Shown here: one piece after another, positions 1 through 64,000 of the stretch
How the letters are laid out: each line of letters starts with the position of its first letter
Numbering within the stretch: position 1 is the stretch's first letter
NCBI GenBank assembly: GCA_964436855.1
Contig: CAYTED010000001.1
Coordinates: forward strand, 64,129 to 128,128
Source: an uncultured Bdellovibrionales bacterium
GTDB taxonomy: Bacteria > Patescibacteriota > Minisyncoccia > Moranbacterales > UBA1568
Reading direction: 5' to 3'
DNA length: 64,000 nt
The notes under the pieces: model-generated
Database searches by the model: none
Told to the model about the DNA's origin: nothing
Seen by the model: the letters and a program-made list of their open reading frames with translations, nothing else
Program-made: the position numbers and the translations under genes

Positions 1-1
1 G

Positions 2-1459
2 AAACCATTCAAATATTACCAGGACAAAAATGTCTTCATGTTTGCATCGGAACTCAAGGCAATCCTCACTCAGTCGGAATACGACCGAAAACCGGACTAT
101 ACCGCTATCCACCACTACCTGACCCTTCAATACGTTCCCGCGCCTCTCACGGGCTTCCAGGGCATCGAAAAATTGGAACCGGGTCATTATCTTCATATCA
201 ACCTGAAAACCCGGGAAATCACAAAAAAACAATATTGGAAGCTCGATTACTCAGACAAACTCGCTCTCTCCGAATCGGAATGGAAAACAAGGATCATCGA
301 TAAACTCGAGGAATCAACAAAGCTCCGCATGATTTCAGACGTACCACTTGGCGCCTTTCTCTCCGGCGGTATCGATTCAAGTGCTGTCGTTGCTATGATG
401 GCACGAAATTCCACAAAACCGATCAAAACTTTTTCTATCGGCTTCAAAGAGGAAAAATACAATGAACTCCCTTACGCAAAAATGATCGCCGATCGATTCC
501 GAACCGACCATACAGAATTCATCGTCGAACCACGTGCGATGGATATTCTTCCCATGCTGGTACGACAATACGAAGAGCCCTACGCAGATTCGAGCGCCCT
601 CCCAACCTACTACGTCTCCAAACTGACACGTGATCATGTTACCGTCGCCCTCAATGGTGATGGCGGAGACGAAAACTTCGGTGGCTATAGTCGATACAGC
701 GCCTTCCAATTTTCACTTCTCTGCGATCAACTGGGACCCCTTCATCGACACATCAGCACTCCACTTACAAAAATTACCGCTCAAATAGTAAAAAATACTC
801 TTTTCGATCGCATCTATCGCTTCAGCCGCTCACTCTCCGAAGATTATCGAAAACGATACATGGATTACACCTCTTATTTTACCAATCCCCAAAAAGCAGC
901 GCTCTACACCGATGAATTCAAACAAAAAGTCTGGCAGGATGATAGCTATGCCCTTATCGCAAATGCATTCAATGGATCAGGATCAGACAATCGAACTGAA
1001 CAAGCTGTTTCTGCAGATTTTAACACCTATCTTCCCGATGATCTTTTGGTCAAAGTAGACATCGCTAGTATGACAGTCGCACTCGAGGGGCGATCACCTT
1101 TTCTTGATCACGAGATGCTCGAACTTTCTGCACAAATTCCTTTTAATTTGAAAATAAAAGGTCTCAACAATAAGAAATACATTCTGAAAGAGGCGCTTCG
1201 TGGCATCATCCCCGATGAAGTGATGTTCCGTCCAAAAATGGGCTTCGGTGTCCCTATAGATCATTGGTTTCGTAACGAACTCAAGGACTACACAAGAGAA
1301 AAACTTCTCAATGGACGGCTCGTAAAAGATACTCTTTTCCGCAGGGAATATATTGAACACATCATCGATCAGCACTGCAATACTGGCATCAATTTCTCAC
1401 CGCATATCTGGGCGCTCCTCACCCTCGAACTCTGGTTTGAAGAGTTTTTTCCATCGTGA
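2..1459 (+). CDS. asnB: Asparagine synthetase (glutamine-hydrolysing)-like amidotransferase, C-terminal synthetase domain; 5' end truncated by the window
   Basis: SGGIDSS PP-loop motif and the Asn-synthetase C-domain pattern (GDGGDE...); the ORF is open to the window start; sits in a glycan locus like WbpS-type amidotransferases. Confidence 0.8.
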   Translation, partial: KPFKYYQDKNVFMFASELKAILTQSEYDRKPDYTAIHHYLTLQYVPAPLTGFQGIEKLEPGHYLHINLKTREITKKQYWKLDYSDKLALSESEWKTRIIDKLEESTKLRMISDVPLGAFLSGGIDSSAVVAMMARNSTKPIKTFSIGFKEEKYNELPYAKMIADRFRTDHTEFIVEPRAMDILPMLVRQYEEPYADSSALPTYYVSKLTRDHVTVALNGDGGDENFGGYSRYSAFQFSLLCDQLGPLHRHISTPLTKITAQIVKNTLFDRIYRFSRSLSEDYRKRYMDYTSYFTNPQKAALYTDEFKQKVWQDDSYALIANAFNGSGSDNRTEQAVSADFNTYLPDDLLVKVDIASMTVALEGRSPFLDHEMLELSAQIPFNLKIKGLNNKKYILKEALRGIIPDEVMFRPKMGFGVPIDHWFRNELKDYTREKLLNGRLVKDTLFRREYIEHIIDQHCNTGINFSPHIWALLTLELWFEEFFPS

Positions 1460-1494
1460 TAAAATGGCTAAGTTAAGCGAATAATTACGAACCG

Positions 1495-2583
1495 ATGCGA
1501 AAAGAACATCTCCGGTACCTCTCCGATCCGATTTCCAAAAAACCATTCACTCTCACTTCTTTTGAAGAAACAGGCGCTCATATCATTTCCGGTATCATCA
1601 CTGCCGAATATTCTTGGTATCCGGTTATAAACGGCATTCCACGCATCTTGACGGGCGAACTCAAAGAAAATCTCCTTCAAATTCATCAGGATTTTTTCAA
1701 ACAATGGAAAGAAAAACTTTCAAAAGAAATCCACGCCGAGTGGCAACAGGCGATCGGCGCCATTCCTGACCTCGACGCCTTTCTGAAACACCAAAAGAAA
1801 ACCGCCGAAAGTTTCGCGTATGAATGGAAATACATTTACAAGGAAAACGACTACGAAAAAAATAATTTTTTTCACTTTCTCTCGCCATTTCTCCAAGAGG
1901 AAAACTTGAAAGGAAAAAAAACACTCGATATCGGCTGCGGATCAGGACGATTTACCAAGTGGGCAGCGCTTTCGGGAACCGAAGTATCCTTTGGCTCTGA
2001 TCTCGGTGAAACCGTCGAAGTTGCCTACGAGATGACGAAAGATTTTCCGAATGTTTGTATCATCCAAGCCGACATTTATGCGATGCCATTTTTCGAAACC
2101 TTCGATATTGCCTACTCGATCGGCGTCCTTCACCATCTTCCACGACCGAAGCAAGGATTCTTGAAACTTCCGAAAGTCGTCAGAAAAGATGGGCAATTCC
2201 TCATCTGGGTCTATAATCGCCGTGGGAACGCCCGCGCCATTTACTTCTACGAGCCACTTCGCGATCTCTTGAAGAAACTCCCAAAACCACTCCTCTTCAA
2301 GCTCTGCTATATCCCTGGCTTCATTGTTCACTTAATCAACCTTTTCGGAAAATTTCTCGAAGCAATTGGTCTGAAAAAGCTCGCCAGCAAACTCCCCTTC
2401 GCTTACTACGCGCACTTCCCATTCAATATGAAACTGAACGATGCCTTTGATGTTCTCGCCACCCCGAAGAGTAACTACTATTACTACGAAGAAATCGAAA
2501 AATGGTTCGCAGACGGCGGCCTGAAAGATGTGAAATCCTTCGAACATCCCGAGGCGGGCATCACCTGTATTGGCACCCGATAA
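1495..2583 (+). CDS. Class I SAM-dependent methyltransferase with an N-terminal Trm112-like segment
   Basis: LDIGCGSGRFT motif I followed by the acidic motif II; N-terminal YPVINGIPRIL resembles the Trm112/DUF343 fold. Confidence 0.75.
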   Translation: MRKEHLRYLSDPISKKPFTLTSFEETGAHIISGIITAEYSWYPVINGIPRILTGELKENLLQIHQDFFKQWKEKLSKEIHAEWQQAIGAIPDLDAFLKHQKKTAESFAYEWKYIYKENDYEKNNFFHFLSPFLQEENLKGKKTLDIGCGSGRFTKWAALSGTEVSFGSDLGETVEVAYEMTKDFPNVCIIQADIYAMPFFETFDIAYSIGVLHHLPRPKQGFLKLPKVVRKDGQFLIWVYNRRGNARAIYFYEPLRDLLKKLPKPLLFKLCYIPGFIVHLINLFGKFLEAIGLKKLASKLPFAYYAHFPFNMKLNDAFDVLATPKSNYYYYEEIEKWFADGGLKDVKSFEHPEAGITCIGTR

Positions 2584-2642
2584 TTTTCCTTCTCCCTCCC
2601 TCTTCCAAAGAGAATAAAAGAAAAGGTTGTGATGAAAAGACT

Positions 2643-3758
2643 ATGAGTCAGAAGAAAAAAATTCTCCAACTCATTCGCACCCTCGAAATTGGTGGTTGCG
2701 AAGGTGCGCTGCTCCGTATGCTTCCTCTTATCAAAGATGATATCGAACATATCATCCTCACGCTCCAAAAAAAAGGTTCCCTCGCGCCTCTTTTTGAAAA
2801 AGAAGGAATCCGTATTATTGCCTTGGAACAGAAAAACCTCCTTGATATTCCTTCATATTTCCGGTTGAAAAAAATTCTCCAAGAAATCCAGCCACATCTC
2901 ATCGTTACCAACCTTCTCCATTCCGATATTGTCGGAAGACTTTTTATTCAATTTATTGTGCCGTGTCGTGTTGTATCCTCACTCGTCACAACCTATAACT
3001 TCGGCCCATACTGGCCAGCACGCCTCTTCGAGCGATCGACAAAATATTTAGCCAATAGATATATGGCCAATGCTGAATCGGTCAAATATGTCTATGTCAA
3101 AAAATTCGGCGTGAATCCTCAAAAAATATCTGTTTTACCAAGAGGTATAGATACGGATTTTTTTTCAAACATTATGCCCGATCCGGAATTGCAAATGAAA
3201 CTTGGAATAACTGAAACGGATCATGTCGCTATCTGCGTCGCTAATCTTCATCCCAATAAAGGTCACAGGTTTCTTTTGGAGGCCTTCGAAAAACTCTATA
3301 AGACAAAAAAAAACATCAAACTCCTTCTTGTCGGAGAAGGGCAGGAGAAAGAGAATCTCCTGCGCCAAGTAGAGGCTTACCAATCGAAAAACAATATCCT
3401 CTTCCTTGGAAAACGAGATGACGTTCCAAAGCTTCTCCAACTTTCACATGTCTTTGTTCTTCCAACATTTTTTGAGGGTATGAGCAACGCCATTATGGAG
3501 GCAATGGCAAGCGGCCTTCCTACTATCACAACTGATATTCCTGAAAATCAAGAACTTATCACACACAATGAACATGGACTTCTCTGCCCCATCGGAGAAT
3601 CCAAGTGTCTCGAAAAATCCCTTGAGCTCCTCTTTGTTGATACGGAACTTGCCAATTCCCTTGGAAAGAATGCACAGAAAAAAATGCAAGAAAAGTATAA
3701 CTTTCCAAAAACAACAAGCGACTGGAAAAACTTTTTTCTTCAAATGGCCAAACCCTGA
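2643..3758 (+). CDS. Glycosyltransferase family 4 (GT-B, group 1)
   Basis: C-terminal EGMSNAIMEAMASGLPTITTD, the classic GT4 E-X7-E region; start chosen at MSQKKK (ATG 2643) just after the upstream stop. Confidence 0.8.
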   Translation: MSQKKKILQLIRTLEIGGCEGALLRMLPLIKDDIEHIILTLQKKGSLAPLFEKEGIRIIALEQKNLLDIPSYFRLKKILQEIQPHLIVTNLLHSDIVGRLFIQFIVPCRVVSSLVTTYNFGPYWPARLFERSTKYLANRYMANAESVKYVYVKKFGVNPQKISVLPRGIDTDFFSNIMPDPELQMKLGITETDHVAICVANLHPNKGHRFLLEAFEKLYKTKKNIKLLLVGEGQEKENLLRQVEAYQSKNNILFLGKRDDVPKLLQLSHVFVLPTFFEGMSNAIMEAMASGLPTITTDIPENQELITHNEHGLLCPIGESKCLEKSLELLFVDTELANSLGKNAQKKMQEKYNFPKTTSDWKNFFLQMAKP

Positions 3759-3778
3759 AAACAATAGAAATACTCTCT

Positions 3779-4615
3779 ATGGAAAGTGAACTCTACGAAC
3801 ACAGCTACCAAGATCCACGACACTTTAGTTTTGGAAAAAACTGGAAAGATTTTCTTCATACACTCAATCAAAAGAGAATAGAAAAAGCCGAGCAGTCCCT
3901 AACCGATTTCCTTGGTGGAAAAGAAAGTGTTTCCGGAAAAACTTTTATCGATATTGGCTGCGGCAGCGGGCTTTTTTCCTTGGCTGCTCACCGACTTGGG
4001 GCAAAGAAAGTGGTAAGTGTGGATATCGACCGCTTTTCTTTGGAATGCGCCTCATTCCTGAAGAAAGAAGCTGGTAACCCTCCACACTGGGATATTATTT
4101 CCGGTTCAGCTCTCGATACAAATTTTCTCCACTCCCTTGGTACTTTTGACATTGTATACTCATGGGGAGTCCTCCATCATACCGGTAATATGTACCACGC
4201 CCTTACAAACATTTTCCCCATCGTCAAAGAAACCGGAAAAATTTATGTTGCGCTCTACAATGACAATCAGAGATTTTTCGAAGGAACTTCTTCTTTTTGG
4301 GTACAAGCCAAAAGAATCTACAATCGAAGCCCATGGGTCTTGAAAAAATTTTTTGAAATCCTGTATACCTTCTACTATATTTTCGGACTCATCATAAACG
4401 GTAAAAATCCTGTTTCTTATATTCGAAATTACACCTCACTTCGAGGTATGAATTTTTGTACCGATATTAAAGATTGGCTCGGCGGATACCCGTATGAATA
4501 TGCCTCTACAGAAAAGATTATCGCTTTCTTTAATAAGTATGGCTTTCAGTGCATCAAAACGGTTCCGGCACGTAGCATCGGTTGCAATGAATTCCTCTTT
4601 ATACAAAAAATATGA
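3779..4615 (+). CDS. Class I SAM-dependent methyltransferase
   Basis: FIDIGCGSGLFSLAA motif I and VVSVDID motif II. Confidence 0.75.
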   Translation: MESELYEHSYQDPRHFSFGKNWKDFLHTLNQKRIEKAEQSLTDFLGGKESVSGKTFIDIGCGSGLFSLAAHRLGAKKVVSVDIDRFSLECASFLKKEAGNPPHWDIISGSALDTNFLHSLGTFDIVYSWGVLHHTGNMYHALTNIFPIVKETGKIYVALYNDNQRFFEGTSSFWVQAKRIYNRSPWVLKKFFEILYTFYYIFGLIINGKNPVSYIRNYTSLRGMNFCTDIKDWLGGYPYEYASTEKIIAFFNKYGFQCIKTVPARSIGCNEFLFIQKI

Positions 4616-5421
4616 ACACCCTCTCAAACTCCTCGCCAGTCACTGTTCTTCTCTCTGTATATAACGGGGAAAAAACACTTGAAAGATGCATCCGAAGTAT
4701 CTGCGCGCAAACGTATCAAAACCTTTCTCTTGTATGTATCGATGACTGCTCTACGGACCATACCCAAGAAATATTAAAAAAAATACAGGAACAGTTTCCA
4801 AACATTCCATTTACTCTAATCAGAAATGAAAAAAATGTCGGTCTGACCCACTCACTCAACCGTGGACTCGAAACAATTGACAGTTTCTATACTGCCCGCA
4901 TCGATGCCGATGACTGGTGGGAACCAACAAAAATTGAAAAACAGATGGCGTTTCTCGAGAGTCATCCTGATTACGGAGTTATCGGAACCAACTACATCAA
5001 TCACTCTGCCGAAACTTCAAGAAGCGTTGTTTTACCAAAAACAGATGCGGAAATTCATGCGACAATTTTTTGGCGAAATCCGTTCGCTCATAGTGCGGTA
5101 ATGTATCGCACCGATTTCATACGTTCGCTTGGCGGTTATAATCCGAATGTCCCATACGCCCAGGATTACGAGCTTTGGGTACGTTGTTTCCCTCATACAA
5201 AGTTTTATAATATTCAGGAATTTCTTTGTCACCGAACACTCGGAACGAGTATTTCTGTCAAGCGACAAAACGAACAAATGCGTCTTTATCTCCGTGTACT
5301 TCTTACTTACTTACCAAAGTACCGTCGACCATTAACCGAATATGGGGCTCTCATAGAACCAACCCTCGTACTTTTAACCCCAAACTGGATAAAGAATCTT
5401 AAACGAAAATATTTCCCATAA
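4612..5421 (+). CDS. Glycosyltransferase family 2 (GT-A)
   Basis: N-terminal VLLSVYNGEKTLERCIRSI...DDCSTDHT, typical GT2 with a DXD-type motif; 4-nt ATGA overlap with the upstream gene. Confidence 0.8.
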   Translation: MNTLSNSSPVTVLLSVYNGEKTLERCIRSICAQTYQNLSLVCIDDCSTDHTQEILKKIQEQFPNIPFTLIRNEKNVGLTHSLNRGLETIDSFYTARIDADDWWEPTKIEKQMAFLESHPDYGVIGTNYINHSAETSRSVVLPKTDAEIHATIFWRNPFAHSAVMYRTDFIRSLGGYNPNVPYAQDYELWVRCFPHTKFYNIQEFLCHRTLGTSISVKRQNEQMRLYLRVLLTYLPKYRRPLTEYGALIEPTLVLLTPNWIKNLKRKYFP

Positions 5422-5427
5422 TCATAT

Positions 5428-6432
5428 ATGAAAATCTTCTTGCCTTTTGAAATACGAGGAATCGGGGGAACATCTACTTTTGCAAAAAAATTTCAAGAAG
5501 GAATGCAAAAGCATGGTCACGAGGTCTTTTTTCGATACCAAAAAAATTATGACGTTCTCTTCCTTGTTGTGCAGGCGCCTTTCAAATACCTGATCGAGGC
5601 AAAACGAAGAAACATCCCCATCATTCAACGTCTGGATGGGACATATTACTGGTCGGTCAGCGGATGGAAATTTCCTCTTTACAACCTCAAAGCCGCAATC
5701 ATTCGCCATTCCTTCGCTGATTTCACACTTTATCAAAGTGAATACAGCAAATATTGCGCGAAAAAATTCCTCGGAAAAAAACATTTGGATCCTTCGGTAA
5801 TCATTTACAATGGAACTGATCTCGATCTTTTTTCACCAAAAGGAGAGACGATCAATCTCCGAGACACTCCTGATCAAAAAATATTTTTTACCGCCTCCGC
5901 CTTTCGAAGAGAGGATCAAATCATCCCCTTATTTCATGCACTCAAAGCATACCGGGAAAAATACGGATCAAACTTCAAATTTCTCATTGCTGGAACCTTT
6001 TCCGGAAAAGTGTCCGATATACCAAAGCGATACCAAGACTTCAGAGAAGCTATTTTTCTTGGTAAAATAGAAAATGCCGATTTACCGAAATACGAACGGT
6101 CGGCTGATGTGTTTCTCTTCACTCATCTCAATCCGCCATGCCCGAATAATGTAATCGAGGCACTTGCCTGCGGTCTTCCGATATGCGGTGTCGCCGACGG
6201 ATCTATGTCCGAGCTTATAACTCCGGGTAAAAACGGAGAGTTGGCCTCGGCGAAAGGAAGTGCTTTTTGGAAAGAAAGAATATACGACCCAGTTGCATTT
6301 GCCGATAATATCCAAAAAATACTCGATCACCGAGAAGTATATTCCGAGAACGCACGATTGAGCGCCGAAAAAAATTTTTCCCTGAACGCTATGATTGCCG
6401 ACTACGAAAAAGCCTTGAGCTGTATTCCTTGA
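5428..6432 (+). CDS. Glycosyltransferase family 4
   Basis: C-terminal NNVIEALACGLPICGVADGSMSELI, the GT4 nucleotide-sugar binding region. Confidence 0.8.
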   Translation: MKIFLPFEIRGIGGTSTFAKKFQEGMQKHGHEVFFRYQKNYDVLFLVVQAPFKYLIEAKRRNIPIIQRLDGTYYWSVSGWKFPLYNLKAAIIRHSFADFTLYQSEYSKYCAKKFLGKKHLDPSVIIYNGTDLDLFSPKGETINLRDTPDQKIFFTASAFRREDQIIPLFHALKAYREKYGSNFKFLIAGTFSGKVSDIPKRYQDFREAIFLGKIENADLPKYERSADVFLFTHLNPPCPNNVIEALACGLPICGVADGSMSELITPGKNGELASAKGSAFWKERIYDPVAFADNIQKILDHREVYSENARLSAEKNFSLNAMIADYEKALSCIP

Positions 6433-6482
6433 ATTGTATACATTATCCGCACATACTTAAATGCTTCCTTTTTAAAAATATC

Positions 6483-7682
6483 ATGAAAGATGTCATCCTT
6501 TTCCAGCCATATCTGCGAGTACACATACTCAATTTTGGGAAAGCCGTACAAAATTTCCGATTCGTCGTCGAATCGGACCGGTTCGCTTCCACCAAAAATT
6601 TCTATAAGAAGAGTATGTCTTCTCCGGAAAAAGAATTTTCTCGGTCAAAAGTAGGTTGGAAAAATAAAATACGGAGATTGTTCGGCATTCTCAATGTCAG
6701 GCCGAAATGTATGAAAAAAGGAGATGTTCTTTTTACCTACGGATGCCTCCTACTTACCAATAAACCCTATTGCACCTATATCGAAAACGGTGCCGCACTT
6801 TTCAATTATGATCCATTTATTTTGAAAAATCCGCTCGCTCAACTCTGGTTCTCCTTTCTTATCCGCCTCCCTCAATGCAAAAAGCTTATTTTTATGAGCG
6901 AAACGGCGAAAAAAAGCTTGATTGCTACGGCACATTTTTCAAAATCCACCCGTCGAATCATCGAAAAAAAATCCGTTCAGATTTATCCTTTCGTAAAAGC
7001 ACCGGTAAACATTATACCAAAACAATACAACGGATCCGTCAAGCTTCTTTTCACGGGCATTTATTATATGAAAGGAGGGCGCGAACTCCTGAATGCTTTT
7101 GAAAAAATACGCGAGCGATACGATAACATCACACTGACTATCGTCACTCCCCTCCATATGCTCCTTCCCGAGGATCGAAATCGTATCGAATCAGTCTCCG
7201 GAACCACACTTCTTGATGCCTCTTTCAGTCCGGAAGAAATGGAAAACTTGTACCGAACGCACGATATCTTTATGTTCCCCACATTCCGGGATACGTTTGG
7301 ACTTGTGCTTATCGAGGCAATTTCCTTTGGTATGCCAATCATCGCAACCGATCAATATGCGATTACCGAAATGGCAATTCCGAACCACAATGCCCTGATA
7401 TTCCCCAACCATCCCCTTCTCGATCACAACCCCGAAACAAAAGAAATGCACGGGAAACTCTATGATGCCAAAACCTTTTATAACGTGCTTTTCGCCGCAG
7501 AACGAGAAGGAAAAATGAAACCATTGGAAAATTTTCTTTTTGAGTCCATCTCTTGTTTTGTGGAAAAACCAGAACTCCTCAAGCAGTACTCAAAAAATTC
7601 ACTTGAACTCTACCAAAAAAAATTCCACGAAAACCTTATCTCGGAGAAAATTGAACGAGTATTTTCAGAAGCGGCAAAGTGA
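6483..7682 (+). CDS. Glycosyltransferase family 4
   Basis: TFGLVLIEAISFGMPIIATDQ GT4 motif; start set at MKDVILF (ATG 6483) after the upstream stop at 6430-6432. Confidence 0.75.
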   Translation: MKDVILFQPYLRVHILNFGKAVQNFRFVVESDRFASTKNFYKKSMSSPEKEFSRSKVGWKNKIRRLFGILNVRPKCMKKGDVLFTYGCLLLTNKPYCTYIENGAALFNYDPFILKNPLAQLWFSFLIRLPQCKKLIFMSETAKKSLIATAHFSKSTRRIIEKKSVQIYPFVKAPVNIIPKQYNGSVKLLFTGIYYMKGGRELLNAFEKIRERYDNITLTIVTPLHMLLPEDRNRIESVSGTTLLDASFSPEEMENLYRTHDIFMFPTFRDTFGLVLIEAISFGMPIIATDQYAITEMAIPNHNALIFPNHPLLDHNPETKEMHGKLYDAKTFYNVLFAAEREGKMKPLENFLFESISCFVEKPELLKQYSKNSLELYQKKFHENLISEKIERVFSEAAK

Positions 7683-7690
7683 AAAGCTTT

Positions 7691-9355
7691 CTACTTGGAA
7701 AGCCGATACAGCCGATAATCAACATCTTCCGATATCACCTCAAATGGGTACGATATATTTGAATATGTCAGTACCAAATTCACCCCGTATTTTCGAGCAA
7801 GCGAAGTGATCTCTTCCTCCGAAAAACTTGAGTATGTTTTCTTCCAATCAATGAAAACTGCTTTAAAGGTTCCGGATATTTTTTGTTTCTCGTAGTTTTG
7901 CTCGAGTTCGCCACGACTCATATCATTCATCCGCTCATACCACTCCTCCAAACCTTGAGGAGTAAAGCCGAAGGTTTTAAAGCTCACGGCATGCGGTACA
8001 TAGAAAGGTGGTCCGAACCAATTCGGTGGAGCAAGAAATGGTTCCGGATTGACGGCAAGATAACGCATAACTCCAGATTCGGGAAGTTTTTCGTTCCTTG
8101 CCTCGGAATGAGTCGCATATTCCCATGATCTTGAAATATTCTGCATCATCCGATCCGCAAAAACTTTTCCAGAAGTTGAGAGGCAGAATAATATCGAAGC
8201 GGCAAGCAGAACACCAAGAAAAATTTTTTGATACGTTCTTTTTTGGAGCCAAGAAACAAGGAGAGATACGGCCAAGAGAGCGGAAAACAAATAGCTCACG
8301 AAGTGAGTGAGGTAAATAACACGGAGTGAGTAAAATTGAAAGCCGGGAAGCCAAGGCCACACGAAAGCAAAAAAGTAAAAGAGAAAAAAGTACCCTACCG
8401 CCCCTACCCCAATCAACCCAAGAAAATCCAATTGATTCTTCGCTGAAGTTTCCATTTTTTTTCGAAGGATATACCAGCTCACACCAAGAGCGAGGATGTG
8501 TACAAAGAAAAGAAACCACGCCTTCCAGGTAATAATCGGCAATGCCATATACGGAGCACGGAAATAAATCCATGTCCAGATGAATTTCGCATCAGAAAAG
8601 TCGGCCCCGCCATTGCCGAGACGAGCGATAGAGAAAGCAAACCACCCTCCCGCAAGAAGATATACACTTCCAGCAACCAAAGCTTTACGAAAAAGTCTAT
8701 GCCAATATTGTGGACTGAAATCATTTCTTGCCCACCAATCAAAGATAATCCACGTGCCGAAAAAAAGCGTGAAGACAATCAGTGAATTGGAAACATGGAC
8801 AAGCGTAGCAAGTCCAAGAAGTACCCATGGAAGGAAGCGGGAATTGTTTAAAAGAAAATAGAGCGCAAGGAAAGAAAGCGTCATTCCAATGGATCGAGGA
8901 GCGAGTCCACCATCTACCTGTATGAAAGGTCCGTAGAGCCAAATCGGCGGCGCGATAACAATCACAAGAGCATGAAAGAATGCAACAACAGGAATGATCC
9001 AGGCACTCTCTGAAAAAAACCGCCCGATCCGCAACAATGCCCAGTACAAAACAATGAGACATCCGAGATAGAGAAGCATCCTCCACGTTTCTTCGCTCAC
9101 TGGAAGGAAATGCCAAAAATTCACCATCTTGGCATAAAAAGTATATACACCACTCTCTGTCGCCATCTCCGTATACCAATCCCCCGGCAAATAATTTACA
9201 TCCCAGAGCCGATAAACAGCCGGATCATGAATTCGTCGATCCGGACCAATCCCGAGCGAATGGATACTGAATTCAAAAAATAACAAAGAAAAGAGCAGTA
9301 TTGCCTCTAATAACCCTCTCCTTTTTTCAGTAAAGCTACTCTTTAGATGAAGCAT
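7691..9355 (-). CDS. Polytopic membrane protein, GT-C-fold-like glycosyltransferase (ArnT/PMT_2-like) with a C-terminal soluble domain
   Basis: About 12 predicted hydrophobic helices followed by a ~150-aa hydrophilic C-terminus; last gene after a GtrB-like and a GtrA-like gene; 20-nt overlap with the upstream gene. Confidence 0.6.
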   Translation of the reverse strand: MLHLKSSFTEKRRGLLEAILLFSLLFFEFSIHSLGIGPDRRIHDPAVYRLWDVNYLPGDWYTEMATESGVYTFYAKMVNFWHFLPVSEETWRMLLYLGCLIVLYWALLRIGRFFSESAWIIPVVAFFHALVIVIAPPIWLYGPFIQVDGGLAPRSIGMTLSFLALYFLLNNSRFLPWVLLGLATLVHVSNSLIVFTLFFGTWIIFDWWARNDFSPQYWHRLFRKALVAGSVYLLAGGWFAFSIARLGNGGADFSDAKFIWTWIYFRAPYMALPIITWKAWFLFFVHILALGVSWYILRKKMETSAKNQLDFLGLIGVGAVGYFFLFYFFAFVWPWLPGFQFYSLRVIYLTHFVSYLFSALLAVSLLVSWLQKRTYQKIFLGVLLAASILFCLSTSGKVFADRMMQNISRSWEYATHSEARNEKLPESGVMRYLAVNPEPFLAPPNWFGPPFYVPHAVSFKTFGFTPQGLEEWYERMNDMSRGELEQNYEKQKISGTFKAVFIDWKKTYSSFSEEEITSLARKYGVNLVLTYSNISYPFEVISEDVDYRLYRLSK

Positions 9356-9746
9356 AGCTCCAGAAGGAATGAGCGGAGAAGTTAATAACCGTAGTAATGA
9401 TTGCTACAATGATAATAACAAAAAGATCGTTAAGGTGAAGATACGATACTCCAAGATGCATAAGAAACAAACTGAGTATAGATGTCGAAAAAATCACCAC
9501 AAGAAAACGCGGAACTTGTGTGGTCACTTTTCCTGATGTCGCCTGAAAGGTCCAAATACGATTGATGCTAAAATTCCACACAATTGCCACACTCAATGAA
9601 ATTGTCCGACTCAAAAGGTAATATATATCACCATAACGAGTGAGCATGAAATAGATGGCTACATCGATAAGCAAAGCAATTCCGCCAGTGACGATAAACT
9701 TCACGAGACGTTGAAATGGAAATTTTTCAATAAGAGACCAGAGCAT
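9336..9746 (-). CDS. gtrA: GtrA-family small membrane protein (lipid-linked sugar translocation accessory)
   Basis: FIVTGGIALLIDVAIYFMLT and four short TM segments typical of GtrA-like proteins; start chosen at MLWSLIEKF; the track ORF extends to 9815. Confidence 0.65.
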   Translation of the reverse strand: MLWSLIEKFPFQRLVKFIVTGGIALLIDVAIYFMLTRYGDIYYLLSRTISLSVAIVWNFSINRIWTFQATSGKVTTQVPRFLVVIFSTSILSLFLMHLGVSYLHLNDLFVIIIVAIITTVINFSAHSFWSYASSKE

Positions 9747-9750
9747 TTTT

Positions 9751-10494
9751 TTAAAAAGCTTTTTTAGAAACAAAGCGGAATTTGAGGAATGTCCAGAGAG
9801 CAACAAAAAAATCACTGGCTCTTATTTTTTTTCCCTCCTTCACGGTTCGTGGATGATAAGAAATTGGAACCTCCATTATTCGTATGCCACTTCGAAGTAA
9901 TTTAGCAGTCAATTCATGATCTGTCTCAAATCCGAAAGTACGAATAGAAAAACTTTTTAAAATATGAGCCGGATATACTTTGTATCCTGTTAATGTATCT
10001 GTCATATATCGCCCATACAGAAAAAATACCCACAACGAAAGAAGGGCATTGGCAATATACGTAGCTATCGATTTATCCCTATGTTTTCCTAGAAGAAAAC
10101 CCCCCTCTTTTTCTTTTAATTCTCCAAGAATACGACTCCCATATATCGACAAAGATTGTGTATCACCTAAAAGCGGCTTTAAAAGAGGAATATAGTCATT
10201 CGGATCATACTCCAAATCCGCATCCTGAATAAGAATGTAGTCCCCTGTCGCTTTGGCCATCCCATATTTCGTGGCGGATCCTTTTCCACCATTTTCCTTA
10301 CGATAACACTGCACCTCTGGAAAACGCGAAGCGATTTCTGAAGTTCGGTCTTTTGAGCCATCATCTACCACGATAATTTCTCGCTCAAAACCGATTGATC
10401 GCAAATCGACTTTAAGAATAGTTTCGAGAAGCGTCCCGATAAACGCCTCTTCATTATACGCTGGAATAACGATTGATACTTTTGGCATACTCAA
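9751..10494 (-). CDS. GT2 polyprenyl-phosphate sugar synthase (dolichol-P-mannose synthase / GtrB-like)
   Basis: [11 protein letters not shown]...[12 protein letters not shown]...[10 protein letters not shown] pattern of DPM1/GtrB-like GT2 enzymes. Confidence 0.8.
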
Positions 10495-13303
10495 CTTTCA
10501 ATGATTTTTCTTTCCACACGGAATATTTCAACAATGTCCAAAGACATTTGATACCATCGAGAACCGTAATCTTCTTTCCCTCTTTGATCGTCCGAGCCTT
10601 ATAACTCACCGGCACTTCCAGAATAACATATTTTTTGCGTGCGATCTTGGCAATAAGTTCCATATCGAAATCGACGCCATTTCGAGTGAACTGCAAATCC
10701 CTGAAAATACGGGCATTGAAGCCCTTGAGGCTCGTGAGGGGGTCACCAACAAAGCGATGATAAATAACGAGCGTTAAAATACTCAATAGTGCCCCGCCAT
10801 ACTTGCTGATAAGATAAAGAAAGCCCTTCTCCCCATAAATTCGTTTCAAAGTTCCATTTAAATCATTCGTCCGGAATGCACGACTGCCAAAAACGACCGG
10901 GAATTCCTGATTTACGAGCGGTTGCACGACCCGAGCAATATCCGAGATAAGATATTCTGCATCGGAAGGAAAAAAGACAACGATATCCCCTTTCGCCTTT
11001 TCCAGACCAAGTCGTAACGCTTTTCCTCGACCTCCACTGGTACGATACACTCGTACGCCTGACTCCGCACTGGCAATTTCATAAGTCTTGTCCGAAGATC
11101 CTCCGTCAACAAAGATAATTTCTTTTTCCAAGGCAGTACCAGGAAAATGAAACCGCATCAGACCATGGAGAACACTTTTGACAGTCCGTTCTTCATTGAG
11201 CGCCGGAACAATAATCGAGACCTTTTGAGCAATATGGGCGACCTTTTTCTGCAGAGCTCCTTCAACAAGTAAAAGGAGTTCGGAAATCGTCTTACTTCCG
11301 GAATGTTTTCCTTTTTCCCCTTCCCAATCAATCCAGACAACTTTTTCCAATGGATACTCGAATGCCTTTGCATCAAAGGGAACGTAGGGGGTTTCCCCTG
11401 AAGCATTTGCTTCTGGTTTTTGGAAGAAAAACCGAGTCACCACATCCTGGCACTTCACTGCTCCATCTACCTTTCGACTCATATTAAAAAGAAATGCTCT
11501 CACGAGAGTCGTGGCATCTTCTCCAAGAATATCGTAGTCCCGCGCTATATTGGCAATAAAAATCTTTTCTGCACGGGTATTTTCCTGAATTGCTTCCGCG
11601 ATGCCCGACGTAAGATAAGAAGGCAGAAGTGATGAATATTGGGTTCCGGGTCCGTAAATAATGATATCCGCTTCCCGAAGCATTTTTTCCGCAACCGGAT
11701 TGATATCAGGAAGCGACTCTACATTTCGTAAGAGACGTATGTTATCAATCTTAAATCGACCGAGCGGATATTTTGCTTGATCAAGATACTCCGGTAAAAG
11801 AAAAATTTCCTGAATACGCGAATTATCCTGCGGTCCAACAATACTCGCCTCATCATACAAATATTTTCCATTCTCTTTCATTGCCACTAACACTCGATTA
11901 TCTCCATTTGTAATATTCAACACTCGATCACCAACTTCTGCAAAGAGAGAAAAGTTGGTTATGGCTTCATTGAAGTCCTCTCCGCTAGCGAGGTAGCACC
12001 CGGCAAAAAGGAGATTCCCAAAAGAGCAATCAGAAAATGTGAATTCCGGAAAGGAAACTATTCGTTGCTCATAATAGCGCAGGAATGCTTCAAGATACCG
12101 ACTCGCTTTCTTCGCCTGAATGAGTGCGAGTTTTTCCCTTAATACAAGAAGTTCGTGTGTAAGCTCATTGTGTTCTAAACTCACAAAGCTTCGCAATAGC
12201 AACAAAGCTTCATTTGTCCCTGTACCATCAGGAAGGCGATATTCAATCAGCTCATGCAACGCTTGCGAAGCGGTATCGGTCCTGACCTTCAGAAAGCGTG
12301 AGATATTTTTTCTGACATCAGAAGGACCAAGCATTCCTGGAATAAACCGGCGCAAAAGTCCGGTGGAGAGACCATCGTCGTACGTATTTACAAGGAGGGT
12401 AAGTTCGATATCGGGGTATTTCAGCAATGCCTCCGTAAGCGCCCCTGTCCCTCTCCCACCGGAAAACATCACTACTTTTAAATGCGCATTTGATTCTTTC
12501 ATACTCGTCATTAATGGATAAAATTCAAGAAGAGTAGCATCTGCATTATCATTGACGCCAACAGTCTCTTCAATACCCTCCAAGCGAAACGAAAGTACAC
12601 TTTCGTTTCCCGACTCAAAAAGTGGAAGCATCGGAAGAAAATTCCATTCCTTCGTAACCGGACTATATAAGATTCCTTTACTTTGCATGGAAGAGAAGAC
12701 TTCTTTCAGGCGAGATGAACGAAATGCAAAAACACCACAATCACTCTCACCGATAGCTGGCATTTTCTTACCCTCCCTTCTTTCATAAATGGATCGAAGA
12801 AGTCCGGAATGATCGCGCTCATAATGAACATACGGATCATTTCGAGAAACAAGAGGAAAAGAAAACTCCGTAGAGTGAGAATACTGTTGAATCCTCATCG
12901 TTCGATCTATGGTATCTTGTTGAATCGCGGCTTGGTCGCCCCAAATAATAAACGTGTATGGTGTGGAAATGAGTGGGATTCCCAAAGAAATAGCATCCGC
13001 CATTCCTTTTGGCTCATTTTGTATAACAATTTGATATTTCCCCTTCAACCTCCTCTCAAGATATGGTTCTACAGAAGCAACTCCTTGTGGAGAAAGAATA
13101 AAAATAAACGTTTTACATCGTGCCTCTAGACGATCGATAATCCAATCAAGAATCGGTCGTCCAGCCACTGGAAACAATATTTTTGGTTTTGAGTATCCCA
13201 AGCGACTCCCCCTTCCTGCTGCCGGAATAAGAGCCGTCCACTCATTTGCATCAGGATCTTGCTTATATCGTTCATCAACTTCATTGAGCGTGAGGATTTT
13301 CAT
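10454..13303 (-). CDS. Tri-domain fusion of 949 aa: N-terminal sugar/phospho-acid nucleotidyltransferase (NTP_transferase/MobA-like), central CofD/YvcK (UPF0052) family domain, C-terminal GT2 glycosyltransferase
   Basis: N-terminal [29 protein letters not shown] (G-x-G-x-R-L NTP-transferase loop). Middle [11 protein letters not shown]...[16 protein letters not shown] and [18 protein letters not shown] match the YvcK/CofD signature (compare YvcK GGGTG...ADDGGSSGRLR...GPGSLYTSI). C-terminal [11 protein letters not shown]...[12 protein letters not shown]...FFPSDAEY is a DPM1-like GT2. Confidence 0.8.
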
Positions 13304-13985
13304 ATGTCTCCCATTCCGAAAAAATCAATTCAATATCTGAAATTTTTTTTACAACAAAGTTTGCACCGGCCGTAAAAAGATCCTCCTCACTTTCCGTTCC
13401 AATAACCCCAACAACCCACATACCGGCATTTCTGCCTGCTCGAACGCCACTCGAAGCATCTTCAACCACTATACACCTCTCTGGCGCTATATCAAGCCTT
13501 TTTGTAGCTTCTTGATAGATTTCCGGTGAAGGTTTCGCTTCCTTGACCATAGACCCATCGAGAACAACAGAAAAGACATCGGAAAAACCACATTTTCGTA
13601 TAAAAAACTCCACAGTCTGTGGAGAAGCCGAAGAGACCAGTGCAAGACGGTATCTTTCCTGAAGAGCATGAACAAGCTGCTCGCTTCCAGGAGCTATTCT
13701 CCCTTCTGTTTCCAAGAGTTCGAGTGCCTTTTTCCGCTTTGCCGAAACAAGCACCCATAGCTCTTCAGAAGAAAATTTCCTCCCTCTTTCAGAAAGCACC
13801 TTGACCATTGCTTCGTCAGTCCGCATGCCGGCTACCGAAGCATATGAGAAATCACTTATCCCAATTTCATTCAATACTTCCCGATATGCTCGCTCATGAC
13901 AATCACTGGAAAGAAAAAGAACGCCATCCATATCGAATATCACCGCCTCGATATGCCCGAGATTATTTTTCATATTTTTGAGCAA
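13281..13985 (-). CDS. HAD-superfamily hydrolase (beta-phosphoglucomutase/phosphatase-like)
   Basis: IEAVIFDMDGVLF (DxDG motif I) and downstream HAD motifs; 23-nt overlap with the downstream fusion gene. Confidence 0.75.
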   Translation of the reverse strand: MLKNMKNNLGHIEAVIFDMDGVLFLSSDCHERAYREVLNEIGISDFSYASVAGMRTDEAMVKVLSERGRKFSSEELWVLVSAKRKKALELLETEGRIAPGSEQLVHALQERYRLALVSSASPQTVEFFIRKCGFSDVFSVVLDGSMVKEAKPSPEIYQEATKRLDIAPERCIVVEDASSGVRAGRNAGMWVVGVIGTESEEDLFTAGANFVVKKISDIELIFSEWETYENPHAQ

Positions 13986-14898
13986 CTATCCGCGATTGCC
14001 CGATCCAGTATTTGATAGGAAGCGATCCGAGACCAATTTTCTCGACTATTTTTCCGATATACTTGAAAAGAAAAAAGTGTTGTCTAGCCCGATACAACAC
14101 ATAACCCAATTCCAGGGTTTGCCAGTGCATTCCAATATCAACCACCTGAAAACCAGCTTTTCGAAGCTGTTTCCGAATAGTCTTCCTCGTATAGTACACC
14201 AAATGAACACTCAAAAGAAATGGCCATTTCCTCCCCAGAAGCCGTGCGGCAAAACTGCCAAAATCAGGGTAATTGACTACAAGCAATCCATCCGACTTTA
14301 AAATTCGATGTATCTCTTTGAGTTCAGCGCTTGGATCCGGAACATGTTCAATAACATCCCATAGCGTGACAAGATCGAATGTCGCATCCGGAAAAGAGTG
14401 ATCGAATAAAGTTCCCGTACGGACATCAAGATGATGTTTTGAGCGCGCGTATTCACTCAGCCATTTACTTGGCTCAATACCAATAGCCGATACCCCAAGT
14501 CCTTGAGCGGCACGAAGGAACGCTCCACCGGCACAACCAATATCCAACACCTTGGTATCATTGGAAAAACGCAAGTGAAATTTTTTTTGAAGCCATTGAA
14601 GTGCCGCAGTAAACGTCCGGATACGCATCAAATCTTGCTCCACGAAAGCCCTATCCTCTCCTTCAGCGTAAGAATCAACGATCATCTCTGAACGAAGACG
14701 AGGATTCAAATAAACAAGCCCGCACTTCGTGCACCGAACCACTTGTTCAAAAATCGTCTGATCGCTTGACGATCGATAGACTCTTGTCAGAAAATCTCTG
14801 GTCAAATTTTCTGGAAATCTTCCATGATACACTATCTGAAATTCCAAATGGGAACAAAGCGGACAAGCAATCGTCTCAAAAAAATCTTTCTGCTCCAT
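13963..14898 (-). CDS. Class I SAM-dependent methyltransferase with an N-terminal zinc-ribbon
   Basis: CPLCSH...CTKCG zinc ribbon followed by LDIGCAGGAFL motif I. Confidence 0.75.
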   Translation of the reverse strand: MEQKDFFETIACPLCSHLEFQIVYHGRFPENLTRDFLTRVYRSSSDQTIFEQVVRCTKCGLVYLNPRLRSEMIVDSYAEGEDRAFVEQDLMRIRTFTAALQWLQKKFHLRFSNDTKVLDIGCAGGAFLRAAQGLGVSAIGIEPSKWLSEYARSKHHLDVRTGTLFDHSFPDATFDLVTLWDVIEHVPDPSAELKEIHRILKSDGLLVVNYPDFGSFAARLLGRKWPFLLSVHLVYYTRKTIRKQLRKAGFQVVDIGMHWQTLELGYVLYRARQHFFLFKYIGKIVEKIGLGSLPIKYWIGQSRIVAQKYEK

Positions 14899-14944
14899 AC
14901 GTAATTTATCTTCAAAATATCCCGTTCATTATACTTTTTTGCCC

Positions 14945-16192
14945 TTAAAGAGGCAATGCGCTTCTTGCACCCTTCTCCATGTCCTTGAGAAATCTTCGAT
15001 AGTTCACTCCGAGAAAAACCAAAAGGCTAAGATTAAACACATACAAATAGAAGGCAGTGATCACAAAAAAACTCAATCCTTGAAGAAAAAGAATTCCCCC
15101 CACCATGAGTGCCAATGTATTGGCGAAAGCAAAGGCCAAAATTACGAAAGCATTTTTCTCTTGAGCAGAAAAAAAATTCGTAAAGTAAGTTTTAAAAGGA
15201 AAGAAAAAAACCAACGGAGATAATATCCACGCAAGCGACAAAGAGTCTGAATATTCCGAGCCATACACAAAAGGAAAGCATACGAATAAAAAGACTCCCA
15301 TAAAAAGAAAAGAGGCTATCCCTGAAAGAGAATTCCAGAAAAATATGCCTTGAAATGACTCTGTATCTCGAAACTCCTTAAAAAAATCTGGTAGTTTGAG
15401 GGCGATGAGCGCACCAAAATATGCTGAAAGAGCAGAAAGAGGAAAATAAGCAATTTGAAAAACCGCCACTAGCGAATATCCGAAAACAGCCCCAATAAGT
15501 ATGGGCGGAAGATTTTCCGTAAGATTCAAAAAAAATTTTTGACCCGTTACCGCAAGAGCATACCTAAAAGAAAAATCTTCTTTTTCGTTGTGATACCGAG
15601 ACTTTGCTTCAAAAAAGAACCAAACGGAAAAAATCGAGGTAACAGCAAAATAAACCGACACAATAAGAAGCAGATTGGCTCGAAAAAAAAGCAGGAGTAA
15701 CAACGCCAAAACCCATAAAAATGAAATGGATATCGATCGAAGAGCTACTGATCGAAATATCTTTTGACCCTCATAATAAGTATACCAAGGATTAAAACCG
15801 TAGAAGAAAGGAAAAAAGAAAGCAGCTACAAAAAAAGACTTCGCGACTTCCTCTGAAGAAAAATGCCATTGAAATATCCCGATACAAAAAAGAAGGATTG
15901 ATCCTATAAAACTCATTCGCAGCCCCATACGGACTGCTTGAGCTACTGATCCAAATGCTCCATGTACAACGCCTTTTAAGGCTGAAAAAGAAAGGCCTGG
16001 GAGTGAAAAAACGGAAACAAGCGCAACAATTGACAGCACATACTGAAAAGAACCATACGTTTCCTTATCCGACATCCTGGCAAATATGACGGAAACCAAA
16101 AAGCCCGCAAGCGATATAATTCCATAGCGAAACGAGATCCAAAAACCATTTCTCAAGACATGATTTCTCTCAAATTCATGAGCTACATCCAT
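14945..16192 (-). CDS. Polysaccharide biosynthesis/export protein (Wzx-like PST-family flippase)
   Basis: Polytopic membrane protein (~12 TM) with the N-terminal pattern of Wzx/PST flippases; sits in the glycan operon. Confidence 0.65.
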   Translation of the reverse strand: MDVAHEFERNHVLRNGFWISFRYGIISLAGFLVSVIFARMSDKETYGSFQYVLSIVALVSVFSLPGLSFSALKGVVHGAFGSVAQAVRMGLRMSFIGSILLFCIGIFQWHFSSEEVAKSFFVAAFFFPFFYGFNPWYTYYEGQKIFRSVALRSISISFLWVLALLLLLFFRANLLLIVSVYFAVTSIFSVWFFFEAKSRYHNEKEDFSFRYALAVTGQKFFLNLTENLPPILIGAVFGYSLVAVFQIAYFPLSALSAYFGALIALKLPDFFKEFRDTESFQGIFFWNSLSGIASFLFMGVFLFVCFPFVYGSEYSDSLSLAWILSPLVFFFPFKTYFTNFFSAQEKNAFVILAFAFANTLALMVGGILFLQGLSFFVITAFYLYVFNLSLLVFLGVNYRRFLKDMEKGARSALPL

Positions 16193-16199
16193 ATAAAAA

Positions 16200-17624
16200 T
16201 CACCTCTTCTTCAATGAAGGAAATATCCTCTGTAACACCTTTCTCACTTCACTCTGATTTTCGCCCCGTTTCACTAAGTGCTCAAGACTGACAAACACCG
16301 TATCTATGTCCATTGGGCAACATTCGTCATTTTTAAGAATAAAGACGTTTTCGGTTTTCGATTGAATGAGATTTTTTTTCTCGATATCCGTATAGAGCTC
16401 CTCCACGAGCTTTTCTCCCTTACGCAACCCGATCACACGGATTGCTACATCAGTTTCAGGAATAAGATTTTTTGAGCGAATCAGACAACGTGCAATATCA
16501 TCAATATTAATCAATTCCCCCATATTGAGGATATGGATCGCATTCGGCTTCGCAAATGCCGAACTTTCGATCACAAGCTGCGCCGCTTCCCGAATCGACA
16601 TAAAGAAGCGCATCATCTTTTTGTGCGTCACGGTTACATATTGATAGAGCATCATCTGACGTTCAAAGAGTGGGAGAACTGACCCATTGGAATTGATGAC
16701 ATTTCCGAATCGGACGATGTTAAACTTCGTCTTTCCTGACTTCAAGTGACGGATATAGTATTCGCAGAGCTTCTTCGTCGCTCCCATCACGCTCGTCGGA
16801 TTCACCACCTTGTCCGTCGAAATAAAAGTGAAATAGGGAACCTTCATTTCAATAGCAGTATCAATCACCCGCTTTGTACCGATAACATTATTGTAAACAG
16901 ACTCATCCACATTCTCCTGCATGAGATGTACGTGTTTGTACGCTGCTGCATGAAAAATCATATCCGGCTTGTATTCCGAAAAAAGCCGTTTCAACTTGTT
17001 GTCATGAAGAATACTCCCAACAACAAGCTCACATCGGTCCCGCATCCCCTGCTCCTTCAGTCGTTGTTCTAAAAGAAAGACGAGGTACTCCGAATTGTCA
17101 TATATCACCACTTTCCTCACCTCAAGATCAATCAACTGCCAGACGATTTCCGAACCGATAGATCCCGCGCCTCCGGTTACAAATACTGTTTTGCCACGAT
17201 AGAAGTTCTTCAGTTTTTCAACTCCTTTTCTCATAAACGGTCGACCAAGGAAATCTCCCGACTCGAGATCTCTGACCTCCACATACCGAACATCGCTCTT
17301 GCTGATAATACGCTGGTTTCGAGGAACAATTTTGAAAGGAATCCGAGTCTCCTCGTTTTCAAGTAAGATACTGCGAATCAACTTTCCATCTGTAGATGGA
17401 ATGGCGATGATCACCTCTTCTACATTATAAATGCCAAGCAGTTTTGGAAGATCGGAAATTTTTCCAAGAACGGATTTGTTATGCACAGCATCATCCACAA
17501 ACCCGATGACTTTCAGATCCTGATGATTCAACTTGATGTCTTGCGCAAGAAGCTTCCCTGCCCTTCCTGCGCCAACAATGATGATATTTTTTTCTTTCTT
17601 TTCAGTTAGCATATCACAGCACAC
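16200..17624 (-). CDS. Nucleoside-diphosphate-sugar 4,6-dehydratase/epimerase, CapD/PglF/WbpM-like
   Basis: N-terminal CoA-binding-like Rossmann (IIIVGAGRAGK) plus a second VFVTGGAGSIGSEI short-chain dehydrogenase domain, as in CapD/FlaA1/PglF. Confidence 0.8.
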   Translation of the reverse strand: MCCDMLTEKKEKNIIIVGAGRAGKLLAQDIKLNHQDLKVIGFVDDAVHNKSVLGKISDLPKLLGIYNVEEVIIAIPSTDGKLIRSILLENEETRIPFKIVPRNQRIISKSDVRYVEVRDLESGDFLGRPFMRKGVEKLKNFYRGKTVFVTGGAGSIGSEIVWQLIDLEVRKVVIYDNSEYLVFLLEQRLKEQGMRDRCELVVGSILHDNKLKRLFSEYKPDMIFHAAAYKHVHLMQENVDESVYNNVIGTKRVIDTAIEMKVPYFTFISTDKVVNPTSVMGATKKLCEYYIRHLKSGKTKFNIVRFGNVINSNGSVLPLFERQMMLYQYVTVTHKKMMRFFMSIREAAQLVIESSAFAKPNAIHILNMGELINIDDIARCLIRSKNLIPETDVAIRVIGLRKGEKLVEELYTDIEKKNLIQSKTENVFILKNDECCPMDIDTVFVSLEHLVKRGENQSEVRKVLQRIFPSLKKR

Positions 17625-19362
17625 CCTCCAGATTATTCCTGTAAAATTCCGCCGTTTTCAAAAGGCCCTCCTCCAGACTCCTTCTCGGCACTTTCTCCAA
17701 AATACCATATTTTGCCGCTTGTTCCACCACGCTTTCCCGGACATTTTGGTAAGAAATCTTCATTTTTGCCTTCAATACTCGCTCCTCAAGAACGGAAATA
17801 AGCCCTTCGATCGAGGTAAGCTCCCCGGAGCCGATGTCGAAGGTTCCGGTTAGACGATGTGCCAAAGCATATTCCACGAATCGAGAAATAGCCGGGGCAT
17901 ACACAAAATCACGCCTTGCCATCCGATCATGTATTTCCGTTTCCTTTCCAGCGAGAAAATTGCAGAGGAGATTTGCCACGAGACTCCCCCGACAGTACGG
18001 TCGCTGATACGGTCCGTATGTGTTGAAGAGACGAAAAAGAGTGAGTGGGATAGAATGCTTCTCACAGTATTGAACATAAAATCGCTCGAGTTCAATCTTG
18101 CGGCGTCCATAGTCAGAATTCGGATTCGCATACACAACCGCCGAAGAAAAAACAATAAGATGATGCCGCGACTGAATCCCCACATTGTTCACTAGACTCT
18201 CCTCTTCCTTAGCTATATCCCCCGGCTCAACGGAGTGATCAATAAGGTGAACGACAACATCCATATCCGTCTTCACCTGCTCGCGATACGGGTCAGCTCG
18301 AAGAAACACGTCCGATCGTTTCGTAAAAATCGAAAGCTTTCGTGCCACCGAAATACACTCGTTCCGTCCGGAAAAATATTCCGCAAGATTTCTCCCAACG
18401 AAACCCTCTCCCCCGAGAAAGAGGAATTTTTTTCCGGAAACTGAAGTGATTGGCTCCATCAAATCAACATTTTCTTGCGACAATGTTTGCACCTGTCGAT
18501 ATCGCTCATATGTTCTTCGAAGACCTTGCTCCAAATCCACCTTTGAGACAAAATGGTATTTTTCCCTTGCTTTTTCCACCGAAATACGGCTCTCTCGAAC
18601 CTCTTCCACTGGCACCCCGGTTATCCTATAAGGAATTTCTTTTCCTGCTATCGTGCTGATCCCATGAACCACATCCAACAGACTCGCGCTCCGACCAGTC
18701 GCGATATTGATCACATCATCCTTTTTGCAATGCTCTTTGATATTCAAGAGCGCAGAAACCACATCGTCGATAAAAATATAGTCGCGAAGCTGCTCCCCAT
18801 CGCCATTGATATTCAATATCTCCGGAGACTCCTCGAAAACTTTTCGAAAAACGAGCCCGATGAACCCTTTGTTTTTCTCCGAACCATACACATTGGAAAA
18901 TCGGAGAATACACAGTTGATGCTTTCCAGAAAGTTCTTTTTGAAGTAATACTTCGCACTCTGACTTAAACCGACTATATGAATCTATTGGTGAAAGCATT
19001 TGAGATTCTTCTGCTGATTCCTTGCAGTCTCCATACACAAGCACTGAAGAAGAAAAAAATATTCGTTTCTCAGGCAAGTCCTTCAGAACATCGATGATAT
19101 TTCGGATAATCCGTATCTCCGTTTCCGTATCAAAATCCCGATGGGCCTGTCCAAGAAAAATAAAAATATCTTCTCCTTCATTCAGTACTTTTTGAAGTAT
19201 TTCCGTATCGCGACTCGCATCAAGAGCTACTTCCTGTATTCCCGGAACATCTCCTTTGATACTCCTTGAAACAGAAACTACCTCCTCACCACACTGAACA
19301 AGCGTCTTTGCAAAGGCTGACCCAATAAACCCCGATCCACCAATCAATACCGTTTTCCGCAT
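17614..19362 (-). CDS. Tandem-fused double NAD-dependent sugar epimerase/dehydratase (two Rossmann SDR modules in one 582-aa protein)
   Basis: Two separate glycine-rich NAD motifs: VLIGGSGFIGSAF at the N-terminus and FLFLGGEGFVGRNL at ~aa 300, each followed by SDR-like YxxxK regions. Confidence 0.75.
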   Translation of the reverse strand: MRKTVLIGGSGFIGSAFAKTLVQCGEEVVSVSRSIKGDVPGIQEVALDASRDTEILQKVLNEGEDIFIFLGQAHRDFDTETEIRIIRNIIDVLKDLPEKRIFFSSSVLVYGDCKESAEESQMLSPIDSYSRFKSECEVLLQKELSGKHQLCILRFSNVYGSEKNKGFIGLVFRKVFEESPEILNINGDGEQLRDYIFIDDVVSALLNIKEHCKKDDVINIATGRSASLLDVVHGISTIAGKEIPYRITGVPVEEVRESRISVEKAREKYHFVSKVDLEQGLRRTYERYRQVQTLSQENVDLMEPITSVSGKKFLFLGGEGFVGRNLAEYFSGRNECISVARKLSIFTKRSDVFLRADPYREQVKTDMDVVVHLIDHSVEPGDIAKEEESLVNNVGIQSRHHLIVFSSAVVYANPNSDYGRRKIELERFYVQYCEKHSIPLTLFRLFNTYGPYQRPYCRGSLVANLLCNFLAGKETEIHDRMARRDFVYAPAISRFVEYALAHRLTGTFDIGSGELTSIEGLISVLEERVLKAKMKISYQNVRESVVEQAAKYGILEKVPRRSLEEGLLKTAEFYRNNLEGVL

Positions 19363-19419
19363 AATTTTCCTTTGTTAGAAGGATTTTTTGTATTATACTG
19401 TCAAAAGAATTCTTTGGAA

Positions 19420-21000
19420 ATGCCTAAATTTTTTCAAAAATCATCTTTTCTCCTGATATCCCTTCTTGTCCTTTTTACCGTAAAGGGTCTTTTGTTTACG
19501 ACTGCGATGCCGTTTTTTCAGAATCCGGACGAACAGGTACATTACGCCACCATACAACATCAAGCAGAGCCGCAAGATACAACGTGGCCAATAAAAAATA
19601 TTCGAATAAGCCAAGATCCTCGAAACATCAAAACCTACAATTTCTCCGATGAGCTTACCAAAGCGGCCATCGCCCTGAAGTTCGACGAGATTCATTTCGA
19701 AAAAGGAAACATACAACAGTTCTCGACCGGATCGGATATTGGACCGGAAGAGAATTCCCTTCTTTCAAGAACGCTTCCGCGCGTCATCGATACGCTTCCT
19801 GCAGCAGTCTCCGGAACCATATCATGGTATTACTTGATCGGTTCATATATCGAGCGCGCTCTCGGAGAAACGGATATATTCACCCGAATATTCGCCATTC
19901 GGATATTGTCTGTTATGCTCGGACTTCTCGTCATTTTTTTGGGATTCCGGATTGCGCACATTGTTGGATTTTCTCGCTTCGAGTCGATATGTATCACGAC
20001 ACTGCTCGTATTTCAACCGATGTTTGCCACATCGGCAGCGCAAGTGAATATCGACATCGCGCTCATTTTTTCATTTTCATTGTTCGTATATGCTGGAGTA
20101 TCGTTACTCACAATTTCGAAGTTATGGATCCCGGGTCAAGCCCGGGATGACAAACAGTGGATCAAAATGACAGGATACAGCATTCTCGCGGTACTCGCGG
20201 CCATATTCGGGTTCTATGCCAAGGGTCCGGGGATCGTACTCGTCGCTATGCTCTTTCCGCTCTTCGCATACGTTATCTGGAAATACTTTTCCTTCGATAC
20301 CAAAAAATACCTCCTGTCCCTCGCTGTGATAGGAATAATCAGTATCAGATGCATTTTTGTTTTTTTCCCGCAGTATCTCGCAAATATCACCGCGTCAGGT
20401 AATGTTTCGAAATTCTCCTCACCGGTCGTTTCGCTCTCGAAATATACTGAAAAAACTTTTGATATCGGGGAATTCCGTGAAACCGCCCTTTCCTATTGGG
20501 GAAATTTCGGCTGGCTCGATACAAGAATCAGGGAGGTGGTGTTTGAGATAATTTGGATAGTGGAAATTGTCGGATTGATCGGATTCGTGTGTTTTTTTGT
20601 TCCATGGCAAAGATTTCTCGGCTTCGCCCGCCTTTGGCGAAGTTCCACTCGAAATGACAAGTTAAGAAAAATTATTGAATACTTCGCACAAAATCGTGAT
20701 TTCCTCCCGAAAAAACGATACTTTATTCTCTTTCTCGCTATGGCAATCGCACTCCAACTCGCGATTCGTTTCTACGACTGGCGCATTTTCGATACCACCG
20801 GAAAAATCCTCATCGGCACACCTGGACGCTACTTTCTTCCAAATGTCATTGGGCATATCATTCTCCTTATCACCGGACTTGGGTTTTTCCTTCGGTCACG
20901 CGCACAATTCCATGTTCTCCTAAAGTCCCTCGTCATTATCTTTATCCTCCTAAACATATATATATTCCTCGATGTTATCATTCCACGATACTACCTGTAA
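19420..21000 (+). CDS. Polytopic membrane protein, putative GT-C-like glycosyltransferase (PMT/ArnT-like DE motif in the first loop)
   Basis: Many TM helices; NPDEQVHY motif in the first extracytoplasmic loop; divergent from the glycan operon; start set at MPKFF. Confidence 0.55.
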   Translation: MPKFFQKSSFLLISLLVLFTVKGLLFTTAMPFFQNPDEQVHYATIQHQAEPQDTTWPIKNIRISQDPRNIKTYNFSDELTKAAIALKFDEIHFEKGNIQQFSTGSDIGPEENSLLSRTLPRVIDTLPAAVSGTISWYYLIGSYIERALGETDIFTRIFAIRILSVMLGLLVIFLGFRIAHIVGFSRFESICITTLLVFQPMFATSAAQVNIDIALIFSFSLFVYAGVSLLTISKLWIPGQARDDKQWIKMTGYSILAVLAAIFGFYAKGPGIVLVAMLFPLFAYVIWKYFSFDTKKYLLSLAVIGIISIRCIFVFFPQYLANITASGNVSKFSSPVVSLSKYTEKTFDIGEFRETALSYWGNFGWLDTRIREVVFEIIWIVEIVGLIGFVCFFVPWQRFLGFARLWRSSTRNDKLRKIIEYFAQNRDFLPKKRYFILFLAMAIALQLAIRFYDWRIFDTTGKILIGTPGRYFLPNVIGHIILLITGLGFFLRSRAQFHVLLKSLVIIFILLNIYIFLDVIIPRYYL

Positions 21001-21024
21001 TCAAATGACAAGAGATAGAGGGCT

Positions 21025-21720
21025 ATGAAAGTACAACTCAGCCAAAATAAAATACTCCTCGCAGCACTCCTCATTGGAACGATTTTTCTTTTCATTCGAT
21101 TCTTTAGCTATCTCTCCTTTCCGGAATCGGACTACAACTTTCTTGGCAAAGATAAGAAAGTAAAACTTGATCCAAAAACAAGCATCATGCAGATATTCGA
21201 AGCAAAGGAAAACGGACTCGATCAAATAAAAATCGTTATGGGAAATATCGATAGACTCCCCCTCAATGAATCTGTCCTGCTTGAGCTTCGCGACCCTCAA
21301 TGCGAACAGGTACTCGCAGAAGATACAATAAATTGGCTCACCGAAAGTCCAAAAATATACTATCGCTTCCGATTCCCCCGCATCGACGATTCAATCGGGA
21401 AAAAATATTGCCTAAAAATTTCCTACGAAGCGAATACAAAAAGAGGCGGCGAACGCCCCTCAATCGCCGTAAGTGACGACGACCAATTTTCTGATCGCGC
21501 CTATACCGATACATCAAACGGAAAAACCTACATTGGGAGAACCCTTCAAATAAGACCTTCCTATTCCGAAGGCTCCCTCACAGGAAACCTCATTCGACTT
21601 GAAAATCGCCTTTCACAATATAAGCCTGAATTCATAAAGGGTTGGATACTCACAATCGGATTTCTGATGATTCTTGGAAGTGTATTGCTTGGAATCATCG
21701 TGATCCGAACAAAAGAATAG
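21025..21720 (+). CDS. Hypothetical protein with N- and C-terminal TM anchors
   Basis: ORF with a hydrophobic N-terminus (LLAALLIGTIFLFI) and C-terminus (ILTIGFLMILGSVLLGIIVI); no recognisable motif. Confidence 0.45.
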   Translation: MKVQLSQNKILLAALLIGTIFLFIRFFSYLSFPESDYNFLGKDKKVKLDPKTSIMQIFEAKENGLDQIKIVMGNIDRLPLNESVLLELRDPQCEQVLAEDTINWLTESPKIYYRFRFPRIDDSIGKKYCLKISYEANTKRGGERPSIAVSDDDQFSDRAYTDTSNGKTYIGRTLQIRPSYSEGSLTGNLIRLENRLSQYKPEFIKGWILTIGFLMILGSVLLGIIVIRTKE

Positions 21721-21723
21721 CTC

Positions 21724-22383
21724 TTACTTCTGTATCACTATTGAAAACCCATTACCGACTTTGTCATCGATATCCTCTACTTCGACAATATTCCAGCCGA
21801 GATGCGTGATAAGTTCAATCATATCTTCAGTAATCCATACGGAATAATGGTCATTCTTGTTTGGCTGCGCAACAATTTTTCCTTCATGACGATCGAGAAG
21901 TTCCTGCAAGGTGGTTCTCGGAAAATCCCTATCAAATGTCCGTTCTTTGTGCGGAACGATCATAAAAATATACCCTCCCGGTCGCACAATTCGATACCAT
22001 TCTTTGAGCGCTTTAATCGGATCCGGAAAATGCTCGATCACATGAGCACTTACTACAAAATCTTCACTTTCATCCGGAAGCGGAATAGCGTCTCCGGATG
22101 CGAGAATGTCAACCGAAAGCACCTCTCCTACATTCGCCGACTCCATCTTCTTGTACTGGTTGTCATCTGGCGTATAATCAACATTTCGAGTATTGAGACC
22201 GAAAGGATTGTGCGCCGATCCGCCAATTTCAATCCCCTTCTTACCCTTCAAATATTTATGCGCGAGATTGCTCTCCGGAAACTTCACATGGAACATTCGT
22301 TTGAACGCATTATAAGGAGTAAAAATCCACTTCGGCACCAATGGTTTTATATAGCGTATATATATCTCTCGCAACAAACCCAT
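21724..22383 (-). CDS. Class I SAM-dependent methyltransferase
   Basis: IEIGGSAHNP (motif I variant) and VVSAHVIEHFPDP...LKPGGYIF, typical of Methyltransf_11-type proteins. Confidence 0.7.
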   Translation of the reverse strand: MGLLREIYIRYIKPLVPKWIFTPYNAFKRMFHVKFPESNLAHKYLKGKKGIEIGGSAHNPFGLNTRNVDYTPDDNQYKKMESANVGEVLSVDILASGDAIPLPDESEDFVVSAHVIEHFPDPIKALKEWYRIVRPGGYIFMIVPHKERTFDRDFPRTTLQELLDRHEGKIVAQPNKNDHYSVWITEDMIELITHLGWNIVEVEDIDDKVGNGFSIVIQK

Positions 22384-22410
22384 ACTATTGAATACCTTAT
22401 TTTTTTCAAC

Positions 22411-22845
22411 TCACGAAGTCTTTCGAAGTTTAATGGAAGTCCCTATTATTTTTGCTAAAGAAAAAGCGATAAAAACCGTGTAGAGAATAACCAGTACCAG
22501 AAAATCAAACGCGCCTTGCGCTACCCCGCCGAAACCGCTCTGCTGATGCATACCATTCTGCAAGAAAGTGACAATCACAATCACCGGAACAAACCATCGC
22601 GCAAATCTCCACCAAGCCTGAAAAACCTCGTCTCGCATTTTGTAGGTAAGAAGAACAGGAAAAAACAATAGTAAGAAGAAATTAACAAATATCAAACTCA
22701 TCAATTCAGGAAATTTATCAAAACAGCCTTCATAGTCCCCAAATGTATATGAATTAACACAAAATTTAAAAAGGGTAGGATTATCAAAAATATATGCTAA
22801 TAATCCAGAAAAAACAGAGAATAATAATATATTTTTCTTTGTCAT
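22411..22845 (-). CDS. Small integral membrane protein, hypothetical
   Basis: Four hydrophobic segments; immediately downstream of the giant secreted protein gene. Confidence 0.45.
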   Translation of the reverse strand: MTKKNILLFSVFSGLLAYIFDNPTLFKFCVNSYTFGDYEGCFDKFPELMSLIFVNFFLLLFFPVLLTYKMRDEVFQAWWRFARWFVPVIVIVTFLQNGMHQQSGFGGVAQGAFDFLVLVILYTVFIAFSLAKIIGTSIKLRKTS

Positions 22846-22849
22846 AAAT

Positions 22850-25800
22850 TTAATAACTTATTTTTATATAACCTTTATTTGTTTCTAACTTGAGTACTTT
22901 CAACCCAGCTCTCTCCTCACTCATCACCAACACATTTTCTTCCCTCTTGATCGTTGTTTCATTCTCCTTCGTCAGATAATGAGCATTTATCTGAAGCAAA
23001 TCCGTAACAGCAAGTTCATTCAGCATTTTAACACTTCCATTCTTTTCAAGCGACCATTCATAATGTAAAGAGGCCGGAAGAGAGAAGCTGGCACTCTCTC
23101 CATCATACGCAAGCGACTTCAACAAAAATTTGATCTGCTTTCCATCCTCATTCTTTTCAAAAATGGTCTCCGCGACATGTCCCGCCTCATCGATTGCTCG
23201 AGCAGTTATTTCAGAAACTTCCGTGGTGACCGGAGAAACACTATCGCTCCCGATGATAACAAGCATTTTCGACTCCGGATCAAATGCAAAAGAAAATTCC
23301 GGATCAGACACATCTATCTTGATCATTTCTTCTTTCACATCCTCCTTGTTCCCCTGTTTATCGGTAGAAAAATACTGAAAAGAAGTCACTCCTTCCTGGG
23401 AAAGAATAATCGGTTTAACATAGTCCTGCCATGTTTTCCCACCATCAAGAGAGTACTCTATTTTTTCAACACCACTCCCATTTTCATTATCTTGAGCAGA
23501 AAGAGTAACGGTAACATCGCTCGTGTACCATCCATTCTCTCCCTCCGTTCCGGAGAGAGTGCTGCTCGTCGTTGGCGAAGTCACATCAGGCAATACCGTC
23601 TCTCCAATCTTCGACTGAAATGAGAAATCGTCGTACCCATCACCATCATAGTCCACATGAAGCAGAGAAGCGTTGGAAATAGTTCCGTTCGGAAAATCCA
23701 TACGCACTTCCGTATCCGCAGAAGTCGGAACACCGGAGAAGGTCGTCTCGGCTGATACGATTCCATTTTCTATTTCCTGTACCTCAAGCGTGAACGATCC
23801 CTCCGCTTCACCGTCCAAAAGAAGCGTCGGGTGAGCCGAAGCAGGAAGGGAAATATACTGCACTTCACCAAAGTTTCGATATTCCGCTCCAGGAATATCA
23901 GAAACGGAGGCGTTCACCATGTTTCCAGCCTCATCTCGCGCAGAAAGCGCAAGCGGTGAATGGAGGAAATATCGAAGACGCTTTTCTGAAGTTCTTGATG
24001 GATAGATATCTGAAATAAATTTTGGAAAAGTTGAAGATATTTGAGTAAGAATGTTTTCTTTAATAAAAGCCCGTAATTGAGGAACTTCTAAAATATCCGC
24101 ATGCTTTCTCTTCAGAGTAAAGGAAAGATCTTCATAACCCTTCAAATCCACCCACCATCTCGAAACACCTGGAATACTCTCATTCATCGCCAAGGCACTC
24201 GGCGCCACCACCGTTCCATCACCATCAACCACCATATCCGGTGTATATTCGAGCTTCGGGGAGAGTTCACGGCATTGGCCGATCACTGACCGCTTCGTGC
24301 AATCCATTCCTGTCCAATATTTCACCGATCCGACCGTATCTTCTCCGAATCCAGCGATCTGATACACGGAAACACCACTCGGCGGACTCCAATAATCCAG
24401 AAGCGTGTCATGCATCGCTTCACTCTCATTAAACAGCTTCGTATTGATCACACTCGGACGTTCCAGCTCAACAGAATCAGCCGAAACTTTTCCATCGCTA
24501 TCATTCAAAAACACTTTCAATGTGGAAAAATCATCTATCTTGTCGCCATATTTTTCTCTATACGATTGCGTCGCATCCCCATCATCAAACGTAATCACCG
24601 GACTCATCACCGCACTTCCCCATCCGGAAAAATACGCCTTCGATGGCAATAGTCCATACGCACTTGGCATATCCTGCGCCAAAGTGCGAGCCACGCGATG
24701 TGAAAGAGCAAAAGGCATCCAGTTGACCGGCAATCCCTGATCATACCCGTGCAAAATCGCGCCAATCGCCTGCGGTGTCCCAGACTGCGGCACTGCCACA
24801 AATACGATCTTATCAATCAAATCCGCTGCTTCAGCACCAAGTTTCGACACCAAAGCCTTTGTTACTAACCCACCATTCGAATGAGCGATGATCGTCACCT
24901 TGCCCGTCCTCGAACTCGCCGCCAACCGACGCAATTCTTCCACTATATATGGTGTACTTGTCGGTGCTCCATACGAAATCCGATCACCATCCTTCGCTCC
25001 GCTATTGACGACATCTTCCACTGACAGTCGCCAATCATACGGCACCACCGCATAATCATTCATAATCCCATCGACACTCTTCCAATGCTCAAGATCTTCA
25101 AGAAATGACTTATATACATTCCCCTTCACTGAAACATACGCGTTATCGATTACATCCTTCGTATAAATCCCCGACCGAGTACTCCGCCCATTTGCATCGA
25201 GATACAGTTTCTCCGCATCTTCATCTTTCTCCGGTTCCCACAATCGCGCTTCACTATTCTCTGCCGATTCATACAATCGGCTCGCCTCTACGCCCGGAAA
25301 GAACAGGACATTCGAAAAACATTGCTCCGTACATCCATCTGCAAATGGATCCTTCCCAAGCCATGGCTGAAAAGCCACTCCATCTACTACGCTATTTCCT
25401 TTTCCTTCCAAATTCGCGACCCCGGGATATGTCCACCCACTATACACTCCTTGTTTATAGTACGGTCCACTCGCATCACCCCACCAATTATTCGTAGCAA
25501 AAAGCTTCGTTTCTTGTTGCCAACCCACAAAACCATCTATATACACTCCTCGTTGATTTCGAGCAATACTATTGTTCGCAATGATGAGATTTTGCCCAGA
25601 AAAATATCCTGTCAAATTGATACCTATTCCATTTTCCGTAACAGTATTATGTTCAAAAACAGGTTTTGCGCCGTATCCAAAAGTAACTCCTCCATATGAT
25701 CCATATCGCATTTCAGAATATTGAACACTGGTGTTTGAAGAAAATATTACCAATCCAGCTTCAAGTGGATTGGCCGCGGCATACAGAAATTTTACATGTT

Positions 25801-26191
25801 CTATGGTTCCTTTTCCGGTTTTTGGAATCATGACATACCTCCAATCCCCAGGATTCGGTACAGTCAAGCTTCCATCATTATTCGTATCCCCACCAAAGCT
25901 ATCATCCTGAAAAGAAGTGAAAACAATCTCTTCCGCTTCCGTTCCAACGGCCGTCAAAGAAGCAAATGATAACAAGGTACTTTTTTTCTGCATTTTCACC
26001 ACCACTCCGGGCTCAATCGTTACCGGCGTAGAAATATACAATCCATAATCAACAACAAGATACGGACTTCCCGCTTTTGTCCAAACACTTGGAACGGGTT
26101 TCCCGTATTGTATTTCCGTCGCCGCAGAAACATCTTTCACATAAAAAAACATCCCCAACACAATGAAAGGAAGGAGGATAATTCTTTTCAT
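22850..26191 (-). CDS. Giant secreted multi-domain protein: signal peptide, right-handed beta-helix region, LCAT-like alpha/beta-hydrolase (lipase/phospholipase) domain, C-terminal Ig-like repeats
   Basis: N-terminal MKRIILLPFIVLGMFFYVKDVSA signal peptide; NNSIARNQRGVYIDG beta-helix repeat; VVPYDWRLS plus TIIAHSNGG (GHSxG nucleophile elbow) match the LCAT family; GSGVEKIEYSLDGGKTWQDY and similar Ig-like modules. Confidence 0.8.
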   Translation of the reverse strand: MKRIILLPFIVLGMFFYVKDVSAATEIQYGKPVPSVWTKAGSPYLVVDYGLYISTPVTIEPGVVVKMQKKSTLLSFASLTAVGTEAEEIVFTSFQDDSFGGDTNNDGSLTVPNPGDWRYVMIPKTGKGTIEHVKFLYAAANPLEAGLVIFSSNTSVQYSEMRYGSYGGVTFGYGAKPVFEHNTVTENGIGINLTGYFSGQNLIIANNSIARNQRGVYIDGFVGWQQETKLFATNNWWGDASGPYYKQGVYSGWTYPGVANLEGKGNSVVDGVAFQPWLGKDPFADGCTEQCFSNVLFFPGVEASRLYESAENSEARLWEPEKDEDAEKLYLDANGRSTRSGIYTKDVIDNAYVSVKGNVYKSFLEDLEHWKSVDGIMNDYAVVPYDWRLSVEDVVNSGAKDGDRISYGAPTSTPYIVEELRRLAASSRTGKVTIIAHSNGGLVTKALVSKLGAEAADLIDKIVFVAVPQSGTPQAIGAILHGYDQGLPVNWMPFALSHRVARTLAQDMPSAYGLLPSKAYFSGWGSAVMSPVITFDDGDATQSYREKYGDKIDDFSTLKVFLNDSDGKVSADSVELERPSVINTKLFNESEAMHDTLLDYWSPPSGVSVYQIAGFGEDTVGSVKYWTGMDCTKRSVIGQCRELSPKLEYTPDMVVDGDGTVVAPSALAMNESIPGVSRWWVDLKGYEDLSFTLKRKHADILEVPQLRAFIKENILTQISSTFPKFISDIYPSRTSEKRLRYFLHSPLALSARDEAGNMVNASVSDIPGAEYRNFGEVQYISLPASAHPTLLLDGEAEGSFTLEVQEIENGIVSAETTFSGVPTSADTEVRMDFPNGTISNASLLHVDYDGDGYDDFSFQSKIGETVLPDVTSPTTSSTLSGTEGENGWYTSDVTVTLSAQDNENGSGVEKIEYSLDGGKTWQDYVKPIILSQEGVTSFQYFSTDKQGNKEDVKEEMIKIDVSDPEFSFAFDPESKMLVIIGSDSVSPVTTEVSEITARAIDEAGHVAETIFEKNEDGKQIKFLLKSLAYDGESASFSLPASLHYEWSLEKNGSVKMLNELAVTDLLQINAHYLTKENETTIKREENVLVMSEERAGLKVLKLETNKGYIKISY

Positions 26192-26269
26192 GAATGTAAT
26201 ATTATCTTTATTACTATTAAAAAGTATATAAAAGAAAGTATAAAAAAACAAAACCTAGGTTTACACCAT

Positions 26270-26761
26270 TTACTCACCATCCTCAATATCTAACCGAGAA
26301 ACATCATACTGATCAAATTCTTTGCGCCATTTTTGATAGTACCATTCGGCTTTTTCAGGAAGTTCGCCGCTTTCACGGGCGAGTTTCGCTTCGGCCTCGG
26401 TCGCGTACTTGAAAAAATCCCGTTCCGCGAGTCGCGATTCAAGCTCGTCCCAAAATTCGTCCTCAAGAAATCGATTCATCACTTCATCCACTTTTTTTGA
26501 AAATGTTTCGGACGGAACTATTTTGTCGCGCCACTTCCGCGCAAGAGAAGAGAGTTTCGATTGTTCAATCTGTCCCCAGATACGGTCCGCTGCCGTCTTC
26601 GCAAGCTCTGTCTTATCCTTTCGAAGCTCACCCTCCTTTTCACGAACCCAAAGCCCGAGCTCAACCAAAAGAAGAAGCTCCTCCATTTCATCTTTCGAAA
26701 GCTCGAGACGCATCGGAATTTCATTGAGCCACTTCGGCTGCACGGTTAAAAGATTTTTCAT
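26270..26761 (-). CDS. Hypothetical acidic protein
   Basis: 163-aa ORF downstream of uvrC on the same strand; charged/helical composition; no motif recognised. Confidence 0.5.
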   Translation of the reverse strand: MKNLLTVQPKWLNEIPMRLELSKDEMEELLLLVELGLWVREKEGELRKDKTELAKTAADRIWGQIEQSKLSSLARKWRDKIVPSETFSKKVDEVMNRFLEDEFWDELESRLAERDFFKYATEAEAKLARESGELPEKAEWYYQKWRKEFDQYDVSRLDIEDGE

Positions 26762-26807
26762 AAATAAAAAAATAAAAGATACCCCTAGCCTACCCGAAAA
26801 AAATCAT

Positions 26808-28088
26808 TTAGGAAAGGAATGCTTTCCCTCGACGTTTTCGGTGATACCCGATCGCGAATCGATGCGCCTCGGCATTCGCCAAGTAGATTTCTTTTGCAAA
26901 TCGCTGCGAAAGTTTCGGGTCGCCGATAATACGCTCCGGCCGATGCCGTTCATTTTTCACCACCCCAACGATCGGCACCGCAATCTTCATCGAATCAAGC
27001 ACTTTTTCCGCAACGCCGAACTGAAGCAGCGCTCCATCAACCGCAACCATATCCGGCATCGTCCACTCGGAATGCGCGAATCGTCGTCGCAGCACTTCTT
27101 CAAGCGCGCGCAAATCATCGCCTCGATATTCTTTCCGCAATCGGAATTTCCGATATTCGTTTTTGTCCGCAATCCCATTCGACACAACCGTCATTACCCC
27201 AACCGTCGACGACCCCGCAAGATGCGCCACATCATACGCCTCAATCCGCACATTCTGCACCTCCTGCTCCTTACTGTTCGTCACATGTTCCTTGATAAGC
27301 GCCACATCCTGAATATGCCCGAGCGCAAAAAGCGTCTTTTTAATTTCTCCCGCCCGTTCAAATGCGAGTTCGTTTGCCGCATGTTTCATCTCTCGCTCAA
27401 GCCGCTTCGCAATCGATGCTTTTTTCCCTTCAAAAAATTCGCCGATATTTCGAAGAGTCGCCGCATATTCTCGCTTGGAAATTTCTCCCGTGCACACCCC
27501 GGGGCAAAGTCCGATCTGCCGATTAAAGCACGCCTGTTTTTTGTTCATTGCTCGCTGTTCATTGTTCGCTGGCGTGCACCGATCCCGAAACGGAAAAATG
27601 TGCCGAATAATTTTCATCGCTTCACGCAACTGCAGTCCGTTTGGAAATGGTCCGTACATCGATCGGATATTCCCCGGTGCTTTCCCTTCGGCAAGCTCTC
27701 GCCCGCGCACCACAAGCACACGTGGAAAATCCTCTTCGGTAATCACGACGGAGTTATAGCTCTTATCATCCTTAAGATCGGTATTGTATGGCGGCCGGAC
27801 TTCCTTGATTCGCCTCGACTCAAGGAGAATCGCTTCAAGTACCGAATCCGTCGGTGCAAATCCGACCGCCGCCGCTTTCTCGAGCATGGCGACGATTTTC
27901 GGCCCGCGCGTTACGGCGATATCGGACGAAAAATAGCTTCGTACTCGGTCCCGAAGCGAGGTTGCCTTGCCGATATAGAGGATCCCTCCTGTGGAGTCCA
28001 AGAAAAAATACACCCCCGGATTGTCCGGCAATTCCGCTATCCTCCCAAGACCAAGCTTTTTCTTGAAATACTTCTTCGATGGAGACAT
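26808..28088 (-). CDS. uvrC: Excinuclease ABC subunit C, short form lacking the C-terminal (HhH)2 domain
   Basis: N-terminal GIY-YIG (GVYFFLD...GILYIGKA...R), UVR domain (ELAFERAGEIKK), and RNase-H-like endonuclease domain (EAYDVAHLAGSSTVGVMTV); the protein ends at 426 aa. Confidence 0.85.
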   Translation of the reverse strand: MSPSKKYFKKKLGLGRIAELPDNPGVYFFLDSTGGILYIGKATSLRDRVRSYFSSDIAVTRGPKIVAMLEKAAAVGFAPTDSVLEAILLESRRIKEVRPPYNTDLKDDKSYNSVVITEEDFPRVLVVRGRELAEGKAPGNIRSMYGPFPNGLQLREAMKIIRHIFPFRDRCTPANNEQRAMNKKQACFNRQIGLCPGVCTGEISKREYAATLRNIGEFFEGKKASIAKRLEREMKHAANELAFERAGEIKKTLFALGHIQDVALIKEHVTNSKEQEVQNVRIEAYDVAHLAGSSTVGVMTVVSNGIADKNEYRKFRLRKEYRGDDLRALEEVLRRRFAHSEWTMPDMVAVDGALLQFGVAEKVLDSMKIAVPIVGVVKNERHRPERIIGDPKLSQRFAKEIYLANAEAHRFAIGYHRKRRGKAFLS

Positions 28089-28149
28089 TTGACTTTTTAT
28101 ATAATTTGTAGTATATTATCAATATTGTACCTCAACAAGGAGGAGAGAA

Positions 28150-28512
28150 ATGAATAAGCCCTCGCGTGGTTGCACACGGCTCACGCAGATGTGCGGCGAT
28201 GTCATCGTGCTCCTTGCGGACACCACAGTGCACTGGAATTTCGACAGTGCTTTCATGGAGGTAGCTCACAAGAATAACATCTTTTACAAGGATAATAAAG
28301 AATGTTACAACTACCACTCGAGGGCCGTTCGCAATCGCATAAAGAGCCGACTCGGAAAAAACGAGAGTCTCTGGCGTGAGAACGCTCAGCTCTATCTTCA
28401 GAAAAAATCCAGTGGGAAGAGAAACGCGGCTTGCGCCATCACCACCCCAAGAGGACAAGCGGTCGACTTCAAAATGCTGGCCGCAGCCGACGACACATTC
28501 AAAGGCGACTAA
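28150..28512 (+). CDS. Small hypothetical Cys/His-containing protein (120 aa)
   Basis: Strong Shine-Dalgarno AAGGAGG 7 nt upstream of the ATG; divergent from uvrC; followed by a short stem plus T-run. Confidence 0.4.
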   Translation: MNKPSRGCTRLTQMCGDVIVLLADTTVHWNFDSAFMEVAHKNNIFYKDNKECYNYHSRAVRNRIKSRLGKNESLWRENAQLYLQKKSSGKRNAACAITTPRGQAVDFKMLAAADDTFKGD

Positions 28513-28594
28513 GGTCGTCTTTTTTCTTTCAAAAAAACGAGGGCAATCGGCTGATCGTTCCTTTGTATTACTGACCCCCCCAACAAGACCTCAT

Positions 28595-28623
28595 TTGACT
28601 TTCTATGAAAAATACGGCATAAT
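28595..28623 (+). promoter_or_regulatory. Putative sigma70-type promoter for the 28668 gene
   Basis: TTGACT, 17-nt spacer, CATAAT; about 45 nt upstream of the ATG, with an AAGGGAG ribosome-binding site. Confidence 0.35.
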
Positions 28624-28667
28624 TTCATTTTACAGTTCTTGAACAACTCAACCGAAGGGAGACACAA

Positions 28668-29519
28668 ATGAAAGCTGTTTCCGTGTTTTTGCTCGTCATG
28701 TCGACACTCCTTTCGCTTTCCGCTTCGCAAGAAGCGATCGCGAAAAAACCACTCGTTTCCCAATGGATCAAACAGGAGTACGCGAAAAAGAACGAGGTGG
28801 CGATGAAGTGGATTGGAGCTTTCATCAAAGTCGCCGAGCAATCCGGCGACGAGAACCTACTCGCGCAAGCGAAAAGATTCCGCGGAAACACCATTTTGGT
28901 GACATACCAAGGAAACACAATCTTCATTCTTGAGGAGAAGAGAATGCGAGGAAGTATCCTCCTCAACTTCGTATCGCCAAGTGATTCCTCAAAGAAAGAT
29001 TTCGGTTTTGATACGGAATCGAAAATCGCAGATCTCCAAGAAACGGAAGCTGGTTTTATGCTTTCGATTCTTGATGTCCCAATGTCTCAGATGGGGAAGG
29101 GCCTCTTTATCGCACAAGTCACTACTCAAATGATCGAGGATCTGCGCGAGATATCGTATGCCCGTGCAAACGAAATCGTATCAACAGAACAATATAGTCG
29201 TTCCGCAAGAAAAGCATTCGAGCAGGAAGGTCGTCTGCTCCGAAAAATCGGCGGGACCGCCTACGAGGAATTTCTCGAATGGCAGAAAGCAAAACTCGGA
29301 AGAAAAGCGGAATGTCAATTCGCGATGATCGAAAGTTTCCCGTTCATTAAGGAAGACTGGAGAAAACTAACGCCAATCTTCGACGAGCCGGCATCAAAAT
29401 GGGAAGAGTCGTTCCGCGTCGCGCGAATCGTCCTCCACATGCAAGCAGAAGACTGTCGGAAAAAAGGACTCGAAGAACAATTCTACCGACAAATCTTCGG
29501 GAACAAGACAGGGGTATGA
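28668..29519 (+). CDS. Secreted hypothetical protein
   Basis: N-terminal signal peptide MKAVSVFLLVMSTLLSLSASQEA; no motif recognised. Confidence 0.6.
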   Translation: MKAVSVFLLVMSTLLSLSASQEAIAKKPLVSQWIKQEYAKKNEVAMKWIGAFIKVAEQSGDENLLAQAKRFRGNTILVTYQGNTIFILEEKRMRGSILLNFVSPSDSSKKDFGFDTESKIADLQETEAGFMLSILDVPMSQMGKGLFIAQVTTQMIEDLREISYARANEIVSTEQYSRSARKAFEQEGRLLRKIGGTAYEEFLEWQKAKLGRKAECQFAMIESFPFIKEDWRKLTPIFDEPASKWEESFRVARIVLHMQAEDCRKKGLEEQFYRQIFGNKTGV

Positions 29520-29537
29520 AATACCACCTGTCCTCTA

Positions 29538-29576
29538 CAAAACGACACCGTGCCCCGGCGCCGTTTTTTCTTTTTT
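29538..29576. terminator. Putative bidirectional rho-independent terminator
   Basis: AAAACG...GC-rich palindrome CGGCGCCG...CGTTTTTTCTTTTTT between convergent genes. Confidence 0.45.
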
Positions 29577-29601
29577 GAAAAATGACATCAAAAATTTTCG
29601 A

Positions 29602-29668
29602 AAGAGATTTTTGATTTTTTTCGACCGCGAAATTCGAATTTTAGAAAGAAAAAATCAGAAAATCTCTT
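29602..29668. repeat. AT-rich imperfect 20-bp inverted repeat with a 27-nt spacer
   Basis: AAGAGATTTTTGATTTTTTT ... AAAAAATCAGAAAATCTCTT, the reverse complement with 1-2 mismatches. Confidence 0.6.
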
Positions 29669-29692
29669 GAGAAAAAACAGAAAGTATTTACT

Positions 29693-30424
29693 TTATACAA
29701 GCAAGACACTCTCAAGAAACCGTTTCAACTCCTCGCCCGCAATTTTTCGAAAGTGTCCGGGAAGCAAATGGTGAAGTCGGATATTTGCAATTCGAACGCG
29801 CTCAAGGTCAATGACGCGGCGCGACTGCGATTCGCACATACGTCGGATTTGGCGCTTCTTTCCTTCGGTCAAAATAATCGTAAAACGTTTCGGTCCGATT
29901 TGCTCAACAATGCACGGCTTCGTCAGTGTTCCGTCATCGAGTTTCACGCCGCGTGAGAGCCGCTCGACAAACACCCGATCGACCGCCTTGTCTGTTTTCA
30001 CGCAGTATTCTTTCTCGTGATTCCGGTCCGGCTCGAGCAAACTTCCCGTGAGTCGCCCATCATTCGTCAGAAGAATAAGTCCATGCGAATCTTTGTCGAG
30101 CCGCCCAACCGGATACACCTCTTCCGAAATATCGAGAATATCCGCAATACTCCGCTCTCCGTGTTTCGGGCTATGTGTGATAATCCCCTCCGGTTTGTTG
30201 AACGCGTAGTACACGAGTTTTTTTCGTTTACCGACTACTTCCACTCGATCGCTCTCTCGTACTCGGTCTCCAAGCTTCGCCTTCTCTCCGTTTATCAAAA
30301 CTTGCCCGCGTTCAATAAGTACATCCGCCTCGCGACGTGATGCGATTTTCTTCCATGCGAGATATTTGTTCACCCGCATCGGAAAAACCGGCTCGGATTG
30401 ATTGTGAGGAGGCATATGCTTCAT
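29693..30424 (-). CDS. Pseudouridine synthase, RsuA/RluB family (S4 domain + catalytic domain)
   Basis: S4 RNA-binding motif (MRVNKYLA...SRREADVLIERGQVLING) and catalytic GRLDKDSHGLILLTNDG. Confidence 0.8.
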   Translation of the reverse strand: MKHMPPHNQSEPVFPMRVNKYLAWKKIASRREADVLIERGQVLINGEKAKLGDRVRESDRVEVVGKRKKLVYYAFNKPEGIITHSPKHGERSIADILDISEEVYPVGRLDKDSHGLILLTNDGRLTGSLLEPDRNHEKEYCVKTDKAVDRVFVERLSRGVKLDDGTLTKPCIVEQIGPKRFTIILTEGKKRQIRRMCESQSRRVIDLERVRIANIRLHHLLPGHFRKIAGEELKRFLESVLLV

Positions 30425-30503
30425 ATCCGGAGAAGCATAGCACTCATTGACTTTTTAGGAAATACCGCTATACTGGAAAACCATACTTTTAATCGACTTT
30501 TCT

Positions 30504-31649
30504 ATGATTTTAAGCCTTTTTTCCGGTTTCAAGAATTTTGTTTTCAAACACAGTTTGGGAGCGTTTTTCACTCTCGCGATTCTTCTTCTTGCTTTCTTTT
30601 TTGCCCGAGAAGCCCTTACGGAGAAGTCGCCCGAGACGCCCGAAACCGCCAAGAAAGAACCTCGGTCGGTAGAAATATTCACCCCAAAAACCGATGCGAT
30701 CGAAAGCAGCGTGCTCGGAAAAATCGATCGAACCGGAACAATTATGGTCGTCTCCGCTATCGCCGGAAGAATTGATCGCCTATCGGTCAGAGAAGGCAGT
30801 CGCGTCGTCCGCGGACAAACAATCGCCACTCTCTCTCCGACCGCATTCGACAATTCATCATCACTTGCTCGAGAGCTTGCGGAAGCGCAGTACGGGACCG
30901 CACTTGAAAACAAATCTCTTCAATCGAAAAGTCTTTCGCTTGCCGAAAAAATAGCAAAAGAAGAAACGGAAAGCTCCAAGAAAGAAAAACATGCCGATCT
31001 CGATCATACCATCGGAAAAAACAATCTCGATCTCGAAATACTCGCCGCGCGATTGAATGCTGATATCGCCAAAGCGCGTGAAGCATCGATTACTCCGAAA
31101 ACCTCCGTTACCGGAACGGTAAGTGCCGTCTTTGTTTCTCCGGGAACTTTCGTGTCTCCCGGAACGCCGATTGCCGCGATCTCGGCCGAAACTGCGGAAA
31201 ACGCAAGTATCCGATCCCTTCTCCCCGCTTCGATTGCGCTTCGACTGAATCCGATTGCCACGCACACATTGCATCTTCGTTCGGGAGAATCGGTTCCACT
31301 CACGCTCGAATACGTTTCCTCGGAAGCGGTATCCGGTAATTTGTTCCAAGCAACCTTTTCTCTCTCCGACAACATCGCAAAAACAATCGGCGATTCGGTA
31401 TCGGTCGAACTCTCTCTTGTGCTGACATCGGACACTTCCTCGCCGATCATACCGCTTCGTGCCGTACGAAAAACTCGCGAAGAATCAGCCGTTCTCATTG
31501 AAAAGAACGGTCTCGCGGAAAAAAGAGTTGTCGAGCTCGGAGAAGTCATCGGAAATGCCATCAAAATAAAAAACGGGATTTCTCCGGAAGATCGCATTCT
31601 TCTCGATCGAGAAATTCTCCCAGGAGAAACAATAGCCGTAAAAGACTAA
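30504..31649 (+). CDS. Efflux transporter periplasmic adaptor (membrane fusion protein, HlyD/AcrA-like)
   Basis: N-terminal TM anchor, coiled-coil-rich middle, beta-barrel-like C-terminus; immediately upstream of an RND pump gene. Confidence 0.7.
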   Translation: MILSLFSGFKNFVFKHSLGAFFTLAILLLAFFFAREALTEKSPETPETAKKEPRSVEIFTPKTDAIESSVLGKIDRTGTIMVVSAIAGRIDRLSVREGSRVVRGQTIATLSPTAFDNSSSLARELAEAQYGTALENKSLQSKSLSLAEKIAKEETESSKKEKHADLDHTIGKNNLDLEILAARLNADIAKAREASITPKTSVTGTVSAVFVSPGTFVSPGTPIAAISAETAENASIRSLLPASIALRLNPIATHTLHLRSGESVPLTLEYVSSEAVSGNLFQATFSLSDNIAKTIGDSVSVELSLVLTSDTSSPIIPLRAVRKTREESAVLIEKNGLAEKRVVELGEVIGNAIKIKNGISPEDRILLDREILPGETIAVKD

Positions 31650-31665
31650 ATACGTCCGAATCGCT

Positions 31666-34600
31666 GTGTCATTCCAATCCCTCGACAAACTGTCTCTCGA
31701 TAACGAAACGCGAGCGAGTCGTGCCGCAAAATATTTCCGCAATATCCGGGCGGCCGTTTTGATCGCATTCACGTTTTCGGCGATTGGTCTTGCGAGTTTT
31801 TTCACGCTCCCGCGAGAACTCAATCCGGAAATTCGTATTCCGCTCGTTTTCGTTTCAACCGTTCTCACGGGCGCCGATCCGCAAGATATCGAATCGCTCG
31901 TAACCATCCCCCTCGAAGATGCTTTCGAAGGTCTCGATGGACTTGAAAAAGTTTCATCGTCTTCAAGCGCCGGCATTTCGACGATTGTCCTTGAATTTTC
32001 CTCGGGCACCGATCCCGAACAGGCAAAGGCGGACACACAGTCCGCGATCGATACCGTAACCACACTCCCGGAAGACGCCAAAGACCCCTCTCTTCACGTA
32101 CTCGATTTCCAAAACGAACCGGTTATTCAAGCGGCAACTATCGGAACAAACGGTTCGGCAACACTCGCAACGGCAAGCAAACGCATTAAAGACACACTTG
32201 AAGACATCCCCGGCGTAAAACAGGTGTCGATTTCCGGATCCGAATCGGAAGAAATCGATATCATTCTTTTTCCGGAGACACTGCAAGACAAGACTCTTTC
32301 AATTCCAGTATTGACCGACAGTATTCACCGCGCGCTGGAAAGTCTTCCTGTCGGATCGGTCGCCGAACAATCGACTTCTTTTTCCGTTGGCATCAATCCG
32401 CTCGTCACATCGGTTGAAGATTTGCAAAACCTTCCTCTCCGAATCGGAGAACACATCGAGCCGCTTTCGCATTTCGCATTCATTCGCGAATACCCGCTCC
32501 CCGAAAATGCCGCCCTTTTTGCCGGAACTCCGAACGACAAAACAAGCGAAGCGGTGTATCTTCGAATTTTCAAAACCGACGACGCGGATATTACAATAAC
32601 CGGAACAGCCGTCAAGAAAGCCATCGAACAACTCGATCGAGAACTCGGAACGAAAACATTTATCGTCTTCGACGGGCCAAAGGATGTCGAACATCAATCA
32701 AGCGATCTCACTCGGGATTTCCTGATCACGATCACCCTTGTTCTCGGTATTCTTTTTTTCTTCTTCGGTATACGCCAATCGCTCATCGCCGCACTCGCGA
32801 TTCCTTTCACGTTTCTCGTTACCTTTACGATCATGCAGGTCTATGGACTTTCAATCAGTTTCATCTCACTCTTCTCGCTTCTCCTTGCGCTCGGTATCCT
32901 CGTCGACAACGCGATCGTCATTACCGCGGCCTTTACAAGCTATTATCGATCCGGCCGTTTCACACCGATCGAAACCGCGCTTCTCGTATGGCGCGATTTT
33001 CGCGGCGTAATTTTCGCAACCACCCTCACGACCGTTTGGGCATTTGTGCCACTCCTCCTTGCGACCGGCATTATCGGCGAATTCATCCGCGCCATTCCGA
33101 TTGTCGTCTCGACATCGCTCATCGTTTCCGCGCTCGCGGCGATGTTCCTCGTGCTTCCGTTTATCGCGACACTGTTTTCGGGATCCTTCCCGTCACGTGT
33201 AACCAAATTTCTGAAATGGATCCTCGCCGGAATAATTTTCTTCGGCATCATATTTTTCGTTCCCTCGGGAAAAAACTCTTTTCTTCTTTCGATTGATCTC
33301 CTCCTGTGGGTTGGCGTTCTCTATTTCGGATGGAGACTCCTCCGAAAAGAATGGCCGTCGCTCTCGTTCCGGTACCCGTCACTGAAAACATACACCGCTT
33401 TCTTTCGGCGTTTCGCGGATCACGGTCTTGTCTCGCTTGATCCGATCGCCAAACGATACGAAGCATTTATTCACACACTCCTCGAAAATCGTTCATCGCG
33501 AAGAAAGGCATTTGTGATTGTCATCGGTACGGCGGTTTTTTCGTATCTCCTCTTTCCGCTCGGCTTTGTGGTAAACGAATTCTTTCCGAAAAGCGACGAG
33601 AACTTTCTCTTTATCGGCATCGAACTTCCCGAAGGAACCACCCAGGAACAGAGCGAGAAAATCGGCCGATCGGTTATCGATACCGTCCGTGATATTCCGG
33701 AGATTTCCATTATTACGACCGAAGTCGGACAAGTTGTACCGCAGGGCGGCGGCGCAAGTTCGAATGCCGGCGCAAACCGAACCCTTGGAACCGTCCGCTT
33801 GATCCCGAAAGAAGATCGAGAGCGATCGGTATTTGAAGTGGCAAAAGAAATCGAACAACGAATGCAAAATTTTCCATCCGGGAAAATATCCGTTACCGTT
33901 CTTTCGGGAGGACCGCCGGCCGGAAGCGATATCGAAGTCAAACTTCGCGGTCCGGAATTCGATATCCTCGAGGAAAAAAGCCTTATGGTTTCCGAATGGC
34001 TCTCTTCACAGCCGGGCATTTCCAATGTACGCATCTCACCCGAATCAGGATCCGGAAAGCTTGTCTTCCATCCGGATATGGGAATACTCGCCGCACATGG
34101 CATTTCTCTTGATTCGATCGGACTCTTGCTCCGCACCGCCTCGGACGGCTTTACCATAAAAGACGATCTCCATCTCGAGGGCGGCGATGAGCGACACGAA
34201 GTGAATATTCGACTCACACCGAATCGAGAAGCCAGCCCGTCGCTTTTTGAGACAATCCCCATTCCCGCCGGAAACGGATCATACCTTCCCCTTTCTTCGC
34301 TCGGACACTTCGAACTCGAAGAAAGTCCATCACTCATTACCCGTGAAGATGGCAAACGAACCATTTCTGTTTCCGCGTCCGTCGCAAAAGGTATCTCGGT
34401 AAGCGAAACAAACGCAAACCTTCTCGCCTTCCTCGGTACCGAGACATTCCCCTCCGGATACGATTATCGAACGGGCGGCGTCAACGAAGAGAACGAAAAA
34501 TCCGTTCAATCCATTCTTCTTGCAATGATCCTTTCCTCCTTCCTCATTTTCGGAACTATGGTACTCCAACTCGGATCGTACCGAAAAGCAATGATCGTTC

Positions 34601-34986
34601 TCCTTGTTATTCCGCTTGCGGTATCTGGCGTTTTTCTTATTTTTGCGTTCGGAAAAATCCCTCTCTCTTTCCCTGCGCTCATTGGCGTCCTCGCACTCTT
34701 CGGCATCGTCGTCAACAACTCGATCATTATGGTCGACAAAATCAACAAAAACCTCGACCATAATATGCCGGTTATCGAAGCGATCGCCGATGGCGCCGCA
34801 AGCCGTCTCGAACCGATTCTTCTCACCGCGATAACAACGATTGTCGGTCTTATTCCGATCACTCTCTCCGATCCGATCTGGCAAGGGCTCGGCGGCGCTA
34901 TTATCGCCGGACTCCTTCTTTCTGGCGTGATGAAACTCTTCTTCATCCCCCTCATCTACCACGCTTGGTTTGCGGAAACAAAATAA
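31666..34986 (+). CDS. RND-family efflux transporter permease (AcrB/MMPL-like)
   Basis: 1106 aa with 12 TM helices in a 1+5/1+5 arrangement separated by large loop domains; conserved TM4-like region (VDNAIV). Confidence 0.85.
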   Translation: MSFQSLDKLSLDNETRASRAAKYFRNIRAAVLIAFTFSAIGLASFFTLPRELNPEIRIPLVFVSTVLTGADPQDIESLVTIPLEDAFEGLDGLEKVSSSSSAGISTIVLEFSSGTDPEQAKADTQSAIDTVTTLPEDAKDPSLHVLDFQNEPVIQAATIGTNGSATLATASKRIKDTLEDIPGVKQVSISGSESEEIDIILFPETLQDKTLSIPVLTDSIHRALESLPVGSVAEQSTSFSVGINPLVTSVEDLQNLPLRIGEHIEPLSHFAFIREYPLPENAALFAGTPNDKTSEAVYLRIFKTDDADITITGTAVKKAIEQLDRELGTKTFIVFDGPKDVEHQSSDLTRDFLITITLVLGILFFFFGIRQSLIAALAIPFTFLVTFTIMQVYGLSISFISLFSLLLALGILVDNAIVITAAFTSYYRSGRFTPIETALLVWRDFRGVIFATTLTTVWAFVPLLLATGIIGEFIRAIPIVVSTSLIVSALAAMFLVLPFIATLFSGSFPSRVTKFLKWILAGIIFFGIIFFVPSGKNSFLLSIDLLLWVGVLYFGWRLLRKEWPSLSFRYPSLKTYTAFFRRFADHGLVSLDPIAKRYEAFIHTLLENRSSRRKAFVIVIGTAVFSYLLFPLGFVVNEFFPKSDENFLFIGIELPEGTTQEQSEKIGRSVIDTVRDIPEISIITTEVGQVVPQGGGASSNAGANRTLGTVRLIPKEDRERSVFEVAKEIEQRMQNFPSGKISVTVLSGGPPAGSDIEVKLRGPEFDILEEKSLMVSEWLSSQPGISNVRISPESGSGKLVFHPDMGILAAHGISLDSIGLLLRTASDGFTIKDDLHLEGGDERHEVNIRLTPNREASPSLFETIPIPAGNGSYLPLSSLGHFELEESPSLITREDGKRTISVSASVAKGISVSETNANLLAFLGTETFPSGYDYRTGGVNEENEKSVQSILLAMILSSFLIFGTMVLQLGSYRKAMIVLLVIPLAVSGVFLIFAFGKIPLSFPALIGVLALFGIVVNNSIIMVDKINKNLDHNMPVIEAIADGAASRLEPILLTAITTIVGLIPITLSDPIWQGLGGAIIAGLLLSGVMKLFFIPLIYHAWFAETK

Positions 34987-34987
34987 A

Positions 34988-35013
34988 TACGGTGGAAAGA
35001 CCACTGTATTTTA
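34988..35013. terminator. Putative bidirectional terminator between convergent genes
   Basis: ACGGTGGAAAGACCACTGT hairpin flanked by A/T runs, in the 35-nt gap between the RND stop and the xth stop. Confidence 0.45.
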
Positions 35014-35020
35014 GTGTATT

Positions 35021-35806
35021 TTAAGGAAAAAAAGTTATCCCGACCGGACAATGGTCCGATCCGTATACCTGATCGAGAATAAAAGCGTCTTTCGTTTTTT
35101 TCGAGAGCGTTTCGTCGGTAAAGAAATAATCGATCCGCCAACCGACATTCCGTTCGCGCGCGCGCGTTTTCATATCCCACCACGAATACTGCACCTTTTT
35201 CGGATACAGAGTCCGAAATGAATCGGAAAATCCGATCGCGGGGAGTGTATCCATCCACGACCGCTCGACCGGCAAAAACCCGGAAATTTTTTCATTTTCT
35301 TTCGGACGGGAAAGATCAATTTCATGGTGTGCGGTGTTGACATCGCCGCAAAAAAGCACCGGCTTCCCGATTTCTTTCAACTGTAACAGATATTCGTAAA
35401 ACTCATCGTAAAACCGAAGTTTATACTGCAGTCGCTCATCACCGGAACCACCGTTGGGGAAATAAATATTCAGGAGAACGAAGGTTGGAAACTCAAGTTC
35501 GATCACTCGTCCCTCACGAGAGAGAAGATTTTTCCCAAAGTCCGTCTTCACGGCAATCGGTTCTTCTTTCGAATACACCGCGACTCCGCTATACCCTTTT
35601 CGCTCCGTACAGCCGTGCCAATACGAAACATATCCGTTCGGAGAAAGAAGTTTATCCGATAGCACGCCCTCGTCTGCCACCTTGGTTTCCTGCACGCAAA
35701 CAATATCGTATTCGGCCTTCTCGAGCCACTCGACAAACCCTTTCTTTTCCGCCGCACGAATACCATTCACGTTCCATGAAAGAATAGTGATCTCTTTTTT
35801 CTTCAT
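35021..35806 (-). CDS. xth: Exodeoxyribonuclease III (AP endonuclease)
   Basis: ITILSWNVNGIRA...DIVCVQETK N-terminal motif and C-terminal SDHCPV; start set at MKKKEIT. Confidence 0.85.
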   Translation of the reverse strand: MKKKEITILSWNVNGIRAAEKKGFVEWLEKAEYDIVCVQETKVADEGVLSDKLLSPNGYVSYWHGCTERKGYSGVAVYSKEEPIAVKTDFGKNLLSREGRVIELEFPTFVLLNIYFPNGGSGDERLQYKLRFYDEFYEYLLQLKEIGKPVLFCGDVNTAHHEIDLSRPKENEKISGFLPVERSWMDTLPAIGFSDSFRTLYPKKVQYSWWDMKTRARERNVGWRIDYFFTDETLSKKTKDAFILDQVYGSDHCPVGITFFP

Positions 35807-36105
35807 ATACGGACAGAGTAAAGCAATCGGGACAAAAAGAAAAGGCGCCGGCGAGACTCGATCGACCGGTACCATCTTCTTTGGTGAAAATCAGGTTGGG
35901 TGCCGATCGAAAATCGGCATCATTCCAAACCCGAAAATTCCGATACAGCACAGCACGTTCGCGAGAACGAGATACTGTAATCCCATTGAAAAAACCGATA
36001 TACGTTCCAAGAGTGAGTAGTCCGCCCAAGGAGGCAACGCCGTTAAAGAATCGACAGACACTCTTCATGCCCACAACCCCTAATTGCTCACAAAACACCC
36101 CTACC

Positions 36106-37281
36106 TTACTCCTCTCGGCGGTTTTTTTCAAGCGCCCACGTGTTTCCCGAAAGCGTCAGCACAAGTTCGTCAAGCTCTTTCTGTCGACGCTTTTTTTCAA
36201 GAAGCGAGACATCATCGGCGAGTTTCGCGCCCGATGTTCCCGGTCGCGGCGAATACCATGCGATATACGCTTTCTCAAACTTTACCCGTTCCGCGACTTT
36301 TTTGGATTCCTCGAAATCCTCGAGCGTCTCCCCGGGAAACCCGACAATAATATCTGTCGTAAATTTCGCGTCCGGAATATTTTCAAGAATCCGCTCGATA
36401 AGAGAAAGATATTCCGCCTGCGTGTACCACCGATTCATCGCCTGCAGCATGCGATCACTTCCCGACTGCACCGGCAGGTGAATCAGCCGATCAATATTTG
36501 CGTTCCGCGCAATAACACGAATGAGTTCATCCGAAAAATCCCACGGATTCGATGAAACGAAAGAAACTTTCTTTACACCGGAAATATTCGCCACACGTTC
36601 AAGGAGCTGCGGAAAAAGCGTCGGAATGCGATGTCGATTGAGATGCTTCACTAAAACCGGCTTCACAATCGTTCCGTCCGGAAGTGTATACGTCTCCTCA
36701 TTGCCTATTTTTTCGAGCAAAAAATCCGCTCCGTACGAATTGACATTCTGCCCGAGAAGAAAAATCTCCTCCGCTCCGCTTGCAACCGCCTCTTCCGCTT
36801 CGGAAACAATCTCATCAAACGGACGTGACCATTCCTTTCCGCGCGAAAACGGCACAATGCAATACGAGCAGAAATTATTACACCCATTCGAAATCGGAAT
36901 CGACGCAAGTGTCCGAATAGATCGTTTCGGCATATGCTCGAACCCCACCTCCTCCAATGGAAGAAATTCCACATCTGGCATTCGCTTCCGCAATTTTTTC
37001 ATCATTTTTCCCGATGGCTCGCGCGACGCCGCTCCAATCAGACACCCCGTAATCACGATATGCGCATTTTGTTTCCCCTTTTTTCCCTCGCGAATATTTT
37101 TCACCAAACCATGCACCTTTTCTTCCGCCCGTTCTCGAACCACGCACGTATTGATGACAATCGTATCCGCGTCATTCAAATTTTCAGTCGGCACAAAACC
37201 ACGCGACTCATACAAGCTCGCGATACGCTCCGAATCCGCCACATTCTGCTGACACCCAAAAGTTTGAATAAAGTATTTCAT
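36106..37281 (-). CDS. miaB: MiaB-family radical-SAM tRNA methylthiotransferase
   Basis: N-terminal MTTase domain (TFGCQQN...INTCVVRERAEEK) and radical SAM CNNFCSYCIVP; start set at MKYFIQTFGC. Confidence 0.8.
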   Translation of the reverse strand: MKYFIQTFGCQQNVADSERIASLYESRGFVPTENLNDADTIVINTCVVRERAEEKVHGLVKNIREGKKGKQNAHIVITGCLIGAASREPSGKMMKKLRKRMPDVEFLPLEEVGFEHMPKRSIRTLASIPISNGCNNFCSYCIVPFSRGKEWSRPFDEIVSEAEEAVASGAEEIFLLGQNVNSYGADFLLEKIGNEETYTLPDGTIVKPVLVKHLNRHRIPTLFPQLLERVANISGVKKVSFVSSNPWDFSDELIRVIARNANIDRLIHLPVQSGSDRMLQAMNRWYTQAEYLSLIERILENIPDAKFTTDIIVGFPGETLEDFEESKKVAERVKFEKAYIAWYSPRPGTSGAKLADDVSLLEKKRRQKELDELVLTLSGNTWALEKNRREE

Positions 37282-37302
37282 AAGTACCACATTGTACCCC
37301 AA

Positions 37303-37333
37303 AACAAAGAAAAAAGGAAGGGTCTAACTTCCT
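37303..37333 (-). terminator. Putative rho-independent terminator after pilB
   Basis: On the minus strand: AGGAAGUUAGACCCUUCCU hairpin followed by a U-rich tract. Confidence 0.45.
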
Positions 37334-37376
37334 CTTGTTCAAGTATGCATCATCCGGCAACCAATATCCGGCTTTT

Positions 37377-39134
37377 TTATTCCTTCGTCGCGCGCATCAC
37401 TTCTTCAAGCGAGGTCATCCCCTGCACACATTTCGAAAAACCGTCCTCGACCATAGTCGCCATTCCATTCTCGAACCGGGCACATTTTTCAAGCTCCTCT
37501 GTCGTCGCGGACTGCGAGACAAACTTTCGAATATTCGATTCCATTCCAAGCACTTCGTAGATACCCATCCGACCGCGATACCCTTCCCCGCCACACTGAT
37601 CGCACCCTTCCGCCTGATAGAAATCGATATCTGCCCACCCCTTCGCCTTCTCGACAAATTTTTTCGACTCTTTATGCTTTTTTAAAAACGTAAGAATCGC
37701 ATCGATATCGTAATACTTTCCAAGTGATTCGATCTGTTTTTCGTCCATTTTGTACGGTTTCCGACAATCCGGACAAAGTCGCCGCACGAGACGCTGACCA
37801 ATAATAACATTTACCGTGGAGGCAATGAGAAATGCCTCCGCACCCATATCAAGCATACGCGGCAACGTCGCCGCCGCACTGTTTGTATGAAGCGTCGAGA
37901 GAACAAGGTGTCCTGTCATTGCTGCGTGCATCGCGATCTCGAGCGTCTCACCATCGCGAATTTCACCAACCATAATAATATCCGGATCTTGCCGAAGAAG
38001 TGCCCGGAGTCCTGCCGCAAAGGTCATCCCGACTTTCGGATTGATTTGTGTCTGATTCACGCGCGACATCCGATATTCCACCGGATCTTCAACCGTCGAA
38101 ATATTCACGTCCGGTGTATTCAAAATATCCATCGCTGTATAGAGCGTCGTCGTCTTTCCGCTTCCCGTCGGTCCCGTCACAAGGATCATCCCGTTTGGCT
38201 TGTTCATTTCGCGCTGAATCGTCTCGAGCGCATCGGAAGAGAGTCCCATTTTTTCAAGCGTGAGTCCACTCGACGATTCATTAAGAAGTCGCATCACAAT
38301 TTTTTCCCCATCAAAAATCGGGAGAATACTGACACGAAACGAAATCTTATATTCGTATTTTTCTATTTTAAACCGACCATCTTGTGGAGTACGGTGTTCA
38401 TCGAGTTTTAAATTCGAAAGGACCTTGATACGCGCGACAATTCCCGCTGCCGTATCCTTTGGAAGCGTCATCGCATCGTGCAAGACACCGTCAATCCGAT
38501 ACCGAACGCGCACTTCTTTTTCATCCGGTTCGATATGAATATCTGACGCCTGCTGTAAAATGGCATGCTTGAGCAGTGTATCAACAACGCGAATAATCGG
38601 GAGTCCCGCCGCCATTTTTTCAAGGTTTTCCCCCTTCTCCCCACTCTCTTCATCACCGGATTTCACCTTATCCGTAAGAATCTCTCCGAACTCCGCTTCG
38701 AGACTTCGTCCATACTGAAGGAGAATGGATTGGATACTCTCCTTAGTTGTGAGGCACGGAATAATTTTCAAACCCGTCTTCTTTTTGATAAAATCGATCG
38801 TCTGAAGATCCTCCGGATTGAGCATGGCAACCTTCAAATTGGCACCAGATTTTTCAAATGCCACAATATTCGATTTTTTGGCAATCAATTCGGGAATAAT
38901 ATGCAGCACATCTTGTGCAACCGTTTCTTTGGAAAGATCCACAAAAGGAATACCAAGCACGTAGGCATATACTTTCTGCAAATCCGCTTCGGTAACAAGT
39001 TTTTTCTCAAGCAGTACCGCACCAAGATCTGCTTGCGCCTTGGTTGCTTCCGCGAAAGACAATTCCAAGTCTTCTTTTTTTACAAGATTCGAGTCCTCAA
39101 GAAATTCTTTCAATTGAACATTACTGACACGCAT
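37377..39134 (-). CDS. pilB: Type IV pilus assembly ATPase PilB (GspE family)
   Basis: GspE N-domain, Walker A LVTGPTGSGKTTTLY, Asp/His boxes and the C-terminal tetra-Cys CDQCGGEGYRG; start set at MRVSNVQL. Confidence 0.85.
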   Translation of the reverse strand: MRVSNVQLKEFLEDSNLVKKEDLELSFAEATKAQADLGAVLLEKKLVTEADLQKVYAYVLGIPFVDLSKETVAQDVLHIIPELIAKKSNIVAFEKSGANLKVAMLNPEDLQTIDFIKKKTGLKIIPCLTTKESIQSILLQYGRSLEAEFGEILTDKVKSGDEESGEKGENLEKMAAGLPIIRVVDTLLKHAILQQASDIHIEPDEKEVRVRYRIDGVLHDAMTLPKDTAAGIVARIKVLSNLKLDEHRTPQDGRFKIEKYEYKISFRVSILPIFDGEKIVMRLLNESSSGLTLEKMGLSSDALETIQREMNKPNGMILVTGPTGSGKTTTLYTAMDILNTPDVNISTVEDPVEYRMSRVNQTQINPKVGMTFAAGLRALLRQDPDIIMVGEIRDGETLEIAMHAAMTGHLVLSTLHTNSAAATLPRMLDMGAEAFLIASTVNVIIGQRLVRRLCPDCRKPYKMDEKQIESLGKYYDIDAILTFLKKHKESKKFVEKAKGWADIDFYQAEGCDQCGGEGYRGRMGIYEVLGMESNIRKFVSQSATTEELEKCARFENGMATMVEDGFSKCVQGMTSLEEVMRATKE

Positions 39135-39322
39135 AAGTGTTTGTTTTTTACTGAAAGCCTGTTGAGAAAATCCGTTTTCTACTGTAACCTCGAAACTTCG
39201 ACTGCGCACTCCTGATCTTCCGCCCTCCCAAAATCTCGAAAGCTTTCGCTCAAAATTTCAGAATTGTGTGACAAAAGAAATTTTCTCAACAGACTCTTAT
39301 AAAAAGTATATCATTTTTCGCA

Positions 39323-39353
39323 CGAAAAAACAGCTCCGATCAACCGAAGCTGC
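39323..39353 (-). terminator. Rho-independent terminator of groEL
   Basis: On the minus strand: CAGCUUCGGUUGAUCGGAGCUG hairpin followed by UUUUUU, 40 nt after the groEL stop. Confidence 0.55.
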
Positions 39354-39392
39354 TCTTTCCTTCTCGGATCTCTCGAAACTACTCTCCTAAGC

Positions 39393-41123
<1,731 letters not shown>

Positions 41124-41516
41124 GCGCGTCCCGATGAGATGAACCATCGGGGACCTGTCTCGGTTACGCATTGATCCGCCTCACAATACCATAAAAATTC
41201 AAAAATTCCCTCAACATTCGCTCGTACGTTTAGAGAGTACAATAACCATCCAGCGGAAGAAGAAAAAGAAAAAAATAAGGTTGCAATCTTTTCATCAAAT
41301 AGAAAATAGATTTTCTCTAGTTTAAAGAATTATGTATATCACAACGGAAATATTCTATATGAAAATACCACCAAAAAAAGATTCTTGAATGCCGAAACAA
41401 GAGACTTCTTTTGCGAAAAAGAAAACCTCTTCTGCATTGTCCCTTCTTGTGTTTTGACGCGTCGGATATATCCTTCCCGATCCCTTGAGTATATCGTACC
41501 AGAAAGCGAAAAAGAG

Positions 41517-42569
41517 TTATATTTTGAAGACAATAACATCGCCATCCTGGACGACATATTCTTTTCCTTCCAAACGAAGTACTCCTTGCTCACGAGCAGC
41601 CGACCATGATCCGGAAACAATCAATGCCTCCCAAAAAATCACTTCGGCACGAATGAATTTTTCTTTGAAATCATTATGAATGGCCGTTCCTGCCTCTGGC
41701 GCGGTCGAACCCTGCCGCACGGTCCACGCACGCGTCTCTTCCTCCCCGGTCGTAAAATAAGTCATCAGACCAAGCAGCGAATAAGTTTCACGAATCAACT
41801 CCGAAAGTCGCGATTCTATGCCAAGTTCTTGCGCATCCTCCAAAGACATCTCATTCAACTCTTCTTCGAGCTTTATATCGAGACGTACATGCGGACGAGC
41901 AGCAAGTTCACTCGGAAGCGCTGCATCGATATTCGACATATTATAGACATAGAGAAATGGTTTCGCGGTAAGAAGCGACAACTCCTTCAGAAGTCGTTTC
42001 GTATCATCAGAATTCCCCGAGAGCGGTATCGCATTCGCGAGCATCCCCGCCTCGAGTCCTCTTATAAGCTCTTCGAGATGCTTCATTTCCTCCGCAGCGC
42101 CTTTTTTATTTGCGCGCACTTCTTTGATTGTTTTTTCTTTCCGTTTCGTCACCGTCTCGAGATCGGCGAGCAAGAGTTCCGTATTGATAATATCAATATC
42201 ATGTACCGGATCGATTGTATTATGAACGTGAATAATATCCGGATTTTCAAAAACACGGACGACCTGCACAATCGCATCCACCTCCCGAATATTCGCAAGA
42301 AATTTATTCCCCAATCCCTCACCCTCACTCGCACCCTTCACGAGACCGGCAATATCTACAAATTCAACCACCGCCGGGAGAATCCGCTTGGACCCGGAGA
42401 GTTTCGAAAGCGCTTCGAGACGATGATCCGGAACCGTCACAATACCGACATTTGGTTCGATAGTGCAAAATGGATAATTTTGAATATCGACCGCTTTTCG
42501 GGTCAATGCTTTAAAAAGGGTGGACTTTCCGACATTCGGAAGCCCGACAATACCCGCCTGAAGAGCCAT
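41517..42569 (-). CDS. ychF: Ribosome-binding ATPase YchF (Obg-family GTPase)
   Basis: [24 protein letters not shown]1 motif and C-terminal TGS domain; start set at MALQ. Confidence 0.85.
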
Positions 42570-42696
42570 ATTTCCAGAACACTCAAAACTTAAACGAAAA
42601 GCGAAAATCACTCGCAATGATACTGATTCTTTCAAGGATTCCAAACTCCGTCAAGAAAATGGTATACTGGAAAACGAAACCTGTAACGAATATGTT

Positions 42697-44028
42697 ATGA
42701 ATACGAGCATTTTTAAGTCCTATGACATTCGCGGCATTTACCCAATTGATATCAATGAGGCCGACGCAGAAAAAATTGGCCATGCCTTCGTCACTCATTT
42801 CAAGCCGCAGAAAATAGCCGTCGGACACGACATTCGCCACTCAAGTCCCGCCCTGTTCCAAGCATTTGTCAAGGGGGTAACCGAAAGCGGTGTTGATGTG
42901 ATCGACCTTGGTCTTGCCACCACTCCCATGGTCTACTTTGCGGCACATCATCTCGATGTTGATGCGGTTGTCTCCATTACTGCCTCACACAATCCCCCAG
43001 AGTGGAACGGGATGAAATTCGCATTGAAGGGCGCTCTACCCGTTGGTGAGAAAACCGGACTCTCTGATATCCGCGATATCGCTCTCACAGAAAATTTTTT
43101 GACCGCCAATCGAGTTGGCAGCATTACCACTCAAGAAATTCGCAATCCTTACACGGAATTTTTTGCCACCTTTGCTGATTTTAAAGAAAAAAATTTCTCG
43201 CTCGTCATCGATACGGCAAACGCTATGGGCGTTCTCGAGCTCGATATTCTCAAAAAATTTCCCACTCTCTCAATGACATATCTCTACAATGATCTCGATC
43301 ACCCATTCGAATGTCACGAAGCAAACCCTCTGAAAACAGAAACTCTCGATGAACTCCGAGAAAAAGTAAAAGAAACTCGTGCTGATCTTGGCATCGCTTA
43401 TGATGGCGATGCGGATCGTGTCGGATTTATCGATGAACACGGCGAAATTATTCCCATGGATCTTATAACCGGACTCCTCGCGGAAACTCTTCTCAAGAAA
43501 AAACCGAGGTCAACCATTCTCTATGACCTCCGATCTTCACGTGCCGTAAAAGAAATCATCGAAGAAAACGGCGGGAAAGCAAGTGAGTGCCGGGTCGGTC
43601 ATGCAAATATCAAAAAACAAATGCGCGAAGAAAAGGCAATTTTTGCTGGTGAACTCTCTGGACACTACTATTTCGAAGAAAATTCTTTCGCAGAAGCAAG
43701 TACGCTCGCTGCACTTTTTCTCCTCAACCTTATGGCGGAAACCGGGAAGCCCATTTCCGAACTCGTGAAAAATCTTCGACGCTACGCTCACTCCGGAGAG
43801 ATCAACAGCGATGTAGAGAATAAGGATGCCGTTATGACCGCACTGAAAGAAAAATATGCCGATGGAAAAATAAGTGAGATCGATGGCATAAAGATTGATT
43901 ACCCTGACTGGTGGTTCAGTGTCCGACCATCAAACACCGAACCCGCCCTACGCCTCAATCTTGAAGCAAATACTCCGGAACTGATGGAAGAAAAAAAATC
44001 TGAACTCCTCGCCATTATTCGACAGTAG
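42697..44028 (+). CDS. Phosphomannomutase/phosphoglucomutase (alpha-D-phosphohexomutase family)
   Basis: Catalytic-serine loop SITASHNPPEWNGMKF, metal-binding DGDADR and sugar-binding GELSGH. Confidence 0.85.
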   Translation: MNTSIFKSYDIRGIYPIDINEADAEKIGHAFVTHFKPQKIAVGHDIRHSSPALFQAFVKGVTESGVDVIDLGLATTPMVYFAAHHLDVDAVVSITASHNPPEWNGMKFALKGALPVGEKTGLSDIRDIALTENFLTANRVGSITTQEIRNPYTEFFATFADFKEKNFSLVIDTANAMGVLELDILKKFPTLSMTYLYNDLDHPFECHEANPLKTETLDELREKVKETRADLGIAYDGDADRVGFIDEHGEIIPMDLITGLLAETLLKKKPRSTILYDLRSSRAVKEIIEENGGKASECRVGHANIKKQMREEKAIFAGELSGHYYFEENSFAEASTLAALFLLNLMAETGKPISELVKNLRRYAHSGEINSDVENKDAVMTALKEKYADGKISEIDGIKIDYPDWWFSVRPSNTEPALRLNLEANTPELMEEKKSELLAIIRQ

Positions 44029-44071
44029 AAATTCTTATTCAAAAAAATTTTCCAAACTTTGTTGAGCGAAT

Positions 44072-44121
44072 TTGAATCAAAACGCATGATCTTTCTGTGT
44101 CAAAAAAAGTTTTTGATTCAA
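44072..44121. repeat. 12-bp inverted repeat (TTGAATCAAAAC / GTTTTGATTCAA) with a 26-nt spacer, intergenic
   Basis: Arms seen directly at 44072-44083 and 44110-44121, between convergent manB-like and rlmN genes. Confidence 0.55.
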
Positions 44122-44193
44122 CTTGAGAAAAACATCAATGGAGATTTTTCTGTACGGAAAAAAAGTTTGGCAAGCTTCTAAAATTCATTCACA

Positions 44194-45267
44194 TCAGCCC
44201 TGGACACAGGATTCTTCATTTGCTGAAATGCCCTCCTTTTGTGTTTCCTGAATCAGTTGTCCGCACGCAGCGGCAATGTCCTCGCCCATCGCGCGACGAC
44301 GCGTCACATTCACACCCCTCAACAAAAGAATTTTCTGAAAGTGCGATATCTCGCCTTCCGAGCTTCTCGAATATAATCGACCCGTCTCATTAAACGGGAT
44401 AAGGTTTATTTTTACTTTTCCAATCCGATTGGCAAATCGAGCAAGTTGTTCCGCATGCTGATCGGTATCATTAACGCCATGGAGCAAAATGTATTCAAAA
44501 GTAAGGTGCCGTCGCCGTTCCGGAAAAAGAGAAAAATATCGCTTTGTCCAATCAATAAGCTCTTCAAGAAACGCGTCATGTGATGTCGGCATGATATTTT
44601 TTCTCGTTTCAATATCGGCACTATGCAGCGAAACGGCAATTCGAACCGATGGCCACTCCGAATCAGATAGCAGCCGATTCATTACAGGAAGCAATCCAAC
44701 GGTTGACACCGTAATCCGCGTCGGTCCAAGATCCGTATATTCAAGAAAAAGTTTCAGCGACTCCTTCACATTCTCATAATTCGCAAGCGGCTCTCCCATT
44801 CCCATAAAGACAATATTACTCACCCGCCCTTCAATACGACGATCAGAAATGATTTTCTTCCACATCCGATACTGATCAATGATTTCATCCTCCGAAAGAT
44901 TTCGAAAAAATCCCATTCTTCCAGTTGCACAAAAAGAGCAATTCATCGCACATCCAACCTGCGCGGACACGCAAATCGTCCATTCACCGCGCGCGTTTTG
45001 CATCAGTACCGATTCAATCCTTGCTCCATCAGAAAGCCGAAGAATGGCTTTATATACGTCTTTCTTCACCCCTTCAAGCACGCACTCAATTGTAAGAGAA
45101 AAAAAAGCAATATGTGTGGAAAGCGTTTCCCGATCCGTTTTAGAAAAATTCAGCGCTCGATTCCAATCCTCCGAAGTATCATTGAAAAGAAAACGAAAAA
45201 ATTGCCGCTCGCGAAACTGCGGTGCAGCCGGAAAATATGTTCGAAACAGCACTCGCCTCGATTCCAT
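44194..45267 (-). CDS. rlmN: 23S rRNA/tRNA adenine-C2 methyltransferase RlmN (radical SAM)
   Basis: CVSAQVGCAMNCSFCATG radical-SAM cluster motif with RlmN-type flanks; start set at MESRRV. Confidence 0.8.
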   Translation of the reverse strand: MESRRVLFRTYFPAAPQFRERQFFRFLFNDTSEDWNRALNFSKTDRETLSTHIAFFSLTIECVLEGVKKDVYKAILRLSDGARIESVLMQNARGEWTICVSAQVGCAMNCSFCATGRMGFFRNLSEDEIIDQYRMWKKIISDRRIEGRVSNIVFMGMGEPLANYENVKESLKLFLEYTDLGPTRITVSTVGLLPVMNRLLSDSEWPSVRIAVSLHSADIETRKNIMPTSHDAFLEELIDWTKRYFSLFPERRRHLTFEYILLHGVNDTDQHAEQLARFANRIGKVKINLIPFNETGRLYSRSSEGEISHFQKILLLRGVNVTRRRAMGEDIAAACGQLIQETQKEGISANEESCVQG

Positions 45268-45316
45268 AGAAACCAAAAAAAAGGAACTGGAAGTATACAC
45301 CAAAAAAAGAGAATCG

Positions 45317-45670
45317 TCAATTCTTCTTTTTGGGTCGATTAGAATATTCCGTATGGAAAAAATCCTCAAACCGAGGTGTCTCATTAAATAACCGGTCGCG
45401 TTCGCCTAGTTTTTTGCGAACACGATCAAAAGCCTGTTCCTGAAAACCAACTTCCCGCGAATGGGTATTTAAATACTCTTTTTTTCGACCTTCAGACCAC
45501 GTGTATTTCAAAATGGAATTTTTCCAAAAAATACCACCCAGTGCCAAAGTGATGAGAAAGAAAAACGTAAAGAAATATCGATACCGACGAAACCAAAACT
45601 GAACAACTCGCTTCAATACGCTCTTCGAAATTGACGTTGTAATTTTTTTTCCAAAAAGAAGCATAGGCAT
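45317..45670 (-). CDS. Small membrane-anchored hypothetical protein at the end of the pilMNO cluster (possible PilP-like)
   Basis: Single TM (FFTFFFLITLALGGIFW); immediately follows the pilO-like gene with an abutting stop/start. Confidence 0.4.
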   Translation of the reverse strand: MPMLLFGKKITTSISKSVLKRVVQFWFRRYRYFFTFFFLITLALGGIFWKNSILKYTWSEGRKKEYLNTHSREVGFQEQAFDRVRKKLGERDRLFNETPRFEDFFHTEYSNRPKKKN

Positions 45671-46446
45671 TAATTTTTCACATACACAACCACACTAAAT
45701 GTTCCTTCTACAAAATTGTTGGGTTCTGGTTCTGGTTCTGGTTCTGGCTCTGACACAACCTCCACTGCCGTACTATTGGAAGAAGTCTCAGTGGGCAATG
45801 ATCGCTGTAATAAATCGCCGCCCGGCTTCTTTGGCGCTTCCTCGTTTTCAACAAAATGAATATTGATCGAAACCACATCGAGAGCGAACGGAATGGTTTC
45901 CAATCGATGGAGAAAGAGCCCTACCTCCGGATACTTCCCGGTAACGTGAATCACAAAAGAAAGATACTCCTGAAAAGGAAGATTTCCAAGAATAGATTCG
46001 TCTTTTTTCTTTTCGGGAGCGGACTGCCCCTCCTTATCCTTGGCATCGGCGGCATCCTTGCGTTCTTTGGCGGTGGTCGAGGATTTTTTCTTTTCCAATT
46101 CCTTCGACTCGATCGATATGGTAACTCCGGATTTCTCTGCAGTTTTTTCAATCGCCTCAATAAATCGAACAATATCTTCTCGATTCGTAAAAATATCAAG
46201 CACGCCTCCATTTTCTCGAATCAGCGCATACTGCCGCTCAAGCTCGGGCAATTCCCCGAGCCGTTTCCTGGTTGCTTCCTCAAGAATTTTCGTTTCCTCC
46301 CTCTTGTCAAGCATCGATCGGATATTTCGTTTCACCGGATCGATTCCCCATTGCCACAGAAGATACATCCCAAGAAAAAATCCGAGGATAATAATAAGTG
46401 GAAAATATTTTCGAAAAGAGGCATTCATAAGTTTTCTCGTATACAA
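45670..46446 (-). CDS. pilO: PilO-like type IV pilus assembly protein
   Basis: Single N-terminal TM plus coiled-coil, sitting in a pilM-pilN-pilO order. Confidence 0.55.
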   Translation of the reverse strand: MYTRKLMNASFRKYFPLIIILGFFLGMYLLWQWGIDPVKRNIRSMLDKREETKILEEATRKRLGELPELERQYALIRENGGVLDIFTNREDIVRFIEAIEKTAEKSGVTISIESKELEKKKSSTTAKERKDAADAKDKEGQSAPEKKKDESILGNLPFQEYLSFVIHVTGKYPEVGLFLHRLETIPFALDVVSINIHFVENEEAPKKPGGDLLQRSLPTETSSNSTAVEVVSEPEPEPEPEPNNFVEGTFSVVVYVKN

Positions 46447-46979
46447 TCTTTGCGGAGATCAAATTCTATTTGAAAAGAAATGTCCTGCCGTGAAACCAGA
46501 TTTGCGATCGGAACATTCACATCCAAGAAGCATGATTCGCTTTTCAATCGACTTTCAAACTCAAGTAAGTGATCACGGATATCTGCTTCGCCGGAAAGCG
46601 TTACGTGATACTCTTTCGTCGAAAGATCCGAAAGGGCAACACCTTGTGGAAATTTCTTTTGCAGCAAAAGAAGAAATCGAGTCCAGTACAAATGATCGGA
46701 TTGCCCCTTGAGGACGAGTGTCGTCCGTTCGTTGACATCACGAAATGACTTCTCCATCTCTGTAATTTTTTTTCGATCAGAATCCTCATGAGACTCTATT
46801 CCGATAGAAACATTCTCCTGCTCGAATTTCACAATAAAAAGCGCGCCAATCAAAATTCCCAAATAAAAAATCTCAAGAAAAAAATAAAAAAACACCTGCG
46901 ACAACACAAAACGAGATCGCACGTTTTCTTTCAAGATCTCTTTCCGTTCCTCCGGAAGTAAATTAAGCAAGATATTCAT
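46425..46979 (-). CDS. pilN: PilN-like type IV pilus assembly protein
   Basis: MNILLNLLPEERKE N-terminus (typical PilN 'LLP' start) followed by a TM helix; overlaps the pilM stop. Confidence 0.55.
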   Translation of the reverse strand: MNILLNLLPEERKEILKENVRSRFVLSQVFFYFFLEIFYLGILIGALFIVKFEQENVSIGIESHEDSDRKKITEMEKSFRDVNERTTLVLKGQSDHLYWTRFLLLLQKKFPQGVALSDLSTKEYHVTLSGEADIRDHLLEFESRLKSESCFLDVNVPIANLVSRQDISFQIEFDLRKDCIRENL

Positions 46980-48078
46980 AGATTTCAATATTGGGAAGAC
47001 CGAGTCCGATAGCGGTTGAGTATTGTACGGATCGATTTCGATCGATCGGAGGAATATCACCGTCAAGGCCGACATTGATCCACGGGTCGCCAAGTTCCAC
47101 CTTTCGACCGAGTTTCCAAGTCAAATACGGTATAAGTCCGCGCATATTCGCGCCACCGCCACAGAGAATCACCGCATCGACCGCATTGGAATATCCGAGA
47201 TTATTCAAATAAAAATCAATCGATTTTTGCATCTCGGAAACCAGATTGTCGAGAATCGGCTGTGCCGCCCGATAAAGCGGATTATCGTCAGTAAACGAAC
47301 CGATTCCTCGAGAAAGTTTCATTTTTTCCGCGTCTTCAAAAGAAATTTTCAATTCCTTTGATATGGCGTCAGTAATGCCCTGCGACGAAATCGGTACACT
47401 CGATGTAAAACACGGGATATTGCCGACGCAGACAAAAAAACTCGTCCGACGATCTCCGATATCCACAATGAGTGTCGTGCGCGAAAAATCCTTGCTCGTC
47501 CCCGGAAGATCCGGAAGAAGACTTCTCGCCTGCGCCACCGCCTCGGTTTCCATGCCTATCACATCAAAACCGGCTTGTTCAAGTACATTGTAAAAATCGT
47601 CCACCACACCCCTTGAAACCGCGACCACAAGAGTGAACATTTTATCTTTCGAGTGCTCTGCAAACACACCCTCCCGAAGCACCTGCCAATCGTAATATAC
47701 CTGATCGATCGGAAGCGGAATATTTGCCTCAATTTCCCATTTCATCGCCTCTTCAATTTCCTCTTCCGCCATTCTCGGAAGGGAAATAATTCGAAGAAAC
47801 GCCTTAATCTCCGGAAGAGAACAGACGACCTTTTTCGCGTGAATAGATCGGGGCTTCCCCTGCTGAACAATTTGCTGGAGAGCTTTCACAACCGCTCCTG
47901 AATCTTTGATCTCCCCGTCTACAACAGCGCCCATCGGAAGCGGAACCGAGGAATACGAACGGAATACTCGTCTTCCCCCTTCCTCCTCGATCCATGCGGC
48001 CTTAAGAGACAGGTCCGAAATATCAAGCCCAAACGGTCGGGGAAAATAATTAATGATTTTTTTCTGAAGAAAACTCAT
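46963..48078 (-). CDS. pilM: Type IV pilus assembly protein PilM (actin-like ATPase fold)
   Basis: N-terminal FGLDISDLSLKAA and the FtsA/PilM-like fold pattern; the pilN/pilO genes follow; start set at MSFLQKK. Confidence 0.75.
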   Translation of the reverse strand: MSFLQKKIINYFPRPFGLDISDLSLKAAWIEEEGGRRVFRSYSSVPLPMGAVVDGEIKDSGAVVKALQQIVQQGKPRSIHAKKVVCSLPEIKAFLRIISLPRMAEEEIEEAMKWEIEANIPLPIDQVYYDWQVLREGVFAEHSKDKMFTLVVAVSRGVVDDFYNVLEQAGFDVIGMETEAVAQARSLLPDLPGTSKDFSRTTLIVDIGDRRTSFFVCVGNIPCFTSSVPISSQGITDAISKELKISFEDAEKMKLSRGIGSFTDDNPLYRAAQPILDNLVSEMQKSIDFYLNNLGYSNAVDAVILCGGGANMRGLIPYLTWKLGRKVELGDPWINVGLDGDIPPIDRNRSVQYSTAIGLGLPNIEIYEYLA

Positions 48079-48174
48079 TTCTTTTTTTGTGTTGCTTTTT
48101 TTATTCGCTTTTACCCATATTGTATCATAAAAATTAGCGGGGATTCCACTCACGCCGAGATTGTGCACGAAGGT

Positions 48175-49608
48175 TCAAATCTCCTCCCAGAGATCGAGAA
48201 GATATTGACTTCCTGTTGGAAAATACGGCGGCGGGCAATAGAGCAAATTGTTGTCATAAATAAGATCGCGGTTCCGATACCCTGACACATGATTCCCCAG
48301 TGTGTCCGCCCACGCAAATCCATACCGTTCATTACTCACGATCGACCCGTAAATGGTAATTGTATCTCGAATCGCATAGGTTCCGGTATAATTCGCCCGT
48401 CCAACACGACCATTCTGCGCAAGAAGTGCGGCATCAATACGCAGGAAATCATTGCTTTGTCGATACACTTCCACATCATTTTGACCAATAAGGCCGATCA
48501 TATCCGAGCAATCGTAATTCGTATAACGAACATCCTTACCGAGATACATCGTTTTTTGCGAACTGGAAATAAGGTTCGCAGCCACTATCGTTACACGTCG
48601 TCCATTCACCGTCCCTTCGAGCCACACGTTATTCTCTACAAAAATCACCCCATTGTCCGGAATAGAATAGGTTGACCATCCGCCGCTGTAATTGTTAATT
48701 TCATTCGTCGAAGCATTAAAACTTTGCACGGTACGGATATCGAACGTATCGTTTGCCTTCAAGATGATATGTCTTCCTTGATGGGTATTATCAAAATATC
48801 GACTCCCATTCGTTCCCGCTTTCGCTTCGCTTTTCATCAGATTCAAATCTCCGAGAACACCGTTAAAATCAATCGGCGCAACAGGAAACTCCCTTCCAGC
48901 TTCAAACACATCTGTTCGATTCGGGACTGGATTCGGGGGCGCTTCCGCGGAACGATAGGAACTATTTGAACCAGTTGCCGGAGGAGGATTCACATGCGTA
49001 TGTACTCCAAACTCATTCCCTCCCGTATGATCCGGGTCGTTATAATCCGAAACCGAACTCGTCACAAGATTATGAGCAAGACCATCAAACCGAATACCGC
49101 CATTCGAATGAATTTTTCCGAATACCTCCGTTCCTTCGCCAAAACGAACGGGCTGATTCGACATCACGGCGCTTTCGCTCCATGACGGGCGACGGAGCCG
49201 GACACGAATTGTTCGCGCAAGGCTCGGATTTCCGGTGGTATACCCTCTAGACTCGATATAAACGATCGTCTCACTCGGATCGGGTGGAGTTACCGTAATC
49301 GAATACGATCCATTTCCGAAACTCCCGACGTATGGCGTATTGACTCCGAAAGGGTATGGCGCAGTGCTGGTCCAAAACGCCCTGACTTGAGAAGCGGTGC
49401 GACCGTCAAGTTGGTGCGCAAGATACCACTTGTAGAAATGCACCCCTGCTTCCGCTATCTGCAATGCCTGCTCACGATCATGCTGCTTGATGCTGTATTG
49501 AATTTGCGAGACGACAAAACCAAGAATTGCCGTAAGCAAAATCATCACAATCGTCATAACGGAAAGCGCATATGCGATCGCAGAGCCGGAAAGCGTGGTA
49601 CGTTTCAT
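48175..49608 (-). CDS. Large PilX-like pilus-associated protein with an N-terminal TM anchor
   Basis: MKRTTLSGSAIAYALSVMTIVMILLTAILG N-terminal hydrophobic segment as in PilX_N minor pilins; sits between the pilin genes and pilM. Confidence 0.55.
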   Translation of the reverse strand: MKRTTLSGSAIAYALSVMTIVMILLTAILGFVVSQIQYSIKQHDREQALQIAEAGVHFYKWYLAHQLDGRTASQVRAFWTSTAPYPFGVNTPYVGSFGNGSYSITVTPPDPSETIVYIESRGYTTGNPSLARTIRVRLRRPSWSESAVMSNQPVRFGEGTEVFGKIHSNGGIRFDGLAHNLVTSSVSDYNDPDHTGGNEFGVHTHVNPPPATGSNSSYRSAEAPPNPVPNRTDVFEAGREFPVAPIDFNGVLGDLNLMKSEAKAGTNGSRYFDNTHQGRHIILKANDTFDIRTVQSFNASTNEINNYSGGWSTYSIPDNGVIFVENNVWLEGTVNGRRVTIVAANLISSSQKTMYLGKDVRYTNYDCSDMIGLIGQNDVEVYRQSNDFLRIDAALLAQNGRVGRANYTGTYAIRDTITIYGSIVSNERYGFAWADTLGNHVSGYRNRDLIYDNNLLYCPPPYFPTGSQYLLDLWEEI

Positions 49609-49615
49609 ACAATAC

Positions 49616-50242
49616 TTAGTAATTATTGAGATTCCGCAACTCAACAAACGATTCGATATTGATGTGATCCGGCGCATGCAAAGGATCGATATTCACCATA
49701 AGATGTACCTTGATCATACGGGCATCGGAAACCGATATTGGTGTCGTAAGCGGATTCTTGACGGTATCAGTCGGATAGTCATCATTGTAATAATAAAATA
49801 CCGGATCCGTCGGCGTATTCGCAATCGAACCCGCGAGCACTTGCGTCGTATCGTCCCCTGCCGGATAAGTAACAGGAAAACCGGAAACTGGATTAGTTAT
49901 ACCGCGATAAAGGGAACTTCCATTGAGATAATAATGAACACGCTCGGTATCTCCGTCATTATCGATATCAATATACAATTTGAGATCAAAATCATCACCA
50001 GATTCAATCGGATAATCGCCATTGTCCGCTTGTCGCGATTTTCGAATTTCAGAAATAACCTGTCCAACACCTCGTGAAGCGATAAAGGAGGCGTTTCCCA
50101 TTTCCAAAACAAACTTATTGTTATCCCAACTCTTGAGCAAAAGAAGTGTTACTCCCTCCATACCGATAAAGAGTATGGCAATCGCCATAATCATCTCTAT
50201 GAATGACATTCCTTGGGTGGTCATTGTTCGTTGCTGCATCAT
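49616..50242 (-). CDS. Prepilin-type minor pilin/pseudopilin
   Basis: N-terminal ...TTQG|MSFIEMIMAIAILFIG, a class III signal with Gly at -1 and Glu at +5. Confidence 0.7.
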   Translation of the reverse strand: MMQQRTMTTQGMSFIEMIMAIAILFIGMEGVTLLLLKSWDNNKFVLEMGNASFIASRGVGQVISEIRKSRQADNGDYPIESGDDFDLKLYIDIDNDGDTERVHYYLNGSSLYRGITNPVSGFPVTYPAGDDTTQVLAGSIANTPTDPVFYYYNDDYPTDTVKNPLTTPISVSDARMIKVHLMVNIDPLHAPDHINIESFVELRNLNNY

Positions 50243-50257
50243 ATCAGTTCATATATT

Positions 50258-51622
50258 TTAGAGTGCCGTCAGGCTCATTGTCTTTTTTTCTAAAATACTC
50301 CCGGAAACCGAAATATTGCTTGTTTTCGGATTGAATCCGCTTGCGGAAATTTCGATATCATAATTTCCAGCGACAAGCGGTGTATCGACATTCGGAAAAA
50401 ACGCCCTTCCGTACGTGTCGGTCGTTACAGAGACATCATATCCAAGGGTTGTATTGAAAAGACGAACCGACGCTCCGGAAACAGCCGTTGTATCAGCGGC
50501 ATTGTTGACTGTAATGATCGCAGAAGAATACGACTTGCTTGCGACAATCATTTTTACAGTCTTTGTCGTATTCGGAAGGACGCTCATATTTCCAAATGGA
50601 AGTTCCTCGGGATCAAGTCGTACGTATTCGTATCCCGTTTCACTTGAATCAAGATCGATACTATAAGACCCTGCGCTTCGTCCGCTAATATTCCATTCGC
50701 CATCTCCATTCGTCGTTTCGGTCGATGAGTAATCATATACCGGATCTCCGGATGGCGGAGTTGTCCCCAACACAAGACCCCCGGAGAGTGAAAACATGAT
50801 ATCCGGAACGTCTAAGCCAAATGGATTCACCGTCTGAAAATTAATCCCTGATGTCCGATCAAGAACAAGAGTCGTTGTTGTCAGACTTCCTGCAACAACG
50901 GAAGCATGCACATTGACCGGATTGAATGTCGATGTCGGATACGGAGGATATGTTTGATTACTGTAACTCCCGCTTTTACTTACGGTAATCGAATATGCTT
51001 GAATCGACGCGCGTGCACCGACACTCGTCGCGTTGCCAGTGGCATCCGTTGTAAGAGTTGTATTGACCGGAGGAGAAACAGTTGAATTCACGATATGAAC
51101 CGATGCTCCGGAAACACCCGCCCCCGAAGAGTCGAGTACGTTTACCGAAAGAATTCCCGTTCCCGCAGCAACCGATTCGACCCCGTCGAGCGAAAAAATC
51201 GATGTCACCTCCACTGTTTCCGAGGGACTTCCTCCGCCCCAAGAAACGCGAATGGTCGCTTTTTTGTAATCATTCGGAGCGGTATCCGTTCCAAGTGAAA
51301 GCAATCCATCGGTCGGATCGTCCACAAACGGAATTTCCGTATGCACCTTATACGTGATAGTATTCACGGCAATCGATTGATCCTGCATAATAGTTCCCGC
51401 TGGAATACCGGCAATCGTTCCAATGTCGTCGTAAATAAGACTTCGAAGAATTTCCATCCGCTGATTCGCAAGCGCGGTTGCCCCGAGGCGGTTTTTCGCA
51501 TTAATAATATGCTTTGTGCCAAGTGTCCACGTTTCATAAAAACTCATTGTAATCATCGAGAAAATAAAAAGAAACGTAAGCGCCTCAATCAAGGTAAAGC
51601 CCCTCTGAAAAGAATTTTGCAT
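50258..51622 (-). CDS. Giant type IV prepilin (~454 aa) with Ig-like C-terminal modules
   Basis: MQNSFQRG|FTLIEALTFLFIF canonical prepilin leader (G-1, F+1, E+5); long Thr/Ser/Val-rich beta-rich C-terminus. Confidence 0.7.
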   Translation of the reverse strand: MQNSFQRGFTLIEALTFLFIFSMITMSFYETWTLGTKHIINAKNRLGATALANQRMEILRSLIYDDIGTIAGIPAGTIMQDQSIAVNTITYKVHTEIPFVDDPTDGLLSLGTDTAPNDYKKATIRVSWGGGSPSETVEVTSIFSLDGVESVAAGTGILSVNVLDSSGAGVSGASVHIVNSTVSPPVNTTLTTDATGNATSVGARASIQAYSITVSKSGSYSNQTYPPYPTSTFNPVNVHASVVAGSLTTTTLVLDRTSGINFQTVNPFGLDVPDIMFSLSGGLVLGTTPPSGDPVYDYSSTETTNGDGEWNISGRSAGSYSIDLDSSETGYEYVRLDPEELPFGNMSVLPNTTKTVKMIVASKSYSSAIITVNNAADTTAVSGASVRLFNTTLGYDVSVTTDTYGRAFFPNVDTPLVAGNYDIEISASGFNPKTSNISVSGSILEKKTMSLTAL

Positions 51623-51818
51623 TTTGTCTGCCAATGGGCGAATTGAATCTCGGATCATTTCTTTTGTCTGATGTTCATCTTGGAGCGAAATTCGAGGCAA
51701 TCAAAAGGAACGGAGAGAGCCATGCTGATAAAGGCTCGACGTCGACCTACCCGCAGCACCAACGCATTGCAGGCGGGACGCCGAATCAATCAACAAAGAA
51801 ATTCGCAAGAAATGGAAA

Positions 51819-53045
51819 TTACTTAATATTCTCAAGAACACTATACATCGGCGTCAACATCGCCACCGCAAAAAACCCGACTGCACCACCGATCAGAAGC
51901 ATAAGAATCGGCTCGATGATCGAAGAGAGGTTTTTCGTAATCTGATTCACTTCTTCTTCGTAGAAATCCGCAAGGCGTGTCAATACCAACTCTGTCTTTC
52001 CGGTTTCCTCACCAACTTCGATAATTTGCGGAACAAGTATCGGAAAAATCTTCGGATATTTCTTGATAATTTTACTCAACTCTACGCCCTTCTGAATATC
52101 CGTCTGCGCCACAATGAGCGCTTCCCGATAAAACACATTTGAAAGCGTTTTCCCGACAATCGAAAGTCCATCCACCACCGACACACCGGATTTGAGAAGC
52201 GAGCTGTAGATTCGAGAGAATCGCGCGCAATTTACCTTGATAACGATATTCCCAATAATCGGAAGATAAAGAAATACGAGATGAAAAAACCGCCTTCCAA
52301 ACGGCTGCTGATAGAGAACCCTTACCAGTGCGATCAAGCCAACAAAGATACCGACGGTGATGATGGAATGATTCCGCATAAAATCGGACAGGGCGATAAT
52401 GGCAAGCGTCGATGCCGGCAACTGTACATCCATATCCTTAAAAACACCCGTGATCCTCGGAAGAATATAGGTCAACATGAGAATTCCGATTCCAATCATC
52501 GCAACCACAATCACCGCCGGATACATGAGCGCGCCACGCACTTTTGAAAGAAGCTCATGCTCCTTTTCAAGCTGCACCGCGAGAATTTCAAGCACTTGCT
52601 CCAAACTTCCACTCACCTCACCTACATTCACCATATTCACGAACAGTTCATCGAAAACTGTCGGATATTTTGCAAGTCCCTCCGAAAGGGTTGCGCCTCC
52701 CTGAAGATCATGATTGACATTTTCAAGAATTTCACGAAATTTCGCATTTCTTGTCTGTTCAGAAAGATTTGCAATCGCACGCGCCACTGGAAGCCCAGAG
52801 GAAATCATTACTGCAAGGTTTCGCGTAAACACCATTTTTTCCTTGAGCGGCACAGAAAGAAATCGGTCGAGAAATTTTATACGCGCGCCGGATTTTGTAG
52901 CGCCCTCAAGCTCTTTTGCCGACGTCAAAAGCCACCCTTCCGCACGAAGCGTTTGTGCGAGTTCTTGCTCATCCCTTGCCTCCACTTCACCACCCTGATT
53001 TTCTCCGGTGGTAATATTTTTTGCAGTATAAAGAAATTTCGACAT
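51819..53045 (-). CDS. pilC: Type IV pilus inner-membrane platform protein PilC (GspF family)
   Basis: Two GspF repeats with three TM segments; start set at MSKFLYTAKN. Confidence 0.8.
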   Translation of the reverse strand: MSKFLYTAKNITTGENQGGEVEARDEQELAQTLRAEGWLLTSAKELEGATKSGARIKFLDRFLSVPLKEKMVFTRNLAVMISSGLPVARAIANLSEQTRNAKFREILENVNHDLQGGATLSEGLAKYPTVFDELFVNMVNVGEVSGSLEQVLEILAVQLEKEHELLSKVRGALMYPAVIVVAMIGIGILMLTYILPRITGVFKDMDVQLPASTLAIIALSDFMRNHSIITVGIFVGLIALVRVLYQQPFGRRFFHLVFLYLPIIGNIVIKVNCARFSRIYSSLLKSGVSVVDGLSIVGKTLSNVFYREALIVAQTDIQKGVELSKIIKKYPKIFPILVPQIIEVGEETGKTELVLTRLADFYEEEVNQITKNLSSIIEPILMLLIGGAVGFFAVAMLTPMYSVLENIK

Positions 53046-53115
53046 AACCTCTTTTTTTTGTTTTTGCCCTATTTGAAATTGTACCACAAACAAGTATCAT
53101 TCCGATACACCCCGT

Positions 53116-54042
53116 TTACAACACCCGAATACGCGACAAGCGGCTGCGAAAGAGTTCGAAAACCTTCGGGCCGCGTGGCCTCGGGAGAAAAACGAGAGCG
53201 TTTTCACTTGCCTCAATATATCCGCCCGGAAGCGCCGAGAGCGGATTCTTTGAAATTTTCTTTTTCTGTACTCGTTCGAGACACTGCTCCAGTCGATCAA
53301 AATCAAGCAGGTTTTCCAAAAAACGTCTCACCCGAGATATCATCGGAACATCTCGTACCAAAAAATTCGGCGGCGATTCGGACAGCGAGAACTGCGGCTC
53401 GTAGCGGACGATCCATCGATTGGCAATCTCGAATTTCCGATACGTCTCCCATCCAAAAAACGGAAGAAGAAATCGATACTCGTGCGCCGAGTACACATCC
53501 TTCAAACCGATCTCGAGCGAATCATCGGTAATCCAATAATTGAGACAAGCACGATTTTTCGTCTTCTTACGATGTCGCCTTTTGCCAAAAATATGCAGCA
53601 TCACGGTAACAATCACTCGCCCCGTAAAAATCCGCCCTTTCTTGAGAACGATCAGAAGATCCCAATCACTTGATGCATCGCTTTGCTCCATCGCAAGACT
53701 TCCCGTTACGCCGATCATCCGTACAAACGGAAAAAATCGCATCCAAAAAACAAGGGACCGGACACGTTTCAGTCGCTCAACTGACACCTTTCCATGCGAA
53801 AGCCGAACATCAACCAAACAGTCTCTCCCTTGAAGAAAATAAAAGCCACGATCCGATCCGATCCGATCCTCTTTCACAAGCATTTGTAGCGTTTCGCGAA
53901 CCGACCCGATCGTTACCTCCTGTGTGGAAATATCCGCCTCAAGCGAAAGAAAGTGCTTCCATACCTCAAAGGCCGTGAGTGGGTAGTTCATCACATCATA
54001 ATATGCAAGTGTCGCGACGATATTTTTGACGAGAGAAATCAT
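53116..54042 (-). CDS. Nucleotidyltransferase-fold (Pol-beta-like) domain protein, function unknown
   Basis: GVTGSLAMEQSDASSDWDLLIV matches the minimal NTase G[SG]-x(9-13)-D-x-[DE] motif; the start is uncertain (alternative M at 54117). Confidence 0.5.
   Translation of the reverse strand: MISLVKNIVATLAYYDVMNYPLTAFEVWKHFLSLEADISTQEVTIGSVRETLQMLVKEDRIGSDRGFYFLQGRDCLVDVRLSHGKVSVERLKRVRSLVFWMRFFPFVRMIGVTGSLAMEQSDASSDWDLLIVLKKGRIFTGRVIVTVMLHIFGKRRHRKKTKNRACLNYWITDDSLEIGLKDVYSAHEYRFLLPFFGWETYRKFEIANRWIVRYEPQFSLSESPPNFLVRDVPMISRVRRFLENLLDFDRLEQCLERVQKKKISKNPLSALPGGYIEASENALVFLPRPRGPKVFELFRSRLSRIRVL
53850..53869. repeat. (GATCC)x4 pentanucleotide tandem repeat inside the NTase-domain CDS
   Basis: cgatccgatccgatccgatcc seen directly; unit length is not a multiple of 3; encodes DRIGSDRG. 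Confidence 0.7.
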
Positions 54043-54133
54043 ATTCAAAGATGAATAAAGAATGAGGATTTTGATCGCATATTTCGCTTCGCGAAATATT
54101 CTTGATTCATGATTCAAAATTCTTGATTCTTCT

Positions 54134-56920
54134 TCACAAATATTTTCCGGTCACGCTCTTCTTACATCCCTTTAATTTTTCCGGAACGCCCTCAAAAACG
54201 ATCTCTCCGCCCTCCGCGCCGGATTCCGGTCCAAGTTCGATTACCCAATCAGAATGCCGAACGATGTCGAGATTATGTTCCACCACAAGCACGCTGTTTC
54301 CCTTGTCGACAAGCGCATCAAGCACTTCGAGTAACCGACGAACATCTTCGAAATGAAGCCCGATCGTCGGCTCATCGAGAATATAGAGTGTTTTTCCGGT
54401 CGATTTTCGGGCGAGTTCGGTCGCAAGCTTGATGCGTTGTGCCTCACCTCCGGAAAGATTCGGCGCACTCTGCCCCAAGACAAGATACCCAAGCCCCACC
54501 TCCTCAAGCACGCGCAGTTTTTCCTCAATCATCGGCTGATCCAAGAAAAATCGTCGAGCCTCCGAAACAGTCAGGTCAAGGACCTGCGCAATATTCATTC
54601 CCCGATATTCAAAAGAAAGCGTTTTCGCGTTATATCGCGTTCCATGACACACTTCGCATGGCGCGTAGAGATCCGGCAAAAGATACATTTCGATTTTTTT
54701 CTGTCCACCGCCCTGACACGCCTCGCAACGACCCCCCTTCATATTGAAACTGAAATAGCTCGCCGACAAACGTTCTTTTTCCGCTTCCGGAATTTTTGAA
54801 AAAATATCACGAACCAAACTGAAGACTCCGGTGTACGTCGCCGCATTCGAACGTGGCGTTCGTCCAATAGGGTCCTGATTCATCGAGATCACCTTATCAA
54901 TATTCGAGAGACCCGTAATTCGTTTATGCTTTCCCGGCTCGGCTTTCGCTTGATAAAAATGCCTTGAGAGCGTTTTCGCAAGAATATCCCGAACAAGCGA
55001 CGACTTCCCCGATCCCGACGGTCCGATAATCGAGATGAATTTTCCAAGCGGAAGCGAAACATTGATATTTTTCAGATTATGTTCCGAAGCCCCTTCGATC
55101 ACGATTTCCTTTCCGCTTCCCTTTCGCACCCTTCCCTTATTCGATACCTTTGCTTTTCCGGAAAGATATTCCGCGGTGAGTGTTTTTGATTTCAGGAGTT
55201 TCGACGGTTCGCCGGAAAAAATAATTTCCCCTCCTTCTTTTCCGGCACCCGGTCCGAGATCGATAATAAAGTCCGCCCGTTTCATCATCGACATATCATG
55301 CTCGACAACAATAAGTGAATTGTCCATTTCGCGAAGCTCCTCGAGCGCGCGGATAAGTCGTTCGGTGTCGCGACTGTGAAGCCCCACAGACGGTTCGTCG
55401 AGCACATAGAGAATCCCGGATAATCCGGATTTCATCTGAACCGAAAGTCGGATTCGCTGCGCCTCGCCGCCAGAAAGCGTATCCGCGCCACGATCAAGCT
55501 CGAGATACCCGAGTCCCACTTTTTCAATCGCCTCAAGTCGAACAATCATCTCGCGAACAAGCGCCTCCACAAGCGTTTTCTCCGCATCGATATTTTTCGC
55601 GACACGCTCAAGCAATACCCGGAACGAAGACACGGGAAGCGATGTCATCGTATCAATTCCTTGTTCCGCGACTCGAACCGAAAGCGCCCGACGATTGAGT
55701 CGCCGCCCCGAACATTCCGGACATGTTTCCGAATGCATATATTCCTCAATTTCCGCACGCAAGTGATCGGATTTTGTTTCGCGATATTTCCGATCAAGAA
55801 GCGCGATCACGCCCGGAAATTCATCATCTCCAGCCCCTTCACCGAAAAGAATGATTTTACTCTGTTTCGCGGTGAGTTTTTTTACCGGAACCGACACTGA
55901 AAATTTATTCCGCTTCGCGCACTCAACGAGCCCATGAAGCGCCCCGCCACCCGTCCGATGATCCCCATTCATTTTACTCCACGGACGAATCGCGCCCTCA
56001 AGAAGAGAAAGATTTTTGTTCGGAAGAATAAGCTCCGGATCAAACGTAAGCGTCACACCCAAACCCGAGCACTTCGCGCACGCGCCATCCGGATTGTTGA
56101 ACGAGAACCAACTCGGGTGGAGATCGGAAAACTCCACACCGCATTCCTCGCATCGGTACTCGGAATGATACACGCGCTCCTCCTGCCCGTTCAGTGAAAT
56201 TTTCATCGTTCCCTTCCCGACGTGAAACGCCGTCGCGAGCGAATCAAGAATCCGCTCTCGGTCCGGCCGCGCCGTATCAAGCGTCATCCGGTCAAGAACC
56301 GCCTCAAGCGTATCCGCGTATTCGTCCGAAAGATGCGTCACCGCTTCCGCTACAGACTCGATATGCTCCCCCGATCGAACCCGCGCATACCCCCACTCGG
56401 CGACAAGTGTCGAAATCTCCGCGACTGATTTCCCAGAAAAAATCGGACTGCGTGCGGAAAACACCACGACCGATCCGTTTTCAAATTGTAAAATCTCATC
56501 AAGGATTTCCCGAAGCGACTGCTTCGAAAGCGCCTTCCCACATTCCGTACAGTGCGGTACTCCGACCTTTGCAAAGAGAACTCGCAGGAAATCATACACT
56601 TCCGTCATCGTCCCCACCGTCGATCGCGGAGACCGCGAGACACTCTTCTGATCAATAGAAATCGCCGGCGACAAATTCCGAATCGTATCCACATCCGGTT
56701 TGTCCATCGCATCGAGAAAATTCCGCGCATACGAAGAAAGCGACTCGACATACCGCCGATTCGCCTCCGCATATACCACATCAAAAGCAAGTGAGGATTT
56801 CCCCGATCCCGAAAGCCCTGTCACCACGACGAGTGAATTTCGCGGAATATCAACATCAATATTTTTCAGGTTATTCACCCGAGCGCCCCGTACCTCGATC
56901 ATCGACCGTTTTCCTGCCAT
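54134..56920 (-). CDS. uvrA: Excinuclease ABC subunit A
   Basis: [27 protein letters not shown]...[13 protein letters not shown], two ABC ATPase modules, zinc fingers; 928 aa. Confidence 0.95.
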
Positions 56921-57269
56921 ACCACTTTTGTATTCGAAAAAAGAAAAGGAGAGAAATTGATCCCTCCCACTGTATCACCGTTCCGATCGTGAATCAAGAG
57001 CGCGTACAACACAAGGCGCAGCTATCTATGGCAATCGAATATCACTATCCGAGTTTGGAACAAAAGGAACCTCTTGATATCCACCTCCACTTTCTCCCTG
57101 CTCCTCATCTGTAATCCTTTGAATTTCAGCATCCCGAACAACCGGATGTACTTCCGGTTTTTTGTCGGCATTCGGATCCACCGGCACAACCTCTTCTATT
57201 GGTATATCTTCCGGAATGCCCGTTTGACGATCAGACATCATTTCATGATTCATAATTTTTCTCTTATCT

Positions 57270-58223
57270 CTACACCTTATAGTATTCTCGATACCAATCA
57301 ACGAAATTCTTGATACCCTGTTCGATACGGGTTGTTGGCTTCCATCCAAGCTTACGAAGTTTTCTGATATCGGCAACCGTACTCGGCACATCTCCCGGCT
57401 GGATCGGCAAGAGATTCTTTTTCGCTTTCTTTCCGCAACATTTCTCGATCACTTCAATATACCGCATCAGTGTCTCTTCTTTATCGCCACCGATATTCAT
57501 CACGCCGTAGGGAAGATCGGCATCAAGCGTCGTGAGTGTACCGGAAACAATATCATCGATATACGTAAAATTGCGCGACATTTTTCCACGATTGTAGACA
57601 TCGATCGGTTTATCGGCGAGCGTGTTACTCACAAATTTATAGAGCGCCATATCCGGCCTACCCCACGGACCATACACCGTAAAAAACCGCAGTCCCGTCG
57701 TCGGCATGCCGGAAAGATGACTGAATGTATGCGCAAGAAGTTCAGTTGCCTTTTTTGTTGCCGCATACGGCGACATCGGCGTGTCCACACTGTCGGTTTC
57801 CGAAAATGGCGGTTTATTCATTCCATAGATCGAGGACGACGAAGCATAGACGAAATTCTTCATCTTATACTTCACCGCGAGATCAAGAAGATTCGTCGTT
57901 CCCATCACATTTACATCAGCATACAGCATCGGATCAAGAATCGAATTCCGAACTCCCGCCATTGCCGCGAGATGAACCACCTTTTCCGGCTTATCATTCT
58001 TAAACACTCGCTCCATGAATTTCCGATCGCGGATATCTCCCTTCCGCAACACAAACTTCCCCTTATAATCCTTCAAAAACTTCGAAATACGATCCTTCTT
58101 GAGCTTTGGATCATAGTAAGCATTAAAATTATCCACGAGAATCGGCGTATCTCCTCGTTCCATCAACGCCTTCGCACACGCCGAACCTATAAAACCAGCA
58201 CCTCCTGTAATTAACACTCGCAT
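57270..58223 (-). CDS. NAD-dependent nucleotide-sugar epimerase (UDP-glucuronate/UDP-glucose 4-epimerase-like)
   Basis: MRVLITGGAGFIGSA, YAASK catalytic motif and the YGPWGRPDMA region of WbpP/Cap1J-like epimerases. Confidence 0.85.
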   Translation of the reverse strand: MRVLITGGAGFIGSACAKALMERGDTPILVDNFNAYYDPKLKKDRISKFLKDYKGKFVLRKGDIRDRKFMERVFKNDKPEKVVHLAAMAGVRNSILDPMLYADVNVMGTTNLLDLAVKYKMKNFVYASSSSIYGMNKPPFSETDSVDTPMSPYAATKKATELLAHTFSHLSGMPTTGLRFFTVYGPWGRPDMALYKFVSNTLADKPIDVYNRGKMSRNFTYIDDIVSGTLTTLDADLPYGVMNIGGDKEETLMRYIEVIEKCCGKKAKKNLLPIQPGDVPSTVADIRKLRKLGWKPTTRIEQGIKNFVDWYREYYKV

Positions 58224-58262
58224 ATCATTGAAGATTAAGTCTGATTAACGCGCTCCCGACCC

Positions 58263-58331
58263 GCCTGCAACGCTATGCCAGCCCGCATCGCTACGCGAAG
58301 CGTTACTGGCGGGCGTAGCATTGCGGGCAGG
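58263..58331. repeat. GC-rich imperfect palindrome / structured element in an intergenic region
   Basis: CCAGCCCGCATCGCTACGC ... GCGTAGCATTGCGGGCAGG (16 of 19 complementary) around a 16-nt loop; GC-rich in otherwise AT-moderate DNA; no trailing T-run. Confidence 0.5.
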
Positions 58332-58402
58332 TAAATTCCGCGACACCCGTAATCAACACTTTCATAAAATATTTTCTTAACACATTTATGTACGAAGATA
58401 CT

Positions 58403-59536
58403 TCATTGAATACTCTCATCCATCCCTCCTACGTCGATTTCATCCGCCTCAACTCCCTCAATTTCACTGGCTTCCTCCTGTGCCATAAATTCCCGGGAAA
58501 ACTTCTGGATCAGATCAAACTCGTTTTCTCCGAGCGTCCGATCCACCAAGAGTCGCGTTTCCCGCATTCCATGGTGAAAAAAATACAACTCCGCATGTCG
58601 ACGCTTCGAGAGATACTTTGCCTCAATCGTCGCAAAGGCACCAAGCGCGGCTTCGTTTACCATGGTATCTACCACAAAATAGTGAATTCCATTCCGTTCC
58701 TCATAGTAACTCGTCGGATTGTGCCCAGAAATAACCGCCACGACATTTCCAGCACTTTCAAGAACCTTTCTGACCTGCGGGGCATTCTCGATATTTTTAA
58801 TATACGTCCTCCCTGTTGTGCTCGGAACTGGGAGCGGGGAGTGATGTGAGAAAACCAATACCGGTCGATCCGTCTTCAGTGCCTCCGAAAGCCATGCCAA
58901 CTCCTCTTTGTTTACATACCCGGTTACGTATGATTTCATGGTTCGATGTATATCCGTCTTCGGATCATAATTCGTATCCATCACAATCAACCGCCAATCA
59001 CCAATATCTTGATATATATGTGTCTCGGAAAGCCCAAGCACCTCTTTCACCTCCTCAATGGAAAGCGACCGAACATCATGGTTTCCGACCGCATACAATC
59101 GCGGCGCTTCAAGCTTCTTGAAAATATTATTCACCAGCTCAAGTTGTCGCCGAGCGGTCAGCAGCTTCACGCCGGAAGATTCGACATAATCCCCGCCGCC
59201 GATTACGATATCCGGATAAAATACGGTATTCATATAAGCTACCGCCTTTTCAAGCTCAAGCGGCGCCTGATTTGTTAGTTTATGCTTCAGACGCTTACGT
59301 GTTCCATATTCCCAATCCGTTACGAACCCGATTTTCAGAAGCGAGGGCTCTTCCTGAAGCATTTCTTCAAGCTCTTGCTCCCGGTCCGCTTCGAATCGAT
59401 CCTCTTGCCAGTCATCCCAATAATTGAACAATCCGAAACCGAGCCCGGTAAGTGCCGCTCCAAGAGCAAGAAACACAAGCCACATCGGACTGTGCCGCCT
59501 TAATTGAGACAATTTTTTTTTCATCATTTCAACCAT
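58403..59536 (-). CDS. Membrane-anchored metallophosphoesterase (calcineurin-like)
   Basis: N-terminal TM, then GDxxD/GNHD metallophosphatase motifs (VIGGGDYV...AVGNHD...GHNP). Confidence 0.7.
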   Translation of the reverse strand: MVEMMKKKLSQLRRHSPMWLVFLALGAALTGLGFGLFNYWDDWQEDRFEADREQELEEMLQEEPSLLKIGFVTDWEYGTRKRLKHKLTNQAPLELEKAVAYMNTVFYPDIVIGGGDYVESSGVKLLTARRQLELVNNIFKKLEAPRLYAVGNHDVRSLSIEEVKEVLGLSETHIYQDIGDWRLIVMDTNYDPKTDIHRTMKSYVTGYVNKEELAWLSEALKTDRPVLVFSHHSPLPVPSTTGRTYIKNIENAPQVRKVLESAGNVVAVISGHNPTSYYEERNGIHYFVVDTMVNEAALGAFATIEAKYLSKRRHAELYFFHHGMRETRLLVDRTLGENEFDLIQKFSREFMAQEEASEIEGVEADEIDVGGMDESIQ

Positions 59537-59543
59537 AGCATGA

Positions 59544-60734
59544 TTATTTCACTTTCTCCACATTGATCCGCGCTCGCAAAAAATCGTAATACTCGCGATT
59601 ATCTCTCACTGTTGTGACATATTTCTCAAGCACCTTCTTCCGCGCCGCCTCCCCTATACTCTTTCGCAGTTCTTCATTTTCAATCAAACGCGACAACTTC
59701 TCAAACCATTCCTCCTCATTCGATGCCACAAATCCATCCACGCCATCTACAATCGCCTCGCGAAACGTTTGCGTCGCCGCGGCGACCGTTGGCACTCCTA
59801 CAATTCCCGCCTCAAACCACTTGAGCTCCGACTTCGATTCGCAGAACGGGTCGCCGATCACCAGCGGCGCCAAATTGATATCAGTCGATGCAATATTTTC
59901 AAAATGTTTCTTCCGATCAGCAAAAGGCAATCGCTCAATCCGATCCGAAAATTCGGCAAACCGATCCGGCAATACGAGCGGCCCCGCAATCACCAATTTC
60001 ACATTCGGATATTTTCCAAGAACACGAAAGAGTGCCTCGCTTATCGTTTCAAAGTCCTTATTATGTGTCGCCGTTCCGCTGAAGTATCCGATGCGGAGAG
60101 AGTCTGGAATTTGGAATTTGGAATTTGGAATAATTTCTCCAATCCACTTCAGATCTTCTTTCGAAAGCTTATTCCGAACGACAAATACTTTCTTCCCCTT
60201 CCCGCGCAACCGATCGGCGAGATATGATGTTGTCGTTGTGCAGACTTTTACAGCGGGATCATTCACAATCTCGCCACCGACACCATGCTCGTACAGTTTC
60301 TTCTCGAGCGCGTTCATTTTTTTATAAAAATCCGTCTGTGTCACAAACGTCGGTTCATAGACAAGGTCATCCGTTTCGAAAATCAGAGTTTTTCCTAACG
60401 CTTTTGCGCGATCAAAAAGCGTCTTCACTTTTCCGATGTAGAGCGTCCGATGAAATACAAAGACGGAAAATTTCTCCGCATACCGCGGAAGGAACGGATT
60501 GTACTGTGTTGTTACCGCGACACGAAATCCGCGCTCCCGCAATTCCTCCGCCACGTGTTTGCCCCGGTATCGCGCACTATCTCCCACGCCACTCGAAATA
60601 ATAAGAATATCCCCCGAAAGCATCCTCGGTAAAAGATTGAGTCCGGCAAAAAAAATACGCCCCATTCCACGCCACGCTCCGTCTCGCCGAAGCGTACTCC
60701 ACGCCTTTCCGATATTGATTAAAAAAAGTTTCAT
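59544..60734 (-). CDS. Glycosyltransferase family 4
   Basis: C-terminal GIVGVPTVAAATQTFREAI...GFVA GT4 region; start set at MKLFLIN (ATGA overlap with the upstream GT4). Confidence 0.75.
   Translation of the reverse strand: MKLFLINIGKAWSTLRRDGAWRGMGRIFFAGLNLLPRMLSGDILIISSGVGDSARYRGKHVAEELRERGFRVAVTTQYNPFLPRYAEKFSVFVFHRTLYIGKVKTLFDRAKALGKTLIFETDDLVYEPTFVTQTDFYKKMNALEKKLYEHGVGGEIVNDPAVKVCTTTTSYLADRLRGKGKKVFVVRNKLSKEDLKWIGEIIPNSKFQIPDSLRIGYFSGTATHNKDFETISEALFRVLGKYPNVKLVIAGPLVLPDRFAEFSDRIERLPFADRKKHFENIASTDINLAPLVIGDPFCESKSELKWFEAGIVGVPTVAAATQTFREAIVDGVDGFVASNEEEWFEKLSRLIENEELRKSIGEAARKKVLEKYVTTVRDNREYYDFLRARINVEKVK
60105..60130. repeat. (GGAATTT)x3.7 heptanucleotide tandem repeat inside the GT4 CDS
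   Basis: ggaatttggaatttggaatttggaat seen directly; encodes IPNSKFQIP on the minus strand. Confidence 0.7.
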
Positions 60735-61927
60735 AGATTTTTCCGTATCGTTTCTTCCAATTTCTCCGCCGGGAGATCCCAACTGAACGCCTCCGCGCGT
60801 GACCGATTGATCTTCCCTTTTTCCTGTCGAAGCGTTTCGCTTTCAACCAACCGAAGAATCGCCGCCGCAAGCGCTTCCGGAGTTTTCTCGGTCGCGTATT
60901 CGCCACCCCCCTCCAGATAGTTTCGGTTATTCATTGTTTCAAAGCAAGCGACCGGCAATCCCGCGCCCATATACTGAAGCGTTTTTCCGCTCGCTTGTTT
61001 CACCGATTCTTCTTTGGGATCAACTCCGATATCCGAGAATCGCAAAATTTCCGGAAGTGAAAAATACGGGAGTGGTGAAATGACTGTCGCGTGATGCGCA
61101 AATACTTCGCGCTGCAAATAGTTCGAAATTTGATCAACCGGAAACCCGGCGATCACAAAGTGTGCGTTTGGATTTTTCTCACAGACAATCGGTACCGCAT
61201 CGAGTAAAAGACGAATCCCTTTGTTCGGGATAAGCGCGCCGGTATACGTTACGATCACTTTTTCTTTCGGAATATGATACTTCTCACAGAGCGTTTCTTT
61301 TGCGTCAATTCCCTCAAACATCTGCAACCGCACCCCATCAAGAAGCACCTCGCATTTTTTATCTTTTCTCGATTGTGCGATCGTCTCGGCATTCTCCCAC
61401 GAACTCGCAAATACAAGATCGCCCATATTGTTAATCCGCTGCTCGAGAAATCGAAAAATTGATTTCAAAAGTCTGCCGCCAAGGTAGGCGTGCGATACCA
61501 TCTCCTTCACCAAACTCCCGTGAAAATCCGCGACAAGAATAATGTTTCGCCAAAATAACAACTTCTGTACGATCCACCCGATAATCACCCCTTCGTGCAA
61601 GTGCCCGTGAATCACATCCGGCCGTTTCGTGCGTGCCAAAAAATACACTTTTTTGATCAAGAGGAGATCGAGAATGATTTTTTGCCAATCCGGACCCGCC
61701 TCAAGTTTCTTGTACCAAAAAAGCCACCGACGAATCCGCCGCACGTCAATCTTTGACCCCAGCGACTCGGGAAGATCCTTTCCGATATGATAGGTCGCGA
61801 TCGTAACGCTGTGCCCGCGCCGCTCCATCGCAAGCGCTTCTTCGAGAATCCGAATATGTGTCCCGCGATCCGCAAAAAACGGCGTCGGCGCCACCACGAG
61901 TATGTTCAAATATTTCCCTTCTTGCAT
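60731..61927 (-). CDS. Glycosyltransferase family 4
   Basis: N-terminal KYLNILVVAPTPFFADRGTHIRILEE and C-terminal GT4 region. Confidence 0.8.
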   Translation of the reverse strand: MQEGKYLNILVVAPTPFFADRGTHIRILEEALAMERRGHSVTIATYHIGKDLPESLGSKIDVRRIRRWLFWYKKLEAGPDWQKIILDLLLIKKVYFLARTKRPDVIHGHLHEGVIIGWIVQKLLFWRNIILVADFHGSLVKEMVSHAYLGGRLLKSIFRFLEQRINNMGDLVFASSWENAETIAQSRKDKKCEVLLDGVRLQMFEGIDAKETLCEKYHIPKEKVIVTYTGALIPNKGIRLLLDAVPIVCEKNPNAHFVIAGFPVDQISNYLQREVFAHHATVISPLPYFSLPEILRFSDIGVDPKEESVKQASGKTLQYMGAGLPVACFETMNNRNYLEGGGEYATEKTPEALAAAILRLVESETLRQEKGKINRSRAEAFSWDLPAEKLEETIRKNL

Positions 61928-62036
61928 ATCACCAGACTACCGCATTCTTGCGAAAACAAAAAGAAAATCGCCTTTCTTTTCCGGAAAAGCGATTTTTGAC
62001 ACGGTATTTAAATTATATCACATTTTTCATATTTAG

Positions 62037-63860
62037 TCAAATATCCGACTTTCGGATGAAGATCACTCCGCCGGACGCAACCGATTCGGCAAGTATTTTT
62101 TTCACCACAACATCTTCGATTCGATCCTCAATAAATCGATTGATCGATCGTGCGCCGAATTCCGGTTCGTAGCCTTTCGCAAGAATTGTTTCCGCAACTC
62201 CCTCTTCAAACGACACGAGAATATCTTTTCGCTGTTTCAACTTGTCCGCAAATTGCACGAGTCGGTTCCGGACAATATTTGCAAGCTCGACATCGTCAAG
62301 CGGACGAAAAAAAATAATCGCGTCAAAACGATTGAGGAACTCCGGACGAAAAGTCCCTTTCTGAATAATTTCGCCCACAACTGATTTTCGCATTTCGTCA
62401 TACGGAACGTTTGCAAGAATCGCACTTCGAATTGATGCCGCTCCCGCATTCGATGTCGCAATCACGATCATATTTCGAAGGTTCACCTTCTTTCCAAATC
62501 CATCGGTAAAAAAACCTTCGTCGAGACCCTGAAGAAAAATATCAAGCGTCTGCGGATACGCCTTTTCGATTTCATCGAGGAGAAGAATACTGTACGAATG
62601 TTCGCGCGCGAGATCGGCGAGTCTCCCTGTCTCCCCTGTTTCCGGAGAACCAATCAATCGCAACACCGAATCCGACGATTGAAACTCGCTCATATCAAGG
62701 CGAATCATCCGTTCTTCGTCATCAAAAACCGCGGCTGCAAGCGCCTTCGCCGTTTCGGTTTTCCCGACACCGGTCGGACCAAGAAACAGAAAAGATCCGC
62801 GCGGTTTCTTTTCGTCCGCGAGTCCGGCACGCCCGCGACGAATCGCTTCCGCCACCTGTCGAATCGCCTCTTCCTGACCAAGTACACGTTCTCGCAAAAC
62901 ATCTTCCAAATTCAACAATGTTTCCCGTTCCTCTTCCTCGATCTTTCCAACCGGCATACCGGTTTTCATCGAAACAAATCGCTCCACGTCTTCGGGAATA
63001 ATAAAATCATTCGAGGAGTGTTCTTTCCAAAAGAGAATGACTTCTTCCGCAAAATCGATCGCTCGCTCCGGAAACGCCTTATCCCACTCATACCGTTTCG
63101 AGAGATCGACAATCGACCGGAATGCGGCAAACGTAAAGAGAACGCGCCGCCGCTCGACTGATTCAAATTTCGCGATCAGCGCTTCGTACGTCGTCTCTTC
63201 ATCCGGCTCGCGAATCGTGATCGTCTCAAAGTGCTTGAGAATTTCTCCTCCGTCTTTTGCGAATCGATGATACGCGGCGGTATCCATCGTCCCGATAATT
63301 CGGAGCGCGGGAAACGAGAGCGCCTCCGAAAGCACCGCGCCAAACGACGAGTGTCCGTTTTCCGGAAGGAGAAAGGTGTCAAGATTTTCAATAACGAGAA
63401 TGATATTTCCCGCGAGCGTCGCCTCGTACAAAAGTTCGCGCACGAGAGCGTCCGGATCTTCATTTCGCGCGGCGGCATCGGAGAAAACCCGTCCGAGTTC
63501 AAAGACAAGCACGCGCTTTCCAAAAAGCGACCGCCTCGTTCGATTTTCACGAATACGGCGCGCGAGACTATGAATGAGCGTTCGCTTGCCGATTCCCGGA
63601 TCACTCACGAGAAGCGCGTTCGCCTGCGTCGATCGTTCAAGCAGAAGTTCAAGCATATCCTGCTCTTCTTCGCGTCCGAAAAAATGAATATTCTCATATT
63701 CGGTCGGATCCCCCTCGGAGAGGTCGAGTGCATATCGGTCGATCTTCGGTGTATAGGCATACGTCCACCCGATCCCGATCGGCACGCTCTTCGCCAAATT
63801 TTCTCTCGTCCAAAATTTCCCCCGTTCGAGGAGAAAATGAAACCGCCGCGACTCAAGCAC
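62037..63860 (-). CDS. ClpA/ClpB-like AAA+ ATPase lacking an obvious N-domain, with a degenerate D1 module and canonical D2; may extend past the window end
   Basis: D2 has Walker A LFLGPTGVGKTE, Walker B ILLLDEIEKA and sensor-2 PEFLNRFDAIIFF. D1 has SDPGIGKRT in place of GxPGVGKT and IENLDT in place of IDELHT. Confidence 0.75.
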   Translation of the reverse strand: MLESRRFHFLLERGKFWTRENLAKSVPIGIGWTYAYTPKIDRYALDLSEGDPTEYENIHFFGREEEQDMLELLLERSTQANALLVSDPGIGKRTLIHSLARRIRENRTRRSLFGKRVLVFELGRVFSDAAARNEDPDALVRELLYEATLAGNIILVIENLDTFLLPENGHSSFGAVLSEALSFPALRIIGTMDTAAYHRFAKDGGEILKHFETITIREPDEETTYEALIAKFESVERRRVLFTFAAFRSIVDLSKRYEWDKAFPERAIDFAEEVILFWKEHSSNDFIIPEDVERFVSMKTGMPVGKIEEEERETLLNLEDVLRERVLGQEEAIRQVAEAIRRGRAGLADEKKPRGSFLFLGPTGVGKTETAKALAAAVFDDEERMIRLDMSEFQSSDSVLRLIGSPETGETGRLADLAREHSYSILLLDEIEKAYPQTLDIFLQGLDEGFFTDGFGKKVNLRNMIVIATSNAGAASIRSAILANVPYDEMRKSVVGEIIQKGTFRPEFLNRFDAIIFFRPLDDVELANIVRNRLVQFADKLKQRKDILVSFEEGVAETILAKGYEPEFGARSINRFIEDRIEDVVVKKILAESVASGGVIFIRKSDI

Positions 63861-64000
63861 ACACGCTTCTTCAAAGAGTTCTCGCTGAATACCGGAAGAC
63901 GCAAGCCATGATTCGAACGAGGCGTTATCCGTGAGGGCGTTTTTCGGAATATATTTCGGTTTGATGCCGATCCGCGCGAGCGCCCGAGGAAACCATTTCT

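Follow-up and report, generated by a model that had tools for sequence, protein, structure and literature searches.

Results

The final three genes of a nine-gene minus-strand operon, which runs from position 19362 down to 7691 of the window (the whole 64,000-nucleotide stretch of DNA that was analysed), encode a GT2, a GtrA-family protein and a candidate GT-C-fold membrane glycosyltransferase of 554 amino acids. The GT2, a DPMS/ArnC-like catalytic domain at 9751..10494, can be read as 247 amino acids from a TTG at 10494 or as 245 from an ATG at 10488, the latter being the length at which its orthologue in one related locus (L001) is called. GtrA lies at 9336..9746 (136 amino acids, ATG at 9746, four hydrophobic segments by hydropathy), and the 554-aa protein at 7691..9355, with its ATG at 9355 and a GGAG 4 nt upstream of it. 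All three minus-strand reading frames were thus recovered where the initial annotation had placed them, and the overlapping or abutting arrangement that it had described is borne out by the junctions: the preceding 949-aa reading frame, with its end at 10454, runs 35-41 nt past the GT2 start, a gap of 4 nt separates the GT2 stop at 9751 from the GtrA ATG at 9746, and GtrA, whose stop codon occupies 9336-9338, overlaps the 554-aa gene by 20 nt. Since GtrA and GT2 score above their Pfam cut-offs and full-length homologues of the 554-aa protein number 70 (40-62% identity), these are not chance open reading frames.

The six genes upstream are likewise on the minus strand. A double SDR epimerase/reductase (17614-19362) and a PglF-like UDP-HexNAc 4,6-dehydratase (16200-17624), both assigned by Pfam, NCBIfam and synteny, make up the start of the operon (16200..19362) and are followed by a Wzx-like polysaccharide flippase (14945..16192; Pfam Polysacc_synt, 1.8e-13) whose position is conserved. 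Next comes a cassette that begins with a SAM-dependent methyltransferase (13963..14898; Methyltransf_23, assigned by Pfam and by synteny inside and outside the candidate phyla radiation, CPR) and continues with a beta-phosphoglucomutase-like HAD-family hydrolase/mutase (13281..13985; Pfam, NCBIfam and synteny) and a 949-aa fusion protein (10454..13303). Pfam and PDB sequence matches for each domain show that this fusion joins a sugar-1-P nucleotidyltransferase resembling GlmU to a YvcK/CofD-like domain and to a second GT2, also DPMS-like, which is 37% identical to the stand-alone GT2 and has PSD in place of DAD. The fusion gene lies immediately upstream of the GT2 and is linked to it in all loci examined.

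A hairpin at 7704-7685 spans the stop codon of the 554-aa gene and a -10/-35-like site lies upstream of 19362, both no more than compatible with operon ends, and promoter and terminator scans found such sites no more often than in shuffled sequence. Only 8 nt separate the end of the 554-aa gene from a convergent GT4 gene (stop at 7682), which belongs to a plus-strand operon at 1..7682 encoding an AsnB-like amidotransferase, a methyltransferase, a GT4, a methyltransferase, a GT2, a GT4 and a GT4 (Pfam). The AsnB-like gene is cut by the start of the window, its frame being open to base 2. This convergent operon is syntenic in all related loci and probably builds the glycan exported by Wzx. At the other end, a second GT-C of the PMT/ArnT type (GT39/GT83-like; Pfam PMT, 2.8e-7) diverges from the operon on the plus strand (19372..21000). 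Its homologues carry PF02366 and PF13231, and a PMT-type GT-C flanks the cluster in four related loci (L003, L010, L012, L015).

The assignment of the small membrane protein to the GtrA family is confirmed by a full-length match to Pfam GtrA_DPMS_TM (PF04138; 73.3 bits against a cut-off of 26.1, E 2.4e-20); it would be either a flippase or the membrane subunit of a lipid-sugar synthase. The GT2 also matches its Pfam family well above the cut-off (98.4 versus 23.3 bits). By both sequence and fold its top match is PfDPMS (PDB 5mlz), the type-III DPMS of Pyrococcus furiosus, with ArnC, PcManGT and GtrB also among the matches, in agreement with its earlier description as DPM-synthase-like; processive synthases, the class that had been named as an alternative for this enzyme, score lower. 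The scores of GpgS and MpgS come close to those of the polyprenyl-phosphate enzymes. The accompanying label of GtrB-like did not hold for the architecture: hydropathy analysis finds no transmembrane segment in the 247-aa chain, which stops after the catalytic domain, so that the C-terminal transmembrane helices of GtrB, CsbB and ArnC are absent. What the protein does have, besides a DAD motif, is a hydrophobic helix (residues 143-161) and, at the C-terminus, an amphipathic one (226-240). Its most hydrophobic 19-mer has a Kyte-Doolittle value of 1.61 (mean 1.5 over 18 orthologues), and we read helix 143-161 as an interface helix, not a transmembrane one.

PfDPMS has a GtrA-like transmembrane domain that may serve to flip its product (PMC12992685). 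The GT2 and GtrA of the window reproduce this domain architecture, with the difference that they are two adjacent, separate genes, that the GT2 is only 25% identical, and that GtrA, which returned no match in a PDB sequence search, lacks a direct sequence match to the PfDPMS transmembrane domain; the link between the two therefore rests on the literature and on how Pfam defines the family. GtrA proteins are reported to lack the polar-pocket motifs of type-III DPMS (PMC12992685). The pair looks like a type-III DPMS split in two.

The 554-aa protein, to which a database entry is 100% identical, had been described as polytopic with a soluble C-terminal domain, and its structural model agrees, showing helices to about residue 415 followed by an alpha/beta domain (approximately residues 420-554) that contains a sub-threshold DUF6798 motif. 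Three-dimensional fold comparison identified the transmembrane module as a GT-C fold, which upholds its description as GT-C-like. Eleven transmembrane segments are predicted, with the N-terminus in and the C-terminus out. The predicted first outside loop follows TM1 at residues 35-89 and comprises 55 residues with three short helices, carrying D39, D44 and D59. Across 34 homologues, the mean density of lysine plus arginine is 0.26 per residue in the predicted inside loops versus 0.05 in the predicted outside loops, which places both this loop and the C-terminal domain outside. The conserved acidic motif, for which an extracytoplasmic position had been proposed, accordingly falls in a predicted outward-facing loop. 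Directly after TM1, GPDRxIHDP is invariant in the family, as are D39 and D44, while D59, R266 and W472 are invariant in all 41 aligned sequences, relatives at 16-30% identity included; at position 39, 40 of the 41 sequences of this wider superfamily have D or N. All 34 family and all 41 superfamily sequences lack WWDxG, the C-terminal-domain motif of the STT3/AglB/PglB oligosaccharyltransferases.

At the level of sequence profiles the expected family assignment was not obtained. In Pfam and NCBIfam, no recognised GT-C family (PMT, PMT_2, STT3, ArnT, YfhO and others) matched the 554-aa protein above threshold, nor was a non-glycosyltransferase family matched. Neither the family nor the wider superfamily brought up anything beyond noise when the PDB was searched by sequence and by profile. 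The family is also distinct from PMT/ArnT-type GT-C enzymes (GT39/GT83): it has no Pfam match to PMT or PMT_2, the sole PMT_2 match (4.4e-6) being in one distant relative; hhalign comparison with the PMT-like family of the same locus gave non-significant probabilities of 1% and 32%; and the HMM of that PMT-like family found no significant match among 242 family and superfamily sequences. This lack of a sequence-level tie to recognised GT-C families counts against the GT-C glycosyltransferase reading.

Most of the distant relatives that were found belong to Pfam DUF6798 (PF20604). The window protein itself reaches 19.5 bits, below the gathering threshold of 26.9, and weak matches occur in 27 of the 34 family members (best 2.8e-5). 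In the reverse direction, the family profile retrieves DUF6798 membrane proteins of bacteria and archaea end to end, and 33 of the 41 aligned relatives pass the Pfam model (best 2e-23). The two groups have D59, R266, K460, W472 and R475 in common, although identity is only 16-30% and the window protein remains below the Pfam cut-off. A literature search for 'DUF6798' found no paper naming it. As judged from its modelled fold, the 554-aa protein represents a probable GT-C family new to the databases, in what looks like an already known kind of three-component system.

Gene context, taken from the loci of homologues of the 554-aa protein, supports the proposed coupling of the three genes, as do their overlaps. 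All 15 related loci with enough flank have the GT2 upstream of the GT-C, and 15 of the 16 related genomic loci have GtrA next to the GT-C. The same block adjoins a 30%-identical outgroup (L026), with GtrA coming straight after the GT2, and in a distant relative (P0099) the GT2, GtrA and GT-C family region form a single 995-aa chain in the same order. Findings in other genomes count against three-component coupling. Two DUF6798 relatives (L022, L027) have neither a GT2 nor a GtrA neighbour, and the cassette of methyltransferase, HAD, nucleotidyltransferase-CofD-like-GT2 and GT2 occurs in three non-CPR genomes, from other phyla, that have neither GtrA nor this GT-C nearby: one of Bacteriovorax, one of Brocadiaceae and a third. 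A 578-aa membrane protein beside the cassette in Bacteriovorax sp. BSW11_IV (L023) showed no tie to either GT-C family.

The most conserved partner of the GT2 is the upstream YvcK/CofD-like-GT2 fusion. Hence, while the three genes proposed as a module are linked by conserved synteny, they are the tail of a bigger conserved operon, and the evolutionary unit consists of the methyltransferase, HAD, nucleotidyltransferase, YvcK/CofD-like-GT2 fusion, GT2, GtrA and GT-C.

Discussion

Comparable sets of genes are known from several bacteria. In the Gtr systems (GtrA/GtrB/Gtr*) of Shigella and Salmonella phages, O-antigen is glucosylated by a GT2, GtrA and GT-C that are encoded together, the GT2 charging polyprenyl phosphate with the sugar and the GT-C passing it on outside (PMC11127046). 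The GT2-GtrA-GT-C gene order is comparable to that of the window locus. Teichoic-acid glycosylation in Firmicutes, which are monoderm, employs a GT-A, a GtrA-type protein and a GT-C (CsbB/GtcA/YfhO and GtlA/GtcA/GtlB), and the GT-C of these systems is poorly conserved in sequence and recognised by structure prediction (PMC8035078). The locus described here differs in that neither the 554-aa protein nor its family has a Pfam match to YfhO, and no teichoic-acid genes were detected among the window reading frames scanned. In the GacI/GacJ/GacL system of Streptococcus pyogenes and the PpgS/Rv3632 system of Mycobacterium tuberculosis, a separate small membrane protein stimulates polyprenyl-P sugar synthesis by a GT2, the genes for the two proteins being fused in some cases (10.1101/180810); the Gac flippase is of the Wzx type (PMC8035078). 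The window GT2 has a weak full-length NCBIfam match to PpgS. GacJ and Rv3632, however, are DUF2304 proteins and not GtrA family members (10.1101/180810), and since Rv3632 is a GacJ homologue, the analogy with the window GtrA is functional only.

It is probable that the GT2, GtrA and 554-aa GT-C together form a three-component system for extracytoplasmic glycosylation. The HAD protein, the GlmU-like nucleotidyltransferase, the YvcK/CofD-like domain and the SAM methyltransferase would prepare an activated, possibly methylated sugar. The GT2, associated with the four-helix GtrA, would be held at the inner membrane face by helix 143-161 and its amphipathic C-terminal helix, and would transfer the sugar to polyprenyl phosphate, perhaps in cooperation with the paralogous GT2 domain of the 949-aa fusion. 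GtrA, or a synthase-GtrA complex, would carry the lipid-linked sugar outward, and the GT-C would pass it to an acceptor outside the membrane, using the outside-loop acidic residues D39 and/or D59, with R266, H187 and R345 nearby, and holding the acceptor with its C-terminal domain. A polyprenyl-phosphate-linked donor for the GT-C has only indirect support, from its linkage and fusion to the GT2 and GtrA. The acceptor is most likely the Wzx-exported glycan made by the convergent GT4, GT2, methyltransferase and AsnB-like genes. Of the Gtr/Arn/PMT-type gene logic suggested in the initial annotation, the parts have been identified and found to be linked; they do not form a stand-alone unit, and the function that we infer for them is predicted from these parts.

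Our literature search found nothing on CofD-like proteins in glycan pathways. A bolder version of this scheme, which we consider unlikely, is that the methyltransferase, HAD, nucleotidyltransferase, YvcK/CofD-like-GT2 and GT2 make up an undescribed pathway in which the CofD-type phosphotransferase-GT2 makes an unusual polyprenyl-phosphate-linked donor, which would for example carry a phosphodiester-linked or methylated group, and that the DUF6798 superfamily is a new bacterial and archaeal GT-C family delivering this donor to a CPR surface glycan or glycoprotein.

The second DPMS-like GT2 domain and the second, PMT-family GT-C make the pairing of synthases with GT-C enzymes at this locus ambiguous, which also counts against the three-component reading. 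The GT2 and GtrA might instead feed the PMT-type GT-C at 19372-21000, leaving the 554-aa GT-C to act en bloc, like an oligosaccharyltransferase or ligase, on a Wzx-flipped polyprenyl-diphosphate oligosaccharide destined for a protein or wall acceptor. We regard this as unlikely. In another reading, both the stand-alone GT2 and its paralogue in the fusion would be soluble enzymes of the glycosyl-phosphoglycerate-synthase type in a cytoplasmic small-molecule or sugar-modification pathway, working with the HAD phosphatase, nucleotidyltransferase and CofD-like phosphotransferase, and the lipid-linked donor for GtrA and GT-C would come from elsewhere. This appears quite improbable, however, given that the match with GpgS is confined to the nucleotide-binding N-terminal half of the GT2, whereas its full-length sequence matches are Dol-P/Und-P enzymes (AglJ, Dol-P-hexose transferase, PpgS and PfDPMS), that a near-transmembrane-level hydrophobic helix and an amphipathic C-terminal helix would be expected of a membrane-interface enzyme and unexpected of a soluble one, and that GtrA directly follows the GT2 both in CPR loci and beside the 30%-identical outgroup. 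Finally, there is very little likelihood that the 554-aa protein is no glycosyltransferase at all, whether a Wzy-type polymerase, O-antigen ligase or transporter, readings rejected because of the fold, or an inert GT-C-fold scaffold like PIGU/GAB1.

CPR bacteria spend their lives attached to other microbes; to our knowledge, their surface chemistry is almost unknown. In the three-component reading, the locus, whose host is a probable CPR bacterium, provides a concrete candidate for surface-glycan decoration in some of these organisms. The analysis also draws attention to a widespread cassette built around the YvcK/CofD-like-GT2 fusion, and illustrates that GT-C enzymes missed by sequence-profile annotation can be readily found by structure prediction. 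A fold and a probable role can thereby be assigned to a membrane-protein family hitherto listed as hypothetical or DUF6798, its archaeal members included.

A GT2, a GtrA-family protein and a membrane protein at the end of a minus-strand operon

The stand-alone GT2, the GtrA-family protein and the 554-aa membrane protein are encoded at 9751-10494, 9336-9746 and 7691-9355, all on the minus strand, where the initial annotation had placed them. The GT2 has 247 residues from a TTG start or 245 from the ATG at 10488, the latter being the length called for an orthologue, and its start is overlapped by 35-41 nt by the upstream 949-aa ORF. The gene for GtrA (136 aa, counted from the ATG at 9746) follows after 4 nt and overlaps that of the 554-aa protein by 20 nt; a GGAG lies 4 nt 5' of the latter's ATG, and a convergent GT4 gene lies 8 nt from its end. 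The three ORFs are real genes: the GT2 and GtrA score above the curated Pfam thresholds, and 70 homologues match the 554-aa protein over its full length (40-62% identity; none named, none with a Pfam domain).

Sixteen loci with a member of the 554-aa family, from species-representative genomes, were scanned by phmmer with the window proteins, and the same layout was found wherever the contig extends far enough. One strand carries, in order, double SDR, PglF-like dehydratase, Wzx, MTase, HAD, nucleotidyltransferase (fused or separate), YvcK/CofD-like-GT2, GT2, GtrA and GT-C genes. The convergent strand carries GT4, (MTase), GT4, GT2, (MTase), GT4, MTase and AsnB. In the window, the AsnB-like ORF (1-1459, plus strand) is open to the first bases, the window edge cutting the gene and leaving the glutaminase domain outside; in the ORF list it starts only at ATG 38. 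The glycan locus (1-24000) has a G+C of 0.40-0.44, against 0.45-0.50 in 24000-64000; lower G+C is common in surface-polysaccharide loci. Just past it, 22850-26251 (minus strand) encodes a 1133-aa protein with LCAT-like lipase/acyltransferase and right-handed beta-helix matches.

The GT2 gene lies upstream of the GT-C gene in all 15 informative loci, and GtrA was detected in 15 of the 16, with none found in L011. In the Saccharimonadales locus GtrA comes after the GT-C, and several loci have one or two genes of the opposite strand between the two. The products of such insertions, which follow GtrA or the GT2 (L006 5929-7448, L008 9106-9870, L011 1613-2257, all minus strand), are a kinase-like protein with a P-loop (GKST; about 215 aa) and another protein of about 255 aa. 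In the locus L026, a 30%-identical outgroup protein stands behind the same MTase-HAD-NTPt-CofD-GT2-GT2-GtrA block, with different flanks. The strongest single evidence for coupling is a fused relative of 995 aa (P0099, L021 7001-9988), in which GT2 (8-144), GtrA_DPMS_TM (259-403) and the family region (428-993, with DUF6798 at 873-928) follow one another in the order of the window's genes; its neighbours on a metagenome contig are GT4, GT2 and PMT_2 genes. Two other DUF6798 relatives have neither a GT2 nor a GtrA adjoining.

The 554-aa protein as a candidate GT-C enzyme

Pfam returned a sole match for the 554-aa protein, to DUF6798 at residues 455-479 and below threshold (19.5 bits; cut-off 26.9), while NCBIfam and PDB profile searches returned none. 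Run against 1.84 billion cluster representatives, the family profile matched 273 proteins at E <= 1e-3 and 14 at <= 1e-30. Because 33 of 41 distant full-length matches (520-640 aa) carry DUF6798 above the Pfam threshold (best 2e-23), the sequence evidence places the 554-aa protein in an uncharacterised superfamily, as a divergent member. An archaeal (Methanothrix) protein among these matches has 'DUF6798 domain-containing' as its sole annotation; the Pfam model spans just 61 residues of the C-terminal domain, and a literature search for DUF6798 found no mention of it.

Where homologue sources name an organism, it is Patescibacteria, Saccharimonadales or Moraniibacteriota, and the title of many of the MAG records is 'uncultured Bdellovibrionales'. 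Proteins under the latter title (L005, L006, L008, L010, L012, L014-L016, L019, L020) share 42-58% identity with their window counterparts, as do those labelled Patescibacteria, Moraniibacteriota or Saccharimonadales, and the taxonomic labels may be unreliable. The window itself probably belongs to a genome of the candidate phyla radiation (CPR). Elsewhere in the window, 30504-34986 (plus strand) carries a gene for an HlyD-like membrane-fusion protein and then one for an AcrB-family RND transporter (E 2.7e-162), a pair that would be unexpected if the host is a monoderm CPR bacterium.

Eleven membrane passes were assigned to the 554-aa protein from the helices of a predicted model and hydropathy. 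Lysine and arginine make up 0.26 per residue of the predicted inside loops and 0.05 of those outside (mean over 34 homologues), which supports a predicted topology with the N-terminus inside and the C-terminal domain and the post-TM1 loop outside. The hallmark of GT-C catalysis is an acidic residue conserved in the first loop outside the membrane. Here that loop is predicted to comprise 55 residues (35-89) with three short helices in the model, and it opens with GPDRxIHDP, which contains D39 and D44 and is invariant across the family. D59 in the same loop is conserved in 41/41 sequences, relatives of 16-30% identity included, as are R266 and W472; the same alignment gives R475 40/41, P268 39/41, K460 38/41, R345 37/41 and H187 34/41, and position 39 is D or N in the wider alignment. 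The WWDxG motif, looked for in all family members, is absent. Compared profile to profile with the PMT-type family of its own locus, the 554-aa family gave no significant match (probability 1% and 32%); the same alignment pairs GPDRxIHD with that family's invariant GPDEQxHY, both post-TM1, a possible correspondence that we treat as a lead rather than a test.

The GT2 and GtrA resemble a split type-III DPMS

Full-length sequence matches to the stand-alone GT2 are polyprenyl-phosphate enzymes, namely AglJ, a Dol-P-hexose transferase, PpgS and PfDPMS, the type-III DPMS of Pyrococcus furiosus (E 1.5e-13, residues 4-221); other GT2 classes match its nucleotide-binding half only. A model built together with the fused paralogues (pLDDT 89.9) had PfDPMS as its best fold match and scored 20.5 against GpgS, 20.4 against MpgS, 20.1 against ArnC, 18.6 against PcManGT and 16.9 against GtrB, compared with 13.8-16.2 against hyaluronan and cellulose synthases. 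By these sequence matches and this fold ranking, the GT2 is closer to polyprenyl-P synthases than to processive ones, in agreement with its original assignment, although the soluble glycosyl-3-phosphoglycerate synthases come close behind. It has no TM helix; we infer that two of its helices lie at the membrane interface, one at 143-161 that is hydrophobic (hydropathy 1.61; mean 1.5 in 18 orthologues) and one at the C-terminus that is amphipathic. GtrA matches the Pfam 'GtrA/DPMS transmembrane domain' over its whole length, and the two proteins therefore look like a type-III DPMS split over two genes; GtrA may be a flippase, a synthase subunit or both. GacI/GacJ and PpgS/Rv3632, in which a small membrane protein stimulates the GT2, are a functional parallel, although GacJ/Rv3632-type partners are DUF2304 and the window's is GtrA (10.1101/180810).

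A widespread cassette that includes the stand-alone GT2

The upstream 949-aa protein (10454-13303, minus strand) has three domains. Residues 24-254, a GlmU-like nucleotidyltransferase, align over the full extent of the uridyltransferase domain; the next domain finds its closest PDB relatives among UPF0052/YvcK proteins rather than authentic CofD; and the last is another DPMS-like GT2, which shares 37% identity with the stand-alone GT2 and has PSD in place of DAD (17/17 orthologues). Homologues of the 949-aa protein, found at 40-50% identity in Bacteriovorax sp. BSW11_IV, Brocadiaceae, Bryobacteraceae and Bdellovibrionota, have a much broader distribution than the GT-C family. Three such non-CPR loci (L023-L025) hold the cassette intact, as (radical SAM), MTase, (HAD, in two of the three), NTPt, CofD-GT2 and GT2, with neither GtrA nor a member of the 554-aa family downstream; the tightest tie of the stand-alone GT2 is therefore to the fusion protein. 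In L023, a polytopic membrane protein of 578 aa, whose C-terminal part is soluble and which has no Pfam match (12558-14294, minus strand), directly follows the cassette GT2, beside a Wzx gene, and could be an analogous transferase.

The nucleotidyltransferase/YvcK/CofD-like/GT2 set, fused or adjacent, recurs at L023 9001-11799, L024 8196-11004, L025 8138-11022 and L026 4135-6899, always with a paralogous GT2 of about 240 aa after it and an MTase before it; a HAD gene separates MTase and fusion except in L025, and a radical-SAM gene comes first in L023-L025. The cassette thus spans CPR, Bacteriovorax, Brocadiaceae and others, and we know of no described pathway that accounts for it. In the reaction of authentic CofD, an NDP-linked donor gives up a phospho-group to a hydroxyl. 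YvcK/GlmR binds UDP-GlcNAc and is a reported accessory uridyltransferase (PMC7525490, PMC10128056). Either type of activity could fit a sugar-activation or sugar-modification step.

A second GT-C, of the Pfam-recognised PMT/ArnT type, is encoded divergently from the operon at 19372-21000 (plus strand), and a counterpart lies beside the cluster in L003, L010, L012 and L015. One of the two DPMS-like GT2 domains may be the partner of this GT-C. The two domains and two GT-Cs could form two donor/transferase pairs sharing one GtrA, or the two domains a heteromeric synthase. The three-gene module initially proposed is thus upheld as a linkage, by gene order and by the natural fusion, but not as the whole unit, given a cassette that occurs elsewhere without GtrA or GT-C and the presence of a second GT2 and GT-C.

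Proposed pathway and relation to known systems

Taken as a whole, extracytoplasmic glycosylation is the best supported reading and probably the right one. The cassette would produce an activated, possibly methylated, sugar, which the GT2 with GtrA would load onto polyprenyl phosphate; the lipid-linked sugar would be flipped, and the 554-aa GT-C would transfer it outside, most plausibly to the glycan that the convergent operon encodes and Wzx exports. Type IV pilus genes for a PilB-like ATPase, PilM and a PilC-like platform protein (37377-39209, 46963-48168 and 51819-53093, all minus strand) are consistent with the earlier suggestion of pilins as targets. Since the locus has no recognisable ligase, polymerase or OTase, the 554-aa protein might instead transfer a diphosphate-linked glycan en bloc, which we consider unlikely. 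Slightly less likely again, the GT2s would be soluble, GpgS-like and part of a cytoplasmic pathway. That the 554-aa protein is not an enzyme seems very improbable.

The glycosylation reading shares its logic with three- and multi-component transmembrane glycosylation systems: Gtr, CsbB/GtcA/YfhO, Arn, GacI/J/L and the pentofuranose system that founded GT136 (PMC11127046, PMC8035078). Because reviews already describe GT-C components as poorly conserved in sequence and recognised through structural prediction (PMC8035078), finding one in this way is expected rather than surprising. The novelty lies in the 554-aa family, whose catalytic module has no CAZy or Pfam model, which has no characterised member, and whose close form appears restricted to CPR-type MAGs and is constantly associated with the YvcK/CofD-like-GT2 cassette, the part that could prove different from known systems.

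Follow-up and report, generated by a model that had tools for sequence, protein, structure and literature searches.

A CofD/YvcK-like domain fused to a DPMS-like glycosyltransferase in a conserved cassette of surface-polysaccharide loci

The window, a 64,000-nt stretch of DNA, carries an unbroken 949-codon frame with an ATG start at 10454..13303. The gene, which an earlier note had placed at this position, is real and lies on the minus strand, since the plus-strand reading of the interval is riddled with stops. The neighbouring genes for which coordinates are given below are also on the minus strand. The gene overlaps both of its neighbours. The stop codon of an upstream HAD hydrolase gene lies 23 nt inside its start, which is preceded by GGGAG, and the start of a downstream glycosyltransferase gene lies 35 nt (ATG 10488) to 41 nt (TTG 10494) before its stop. 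Pfam assigned the protein three non-overlapping domains, each above its gathering cut-off. The domain E-values and a 2.85-kb open frame in DNA of 43% GC are far beyond chance. Sequence profiles and a confident AlphaFold model bear out the three domains named by the earlier note, although the relative placement of the domains is uncertain at a pTM of 0.62. The protein strings that the note had quoted were all found: a 12-residue start leading to PVAGRPILD at aa 25-53, SGGRGTG at aa 281-287, and two 11-residue strings at aa 308-318 and aa 551-561.

The N-terminal domain (aa 1-266; 12506..13303) is a GlmU-like sugar-1-phosphate nucleotidyltransferase (NT). NTP_transf_3 matched aa 24-142 (E 2.7e-14), and aa 24-261 aligned with the whole GlmU uridyltransferase domain in NCBIfam (E 2.8e-19). 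The pyrophosphorylase features are present, namely G-x-G-x-R...K, the Q/G uracil loop, the Mg-binding D and the sugar lobe. The left-handed beta-helix acetyltransferase domain found at the C-terminus of GlmU is absent: the NT region stops at about aa 266 and the CofD-like domain follows. The score is far under the GlmU equivalog cut-off (69 vs 367), and free-standing homologues of the NT are only 265-295 aa long. The earlier note was right about an N-terminal nucleotidyltransferase, but the domain is of the GlmU/RmlA type with a sugar-binding lobe and not a CofC-like activator of a small phospho-acid. For this reason, a nucleotide-sugar is the more likely product.

The middle domain (aa 272-690; 11234..12490), which includes a conserved linker to the GT2 domain, belongs to an unnamed subfamily of the CofD/YvcK superfamily. 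PF01933 matched aa 277-608 (E 2.3e-30), and the domain has this fold with the phosphate-binding and DD motifs characteristic of CofD/FbiA. The YvcK-type fold and the N-terminal catalytic-site motifs (GGGTG, DDGGSSG, GN, GPGS.YTS) are present as well; within the family, GG.G, NxYDDGxSTG and GPGTQ.SS are invariant. Across 112 sequences, about 45 positions of this domain never vary, and the GT2 domain has fewer such positions. The nearer relative of the middle domain is YvcK/GlmR and not true CofD. Similarity to M. mazei CofD (3c3d) was negligible (phmmer E 0.39, first ~40 residues only), and no CofD equivalog was among the best 25 of 43 NCBIfam matches. The YvcK model TIGR01826 matched in three separate stretches at 90.9 bits, below its cut-off of 196, and the GAK-system CofD-like model TIGR04357 gave 93.5 bits against a cut-off of 340.

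The C-terminal domain (aa 691-949 plus the stop codon; 10454..11233) is a DPMS/AglJ/ArnC-like GT2 without a transmembrane anchor. Glycos_transf_2 matched aa 696-821 (E 5.4e-21), and aa 694-928 aligned with AglJ/DPM1-type enzymes in NCBIfam (E 9e-27). It has a GT-A fold in which D733, the nucleotide-binding Asp, and D781-x-E783, the DxD-type metal motif, are invariant. The downstream neighbour at 9751..10494, with a probable ATG start at 10488, encodes a free-standing DPMS-like GT2 of 247 aa (PF00535, E 6e-28). The two are paralogues with 37% identity (E 9e-47). DPMS is the best match of both copies, and the closest solved structures are polyprenyl-phosphate glycosyltransferases; the best PDB sequence match of the free-standing copy is DPMS 5mlz (E 1.5e-13). 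Each copy has one marginal hydrophobic segment resembling an interface helix and no transmembrane helix, and each keeps the C-terminal R...GKK motif common to DPMS-type enzymes.

The upstream neighbour at 13281..13985 encodes a HAD-IA hydrolase of the beta-phosphoglucomutase family (Pfam HAD_2 and Hydrolase), for which beta-PGMs give the best PDB matches (E 1e-22), with CbbY and the BT2127-type pyrophosphatase next. A set of 63 homologues keeps its motifs FD.DGVL, S.S, KP.P and ED. Next upstream, at 13963..14898, is a SAM-dependent methyltransferase with an N-terminal Cys4 ribbon (Methyltransf_23, E 7e-30) and the conserved motifs CP.C...C..C and LD.GCAGGAF. The same operon-like run continues upstream. 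Counting from the 949-aa gene, the third gene encodes a Wzx-like flippase (14945-16192), the fourth a PglF/CapD-like dehydratase (16200-17624) and the fifth a tandem double epimerase/dehydratase (17614-19362), all assigned by Pfam. These three genes are clade-specific, accompany the cassette only in loci L004-L019 and lie outside its core.

Two genes downstream of the 949-aa gene lies a GtrA-family small membrane protein (9336..9815; PF04138 GtrA_DPMS_TM, E 3.6e-20) with three hydrophobic segments by scan. It is followed by a 554-aa polytopic membrane protein (7691..9355) that has no significant Pfam match (DUF6798, 19.5 bits vs a cut-off of 26.9) and no PDB sequence match. Its AlphaFold model (pLDDT 91.5, pTM 0.91) shows a GT-C fold: the top 12 Foldseek matches are all GT-C enzymes (STT3, AftA, AglB, PglB; E 5e-5 to 3e-2). 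GPDRxIHD, located after the first transmembrane helix, is invariant in the family, whose records are labelled only as Patescibacteria. Judging from the model, the 554-aa protein is presumed to be an extracytoplasmic transferase. In the window's clade, this protein and a PMT-like 542-aa protein, two GT-C-like genes in all, flank the operon. The coupled GtrB/GtrA/GT-C module described in the earlier note therefore exists, with a DPMS/GtrB-like GT2, a GtrA-family protein and a GT-C-matching model, but it is limited to the window's Patescibacteria-like clade. GtrA was found beside the cassette only in this clade (8/55 loci), and an HMM search added none.

The genome scan gave 320 confirmed stretches, each from one species-representative genome, hence at least 320 species-level genomes, and neighbours were counted over the 55 loci with enough flank. 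A paralogous GT2 was present in 55/55 loci, the NT in 52, the HAD in 48, the methyltransferase in 31 and a B12-radical-SAM enzyme in 13; the last two often lie upstream of the core cassette. CofD-like–GT2 is fused in every census locus and in most of 318 clusters formed at 50% identity. The conserved unit is thus this fusion in the cassette HAD–NT–[CofD-like–GT2]–GT2, with a ~240-aa paralogue as the last member, and not the tri-domain fusion. The tri-domain fusion emphasized in the earlier note is real, with in-frame tri-domain proteins in more than 30 clusters and many samples when the same architecture was searched across genomes, but it is evolutionarily labile, the NT repeatedly joining to and separating from CofD-GT2. 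In the closest relatives (80%, 71% and 63% identity; L019, L011 and L013), NT and CofD-GT2 are two abutting genes in different frames. All pairwise fusions along the gene order occur somewhere: the methyltransferase is fused to the HAD (L010 and L012), the HAD to the NT (about ten Bryobacterales loci) and the NT to CofD-GT2. A four-domain HAD-NT-CofD-GT2 protein of 1148 aa was also seen. Such Rosetta-stone evidence indicates that the cassette products act together.

The cassette occurs in Patescibacteria, Bdellovibrionota, Acidobacteriota, Magnetococcales, Planctomycetota, Elusimicrobiota, Margulisbacteria and one Methanosarcinales MAG, and its loci also carry Wzx, Wzy and GT4 genes. Fluviispira multicolorata and Bacteriovorax sp. 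BSW11_IV are among the organisms that bear it. The GT-C neighbours belong to three families in different phyla, namely the 554-aa family, YfhO and PMT_2. By a crude hydrophobicity scan, a polytopic membrane protein lies within 6 kb in only 32/55 loci, and some of these are unrelated transporters. No F420 genes were found among the scanned window ORFs, in a scan that was not exhaustive; the neighbours in the window and in the examined related loci are glycan-synthesis genes. The yvcJ-yvcK-whiA context was absent from the 55 cassette loci with enough flank, where the HAD–NT–[CofD-GT2]–GT2 arrangement stands instead.

We tentatively propose, at somewhat less than even chances, that the cassette builds a tailored polyprenyl-phosphate-linked sugar donor at the cytoplasmic face of the membrane, with the CofD-like domain acting on a nucleotide-activated substrate. 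The GlmU-like domain would convert an NTP (probably UTP) and a sugar-1-phosphate to an NDP-sugar (NDP-X), and the HAD would either supply the phosphorylated substrate or take off phosphate or pyrophosphate. The two paralogous DPMS-like GT2 domains would transfer sugar to polyprenyl phosphate at the membrane surface. The YvcK/CofD-like domain, fused to one of them, may use the nucleotide-activated compound from the adjacent NT. In F420 synthesis, neither the nucleotidyltransferase nor CofD works without the other: an unstable NDP-X couples the pair, and its beta-phosphate is attacked directly by the hydroxyl of the acceptor (PMC8764529, PMC7253369). By analogy, a hydroxyl of the lipid-linked sugar would most likely attack the beta-phosphate, NMP would depart and a phosphodiester-linked substituent would remain. 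In the window's clade, export of the donor and its use in decorating extracytoplasmic glycans may then fall to GtrA and the GT-C-fold protein; in other phyla, GT-C enzymes of the YfhO or PMT_2 type may take the place of these two.

We infer the substrates, the order of the steps and the CofD-type chemistry of the cassette. Transfer of a phospho-substituent through a nucleotide-activated intermediate onto a lipid-linked sugar seems a reasonable reading of the cassette. Counting against the donor proposal, the CofD-like domain is nearer to YvcK/GlmR, which is reported for UDP-sugar binding and uridylyl transfer and not for phospho-group transfer. Further points against it are that GtrA does not occur beside the cassette outside the window's clade, that only part of the loci have a polytopic membrane protein nearby by the crude scan, that the placement of the domains relative to each other is uncertain, and that the proposal leaves the paralogous GT2 pair unexplained.

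The CofD-like domain differs from the known members of its superfamily. Compared with the CofC/CofD (FbiD/FbiA) pair, its similarity to true CofD is negligible, its partner NT is GlmU-like with a sugar-binding lobe and not of the CofC type, it is fused to a glycosyltransferase in polysaccharide loci, and no F420 gene turned up nearby in the ORFs scanned. Compared with YvcK/GlmR (CuvA; UPF0052 of Firmicutes and Actinobacteria), it scores below the family cut-off, has an extra segment of ~60-85 aa that is helical in the model, is permanently fused to GT2 outside the yvcJ-yvcK-whiA operon, and occurs in Gram-negative and candidate phyla. Its C-terminal third, which corresponds to the UDP-GlcNAc-sensing region of YvcK, did not align by sequence. 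In the bifunctional IPCT/DIPPS enzyme (CTP:inositol-1-phosphate cytidylyltransferase–CDP-inositol phosphotransferase, acting ahead of a phosphatase), the DIPPS part does not have the PF01933 fold but is a CDP-alcohol phosphotransferase integral to the membrane; that system makes a soluble osmolyte and has no glycosyltransferase.

The overlapping genes of the window, a DPMS/GtrB-type GT2, a GtrA and a GT-C fold, resemble the three-component systems GtrA/GtrB/GtrC, CsbB/GtcA/YfhO, ArnC/ArnE-F/ArnT and PpgS/Rv3632/GT-C, and in other phyla YfhO or PMT_2 adjoins the cassette. Unlike these, the cassette has two paralogous GT2 catalytic domains without transmembrane anchors, and only the cassette has an obligatory YvcK/CofD-like domain with a dedicated NT and HAD. 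ArnC followed by ArnD makes cytoplasmic tailoring of a lipid-linked sugar plausible for the cassette. No characterised pathway or curated family with the NT–CofD-like–GT2 architecture, and no paper on the cassette, was found in the literature or family databases, in line with the earlier note, which knew of no such pathway.

To our knowledge, the sole firmly established chemistry of the CofD/YvcK superfamily is the transfer of phospholactate or PEP in F420 synthesis. The role of the YvcK/GlmR branch is debated, with a UDP-sugar sensor, a GlmS activator and an accessory uridylyltransferase all under discussion. The cassette of the 949-aa enzyme, found in surface-sugar loci of many phyla, offers a new way into YvcK/CofD-like function outside F420. 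Because CofD-like–GT2 keeps fixed company with an NT, a HAD and a second GT2, the possible substrates are sharply narrowed and the function can be tested with purified proteins. The cassette also marks an undescribed modification of surface glycans in lineages with barely known envelopes. We consider it possible, though doubtful, that the YvcK/CofD-like domain represents a new class of glycan phosphotransferase. It would use the NDP-sugar of its partner NT to add a sugar or substituent through a phosphodiester to a polyprenyl-phosphate-linked sugar or, as an initiating enzyme of soluble fold, to polyprenyl phosphate itself. If it is a phosphotransferase on lipid-linked sugars, it would form a new enzyme family of glycan phospho-decoration beside the TagF, LicD and Stealth types and reveal a previously unrecognised, phylum-spanning route of surface-glycan decoration. 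It would also hint at the chemistry of YvcK-type proteins and give the large YvcK/UPF0052 branch a biochemical role.

A rather unlikely alternative is that the cassette contains two activators and two transferases. The YvcK-like domain would be a second, GlmR-type NT (NTP + sugar-1-phosphate → NDP-sugar + PPi) serving the fused GT2, and the GlmU-like NT would serve the free GT2. The products would be two different polyprenyl-P-sugars or a sequential two-sugar loading, with the HAD as a mutase or pyrophosphatase aiding both activations. GlmR/YvcK has been reported to convert UTP and GlcNAc-1-P to UDP-GlcNAc, for which the DD motif is required (PMC10128056, PMC13046274), and the DD pair that this catalysis needs is invariant here. 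The closeness to YvcK, the two GT2 paralogues, the two flanking GT-C-like genes of the window's clade and the inorganic pyrophosphatase among the HAD relatives are consistent with this scheme. However, the cassette already includes its own highly conserved GlmU-like NT, in some cases within the same polypeptide, so a second, weak "accessory" NT looks redundant. The uridylyltransferase activity of GlmR is a recent report from few studies, and most phyla have a single GT-C neighbour or none.

It is improbable that the YvcK-like domain is a regulatory sensor, which would bind a UDP-sugar and allosterically tune the fused GT2 while catalysing no step. B. subtilis YvcK/GlmR does bind UDP-Glc and UDP-GlcNAc and regulates GlmS (PMC5482804, PMC7525490), and sensor domains are typically found fused to a single enzyme for good. 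Nevertheless, the residues that are invariant across phyla are the catalytic-cleft motifs of the superfamily (GG.G, DD, GPG..SS), the number of invariant positions is above that of the GT2 domain, and the ligand-sensing residues Y265 and R301 of YvcK lie in the part that did not align. Should the domain turn out to be a sensor or a second nucleotidyltransferase after all, the cassette would nonetheless offer the clearest support from genomes for such a role.

We give a poor chance to a soluble pathway in which the GT2s glycosylate a small phosphorylated acceptor in the manner of glucosyl- or mannosyl-3-phosphoglycerate synthases and the HAD dephosphorylates the product like MpgP. The NT and the CofD-like domain would then attach the product by a phosphodiester to give a compatible solute, a cofactor-like molecule or a head-group. 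In comparison with GpgS/GpgP and MpgS/MpgP, however, the AglJ/DPMS profiles beat GpgS (E 9e-27 vs 3e-14), and both GT2 copies have the marginal hydrophobic helix of interface type and keep the R...GKK motif. The HAD is of subfamily IA and not IIB as in MpgP/OtsB, and the setting is surface polysaccharide synthesis, with Wzx, Wzy, GT4 and GT-C genes.

It is very unlikely that the CofD-like domain is a new initiating enzyme, a soluble-fold phosphoglycosyl transferase that would move sugar-1-phosphate from an NDP-sugar to polyprenyl phosphate (giving Pren-PP-sugar and NMP), with the GT2s extending the product to a short repeat unit and Wzx flipping it. The leaving group and bond type fit CofD chemistry, a Wzx gene is in the window's operon, and a motif scan of the 64-kb window turned up no signature of the WecA/MraY or PglC/WbaP type, with only 4/82 related loci having one. 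The scan is crude, however, and initiating transferases are often encoded elsewhere. Furthermore, the GT2s resemble polyprenyl-phosphate (monophosphate) glycosyltransferases and not extenders of Pren-PP-sugars, and GtrA and GT-C suit the monophosphate route.

It can practically be dismissed that the long ORF is an artefact in which sequencing or assembly merged two or three genes by a frameshift or a false join. A single-base error could in principle make or break the NT fusion, because the abutting genes of the closest relatives differ in frame, but the gene is uniform in composition along its length, the confidence of the AlphaFold model holds at both junctions except for short linkers, and CofD-GT2 is fused in every census locus. 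The tri-domain protein also occurs in the cultured Bacteriovorax sp. BSW11_IV (WP_021271931.1), and the identical 949-aa protein is recorded both at NCBI and in an independent Logan assembly, on a contig of 203,564 nt.

The 949-aa protein is encoded by a 949-codon frame with an ATG start on the minus strand of window 10454..13303; the plus-strand reading was rejected because its translation contains many stops. The strings quoted in the earlier note, which had reported a tri-domain ORF, were all found in the minus-strand translation, and the architecture was confirmed by Pfam, NCBIfam, and structure, with the strand corrected to minus. Three Pfam domains were detected above the gathering cut-off and without mutual overlap: NTP_transf_3 (aa 24-142, E 2.7e-14), CofD PF01933 (aa 277-608, E 2.3e-30), and Glycos_transf_2 (aa 696-821, E 5.4e-21). 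NCBIfam matched a full GlmU-type uridyltransferase domain at aa 24-261 (E 2.8e-19) and an AglJ/DPM1-type catalytic domain at aa 694-928 (E 9e-27), and since all NCBIfam matches were far under the curated family cut-offs, the protein falls outside every named family. The AlphaFold model (112 homologues) had a mean pLDDT of 89.8 and a pTM of 0.62, with low confidence in the short linkers at aa 267-271 and 663-668, so the predicted folds, which the earlier note had proposed to model, appear reliable and the relative placement of the domains less so. Structure searches concurred with the sequence profiles. Fold and motifs place the protein with the CofD/YvcK superfamily, the sugar-1-phosphate nucleotidyltransferases, and the DPMS-type GT2 enzymes, and the description of the middle region as CofD/YvcK-like holds. 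Tests of membership in CofD, YvcK/GlmR, the GAK-system CofD-like family, and GlmU proper were all negative, and an F420-type CofD was ruled out as the identity of the middle domain by sequence and gene context.

A genome scan of 185,579 species, each represented by a single genome, yielded 320 stretches encoding relatives, and the best 80 of these 320 were used as census loci. The window's proteins and two radical-SAM proteins from related loci were searched against raw ORFs by BLAST at E <= 1e-6 with uncurated gene calls, and neighbours were counted in the 55 loci whose flanks reached 4 kb or more upstream and 2.5 kb or more downstream. The CofD-like and GT2 domains (CofD-GT2) were fused in all census loci. 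Beside their gene, a free-standing GT2 of ~240 aa was present in 55 of 55 loci, a GlmU-like nucleotidyltransferase (NT) in 52 (fused to CofD-GT2 in 7), a HAD protein in 48, a Zn-ribbon methyltransferase (MTase) in 31, and a ~500-aa B12-binding radical-SAM enzyme (rSAM) in 13. The gene order of this cassette is near-fixed: (rSAM)-(MTase)-HAD-NT-[CofD-GT2]-GT2. When the CofD-like domain on its own was searched exhaustively with HMMER, it gave 318 clusters at 50% identity (E <= 1e-30), most of them 640-700 aa (CofD-GT2), some ~930-960 aa, and a minority of ~400 aa that may be free-standing or truncated.

Carriers of the cassette include Patescibacteria, Bdellovibrionota (including the cultured Fluviispira multicolorata), Acidobacteriota, Magnetococcales, Brocadiaceae, Elusimicrobiota, Margulisbacteria, Dependentiae, Polyangiaceae, and Methanosarcinales; the closest relatives carry the conflicting labels 'Patescibacteria group' and 'uncultured Bdellovibrionales'. 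Of the two, Patescibacteria seems the likelier, since the named homologues of a 554-aa protein of the window are so labelled and type IV pilus genes are present in the window. In Bacteriovorax, an acidobacterial contig, and two MAGs (one Brocadiaceae, one Bdellovibrionota), independent gene calls and Pfam also showed this cassette, with Wzx, Wzy, GT4, ABC-exporter, and sugar-nucleotide-modifying genes as neighbours. One related locus (L063, match at 10001-13544) is the 40.9-kb plasmid pF-183-2 of the cultured acidobacterium Bryobacterales bacterium F-183, which carries NT, CofD-GT2, two GT2, and methyltransferase genes. This suggests that horizontal movement is possible, and the plasmid is a tractable experimental source of the cassette. 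In a Brocadiaceae MAG (L002, 1006-8078 and 12977-13960), four radical-SAM genes surround the cassette, split evenly between the B12-binding and SPASM/twitch classes, which hints that in some lineages the product undergoes heavy C-/P-methylation or another kind of radical tailoring.

The NT domain aligned end to end with the uridyltransferase domain of GlmU and carries AAGxGxR…PK with its catalytic Arg and Lys, the Q-x-E-x-x-G loop, a GD that binds metal, and a terminal GVN(D). These motifs are kept in at least 95% of 75 homologues, fused and free-standing, and the Q-x-E-x-x-G loop is the counterpart of the loop reading uracil in GlmU; the most economical reading is that the NT would form a UDP-sugar. 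The HAD protein (13281-13985, minus strand) belongs to subfamily IA, beta-phosphoglucomutase branch, and its best PDB matches were beta-PGMs (E 1e-22), with CbbY, a sugar-phosphate phosphatase, and the HAD-type pyrophosphatase BT2127 ranking next. It and 63 homologues keep the catalytic DxD, S, K, and ED as well as the family-specific cap motif Y...AG.RT. At the distal-phosphate site, the Ser-Lys-Asn of beta-PGM is replaced by Ser-Pro-Gln. HAD may accordingly be a mutase, a phosphatase, or a pyrophosphatase, the last of these being an idea drawn from NCBIfam and PDB similarity only. The fused and free-standing GT2 units are paralogues (37% identity, E 9e-47), and DPMS was the top match of both among solved structures. 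Both keep the nucleotide-binding Asp, the D-x-D/E metal motif, and the C-terminal R…G-K-K motif; no transmembrane helix was found in either unit, and each has one marginally hydrophobic helix where DPMS has interface helices.

Downstream of the 949-aa gene lie the free-standing GT2 (9751-10494), GtrA (9336-9815; PF04138, E 3.6e-20), and a 554-aa polytopic membrane protein (7691-9355, minus strand), and the reading frames of the four genes overlap. The 554-aa protein had only a sub-threshold Pfam match, and neither its own sequence nor a profile of its family matched any PDB sequence. Its homologues are all unnamed, the only taxon names attached being Patescibacteria or Saccharimonadales, and the family appears confined to Patescibacteria-labelled records. 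The AlphaFold model (61 homologues; pLDDT 91.5, pTM 0.91) gave twelve best Foldseek matches that were all GT-C (E 5e-5 to 3e-2, TM ~0.4), namely STT3 of yeast and human OST, AftA, AglB, and PglB, which backs the earlier GT-C call at the fold level. The motif GPDRxIHD after the first transmembrane helix is invariant in the family, which, judged from the model, looks like an undescribed GT-C family. A divergently transcribed gene at 19372-21000 (plus strand), which the window's clade conserves at the operon's other end, encodes a 542-aa PMT-like GT-C (PF02366, E 3e-7). Its GPDEQxH after the first transmembrane helix resembles the motif of the 554-aa family; comparing the profiles of the two families with each other gave no significant match (probability 0.5%).

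Membrane proteins beside the cassette were counted by a crude hydropathy scan, which also picked up unrelated transporters. GtrA and the 554-aa family were seen with the cassette in 8 of 55 loci, all in the window's clade, and no GtrA beside it was picked up in other phyla by an HMM search. The GtrB/GtrA/GT-C module described earlier is present in the window and goes with the cassette, as a full set, in this clade only. A Bryobacterales locus has YfhO beside the cassette, and another Bryobacteraceae locus and a Bdellovibrionota genome have PMT_2. In F. multicolorata (L069), a 607-aa protein of the WecA/MraY type (13536-15359; PF00953, E 1e-36) with ~16 hydrophobic segments directly follows the cassette. 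That GT-C genes from three unrelated families recur beside the cassette is the strongest indirect sign of a polyprenyl-phosphate-linked donor as its product.

GT2 enzymes of the DPMS/GtrB/ArnC type transfer the sugar of an NDP-sugar to polyprenyl phosphate, and GtrA-family proteins and GT-C enzymes finish such pathways outside the membrane. YvcK/GlmR binds UDP-sugars, and UDP-GlcNAc formation has been reported. In CofD/FbiA, the acceptor hydroxyl attacks the beta-phosphate of NDP-X directly with release of GMP; the NDP-X is made by a partner nucleotidyltransferase, and the two work only as a pair because the intermediate is unstable (PMC7253369, PMC8764529). From this chemistry and the anatomy of the domains and cassette, we tentatively favour a scheme to which we give somewhat less than an even chance. 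The NT, with the help of HAD, would make an NDP-sugar, and the GT2 domains would load polyprenyl phosphate. The CofD-like domain, beside one GT2, would spend NDP-X to place a phosphodiester-linked group onto the lipid-linked sugar; the methyltransferase and B12-rSAM enzyme would tailor the product where present, and GtrA and the GT-C enzyme would hand it to an extracytoplasmic glycan.

The CofD-like domain aligned with YvcK over GGxGTG, DDGxS(S/T)GxLR, (P)xD(V/I)R(K/N), GN(L)(L/F), and GPG(S/T)x(Y)(T/S)S; it differs from YvcK in an additional segment of ~60-85 aa within aa ~340-425, helical in the model, and its C-terminal third showed no sequence alignment to YvcK. Across 112 sequences from many phyla, ~45 positions are invariant, among them D309 and D310. 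In the GlmR proteins of Listeria and B. subtilis, the Asp pair corresponding to these two residues is needed for activity (PMC10128056, PMC13046274). Several alternatives to the favoured scheme can be roughly weighted. The domain might be a second, GlmR-type nucleotidyltransferase supplying the fused GT2, which we consider unlikely. A role as a UDP-sugar sensor, in keeping with the binding of UDP-sugars by YvcK/GlmR, seems quite unlikely, as the invariant positions including D309/D310 point to catalysis rather than binding alone. A soluble phosphoglycerate-type glycoside pathway is very unlikely. That the domain is a new soluble-fold initiating phosphoglycosyl transferase is highly improbable. 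A regex search, too crude to count as evidence, found canonical phosphoglycosyl transferases nowhere in the window and rarely in related loci.

The chance that an artefact lies behind the 949-aa fusion is virtually nil, an assembly chimera being ruled out by the confident AlphaFold model, by an identical protein on record at NCBI and in an independent Logan assembly (203,564-nt contig), and by recurrence in >30 clusters of in-frame tri-domain proteins at 90% identity. One of these, WP_021271931.1 from the cultured Bacteriovorax sp. BSW11_IV, has 42-43% identity to the 949-aa protein. In the closest genome relatives, L019 (80% identity), L011 (71%), and L013 (63%), NT and CofD-GT2 are separate genes that abut each other but are read in different frames. 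A neighbour-joining tree of 112 CofD-GT2 core sequences shows at least ~12 changes between the fused and split states, a rough count possibly inflated by truncated gene calls. The window's fusion is in all likelihood real, yet it is one state of an often-toggling junction. Each adjacent pair in (MTase)-HAD-NT-[CofD-GT2] is fused in some locus: MTase-HAD in L010 and L012, HAD-NT in ~ten Bryobacterales loci, and NT-CofD-GT2 in the window's clade, Bacteriovoracaceae, and others. A 1148-aa HAD-NT-CofD-GT2 protein (P0147) occurs in a Methanosarcinales MAG (L054, match at 5086-7836); this most complete cassette fusion is carried by an archaeon. The tri-domain fusion is thus not the key feature of the system.

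Full-text literature searches turned up no description of the architecture, in line with the earlier statement that no characterised pathway with it is known. The nearest mention is of a Mycoplasma fermentans GT2 synthase that has a CofD-family pseudogene and an NDP-nucleotidyltransferase as neighbours (PMC11658790), and database names of relatives are generic ('glycosyltransferase' or 'CofD family protein'). We classify the cassette as a polyprenyl-phosphate-sugar glycosylation module to which an obligatory YvcK/CofD-like enzyme, a dedicated NT, and HAD have been added. It is possible but doubtful that the CofD-like domain performs chemistry new to glycans. The cassette matters because it is widespread and fixed in composition and bears on what YvcK-type proteins do.

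The operon of the 949-aa gene lies in a glycan-synthesis island (1-24000, 40-44% GC) with an asparagine-synthase-like gene, several methyltransferases, and GT4 and GT2 genes; the housekeeping part (26000-64000) has 45-50% GC. A 582-aa ORF (17614-19362, minus strand) consists of two NAD-dependent epimerase/dehydratase domains fused in tandem, and its halves are separate genes in two related loci (L013 and L015; ~320-330 and 285 aa). Directly adjoining the island, a 1133-aa protein (22850-26251, minus strand) has an LCAT-like lipase/acyltransferase domain together with a right-handed beta-helix and a weak chitobiase C-terminal-like match. Rfam and tRNA scans of the window gave no matches. Type IV pilus genes for a PilB-like ATPase, PilM, and a PilC-like platform protein are located at 37377-39209, 46963-48168, and 51819-53093, all on the minus strand, and several ORFs among them (45670-46446, 48175-49677, and 53116-54117) had no Pfam match; the presence of the pilus genes fits a Patescibacteria-type organism.

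Follow-up and report, generated by a model that had tools for sequence, protein, structure and literature searches.

The closest described counterparts of the locus studied here are bacterial gene pairs in which a dehydratase gene is tightly linked to, or overlaps with, a gene for an extended SDR, as in WbpM with WbpV or WbpK (P. aeruginosa), WreV with WreQ (R. etli), and Pdeg with Preq (B. cereus). In the last of these, the dehydratase Pdeg and the NADPH-dependent 4-reductase Preq are encoded by overlapping genes. In Pseudomonas, WbpK, found beside WbpM, is assumed to yield UDP-D-FucNAc, and WbpV has been proposed in the P. aeruginosa O6 literature to lead to D-QuiNAc. In these systems, the identity of the sugar is believed to depend on the variable reductase that accompanies the conserved dehydratase. 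The known 4-reductases are mutually dissimilar and their class is polyphyletic, so it has no sequence signature. For the dehydratases, acid/base signatures placed after the catalytic Ser/Thr have been tabulated ([ST]D[EK] or [ST]SE), and the membrane anchor is not needed for WbpM activity (PMC8987622).

Tandem SDRs as such are already known, from unrelated bacterial cases, from plant RHM, and from malonyl-CoA reductase. The RHM of plants and algae is a trifunctional UDP-rhamnose synthase with two SDR domains that originated by gene fusion (PMC8987622), the N-domain being a 4,6-dehydratase and the C-domain a 3,5-epimerase/4-reductase that act strictly in sequence. In malonyl-CoA reductase, classical SDRs devoted to acyl-CoA reduction are arranged as two pairs (SDR1-2 and SDR3-4), and one SDR of each pair has no working pocket.

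In the window, by which we mean the whole stretch of 64,000 nucleotides analysed, an uncultured CPR-type bacterium encodes a protein in which two complete sugar-modifying enzymes, here called the N-type and the C-type module, are joined in a real fusion that is conserved (Table 1). As in the dehydratase-reductase systems, which likewise have no aminotransferase, the extended-SDR gene sits tightly beside that of a dehydratase, but here two unrelated SDR modules share one chain and the dehydratase has no membrane anchor. The modules are likened to Preq, WreQ, and WbpV by description and not by sequence, kinship with them not being demonstrable. Like RHM, the protein has two extended-SDR nucleotide-sugar domains per chain, although neither of them is a dehydratase by its motifs, each is also found alone in the same slot, and there is no close sequence kinship. 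The tandem arrangement within one bacterial polypeptide is shared with malonyl-CoA reductase, from which the fusion differs in having full catalytic sets in both modules. Our literature search found no description of this family, of bacterial tandem nucleotide-sugar SDRs, or of CPR QuiNAc pathways.

Table 1. Features of the tandem-SDR locus (positions in the window).
Feature	Position	Strand	Basis or conservation
Wzx-type flippase (Polysacc_synt), conserved downstream member	14945..16192	-	Pfam and locus comparison
Soluble PglF/WbpM-type UDP-GlcNAc 4,6-dehydratase, 470 aa, ATG at 17612	16200..17612	-	Polysacc_synt_2, motifs
Tandem-SDR fusion gene, 582 aa	17614..19362	-	ORF list and Pfam
C-type compact extended-SDR module, residues 308-582	17617..18441	-	
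Y418-G-R-R-K422 (YxxxK), C-type	18097..18111	-	Y and K unchanged in 134/134 C-type domains
Catalytic Ser pair S406-S407, C-type, then A408-V409	18142..18147	-	Unchanged across alignments
G317-G-E-G-F-V-G-R324-N325 motif, C-type	18388..18414	-	G317, G318, G320, G323, R324, N325 unchanged in 31 fused copies
Inter-domain linker, residues 291-307	18442..18492	-	Family alignment and AF2
N-type extended-SDR module, residues 1-290, GalE-like by sequence	18493..19362	-	PF01370
Y129-S-R-F-K133 (YxxxK), N-type	18964..18978	-	Y and K unchanged in 59/59 N-type domains
Catalytic Ser pair S105-S106, N-type, then V107-L108	19045..19050	-	Unchanged across alignments
Dinucleotide-binding motif G8-G-S-G-F-I-G14, N-type	19321..19341	-	Unchanged in 27 relatives and 59 N-type domains
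PMT/ArnT-type GT-C glycosyltransferase, divergently transcribed	19372..21000	+	PF02366; kept in most loci
Promoter-like site TTTCCA-17-TATAAT, 5' of fusion ATG	19392..19420	-	Consensus match only; weak
231-aa membrane protein, always paired with PMT-type gene	21025..21720	+	No Pfam family; conserved

The fusion gene and its neighbourhood

As the initial annotation had stated, the fusion is the first gene of a minus-strand string and adjoins a CapD/PglF-like dehydratase. The dehydratase is translationally coupled to the fusion, whose stop codon (TGA, 17614-17616) is separated by one base from the next ATG in a TGAtATG junction with a GGAGG upstream. This second gene scores 304 bits against Polysacc_synt_2 (CapD/PglF-like) and carries the dehydratase signature TDK...Mx3K (the 'STDK' region at T264-D-K266, then M276-G-A-T-K280); no membrane anchor was detected in it, with no 19-residue window above a Kyte-Doolittle value of 1.6. 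On the other side, the 231-aa membrane protein has a hydrophobic C-terminus. Promoter-like sites were as numerous in a scan of the region as expected by chance, and an Rfam scan of the whole window gave zero matches and hence no taxonomic marker.

Pfam recognizes two Epimerase stretches in the 582-aa protein, and the halves, when scanned separately, match PF01370 nearly end to end and far above chance (N-half, E=1.4e-26, profile positions 3-240 of 240; C-half, E=6.7e-19, positions 4-239 of 240), which bears out the earlier description of two complete SDR modules in tandem. They share a mere 22% identity (E=0.06), which indicates a fusion of distinct lineages and rules out a recent internal duplication. 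That the ORF might be two adjacent genes merged by a frameshift had been raised as an objection, and an assembly artefact is conceivable as well, short-read MAG assemblies being able to merge genes in principle. No support for such an artefact was found: the identical 582-aa ORF is present in a second, independent assembly (Logan SRR12229868), full-length tandem homologues form about 29 clusters from many samples with 38-49% identity, and separate N-type and C-type genes, which would be the ones to merge, occur together at 0 of the 23 loci compared below. We give this explanation a negligible probability.

The linker varies between 0 and 25 residues across the family (6 being the commonest length). 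In the AF2 model it is disordered, with pLDDT <50 at residues 296-305, and the packing between the domains is without confidence (pTM 0.55), so an intramolecular pseudo-dimer is unsupported by the model.

Catalytic and cofactor residues of the two modules

Both halves have the hallmarks of extended SDRs, namely the GxxGxxG Rossmann motif (within GGSGFIGSAF, residues 8-17, and GGEGFVGRNL, residues 317-326), the catalytic Ser, and YxxxK; a complete two-lobed fold was likewise confirmed for the C-half. Among 27 aligned full-length relatives, both halves keep their glycine-rich motif and catalytic Ser, Tyr, and Lys unchanged, as do 59 domains of the N-type and 134 of the C-type, whether fused or free-standing; the R-D pair of the substrate domain is unchanged in both halves as well. 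The catalytic triads that had been anticipated are therefore present in each half (S105/S106 with Y129xxxK133, and S406/S407 with Y418xxxK422), and the objection that one half might be degenerate fails. Judging from these residues, both modules are predicted to be complete, catalytically competent extended-SDR nucleotide-sugar oxidoreductases. One half could conceivably have a structural role without catalysis, as the mate in a pseudo-dimer, like SDR2 or SDR4 of malonyl-CoA reductase; inert members of tandem SDRs have been described, and nucleotide-sugar SDRs are normally dimeric. We find this very improbable, however, with the cofactor-binding motif, the catalytic Ser, Tyr, and Lys, and the R-D pair unchanged in both halves, which in these residues are indistinguishable from free-standing enzymes.

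Judged by motifs, neither half is a dehydratase, and the dehydratase of the locus is the next gene. The acid/base pair is absent from the N-half, which has S106-V-L instead of [ST]DE, [ST]DK, [ST]SE, or TDK, and from the C-half, which has S407-A-V. L108 is unchanged in the 27-sequence alignment and nearly so over the 59 N-type domains, V stands at position 409 of the C-type in 29/31 fused copies and in 72/103 free ones, and zero copies have D, E, or K at either position. A role of the N-half as 4,6-dehydratase is thus ruled out on motifs, and the pairing of a 4,6-dehydratase with a 3,5-epimerase/4-reductase, offered initially as an example of the chemistry, does not hold for a protein with a separate dehydratase encoded downstream.

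We rejected an NCBIfam equivalog assignment for either half, every match being far under the curated cut-off. The N-half reaches 80.5 bits against GalE TIGR01179 (cut-off 262.3), 29.8 bits against RmlD TIGR01214 (cut-off 224), and 39.3 bits against the GDP-fucose synthase-type NF047922 (cut-off 500). The C-half reaches 14.9 bits against TIGR01179 and has zero matches to TIGR01214 or NF047922; its best match is WbcJ/WbjC/Cap5F NF047837, with 46.3 bits (cut-off 500) over profile positions 2-184 of 372.

In sequence and in fold, the N-type module is closest to GalE-type epimerases (TM0509 4zrm, MoeE5, and the P. protegens UDP-GlcNAc 4-epimerase; TM about 0.83), the best solved relative being T. 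maritima GalE 4zrm (E=7e-36), and the surroundings of the catalytic Ser, 'SS(A/V)LVYG', are common to both. It differs from GalE at the end of beta2, where S32-R33 lies opposite D-N of 4zrm, an NADP(H)-type feature, and the GalE-type acidic residue that binds the ribose of permanently bound NAD+ is absent. Position 32 is S, A, or G in 29/29 fused and 26/30 free copies, and position 33 is R or K in 28/29 and 24/30, respectively. An acidic or basic residue at this place is a heuristic guide to cofactor preference. The genomic context is also unlike that of GalE, the N-type being found as the sole partner of a dehydratase.

The C-type module has an NADP(H)-type feature as well, R324 within its glycine-rich motif, with R or K at this position in 96/103 free copies. 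Cap5F chains were found by its profile-versus-PDB search (E=2e-10). Compared with Cap5F/WbjC/WbcJ (UDP-2-acetamido-2,6-dideoxy-L-arabino-hex-4-ulose reductase), the C-type matches the compact N-terminal SDR domain, but those proteins combine the SDR with a cupin, a domain that is missing from the C-type, and their dehydratase partner is of the inverting FnlA/CapE type, while that found here is of the retaining PglF type.

Fused and free modules upstream of the dehydratase

Free-standing relatives scoring at least 200 bits comprise 27 N-type and 108 C-type proteins. The free N-type genes of orthologue grade (~295 aa) were missed by a whole-protein word-indexed search and recovered by an exhaustive representative search; the N profile, run against GTDB genomes, gave 4 close loci only, the remainder being generic GalE-like. 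The same pair of modules is also fused in the reverse (C-N) order. The N-half of the window is 48% identical to free forms versus 46% to other fused forms, and the C-half 55% versus 54%. The architecture had been described as not common, which is true of this small family, but the reverse fusion, a dozen unrelated tandem-SDR proteins met in the same homology searches, RHM, and malonyl-CoA reductase speak against it for tandem SDRs at large.

We have compared the slot directly upstream of the dehydratase at 23 loci, some of them on short contigs. It is occupied by the N-C fusion in 8 cases, the C-N fusion in 1, a C-type gene alone in 9, and an N-type gene alone in 5. A CapD-like gene is present at 21/23 loci, directly downstream in 20, and at the remaining two loci the contig ends too early to show it. 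The closest syntenic relatives of the window are L011 (N-only), with the same order gene for gene and no aminotransferase or second reductase found within 7 kb, and L096 (C-only), equally close to the window by the scores of the PMT-type gene and of the 231-aa protein (unk231). The sampled N-only loci have no aminotransferase; a DegT aminotransferase is also carried by one C-only locus (L009). At L007, an epimerase of 328 aa is encoded upstream of the C-type; it was considered as an unfused N-half and rejected, being an ordinary NAD+-type 'LDNL' enzyme with 27% identity to the N profile, and it clusters with extra ~320-aa epimerases of other loci.

Since either type is found alone in otherwise collinear slots, each half appears self-sufficient, provided that the N-only and C-only genomes do not carry a gene for the missing type at another place. 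The channelled two-step conversion suggested initially finds no support in these loci, and the halves look, from sequence and synteny, like alternative partners of one dehydratase and not like consecutive steps. A stepwise scheme can still be drawn, in which one module, probably the C-type, would reduce the 4-keto intermediate and the GalE-like N-type would epimerise the substrate pool or the reduced product (for example UDP-QuiNAc to UDP-FucNAc), or else act at C3/C5 of the keto sugar, with the fusion favouring hand-over of the intermediate. Fusion in both orders is a classic, Rosetta-stone sign of coupled function and agrees no less well with such a sequential scheme, or with a heteromeric one, than with parallel action, the linkers are short, the two types co-occur in the 23-locus sample only as fusions, and the best solved matches of the N-type profile are 4-epimerases. 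We consider it unlikely, however: a further enzyme to act on the 4-keto sugar is missing from the otherwise collinear N-only and C-only loci, the acidic residue at beta2 that is usual in epimerases binding NAD+ tightly is absent from the N-type, and the AF2 model gives no confident packing between the domains. In addition, a UDP-GlcNAc 4-epimerase upstream of a 4,6-dehydratase pathway would be pointless because the keto product loses its C4 stereochemistry.

Proposed roles of the modules

The reading that we tentatively prefer, with a confidence a little short of even, is that the N-type and C-type are parallel, independent C4-keto reductases, probably stereo-divergent. Each would reduce the C4 keto group with NADPH, with outcomes that probably differ in stereochemistry, for example UDP-D-QuiNAc versus UDP-D-FucNAc, after the pattern suggested for WbpV and WbpK next to WbpM in Pseudomonas. 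The slot would be a rapidly swapping one, in which the fusion represents a 'both cassettes' state and no channelled two-step enzyme, and the fused form could supply two 6-deoxy-HexNAc sugars from one locus for a surface glycan dependent on the Wzx and GT-C proteins. The more specific proposal that these stereo-divergent cassettes are swapped, lost, and fused in a CPR slot, the fusion being a bifurcating enzyme by which a single keto intermediate is converted into two different 6-deoxy-HexNAc sugars, is possible but doubtful.

The two modules might instead be a redundant pair, analogous 4-reductases with the same product, and their fusion a transitional stage of non-orthologous displacement in the slot. 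It would explain that either type alone fills the slot in the close relatives L011 and L096, and that the N-domain tree and the nearest-neighbour identities both show fused forms intermixed with free ones. However, the fusion has been kept across the deep divergence of its clusters with all catalytic residues unchanged, which is unexpected for a redundant, transitional copy, and an independent reverse-order fusion exists, making this reading quite improbable.

Members of the family are currently annotated automatically as 'UDP-glucose 4-epimerase' or 'NAD-dependent epimerase/dehydratase'. By context, this annotation is probably wrong and both module types probably serve a UDP-GlcNAc 4,6-dehydratase. 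Should the two parallel reductases form the same product, the fusion would be a non-orthologous displacement caught in progress. If their products differ, it would offer a natural fused reductase pair as a source of rare UDP-6-deoxy-HexNAc sugars and a simple model of surface-glycan diversification by cassette exchange in genome-reduced CPR bacteria. The bifurcating enzyme, if true, would amount to a compact, serotype-like switch contributing to surface-glycan diversity in ultra-small bacteria.

Two different SDR modules in one protein

Taken alone, the N-half of the tandem-SDR protein (residues 1–299) matches the PF01370 model end to end (E=1.4e-26), and the C-half (residues 300–582) matches it with E=6.7e-19. 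After the Rossmann motif GGSGFIGSAF (residues 8–17) come a catalytic Ser pair (S105/S106) and a YxxxK motif (Y129/K133), and after GGEGFVGRNL (residues 317–326) come S406/S407 and Y418/K422. The initial annotation, which described two NAD(P)-binding motifs each with an SDR catalytic region, was thus correct, and the match is far beyond chance. Aligned with each other, the halves share only 22% identity (E=0.06), which indicates that two different SDR lineages have been joined and rules out a decayed internal duplicate as the origin of the protein.

A search of 5.8 billion proteins gave about 29 clusters of full-length relatives (569–621 aa, 38–49% identity, 98–99% query coverage), beyond which the scores fall sharply and single-domain proteins follow. 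In an alignment of 27 full-length relatives the glycine-rich motifs, the Ser pairs and both YxxxK motifs are invariant, together with substrate-domain residues that include N157, R193-D194, R444, N447 and R484-D485. The catalytic residues, which the initial annotation had singled out for checking, are therefore intact in both halves, with no degenerate half, and because both sets are invariant it is very improbable that one half is inert and only structural. Malonyl-CoA reductase differs in this respect, one SDR of each tandem pair being without a pocket. Linkers across the fusion family span 0–25 residues, most commonly 6. AlphaFold2, run on the family alignment, gave confident domains (mean pLDDT 89.9) and a disordered linker (residues 296–305 at pLDDT <50), with a pTM of only 0.55, so that no inter-domain arrangement can be claimed from the model. 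A Logan assembly, independent of this one, has an ORF call identical to the fusion, and an assembly artefact is essentially excluded.

One relative carries the label Candidatus Andersenbacteria (HLC48957.1), and further relatives belong to Moranbacteria or Patescibacteria MAGs. Also among the results of the same searches were about a dozen unrelated proteins of 586–761 aa with two generic extended-SDR domains each (P0035, with two full PF01370 matches, P0301, P0311, P0316, P0321, P0322, P0327, P0331, P0335, P0336, P0337, and P0346), which implies that tandem SDR fusions arose repeatedly in other lineages; plant RHM are the textbook tandem extended-SDR enzymes (PMC8987622). The architecture had been called uncommon, which does not hold for tandem extended SDRs in general but does for this specific N/C family, a small one seen, among named records, only in Patescibacteria-type MAGs. 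No paper describing the family or its gene context was found in the literature.

Free-standing modules and the gene position ahead of the dehydratase

The evidence on the fusion that we regard as decisive is comparative, coming from the free forms of its modules and from a census of gene order. About 90 free-standing proteins (270–300 aa, 40–56% identity) matched a profile of the C-half. When 1.84 billion representatives were searched exhaustively with HMMER, many free-standing N-type proteins of roughly 295 aa appeared as well (e.g., P0263 with 371 bits and P0030 with 297 bits), and fused representatives numbered only about five at 50% clustering. At ≥200 bits, half-specific HMMs recognized 27 N-type and 108 C-type proteins that stand alone. 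The N-half is 48% identical to its best free relative vs. 46% to its best fused one, and the C-half 55% vs. 54%; in a quick neighbour-joining tree, long-branched and not robust, the N-domains of fused and free proteins are intermixed. In one protein, P0261, the C-type module precedes the N-type, and here too a 470-aa CapD-like gene follows immediately; the two orders imply that fusion happened independently at least twice.

In the window, the ATG of the dehydratase lies one base past the TGA of the fusion, with GGAGG shortly upstream. Its TDK...Mx3K signature, typical of PglF/WbpM-type retaining UDP-GlcNAc 4,6-dehydratases, and its Polysacc_synt_2 score confirm the CapD/PglF-like neighbour initially proposed; no hydrophobic segment was found in this protein. 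We mapped the N-type, C-type, CapD-like, Wzx flippase, PMT-type and 231-aa protein genes in all fetched loci, the census comprising 23 loci, several on short contigs. The common arrangement, with members missing in a few loci, has the 231-aa protein and PMT-type GT-C genes pointing away from one gene position (slot X), which is followed by the CapD-like and Wzx genes. The slot holds the N-C fusion in eight loci (L001–L005, L093–L095), of which seven are distinct (L004 and L095 differ very little, and L001 is the same locus as in the window, taken from another assembly), the C-N fusion in one (L091), C-type alone in nine (L006–L009, L092, L096–L099) and N-type alone in five (L010–L014). Separate N and C genes occur together in none of the 23. 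A CapD-like gene is present in 21 and lies directly downstream of the slot in 20 (L008 has the order CapD-like, GT2, C-type), the contigs of the remaining two being too short to tell.

The N-only locus L011 is gene-for-gene collinear with the window (large beta-helix protein, methyltransferase, 231-aa protein, PMT, slot X, CapD-like, Wzx, methyltransferase, HAD, nucleotidyltransferase) and shows neither an aminotransferase nor another reductase within 7 kb. Judged by the PMT and 231-aa proteins, L011 and the C-only L096 are the closest loci to the window and the other fused loci are more distant, indicating that the content of the slot turns over quickly among close relatives. The MAGs with the closest N-only loci (L011, L013, and L015) are labelled "uncultured Bdellovibrionales", all other named relatives being Patescibacteria/CPR; this label may reflect a taxonomic mislabel or transfer.

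Other features of the window and the comparison loci

The 949-aa triple fusion belongs to the same glycan operon, preceded by HAD hydrolase and methyltransferase genes. It recurs in L002 (969 aa), is split in L007 into a 265-aa nucleotidyltransferase and a 686-aa CofD+GT2 protein, and L011 has a separate 269-aa nucleotidyltransferase. Its CofD-family domain is 2-phospho-L-lactate transferase-like, which is unusual within a surface-glycan locus. The 1133-aa protein, which has a 1115-aa ORF at the collinear position of L011, is possibly lipase-like and either secreted or located at the surface. The PMT-type and 231-aa protein genes are always paired, and in most loci they are transcribed away from slot X. 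An ordinary epimerase of about 320 aa, distinct from the N-type module, is present in many of the loci as well, with no equivalent among the window ORFs scanned (38..7682 and 7691..22845). The second 582-aa ORF is probably spurious, since the gene caller of the Logan assembly called UvrC alone. Rfam gave no family at gathering score in the 64 kb (1..64000), tRNA included. All 2-kb bins have a negative GC skew, and the long ORFs are mostly on the minus strand.

Coordinates of the features discussed
Feature	Sequence	Position	Strand	Description
Tandem-SDR ORF	window	17614..19362	minus	582 aa, two Pfam Epimerase (PF01370) stretches over whole protein
CapD-like gene	window	16200..17612	minus	STDK...MGATK; Polysacc_synt_2 304 bits
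Triple fusion	window	10454..13303	minus	949 aa; MobA/IspD-like nucleotidyltransferase (residues 24–142), CofD-family (277–608), GT2 (696–821)
PMT/ArnT-type GT-C and membrane protein pair	window	19372..21720	plus	membrane protein ~231 aa, no Pfam family
Large protein	window	22850..26251	minus	1133 aa; beta-helix, LCAT (lecithin:cholesterol acyltransferase-like), DUF7379 matches; hydrophobic N-terminus
Second 582-aa ORF	window	26409..28157	plus	antisense to UvrC-like gene
UvrC-like gene	window	26808..28088	minus	
P0261	L091	164..1867		567 aa, C-N fusion
NAD+-type epimerase	L002	2862..3812		"LDN" after beta2
NAD+-type epimerase	L003	231..1196		"LDN" after beta2
NAD+-type epimerase	L005	3741..4700		"LDN" after beta2
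NAD+-type epimerase	L007	4952..5938		"LDN" after beta2
NAD+-type epimerase	L013	3127..4083		"LDN" after beta2

Probable chemistry of the two modules

Putative functions are assigned to both modules from motifs and gene context. No NCBIfam match above any cut-off was obtained for either half, the nearest sub-threshold models being GalE (80 bits, cut-off 262) and RmlB (77 bits, cut-off 365) for the N-half and the WbcJ/WbjC 4-reductase SDR domain (46 bits, cut-off 500) for the C-half. The best solved relative of the N-half profile is Thermotoga maritima GalE (4zrm, E=7e-36); the C-half profile finds its matches chiefly via the substrate-binding lobe, with Cap5F among those listed. Sugar-nucleotide dehydratases carry [ST]DE, [ST]DK, [ST]SE or TDK signatures after the catalytic residue (PMC8987622). 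The corresponding positions read S-V-L in the N-half and S-A-V in the C-half, and no copy of either domain type has an acidic or basic residue there, so neither half is a dehydratase and the example first offered, a 4,6-dehydratase plus a 3,5-epimerase/4-reductase, is ruled out.

Where beta2 ends, T. maritima GalE has Asp-Asn and the N-half S32-R33. Position 33 is R/K in 28 of 29 fused and 24 of 30 free N-type domains, and an Arg stands within the C-type glycine-rich motif in all 31 fused copies (R/K in 96 of 103 free ones). In SDRs, loss of the acidic beta2 residue with a basic residue nearby indicates NADP(H) preference, and we infer that such features would be more in keeping with reductases than with epimerases that hold NAD+ permanently.

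The product of a 4,6-dehydratase needs reduction or transamination to give a stable sugar. Here the dehydratase is accompanied by either module type alone in otherwise identical loci, and the fusion would be the "both" state of the slot. The pairing matches known systems of a dehydratase and an adjacent reductase, such as the overlapping Pdeg/Preq genes of Bacillus cereus, where Preq is an NADPH-dependent 4-reductase making UDP-D-QuiNAc, or the variable reductases beside the conserved WbpM in Pseudomonas, where WbpK is assumed to give UDP-D-FucNAc; known 4-reductases (Preq, WreQ, and the P. aeruginosa O6 enzyme) show hardly any similarity to each other (B. cereus Pdeg/Preq paper).

A sequential two-step enzyme, a corrected form of the initial proposal, seems somewhat unlikely; in its favour, the two module types have been fused in either order and none of the 23 loci has them as two separate genes, both expected of proteins working together, and the N-type module has epimerases as its nearest solved relatives. 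Two redundant modules would present the same "both" state, a reading we find distinctly doubtful. From the comparison of loci we tentatively favour two modules acting in parallel with different products, in which case the fusion would supply two different 6-deoxy-HexNAc sugars out of one intermediate.

Follow-up and report, generated by a model that had tools for sequence, protein, structure and literature searches.

Which part of a type IV pilus is made from a prepilin of 454 residues, the filament itself or its tip? The question is raised by a locus on a 64-kb stretch of DNA (64,000 nucleotides, hereafter the window) in which a preliminary description had recognised a type IV pilus and had taken the giant prepilin as a candidate for the major pilin; we know of no bacterial major pilin of about that size. 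The CPR/Patescibacteria have few conserved surface machines, of which the type IV pilus is one; it serves host attachment in cultivated Saccharibacteria, while the pili of the uncultivated Moranbacteria are undescribed, the literature that we searched holding no paper that names Moranbacteria together with a pilin. Our analysis assigns the locus, as a conserved type IV pilus operon, to an ultrasmall bacterium of the Moranbacteria (CPR), and we consider it probable, at roughly 0.7, that it encodes the envelope machinery and the priming or tip complex, with three minor pilins, of a monoderm-type type IV pilus. The giant protein is most likely a tip-located minor pilin with a three-domain stalk and not the main filament subunit. 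The system is a variant of the known modular minor pilins and not a new kind.

A conserved operon and its machinery

Eight genes, all on the minus strand, occupy positions 45317-53045 of the window (Table 1), as had been described, and they agree with the genes called independently on a Logan contig from this organism. They follow the order pilC, the 454-aa prepilin, a second prepilin, a 477-aa protein of the PilX_N type, pilM, pilN, a pilO-like gene and a gene for a 117-aa membrane protein, and this whole order recurs at 82 other loci, nearly all of them in Moranbacteria genomes. The three pilin genes form a tightly packed trio, with 15 nt between the giant and the second one and 7 nt between the second one and the 477-aa gene, no terminator stands 3' of the giant pilin gene, and their order is unchanged in 82/82 related loci; pilN and the end of pilM share 17 nt, and the start of the last gene overlaps the pilO stop by 1 nt. 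A promoter and terminator scan gave counts at the level of shuffled sequence (21 against 15.9±3.8 and 14 against 12.4±3.6) and is therefore uninformative on expression.

Table 1. Features of the pilus locus and of the separate pilB region, in window coordinates (arrow, prepilin cleavage site)
Feature	Position	Strand	Basis or remark
pilB, assembly ATPase	37377-39209	minus	T2SSE 2.5e-135 + MshEN
groEL	39393-41090		adjoins pilB
117-aa single-pass membrane protein, last gene of the operon	45317-45670	minus	no family
pilO-like, 252 aa	45670-46428	minus	position; PF04350 14.3 bits, cut-off of 22 missed
pilN, 184 aa	46425-46979	minus	PF05137 29.1 bits, cut-off 22.8
pilM, actin-like cytoplasmic component, 371 aa	46963-48078	minus	PilM_2 1.7e-44
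ComZ/GspK-like tip (K-type) pilin (putative), PilX_N-type, 477 aa	48175-49608	minus	hydrophobic helix, solenoid
Second prepilin, 208 aa (197 aa mature)	49616-50242	minus	TQG↓MSFIEM
Giant modular prepilin, 454 aa	50258-51622	minus	7-residue leader, G↓FTLIE site
Three tandem transthyretin/CnaB/CarboxypepD_reg-like beta-sandwich domains	50261-51172	minus	predicted model
Carrier (pilin) module of the giant pilin, residues 1-150	51173-51622	minus	alpha1 + sheet
pilC, platform protein, 408 aa	51819-53045	minus	T2SSF 6.4e-58, two stretches

The machinery is type IVa-like, as T2SSE, T2SSF, PilM_2 and PilN pass the curated Pfam cut-offs, with PilO staying under its own. PilC, whose median identity over 75 related loci is 69%, has GspF and PilC as its best NCBIfam matches, each under the equivalog cut-off, and PilM reaches 184 bits for TIGR01175 (cut-off 133). 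The position of the pilO-like gene is kept in 66 loci, where the median identity is about 30%, and the gene's tentative name is drawn from that position and a weak match. The 117-aa protein has no match in Pfam or NCBIfam; it was detected in 63 loci, and a gene for 109-117 aa stands at the matching position in L001, L002 and L087.

The gene for PilB, whose best NCBIfam match is type IV-A PilB (TIGR02538, 578 bits), lies about 8 kb from the operon and adjoins groEL, in agreement with the preliminary description. Its orthologues (64-69% identity) stand directly upstream of pilC in 9-10 of the 82 related loci, and PilB is part of the same pilus system. In the window, Pfam profiles run on most ORFs of at least 150 aa (those judged to be genes) detected no Peptidase_A24, no PilT-size ATPase and no secretin, and tblastn searches in which E. 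coli GspO, E. coli GspD and the PilB of the window served as queries yielded neither PilD nor a secretin nor PilT, which bears out the earlier remark that pilQ, pilT and pilD are missing there. PilD and PilT were not found across the 82 related loci either, a result which applies to the sequence seen and not to whole genomes. Since there is no outer membrane, a secretin is not needed, and the set of PilB, PilC, PilM, PilN and PilO, with no secretin found, agrees with the monoderm or CPR kind of pilus that had been proposed.

The giant prepilin

As called, the giant pilin has 466 aa from an alternative start at 51658, and 454 aa when it begins at MQNSFQRG↓FTLIE. Its N-terminus, MQNSFQRG↓FTLIEALTFLFIFSMITMSF, has the features of a class III signal peptide, namely a leader with Gly as its last residue, Glu at +5 and a hydrophobic alpha1N, and canonical G↓Fxx(I/L)E prepilin sites occur just twice in the whole 64-kb window. 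In the alignment of 69 homologues there is no exception to G8 and E13, and at least 90% keep F9, T10 and I12. Among the 69 giant-pilin homologues, and equally among 39 of the 200-aa pilin, neither the -1 Gly nor Glu5 varies, so the prepilin sites are not a matter of chance, and the cleavage site of the large protein (69/69 for both residues) is apparently functional.

Pfam gives an N_methyl match of 21.3 bits (cut-off 21.2) and two CarboxypepD_reg stretches. All fold assignments in this work are made on AlphaFold models and not on solved structures. In the model the carrier module comprises the class III signal peptide, an alpha1 helix at residues 11-61 and a four-stranded sheet at residues 81-144, which amounts to the pilin fold of a long N-terminal alpha-helix on an antiparallel beta-sheet. 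The pilin module is followed by a 304-residue extension of three predicted beta-sandwich domains (about residues 155-253, 258-362 and 367-451), the middle one of which varies most. An Ig-like, Thr/Ser-rich C-terminal part had already been noticed, and both properties are recovered here in the modelled sandwiches and in a composition of 25% S+T (GAST 41%). The combination of N_methyl with CarboxypepD_reg/SpaA/SdrD_B-like domains is that of a modular pilin as defined by Raynaud et al. 2021.

Within Moranbacteria the length of the protein is very uniform, 440-470 aa, and its sequence is the fastest-evolving of the three pilins, its median identity being 47% where the other two have 55.5% and 60.5%. 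In the middle domain the median identity falls to 36%; low values of this kind, for the protein and for this domain, would be expected for an exposed binding module.

The two companion pilins

The second prepilin has weak N_methyl and PilV matches (Pfam, NCBIfam), which cover the N-terminal helix only, and no match among PDB sequences. Its 39 homologues all share G1, E6 and a DxDxDGxxE loop, which confirms the G↓MSFIEM site by which the protein had been recognised, and it is adjacent to the giant pilin in 82/82 loci. By size and position we infer a core minor pilin that is J- or H-like.

The 477-aa protein begins with MKRTTLSG↓SAIAYALSVMTIVMILL, where the site SG↓SAIAY has Tyr in place of Glu at +5; the Gly and the +5 Tyr are each kept in at least 90% of 59 homologues. 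It scores 16.1 bits for PilX_N (PF14341, cut-off 25.5) and 17.7 for GspK (NF037980, cut-off 130), and many of its orthologues carry a precomputed PF14341 match. The model shows the K-type fold, a GspK-like pilin domain or sheet with a large ice-binding-protein-like beta-solenoid, and its closest structural analogue is ComZ. The PilX-like protein with an N-terminal transmembrane segment of the preliminary description is thus a PilX/GspK-type protein, 477 aa long and devoid of Glu5. An invariant His-rich loop of the family falls in a region of low model confidence, and relatives of the cap protein are present in 442 GTDB species genomes. A K subunit without Glu5 is a hallmark of HIJK sets (PMC9934059).

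An I-like carrier module with varied cargo

By fold comparison of the model, the pilin module of the giant protein is of the GspI type and matches the I minor pseudopilins, not major pilins. The operon offers the arrangement of an I subunit as well, with a Glu5-less K-like gene two genes downstream. Sequence profiles stay below such an assignment: gspI (TIGR01707) gives 13.6 bits (cut-off 44.35) in a match to the N-terminal helix alone, membership cut-offs of the GspI, GspK and PilV families (TIGR01707 and TIGR02523 included) are not reached, and hhalign of the three pilin families with single E. coli GspG-K sequences aligned mainly alpha1 and did not discriminate subunit types.

The I-like module is present in 1213 representative clusters. 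It occurs alone, at about 150 aa and apparently complete, and also in proteins of 580-1375 aa, where a CarboxypepD_reg neck is followed by a ConA-like lectin, DUF2341 or an FG-GAP propeller. The module is a carrier for varied cargo, and an I-type core minor pilin that carries stalks, lectins and propellers extends the modular-pilin concept past the Streptococcus examples.

The proposal that the 454-aa protein is the major pilin is not supported by these data, as the layout is that of a minor-pilin tip set with a Glu5-less ComZ/GspK-like cap downstream, and the module elsewhere carries a different cargo. The preliminary description had itself named a pseudopilin-like adhesin, as opposed to a filament subunit, as the outcome that would speak against its proposal, and the tip-set layout and the variation of cargo correspond to it.

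A proposed model of the tip

From gene content, cleavage motifs, synteny and the likeness of predicted folds we infer an order of assembly, a tip location, a separate major pilin and a ligand, along the following lines. The motor and alignment complex would consist of PilB, PilC, PilM and PilN together with the PilO-like and the 117-aa protein. What lies between pilC and pilM would be a minimal I-J-K set, three genes for core minor pilins that follow one another in canonical order, and none for a filament subunit. The 477-aa protein, Glu5-less and ComZ-like, would enter first and cap the fibre, and the 197-aa pilin (probably J-/H-like) and the giant pilin would dock under this cap via their alpha1 helices. 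The giant pilin would act as a GspI-like nucleator onto whose C-terminus three transthyretin/CnaB-like domains have been grafted, a stalk that may project about 10 nm at the pilus tip. A small conventional major pilin, whose gene is presumed to lie at another place in the genome, would polymerise beneath the tip set, and the exposed stalk and solenoid may serve contact with a host cell surface and/or DNA capture. The locus thereby offers a concrete model of a tip, in which a GspI-like nucleator has become a long-stalked modular pilin and stands with a ComZ-like beta-solenoid cap.

Search for a major pilin and alternative readings

A regex scan found no major pilin in the 64-kb window, only the two prepilins, and at the 82 related loci no small pilin at a distance of up to 10 kb from the operon. 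Over these loci it returned the two known prepilins and one unrelated 606-aa modular pilin (at locus L009), from whose pilin domain a homologue search retrieved a single fragment; about 3 kb of extra sequence from short Logan contigs contained no pilins. It is possible that the two are the only Glu5-bearing pilins of the system. A separate major pilin is presumably located elsewhere in the genome, by analogy with Saccharibacteria. The absence of a major pilin and of PilT is weak evidence, since only a small part of each genome is seen.

Had the 454-aa protein been the major pilin, its alpha1 would form the core of the fibre and each subunit would expose three Ig-like domains, giving a thick, decorated pilus. 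Its canonical and invariant class III signal peptide with Glu5 would suit this reading, as would its place as the first pilin gene after pilC, like that of ComGC after ComGB in com operons, the uniform length of the family, the lack of a small pilin in the window and in 10 kb around the operon at 82 loci, and a GAST content inside the range quoted for major pilins (PMC11623550). We nevertheless hold it to be very unlikely, as the predicted fold of the pilin module is that of I minor pseudopilins and unlike that of major pilins, the same module has variable cargo or none in other lineages, the gene is packed together with that of the K-type cap, the known modular pilins of 50 kDa are minor and restricted to the tip by steric constraints (PMC8179133), and an ultrasmall cell would pay a very high cost for each subunit. 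Very improbable, in our view, is also the related notion that Moranbacteria do without a small major pilin and polymerise the 454-aa protein, which among the Glu5 pilins beside pilC is the only one that looks abundant, into a thick bottle-brush pilus with a CnaB-like stalk on every subunit; if true, it would mean a subunit far above the size of any known bacterial major pilin.

There may also be no long pilus, the three pilins building a stub or pseudopilus of the T2SS/Com kind, or the giant protein being an adhesin anchored in the membrane via alpha1. In both cases the ComZ-like protein and the stalk would stand just past the wall and serve DNA uptake or attachment. This reading would suit the role of ComZ, to which the cap protein is structurally nearest, as a DNA receptor in competence, the presence of I-J-K sets at the head of T2SS pseudopili as well, and the result that neither a major pilin nor PilT was detected in the sequence examined. 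We regard this as unlikely: PilM, PilN, PilO and a type IV-A-like PilB point to a machine of the T4aP type and not to T2SS/Com, HIJK-type complexes have been described as primers of major-subunit fibres, and the absences carry little weight where a small part of each genome is visible. The top fold matches of the giant protein, BcpA, SpaA, SdrD and TIE, might suggest a sortase-type pilin or an MSCRAMM adhesin. These matches are confined to generic beta-sandwich stalk domains. The C-terminus (...EKKTMSLTAL) has neither LPXTG nor a membrane anchor, a class III signal peptide stands in place of a Sec signal peptide, and no sortase is found among the window ORFs scanned with Pfam; with both LPXTG and the Sec signal absent, we reject this reading and give it practically no credence.

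The preliminary description had further linked the pilin to the nearby glycan machinery. The window's glycosyltransferases are absent within 10 kb of the pil locus in 82/82 related loci, and since the neighbourhood is not conserved the link is dropped as unsupported.

Comparison with known systems

A close parallel to a tip-located minor pilin with grafted domains is the PilA-PilB-PilC set of Streptococcus sanguinis, likewise three co-encoded minor pilins of a monoderm type IV pilus, one of them Glu5-less (Raynaud 2021, PMC8179133; Shahin 2023, PMC9934059). Its PilB and PilC, modular minor pilins of 50 kDa, carry canonical signal peptides and can be accommodated at the tip only (PMC8179133, PMC9934059), each joining a short pilin module to a grafted module, which is adhesive there, and a GspI-like fold is found in that set as well. 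The Glu5-less member of S. sanguinis is PilA, which is small and I-like, whereas here the I-like subunit keeps Glu5 and the large ComZ-like protein lacks it; the cargo is vWA or lectin there and three transthyretin/CnaB-like domains here. Sequence similarity between the minor pilins of S. sanguinis and those of Moranbacteria is not detectable.

The organism of ComZ is a diderm and has a PilQ secretin, and the gene for the major pilin PilA4 is part of the ComZ locus. ComZ of Thermus thermophilus, part of a ComZ-PilA2 tip (Salleh 2019, PMC6561018; PDB 6qvi), shares 12% identity with our 477-aa protein. ComZ binds DNA, and by analogy only the 477-aa protein may do so; if the analogy is true, the locus may be a DNA-capture device of organisms unable to make their own nucleotides. 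In comparison with GspI-GspJ-GspK of the T2SS (Korotkov and Hol 2008, PDB 3ci0) and PilV-PilW-PilX of T4aP, there is here no H subunit and no adjacent major pilin or pseudopilin, the I subunit has 454 aa against about 125 aa in E. coli K-12, and the K insertion is a beta-solenoid where that of T2SS GspK is alpha-helical.

Among CPR bacteria, the Saccharibacteria have small major pilins, with pilA2 in a locus apart from the machinery, and large modular minor pilins (PMC11623550). PilX1 and PilX2 of TM7x are, like the proteins described here, large minor pilins with accessory domains in a CPR type IV pilus (Grossman 2024, PMC11623550); the largest minor pilins of TM7x have non-canonical signal peptides, and its pili act in host binding (PMC11623550). 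The cargo is a beta-jelly-roll or lectin-like domain and an RCC1 beta-propeller in TM7x, and a CnaB-like stalk and a beta-solenoid in the present case, and pilin sequence homology is limited across Patescibacteria (PMC11623550). ETEC CofB and Vibrio cholerae TcpB also consist of a pilin module followed by C-terminal beta-rich domains and, according to the passages of PMC8179133 that deal with them, are located at the tip and initiate assembly; they differ in being type IVb homotrimers with other C-terminal folds, outside the I-J-K sets.

Operon organization and conservation

A type IV pilus operon that recurs throughout Moranbacteria occupies this locus. Its eight genes (45317-53045, minus strand) are closely packed in one orientation, and their order, which the preliminary description had read from the sequence as pilC, a giant prepilin, a minor pilin, a PilX-like protein, pilM-pilN-pilO and a small membrane protein, is borne out by gene calls and family matches; identical calls were obtained on a separate Logan contig from this organism. 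The class III leader of the large prepilin, the processing site of the minor pilin, the PilX-like N-terminus of the 477-aa protein and the position of pilB beside groEL, apart from the operon, were likewise found as described, and a motif scan of the 64 kb revealed only two canonical prepilin sites. The claimed lack of pilD, pilT and a secretin in the window also held: prepilin peptidase, PilT and secretin were found neither by Pfam among those window ORFs that were taken to be genes, which include glycan-synthesis, repair and housekeeping genes, nor by tblastn of the window, for which E. coli GspO, E. coli GspD and the window PilB served as queries. A promoter and terminator scan was indistinguishable from shuffled sequence.

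Features of the window and of related loci (L handles; positions within each locus); a slash separates leader from mature pilin
Feature	Position	Strand	Remarks
pilC	51819-53045	minus	T2SSF 6.4e-58
giant prepilin, 454 aa	50258-51622	minus	MQNSFQRG/FTLIE; N_methyl 21.3 bits; two CarboxypepD_reg stretches
prepilin, 208 aa (200-aa pilin)	49616-50242	minus	TQG/MSFIEM
EF-hand-like loop of the 200-aa pilin	49943-49969	minus	DIDNDGDTE
477-aa protein	48175-49608	minus	weak N-terminal PilX_N and GspK matches
low-confidence stretch of its model	48880-49080	minus	residues ~178-244
pilM	46963-48078	minus	PilM_2 1.7e-44; TIGR01175 above cut-off
pilN	46425-46979	minus	PF05137 above cut-off
pilO-like	45670-46428	minus	below Pfam cut-off
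membrane protein, 117 aa	45317-45670	minus	no family in Pfam/NCBIfam
307-aa ORF	53116-54039	minus	between uvrA and pilC
pilB	37377-39209		adjoins groEL; T2SSE and MshEN; top NCBIfam match type IV-A PilB
glycan-synthesis clusters	1-22400; 57270-61927		
PMT-like GT-C	19372-21000		
two GT1/GT4 glycosyltransferases	59544-61927		
1133-aa protein	22850-26251	minus	
HlyD-like adaptor and AcrB-type RND pump	30504-34986	plus	ACR_tran 2.7e-162
pilB of L051	2632-4383		directly upstream of pilC
pilB of L054, L062, L063, L065, L070, L073, L076, L081	~4650-6600 in most		directly upstream of pilC
giant-pilin frame of L065	from 7971		
606-aa modular pilin of L009	1083-3032		between uvrC and uvrA

Homologues of the giant pilin number 260 (440-470 aa, 45-63% identity), those with a named source belonging to Candidatus Moranbacteria/Moraniibacteriota or the Patescibacteria group, and 442 species genomes encode a relative of the 477-aa protein. 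The order uvrA, 307-aa ORF, pilC, giant pilin, 200-aa pilin, 477-aa protein, pilM, pilN, pilO, ~110-aa ORF and radical-SAM gene (rlmN-like by its position) is seen in the closed 1.2-Mb genome CP064975.1, a 500-kb contig and 80 further GTDB species loci. Unlike in the window, pilC is immediately preceded by the gene of a PilB orthologue (64-69% identity) in 9-10 of the related loci, which argues that the separate PilB of the window is part of this pilus system. Neither the -1 Gly nor Glu5 varies in the giant or the 200-aa pilin family, and the 477-aa family keeps the Gly with a near-invariant Tyr at +5. Of the three pilins, the giant one has diverged most within Moranbacteria (median identity 47%; middle sandwich 36%).

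Around half of the GTDB records with this operon (L003-L082) bear the title "uncultured Bdellovibrionales bacterium", and one that of Hyphomicrobium sp.; such labels are probably placeholders or taxonomically wrong. The mature giant pilin of L044 and L049 has about 400-405 aa, some 45 residues below the usual, and the frame of L065 ends after 111 residues, yet the next gene begins at full-length distance; a frameshift, pseudogenization or a faulty assembly would account for this early stop. The 307-aa ORF, kept in 67 of 82 loci (median identity 47%), had no match in Pfam, NCBIfam or PDB sequences, and its GS...SDWDLLIV stretch looks like a possible nucleotidyltransferase motif.

The three pilins and the tip-complex model

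The 477-aa protein is, by its predicted structure, most likely a ComZ/GspK-type cap subunit, as its model matches the architecture of ComZ, a GspK-like pilin domain with an inserted ice-binding-protein-like beta-solenoid, and the absence of Glu5 fits. ComZ, its closest structural analogue on the modelled fold, is confined to the pilus tip and binds both DNA and PilA2, the minor pilin next to it (PMC6561018). A K subunit that is the bulkiest and devoid of Glu5 is the signature of a complex from which assembly is primed and which comes to lie at the tip of the fibre (PMC9934059). The sole low-confidence stretch of the model (pLDDT 30-39) holds the invariant D192, H195, E200, H204, T205 and H206 (motif YNDPDHTGGNEFGVHTH), a block that may bind a metal or, as a loop folding only in complex, a partner; C368 and C459 are invariant elsewhere in the protein.

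An AlphaFold2 model of the giant pilin, built from 69 sequences (mean pLDDT 88.6), pairs an alpha1 helix of 50 residues with a small sheet of four strands (residues 81-144) and adds three beta-sandwich domains, in line with the Ig-like modules that the preliminary description had noticed. A phmmer search with its 150-residue pilin module alone against 1.84 billion representative proteins matched 1213 clusters, mostly of about 450 aa; some, among them P0329 and P0358, are apparently complete at about 150 aa, and longer carriers (580-1375 aa) continue with a CarboxypepD_reg neck and then a ConA-like lectin (Laminin_G_3), DUF2341 or FG-GAP propeller repeats. A module with varied or no cargo follows the carrier-plus-effector pattern of modular pilins (PMC8179133). 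One related genome (L009) encodes an additional modular pilin of 606 aa, with a GspG/PilA-like N-terminus bearing Ala at -1 (VSA/FTLIEVMIVVSIIGVLASI), a pilin-size domain with two Cys, a Gly-rich linker and a C-terminal domain of about 430 aa; a search of the database yielded a single fragment.

We read the gene order I, ~200-aa pilin, K as the canonical gspI-J-K or pilV-W-X order. The middle gene is inferred to be J- or H-like from its size and position, a PDB sequence search, which gave no match, and hhalign against E. coli Gsp proteins being uninformative as to its type. Its DxDxDGxxE loop, invariant in 39 homologues, may bind calcium, as happens in some pseudopilins and in PilY1.

The locus was rightly recognized as one for a type IV pilus, but the giant pilin, offered as a major-pilin candidate, is on the modelled structure most likely a GspI-like modular tip pilin. 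Its GAST content of 41%, uniform length and gene position directly after pilC speak for a major pilin, a role that we nevertheless regard as very improbable. No major pilin was found in the window or, across 82 loci, up to 10 kb from the operon; in Saccharibacteria, the closest phylogenetic precedent, the major pilins are small, pilA2 lies in a locus apart from the machinery, and large modular minor pilins mediate host binding (PMC11623550). That the operon builds a short pseudopilus or a membrane-anchored adhesin, with no long fibre, seems to us rather unlikely.

The best-supported arrangement is a fibre that starts with the cap, the 200-aa pilin and the giant pilin, with a major pilin underneath. 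PilB, PilC, PilM, PilN and PilO, perhaps helped by the 117-aa protein, would assemble it, the ComZ-like cap entering first, then the 200-aa pilin and the GspI-like giant pilin, whose three-domain stalk would jut out at the tip alongside the solenoid, and a conventional major pilin would polymerise below this complex. The closest functional analogue is the PilABC tip complex of S. sanguinis. Modular minor pilins and the HIJK tip complex are known already, and the locus is a variant rather than a new kind of system.

Neighbouring genes

The two large glycan-synthesis clusters of the window contain many GT1/GT2/GT4 glycosyltransferases, methyltransferases, epimerases, a flippase-like Polysacc_synt gene and a PMT-like GT-C. 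The suggestion that nearby glycan machinery acts on the giant pilin found no support, because none of the window glycosyltransferases tested, two GT1/GT4 enzymes and the PMT-like GT-C, neighbours the pil operon in the 82 related loci; an epimerase does so in two.

A 1133-aa protein combines a right-handed beta-helix, an LCAT/lipase-like domain and a C-terminal Ig-like region; its hydrophobic N-terminal segment may be a signal peptide, and a host-attack or surface enzyme is possible. Also encoded in the window are a HlyD-like adaptor and an AcrB-type RND pump; the organism presumably lacks an outer membrane.
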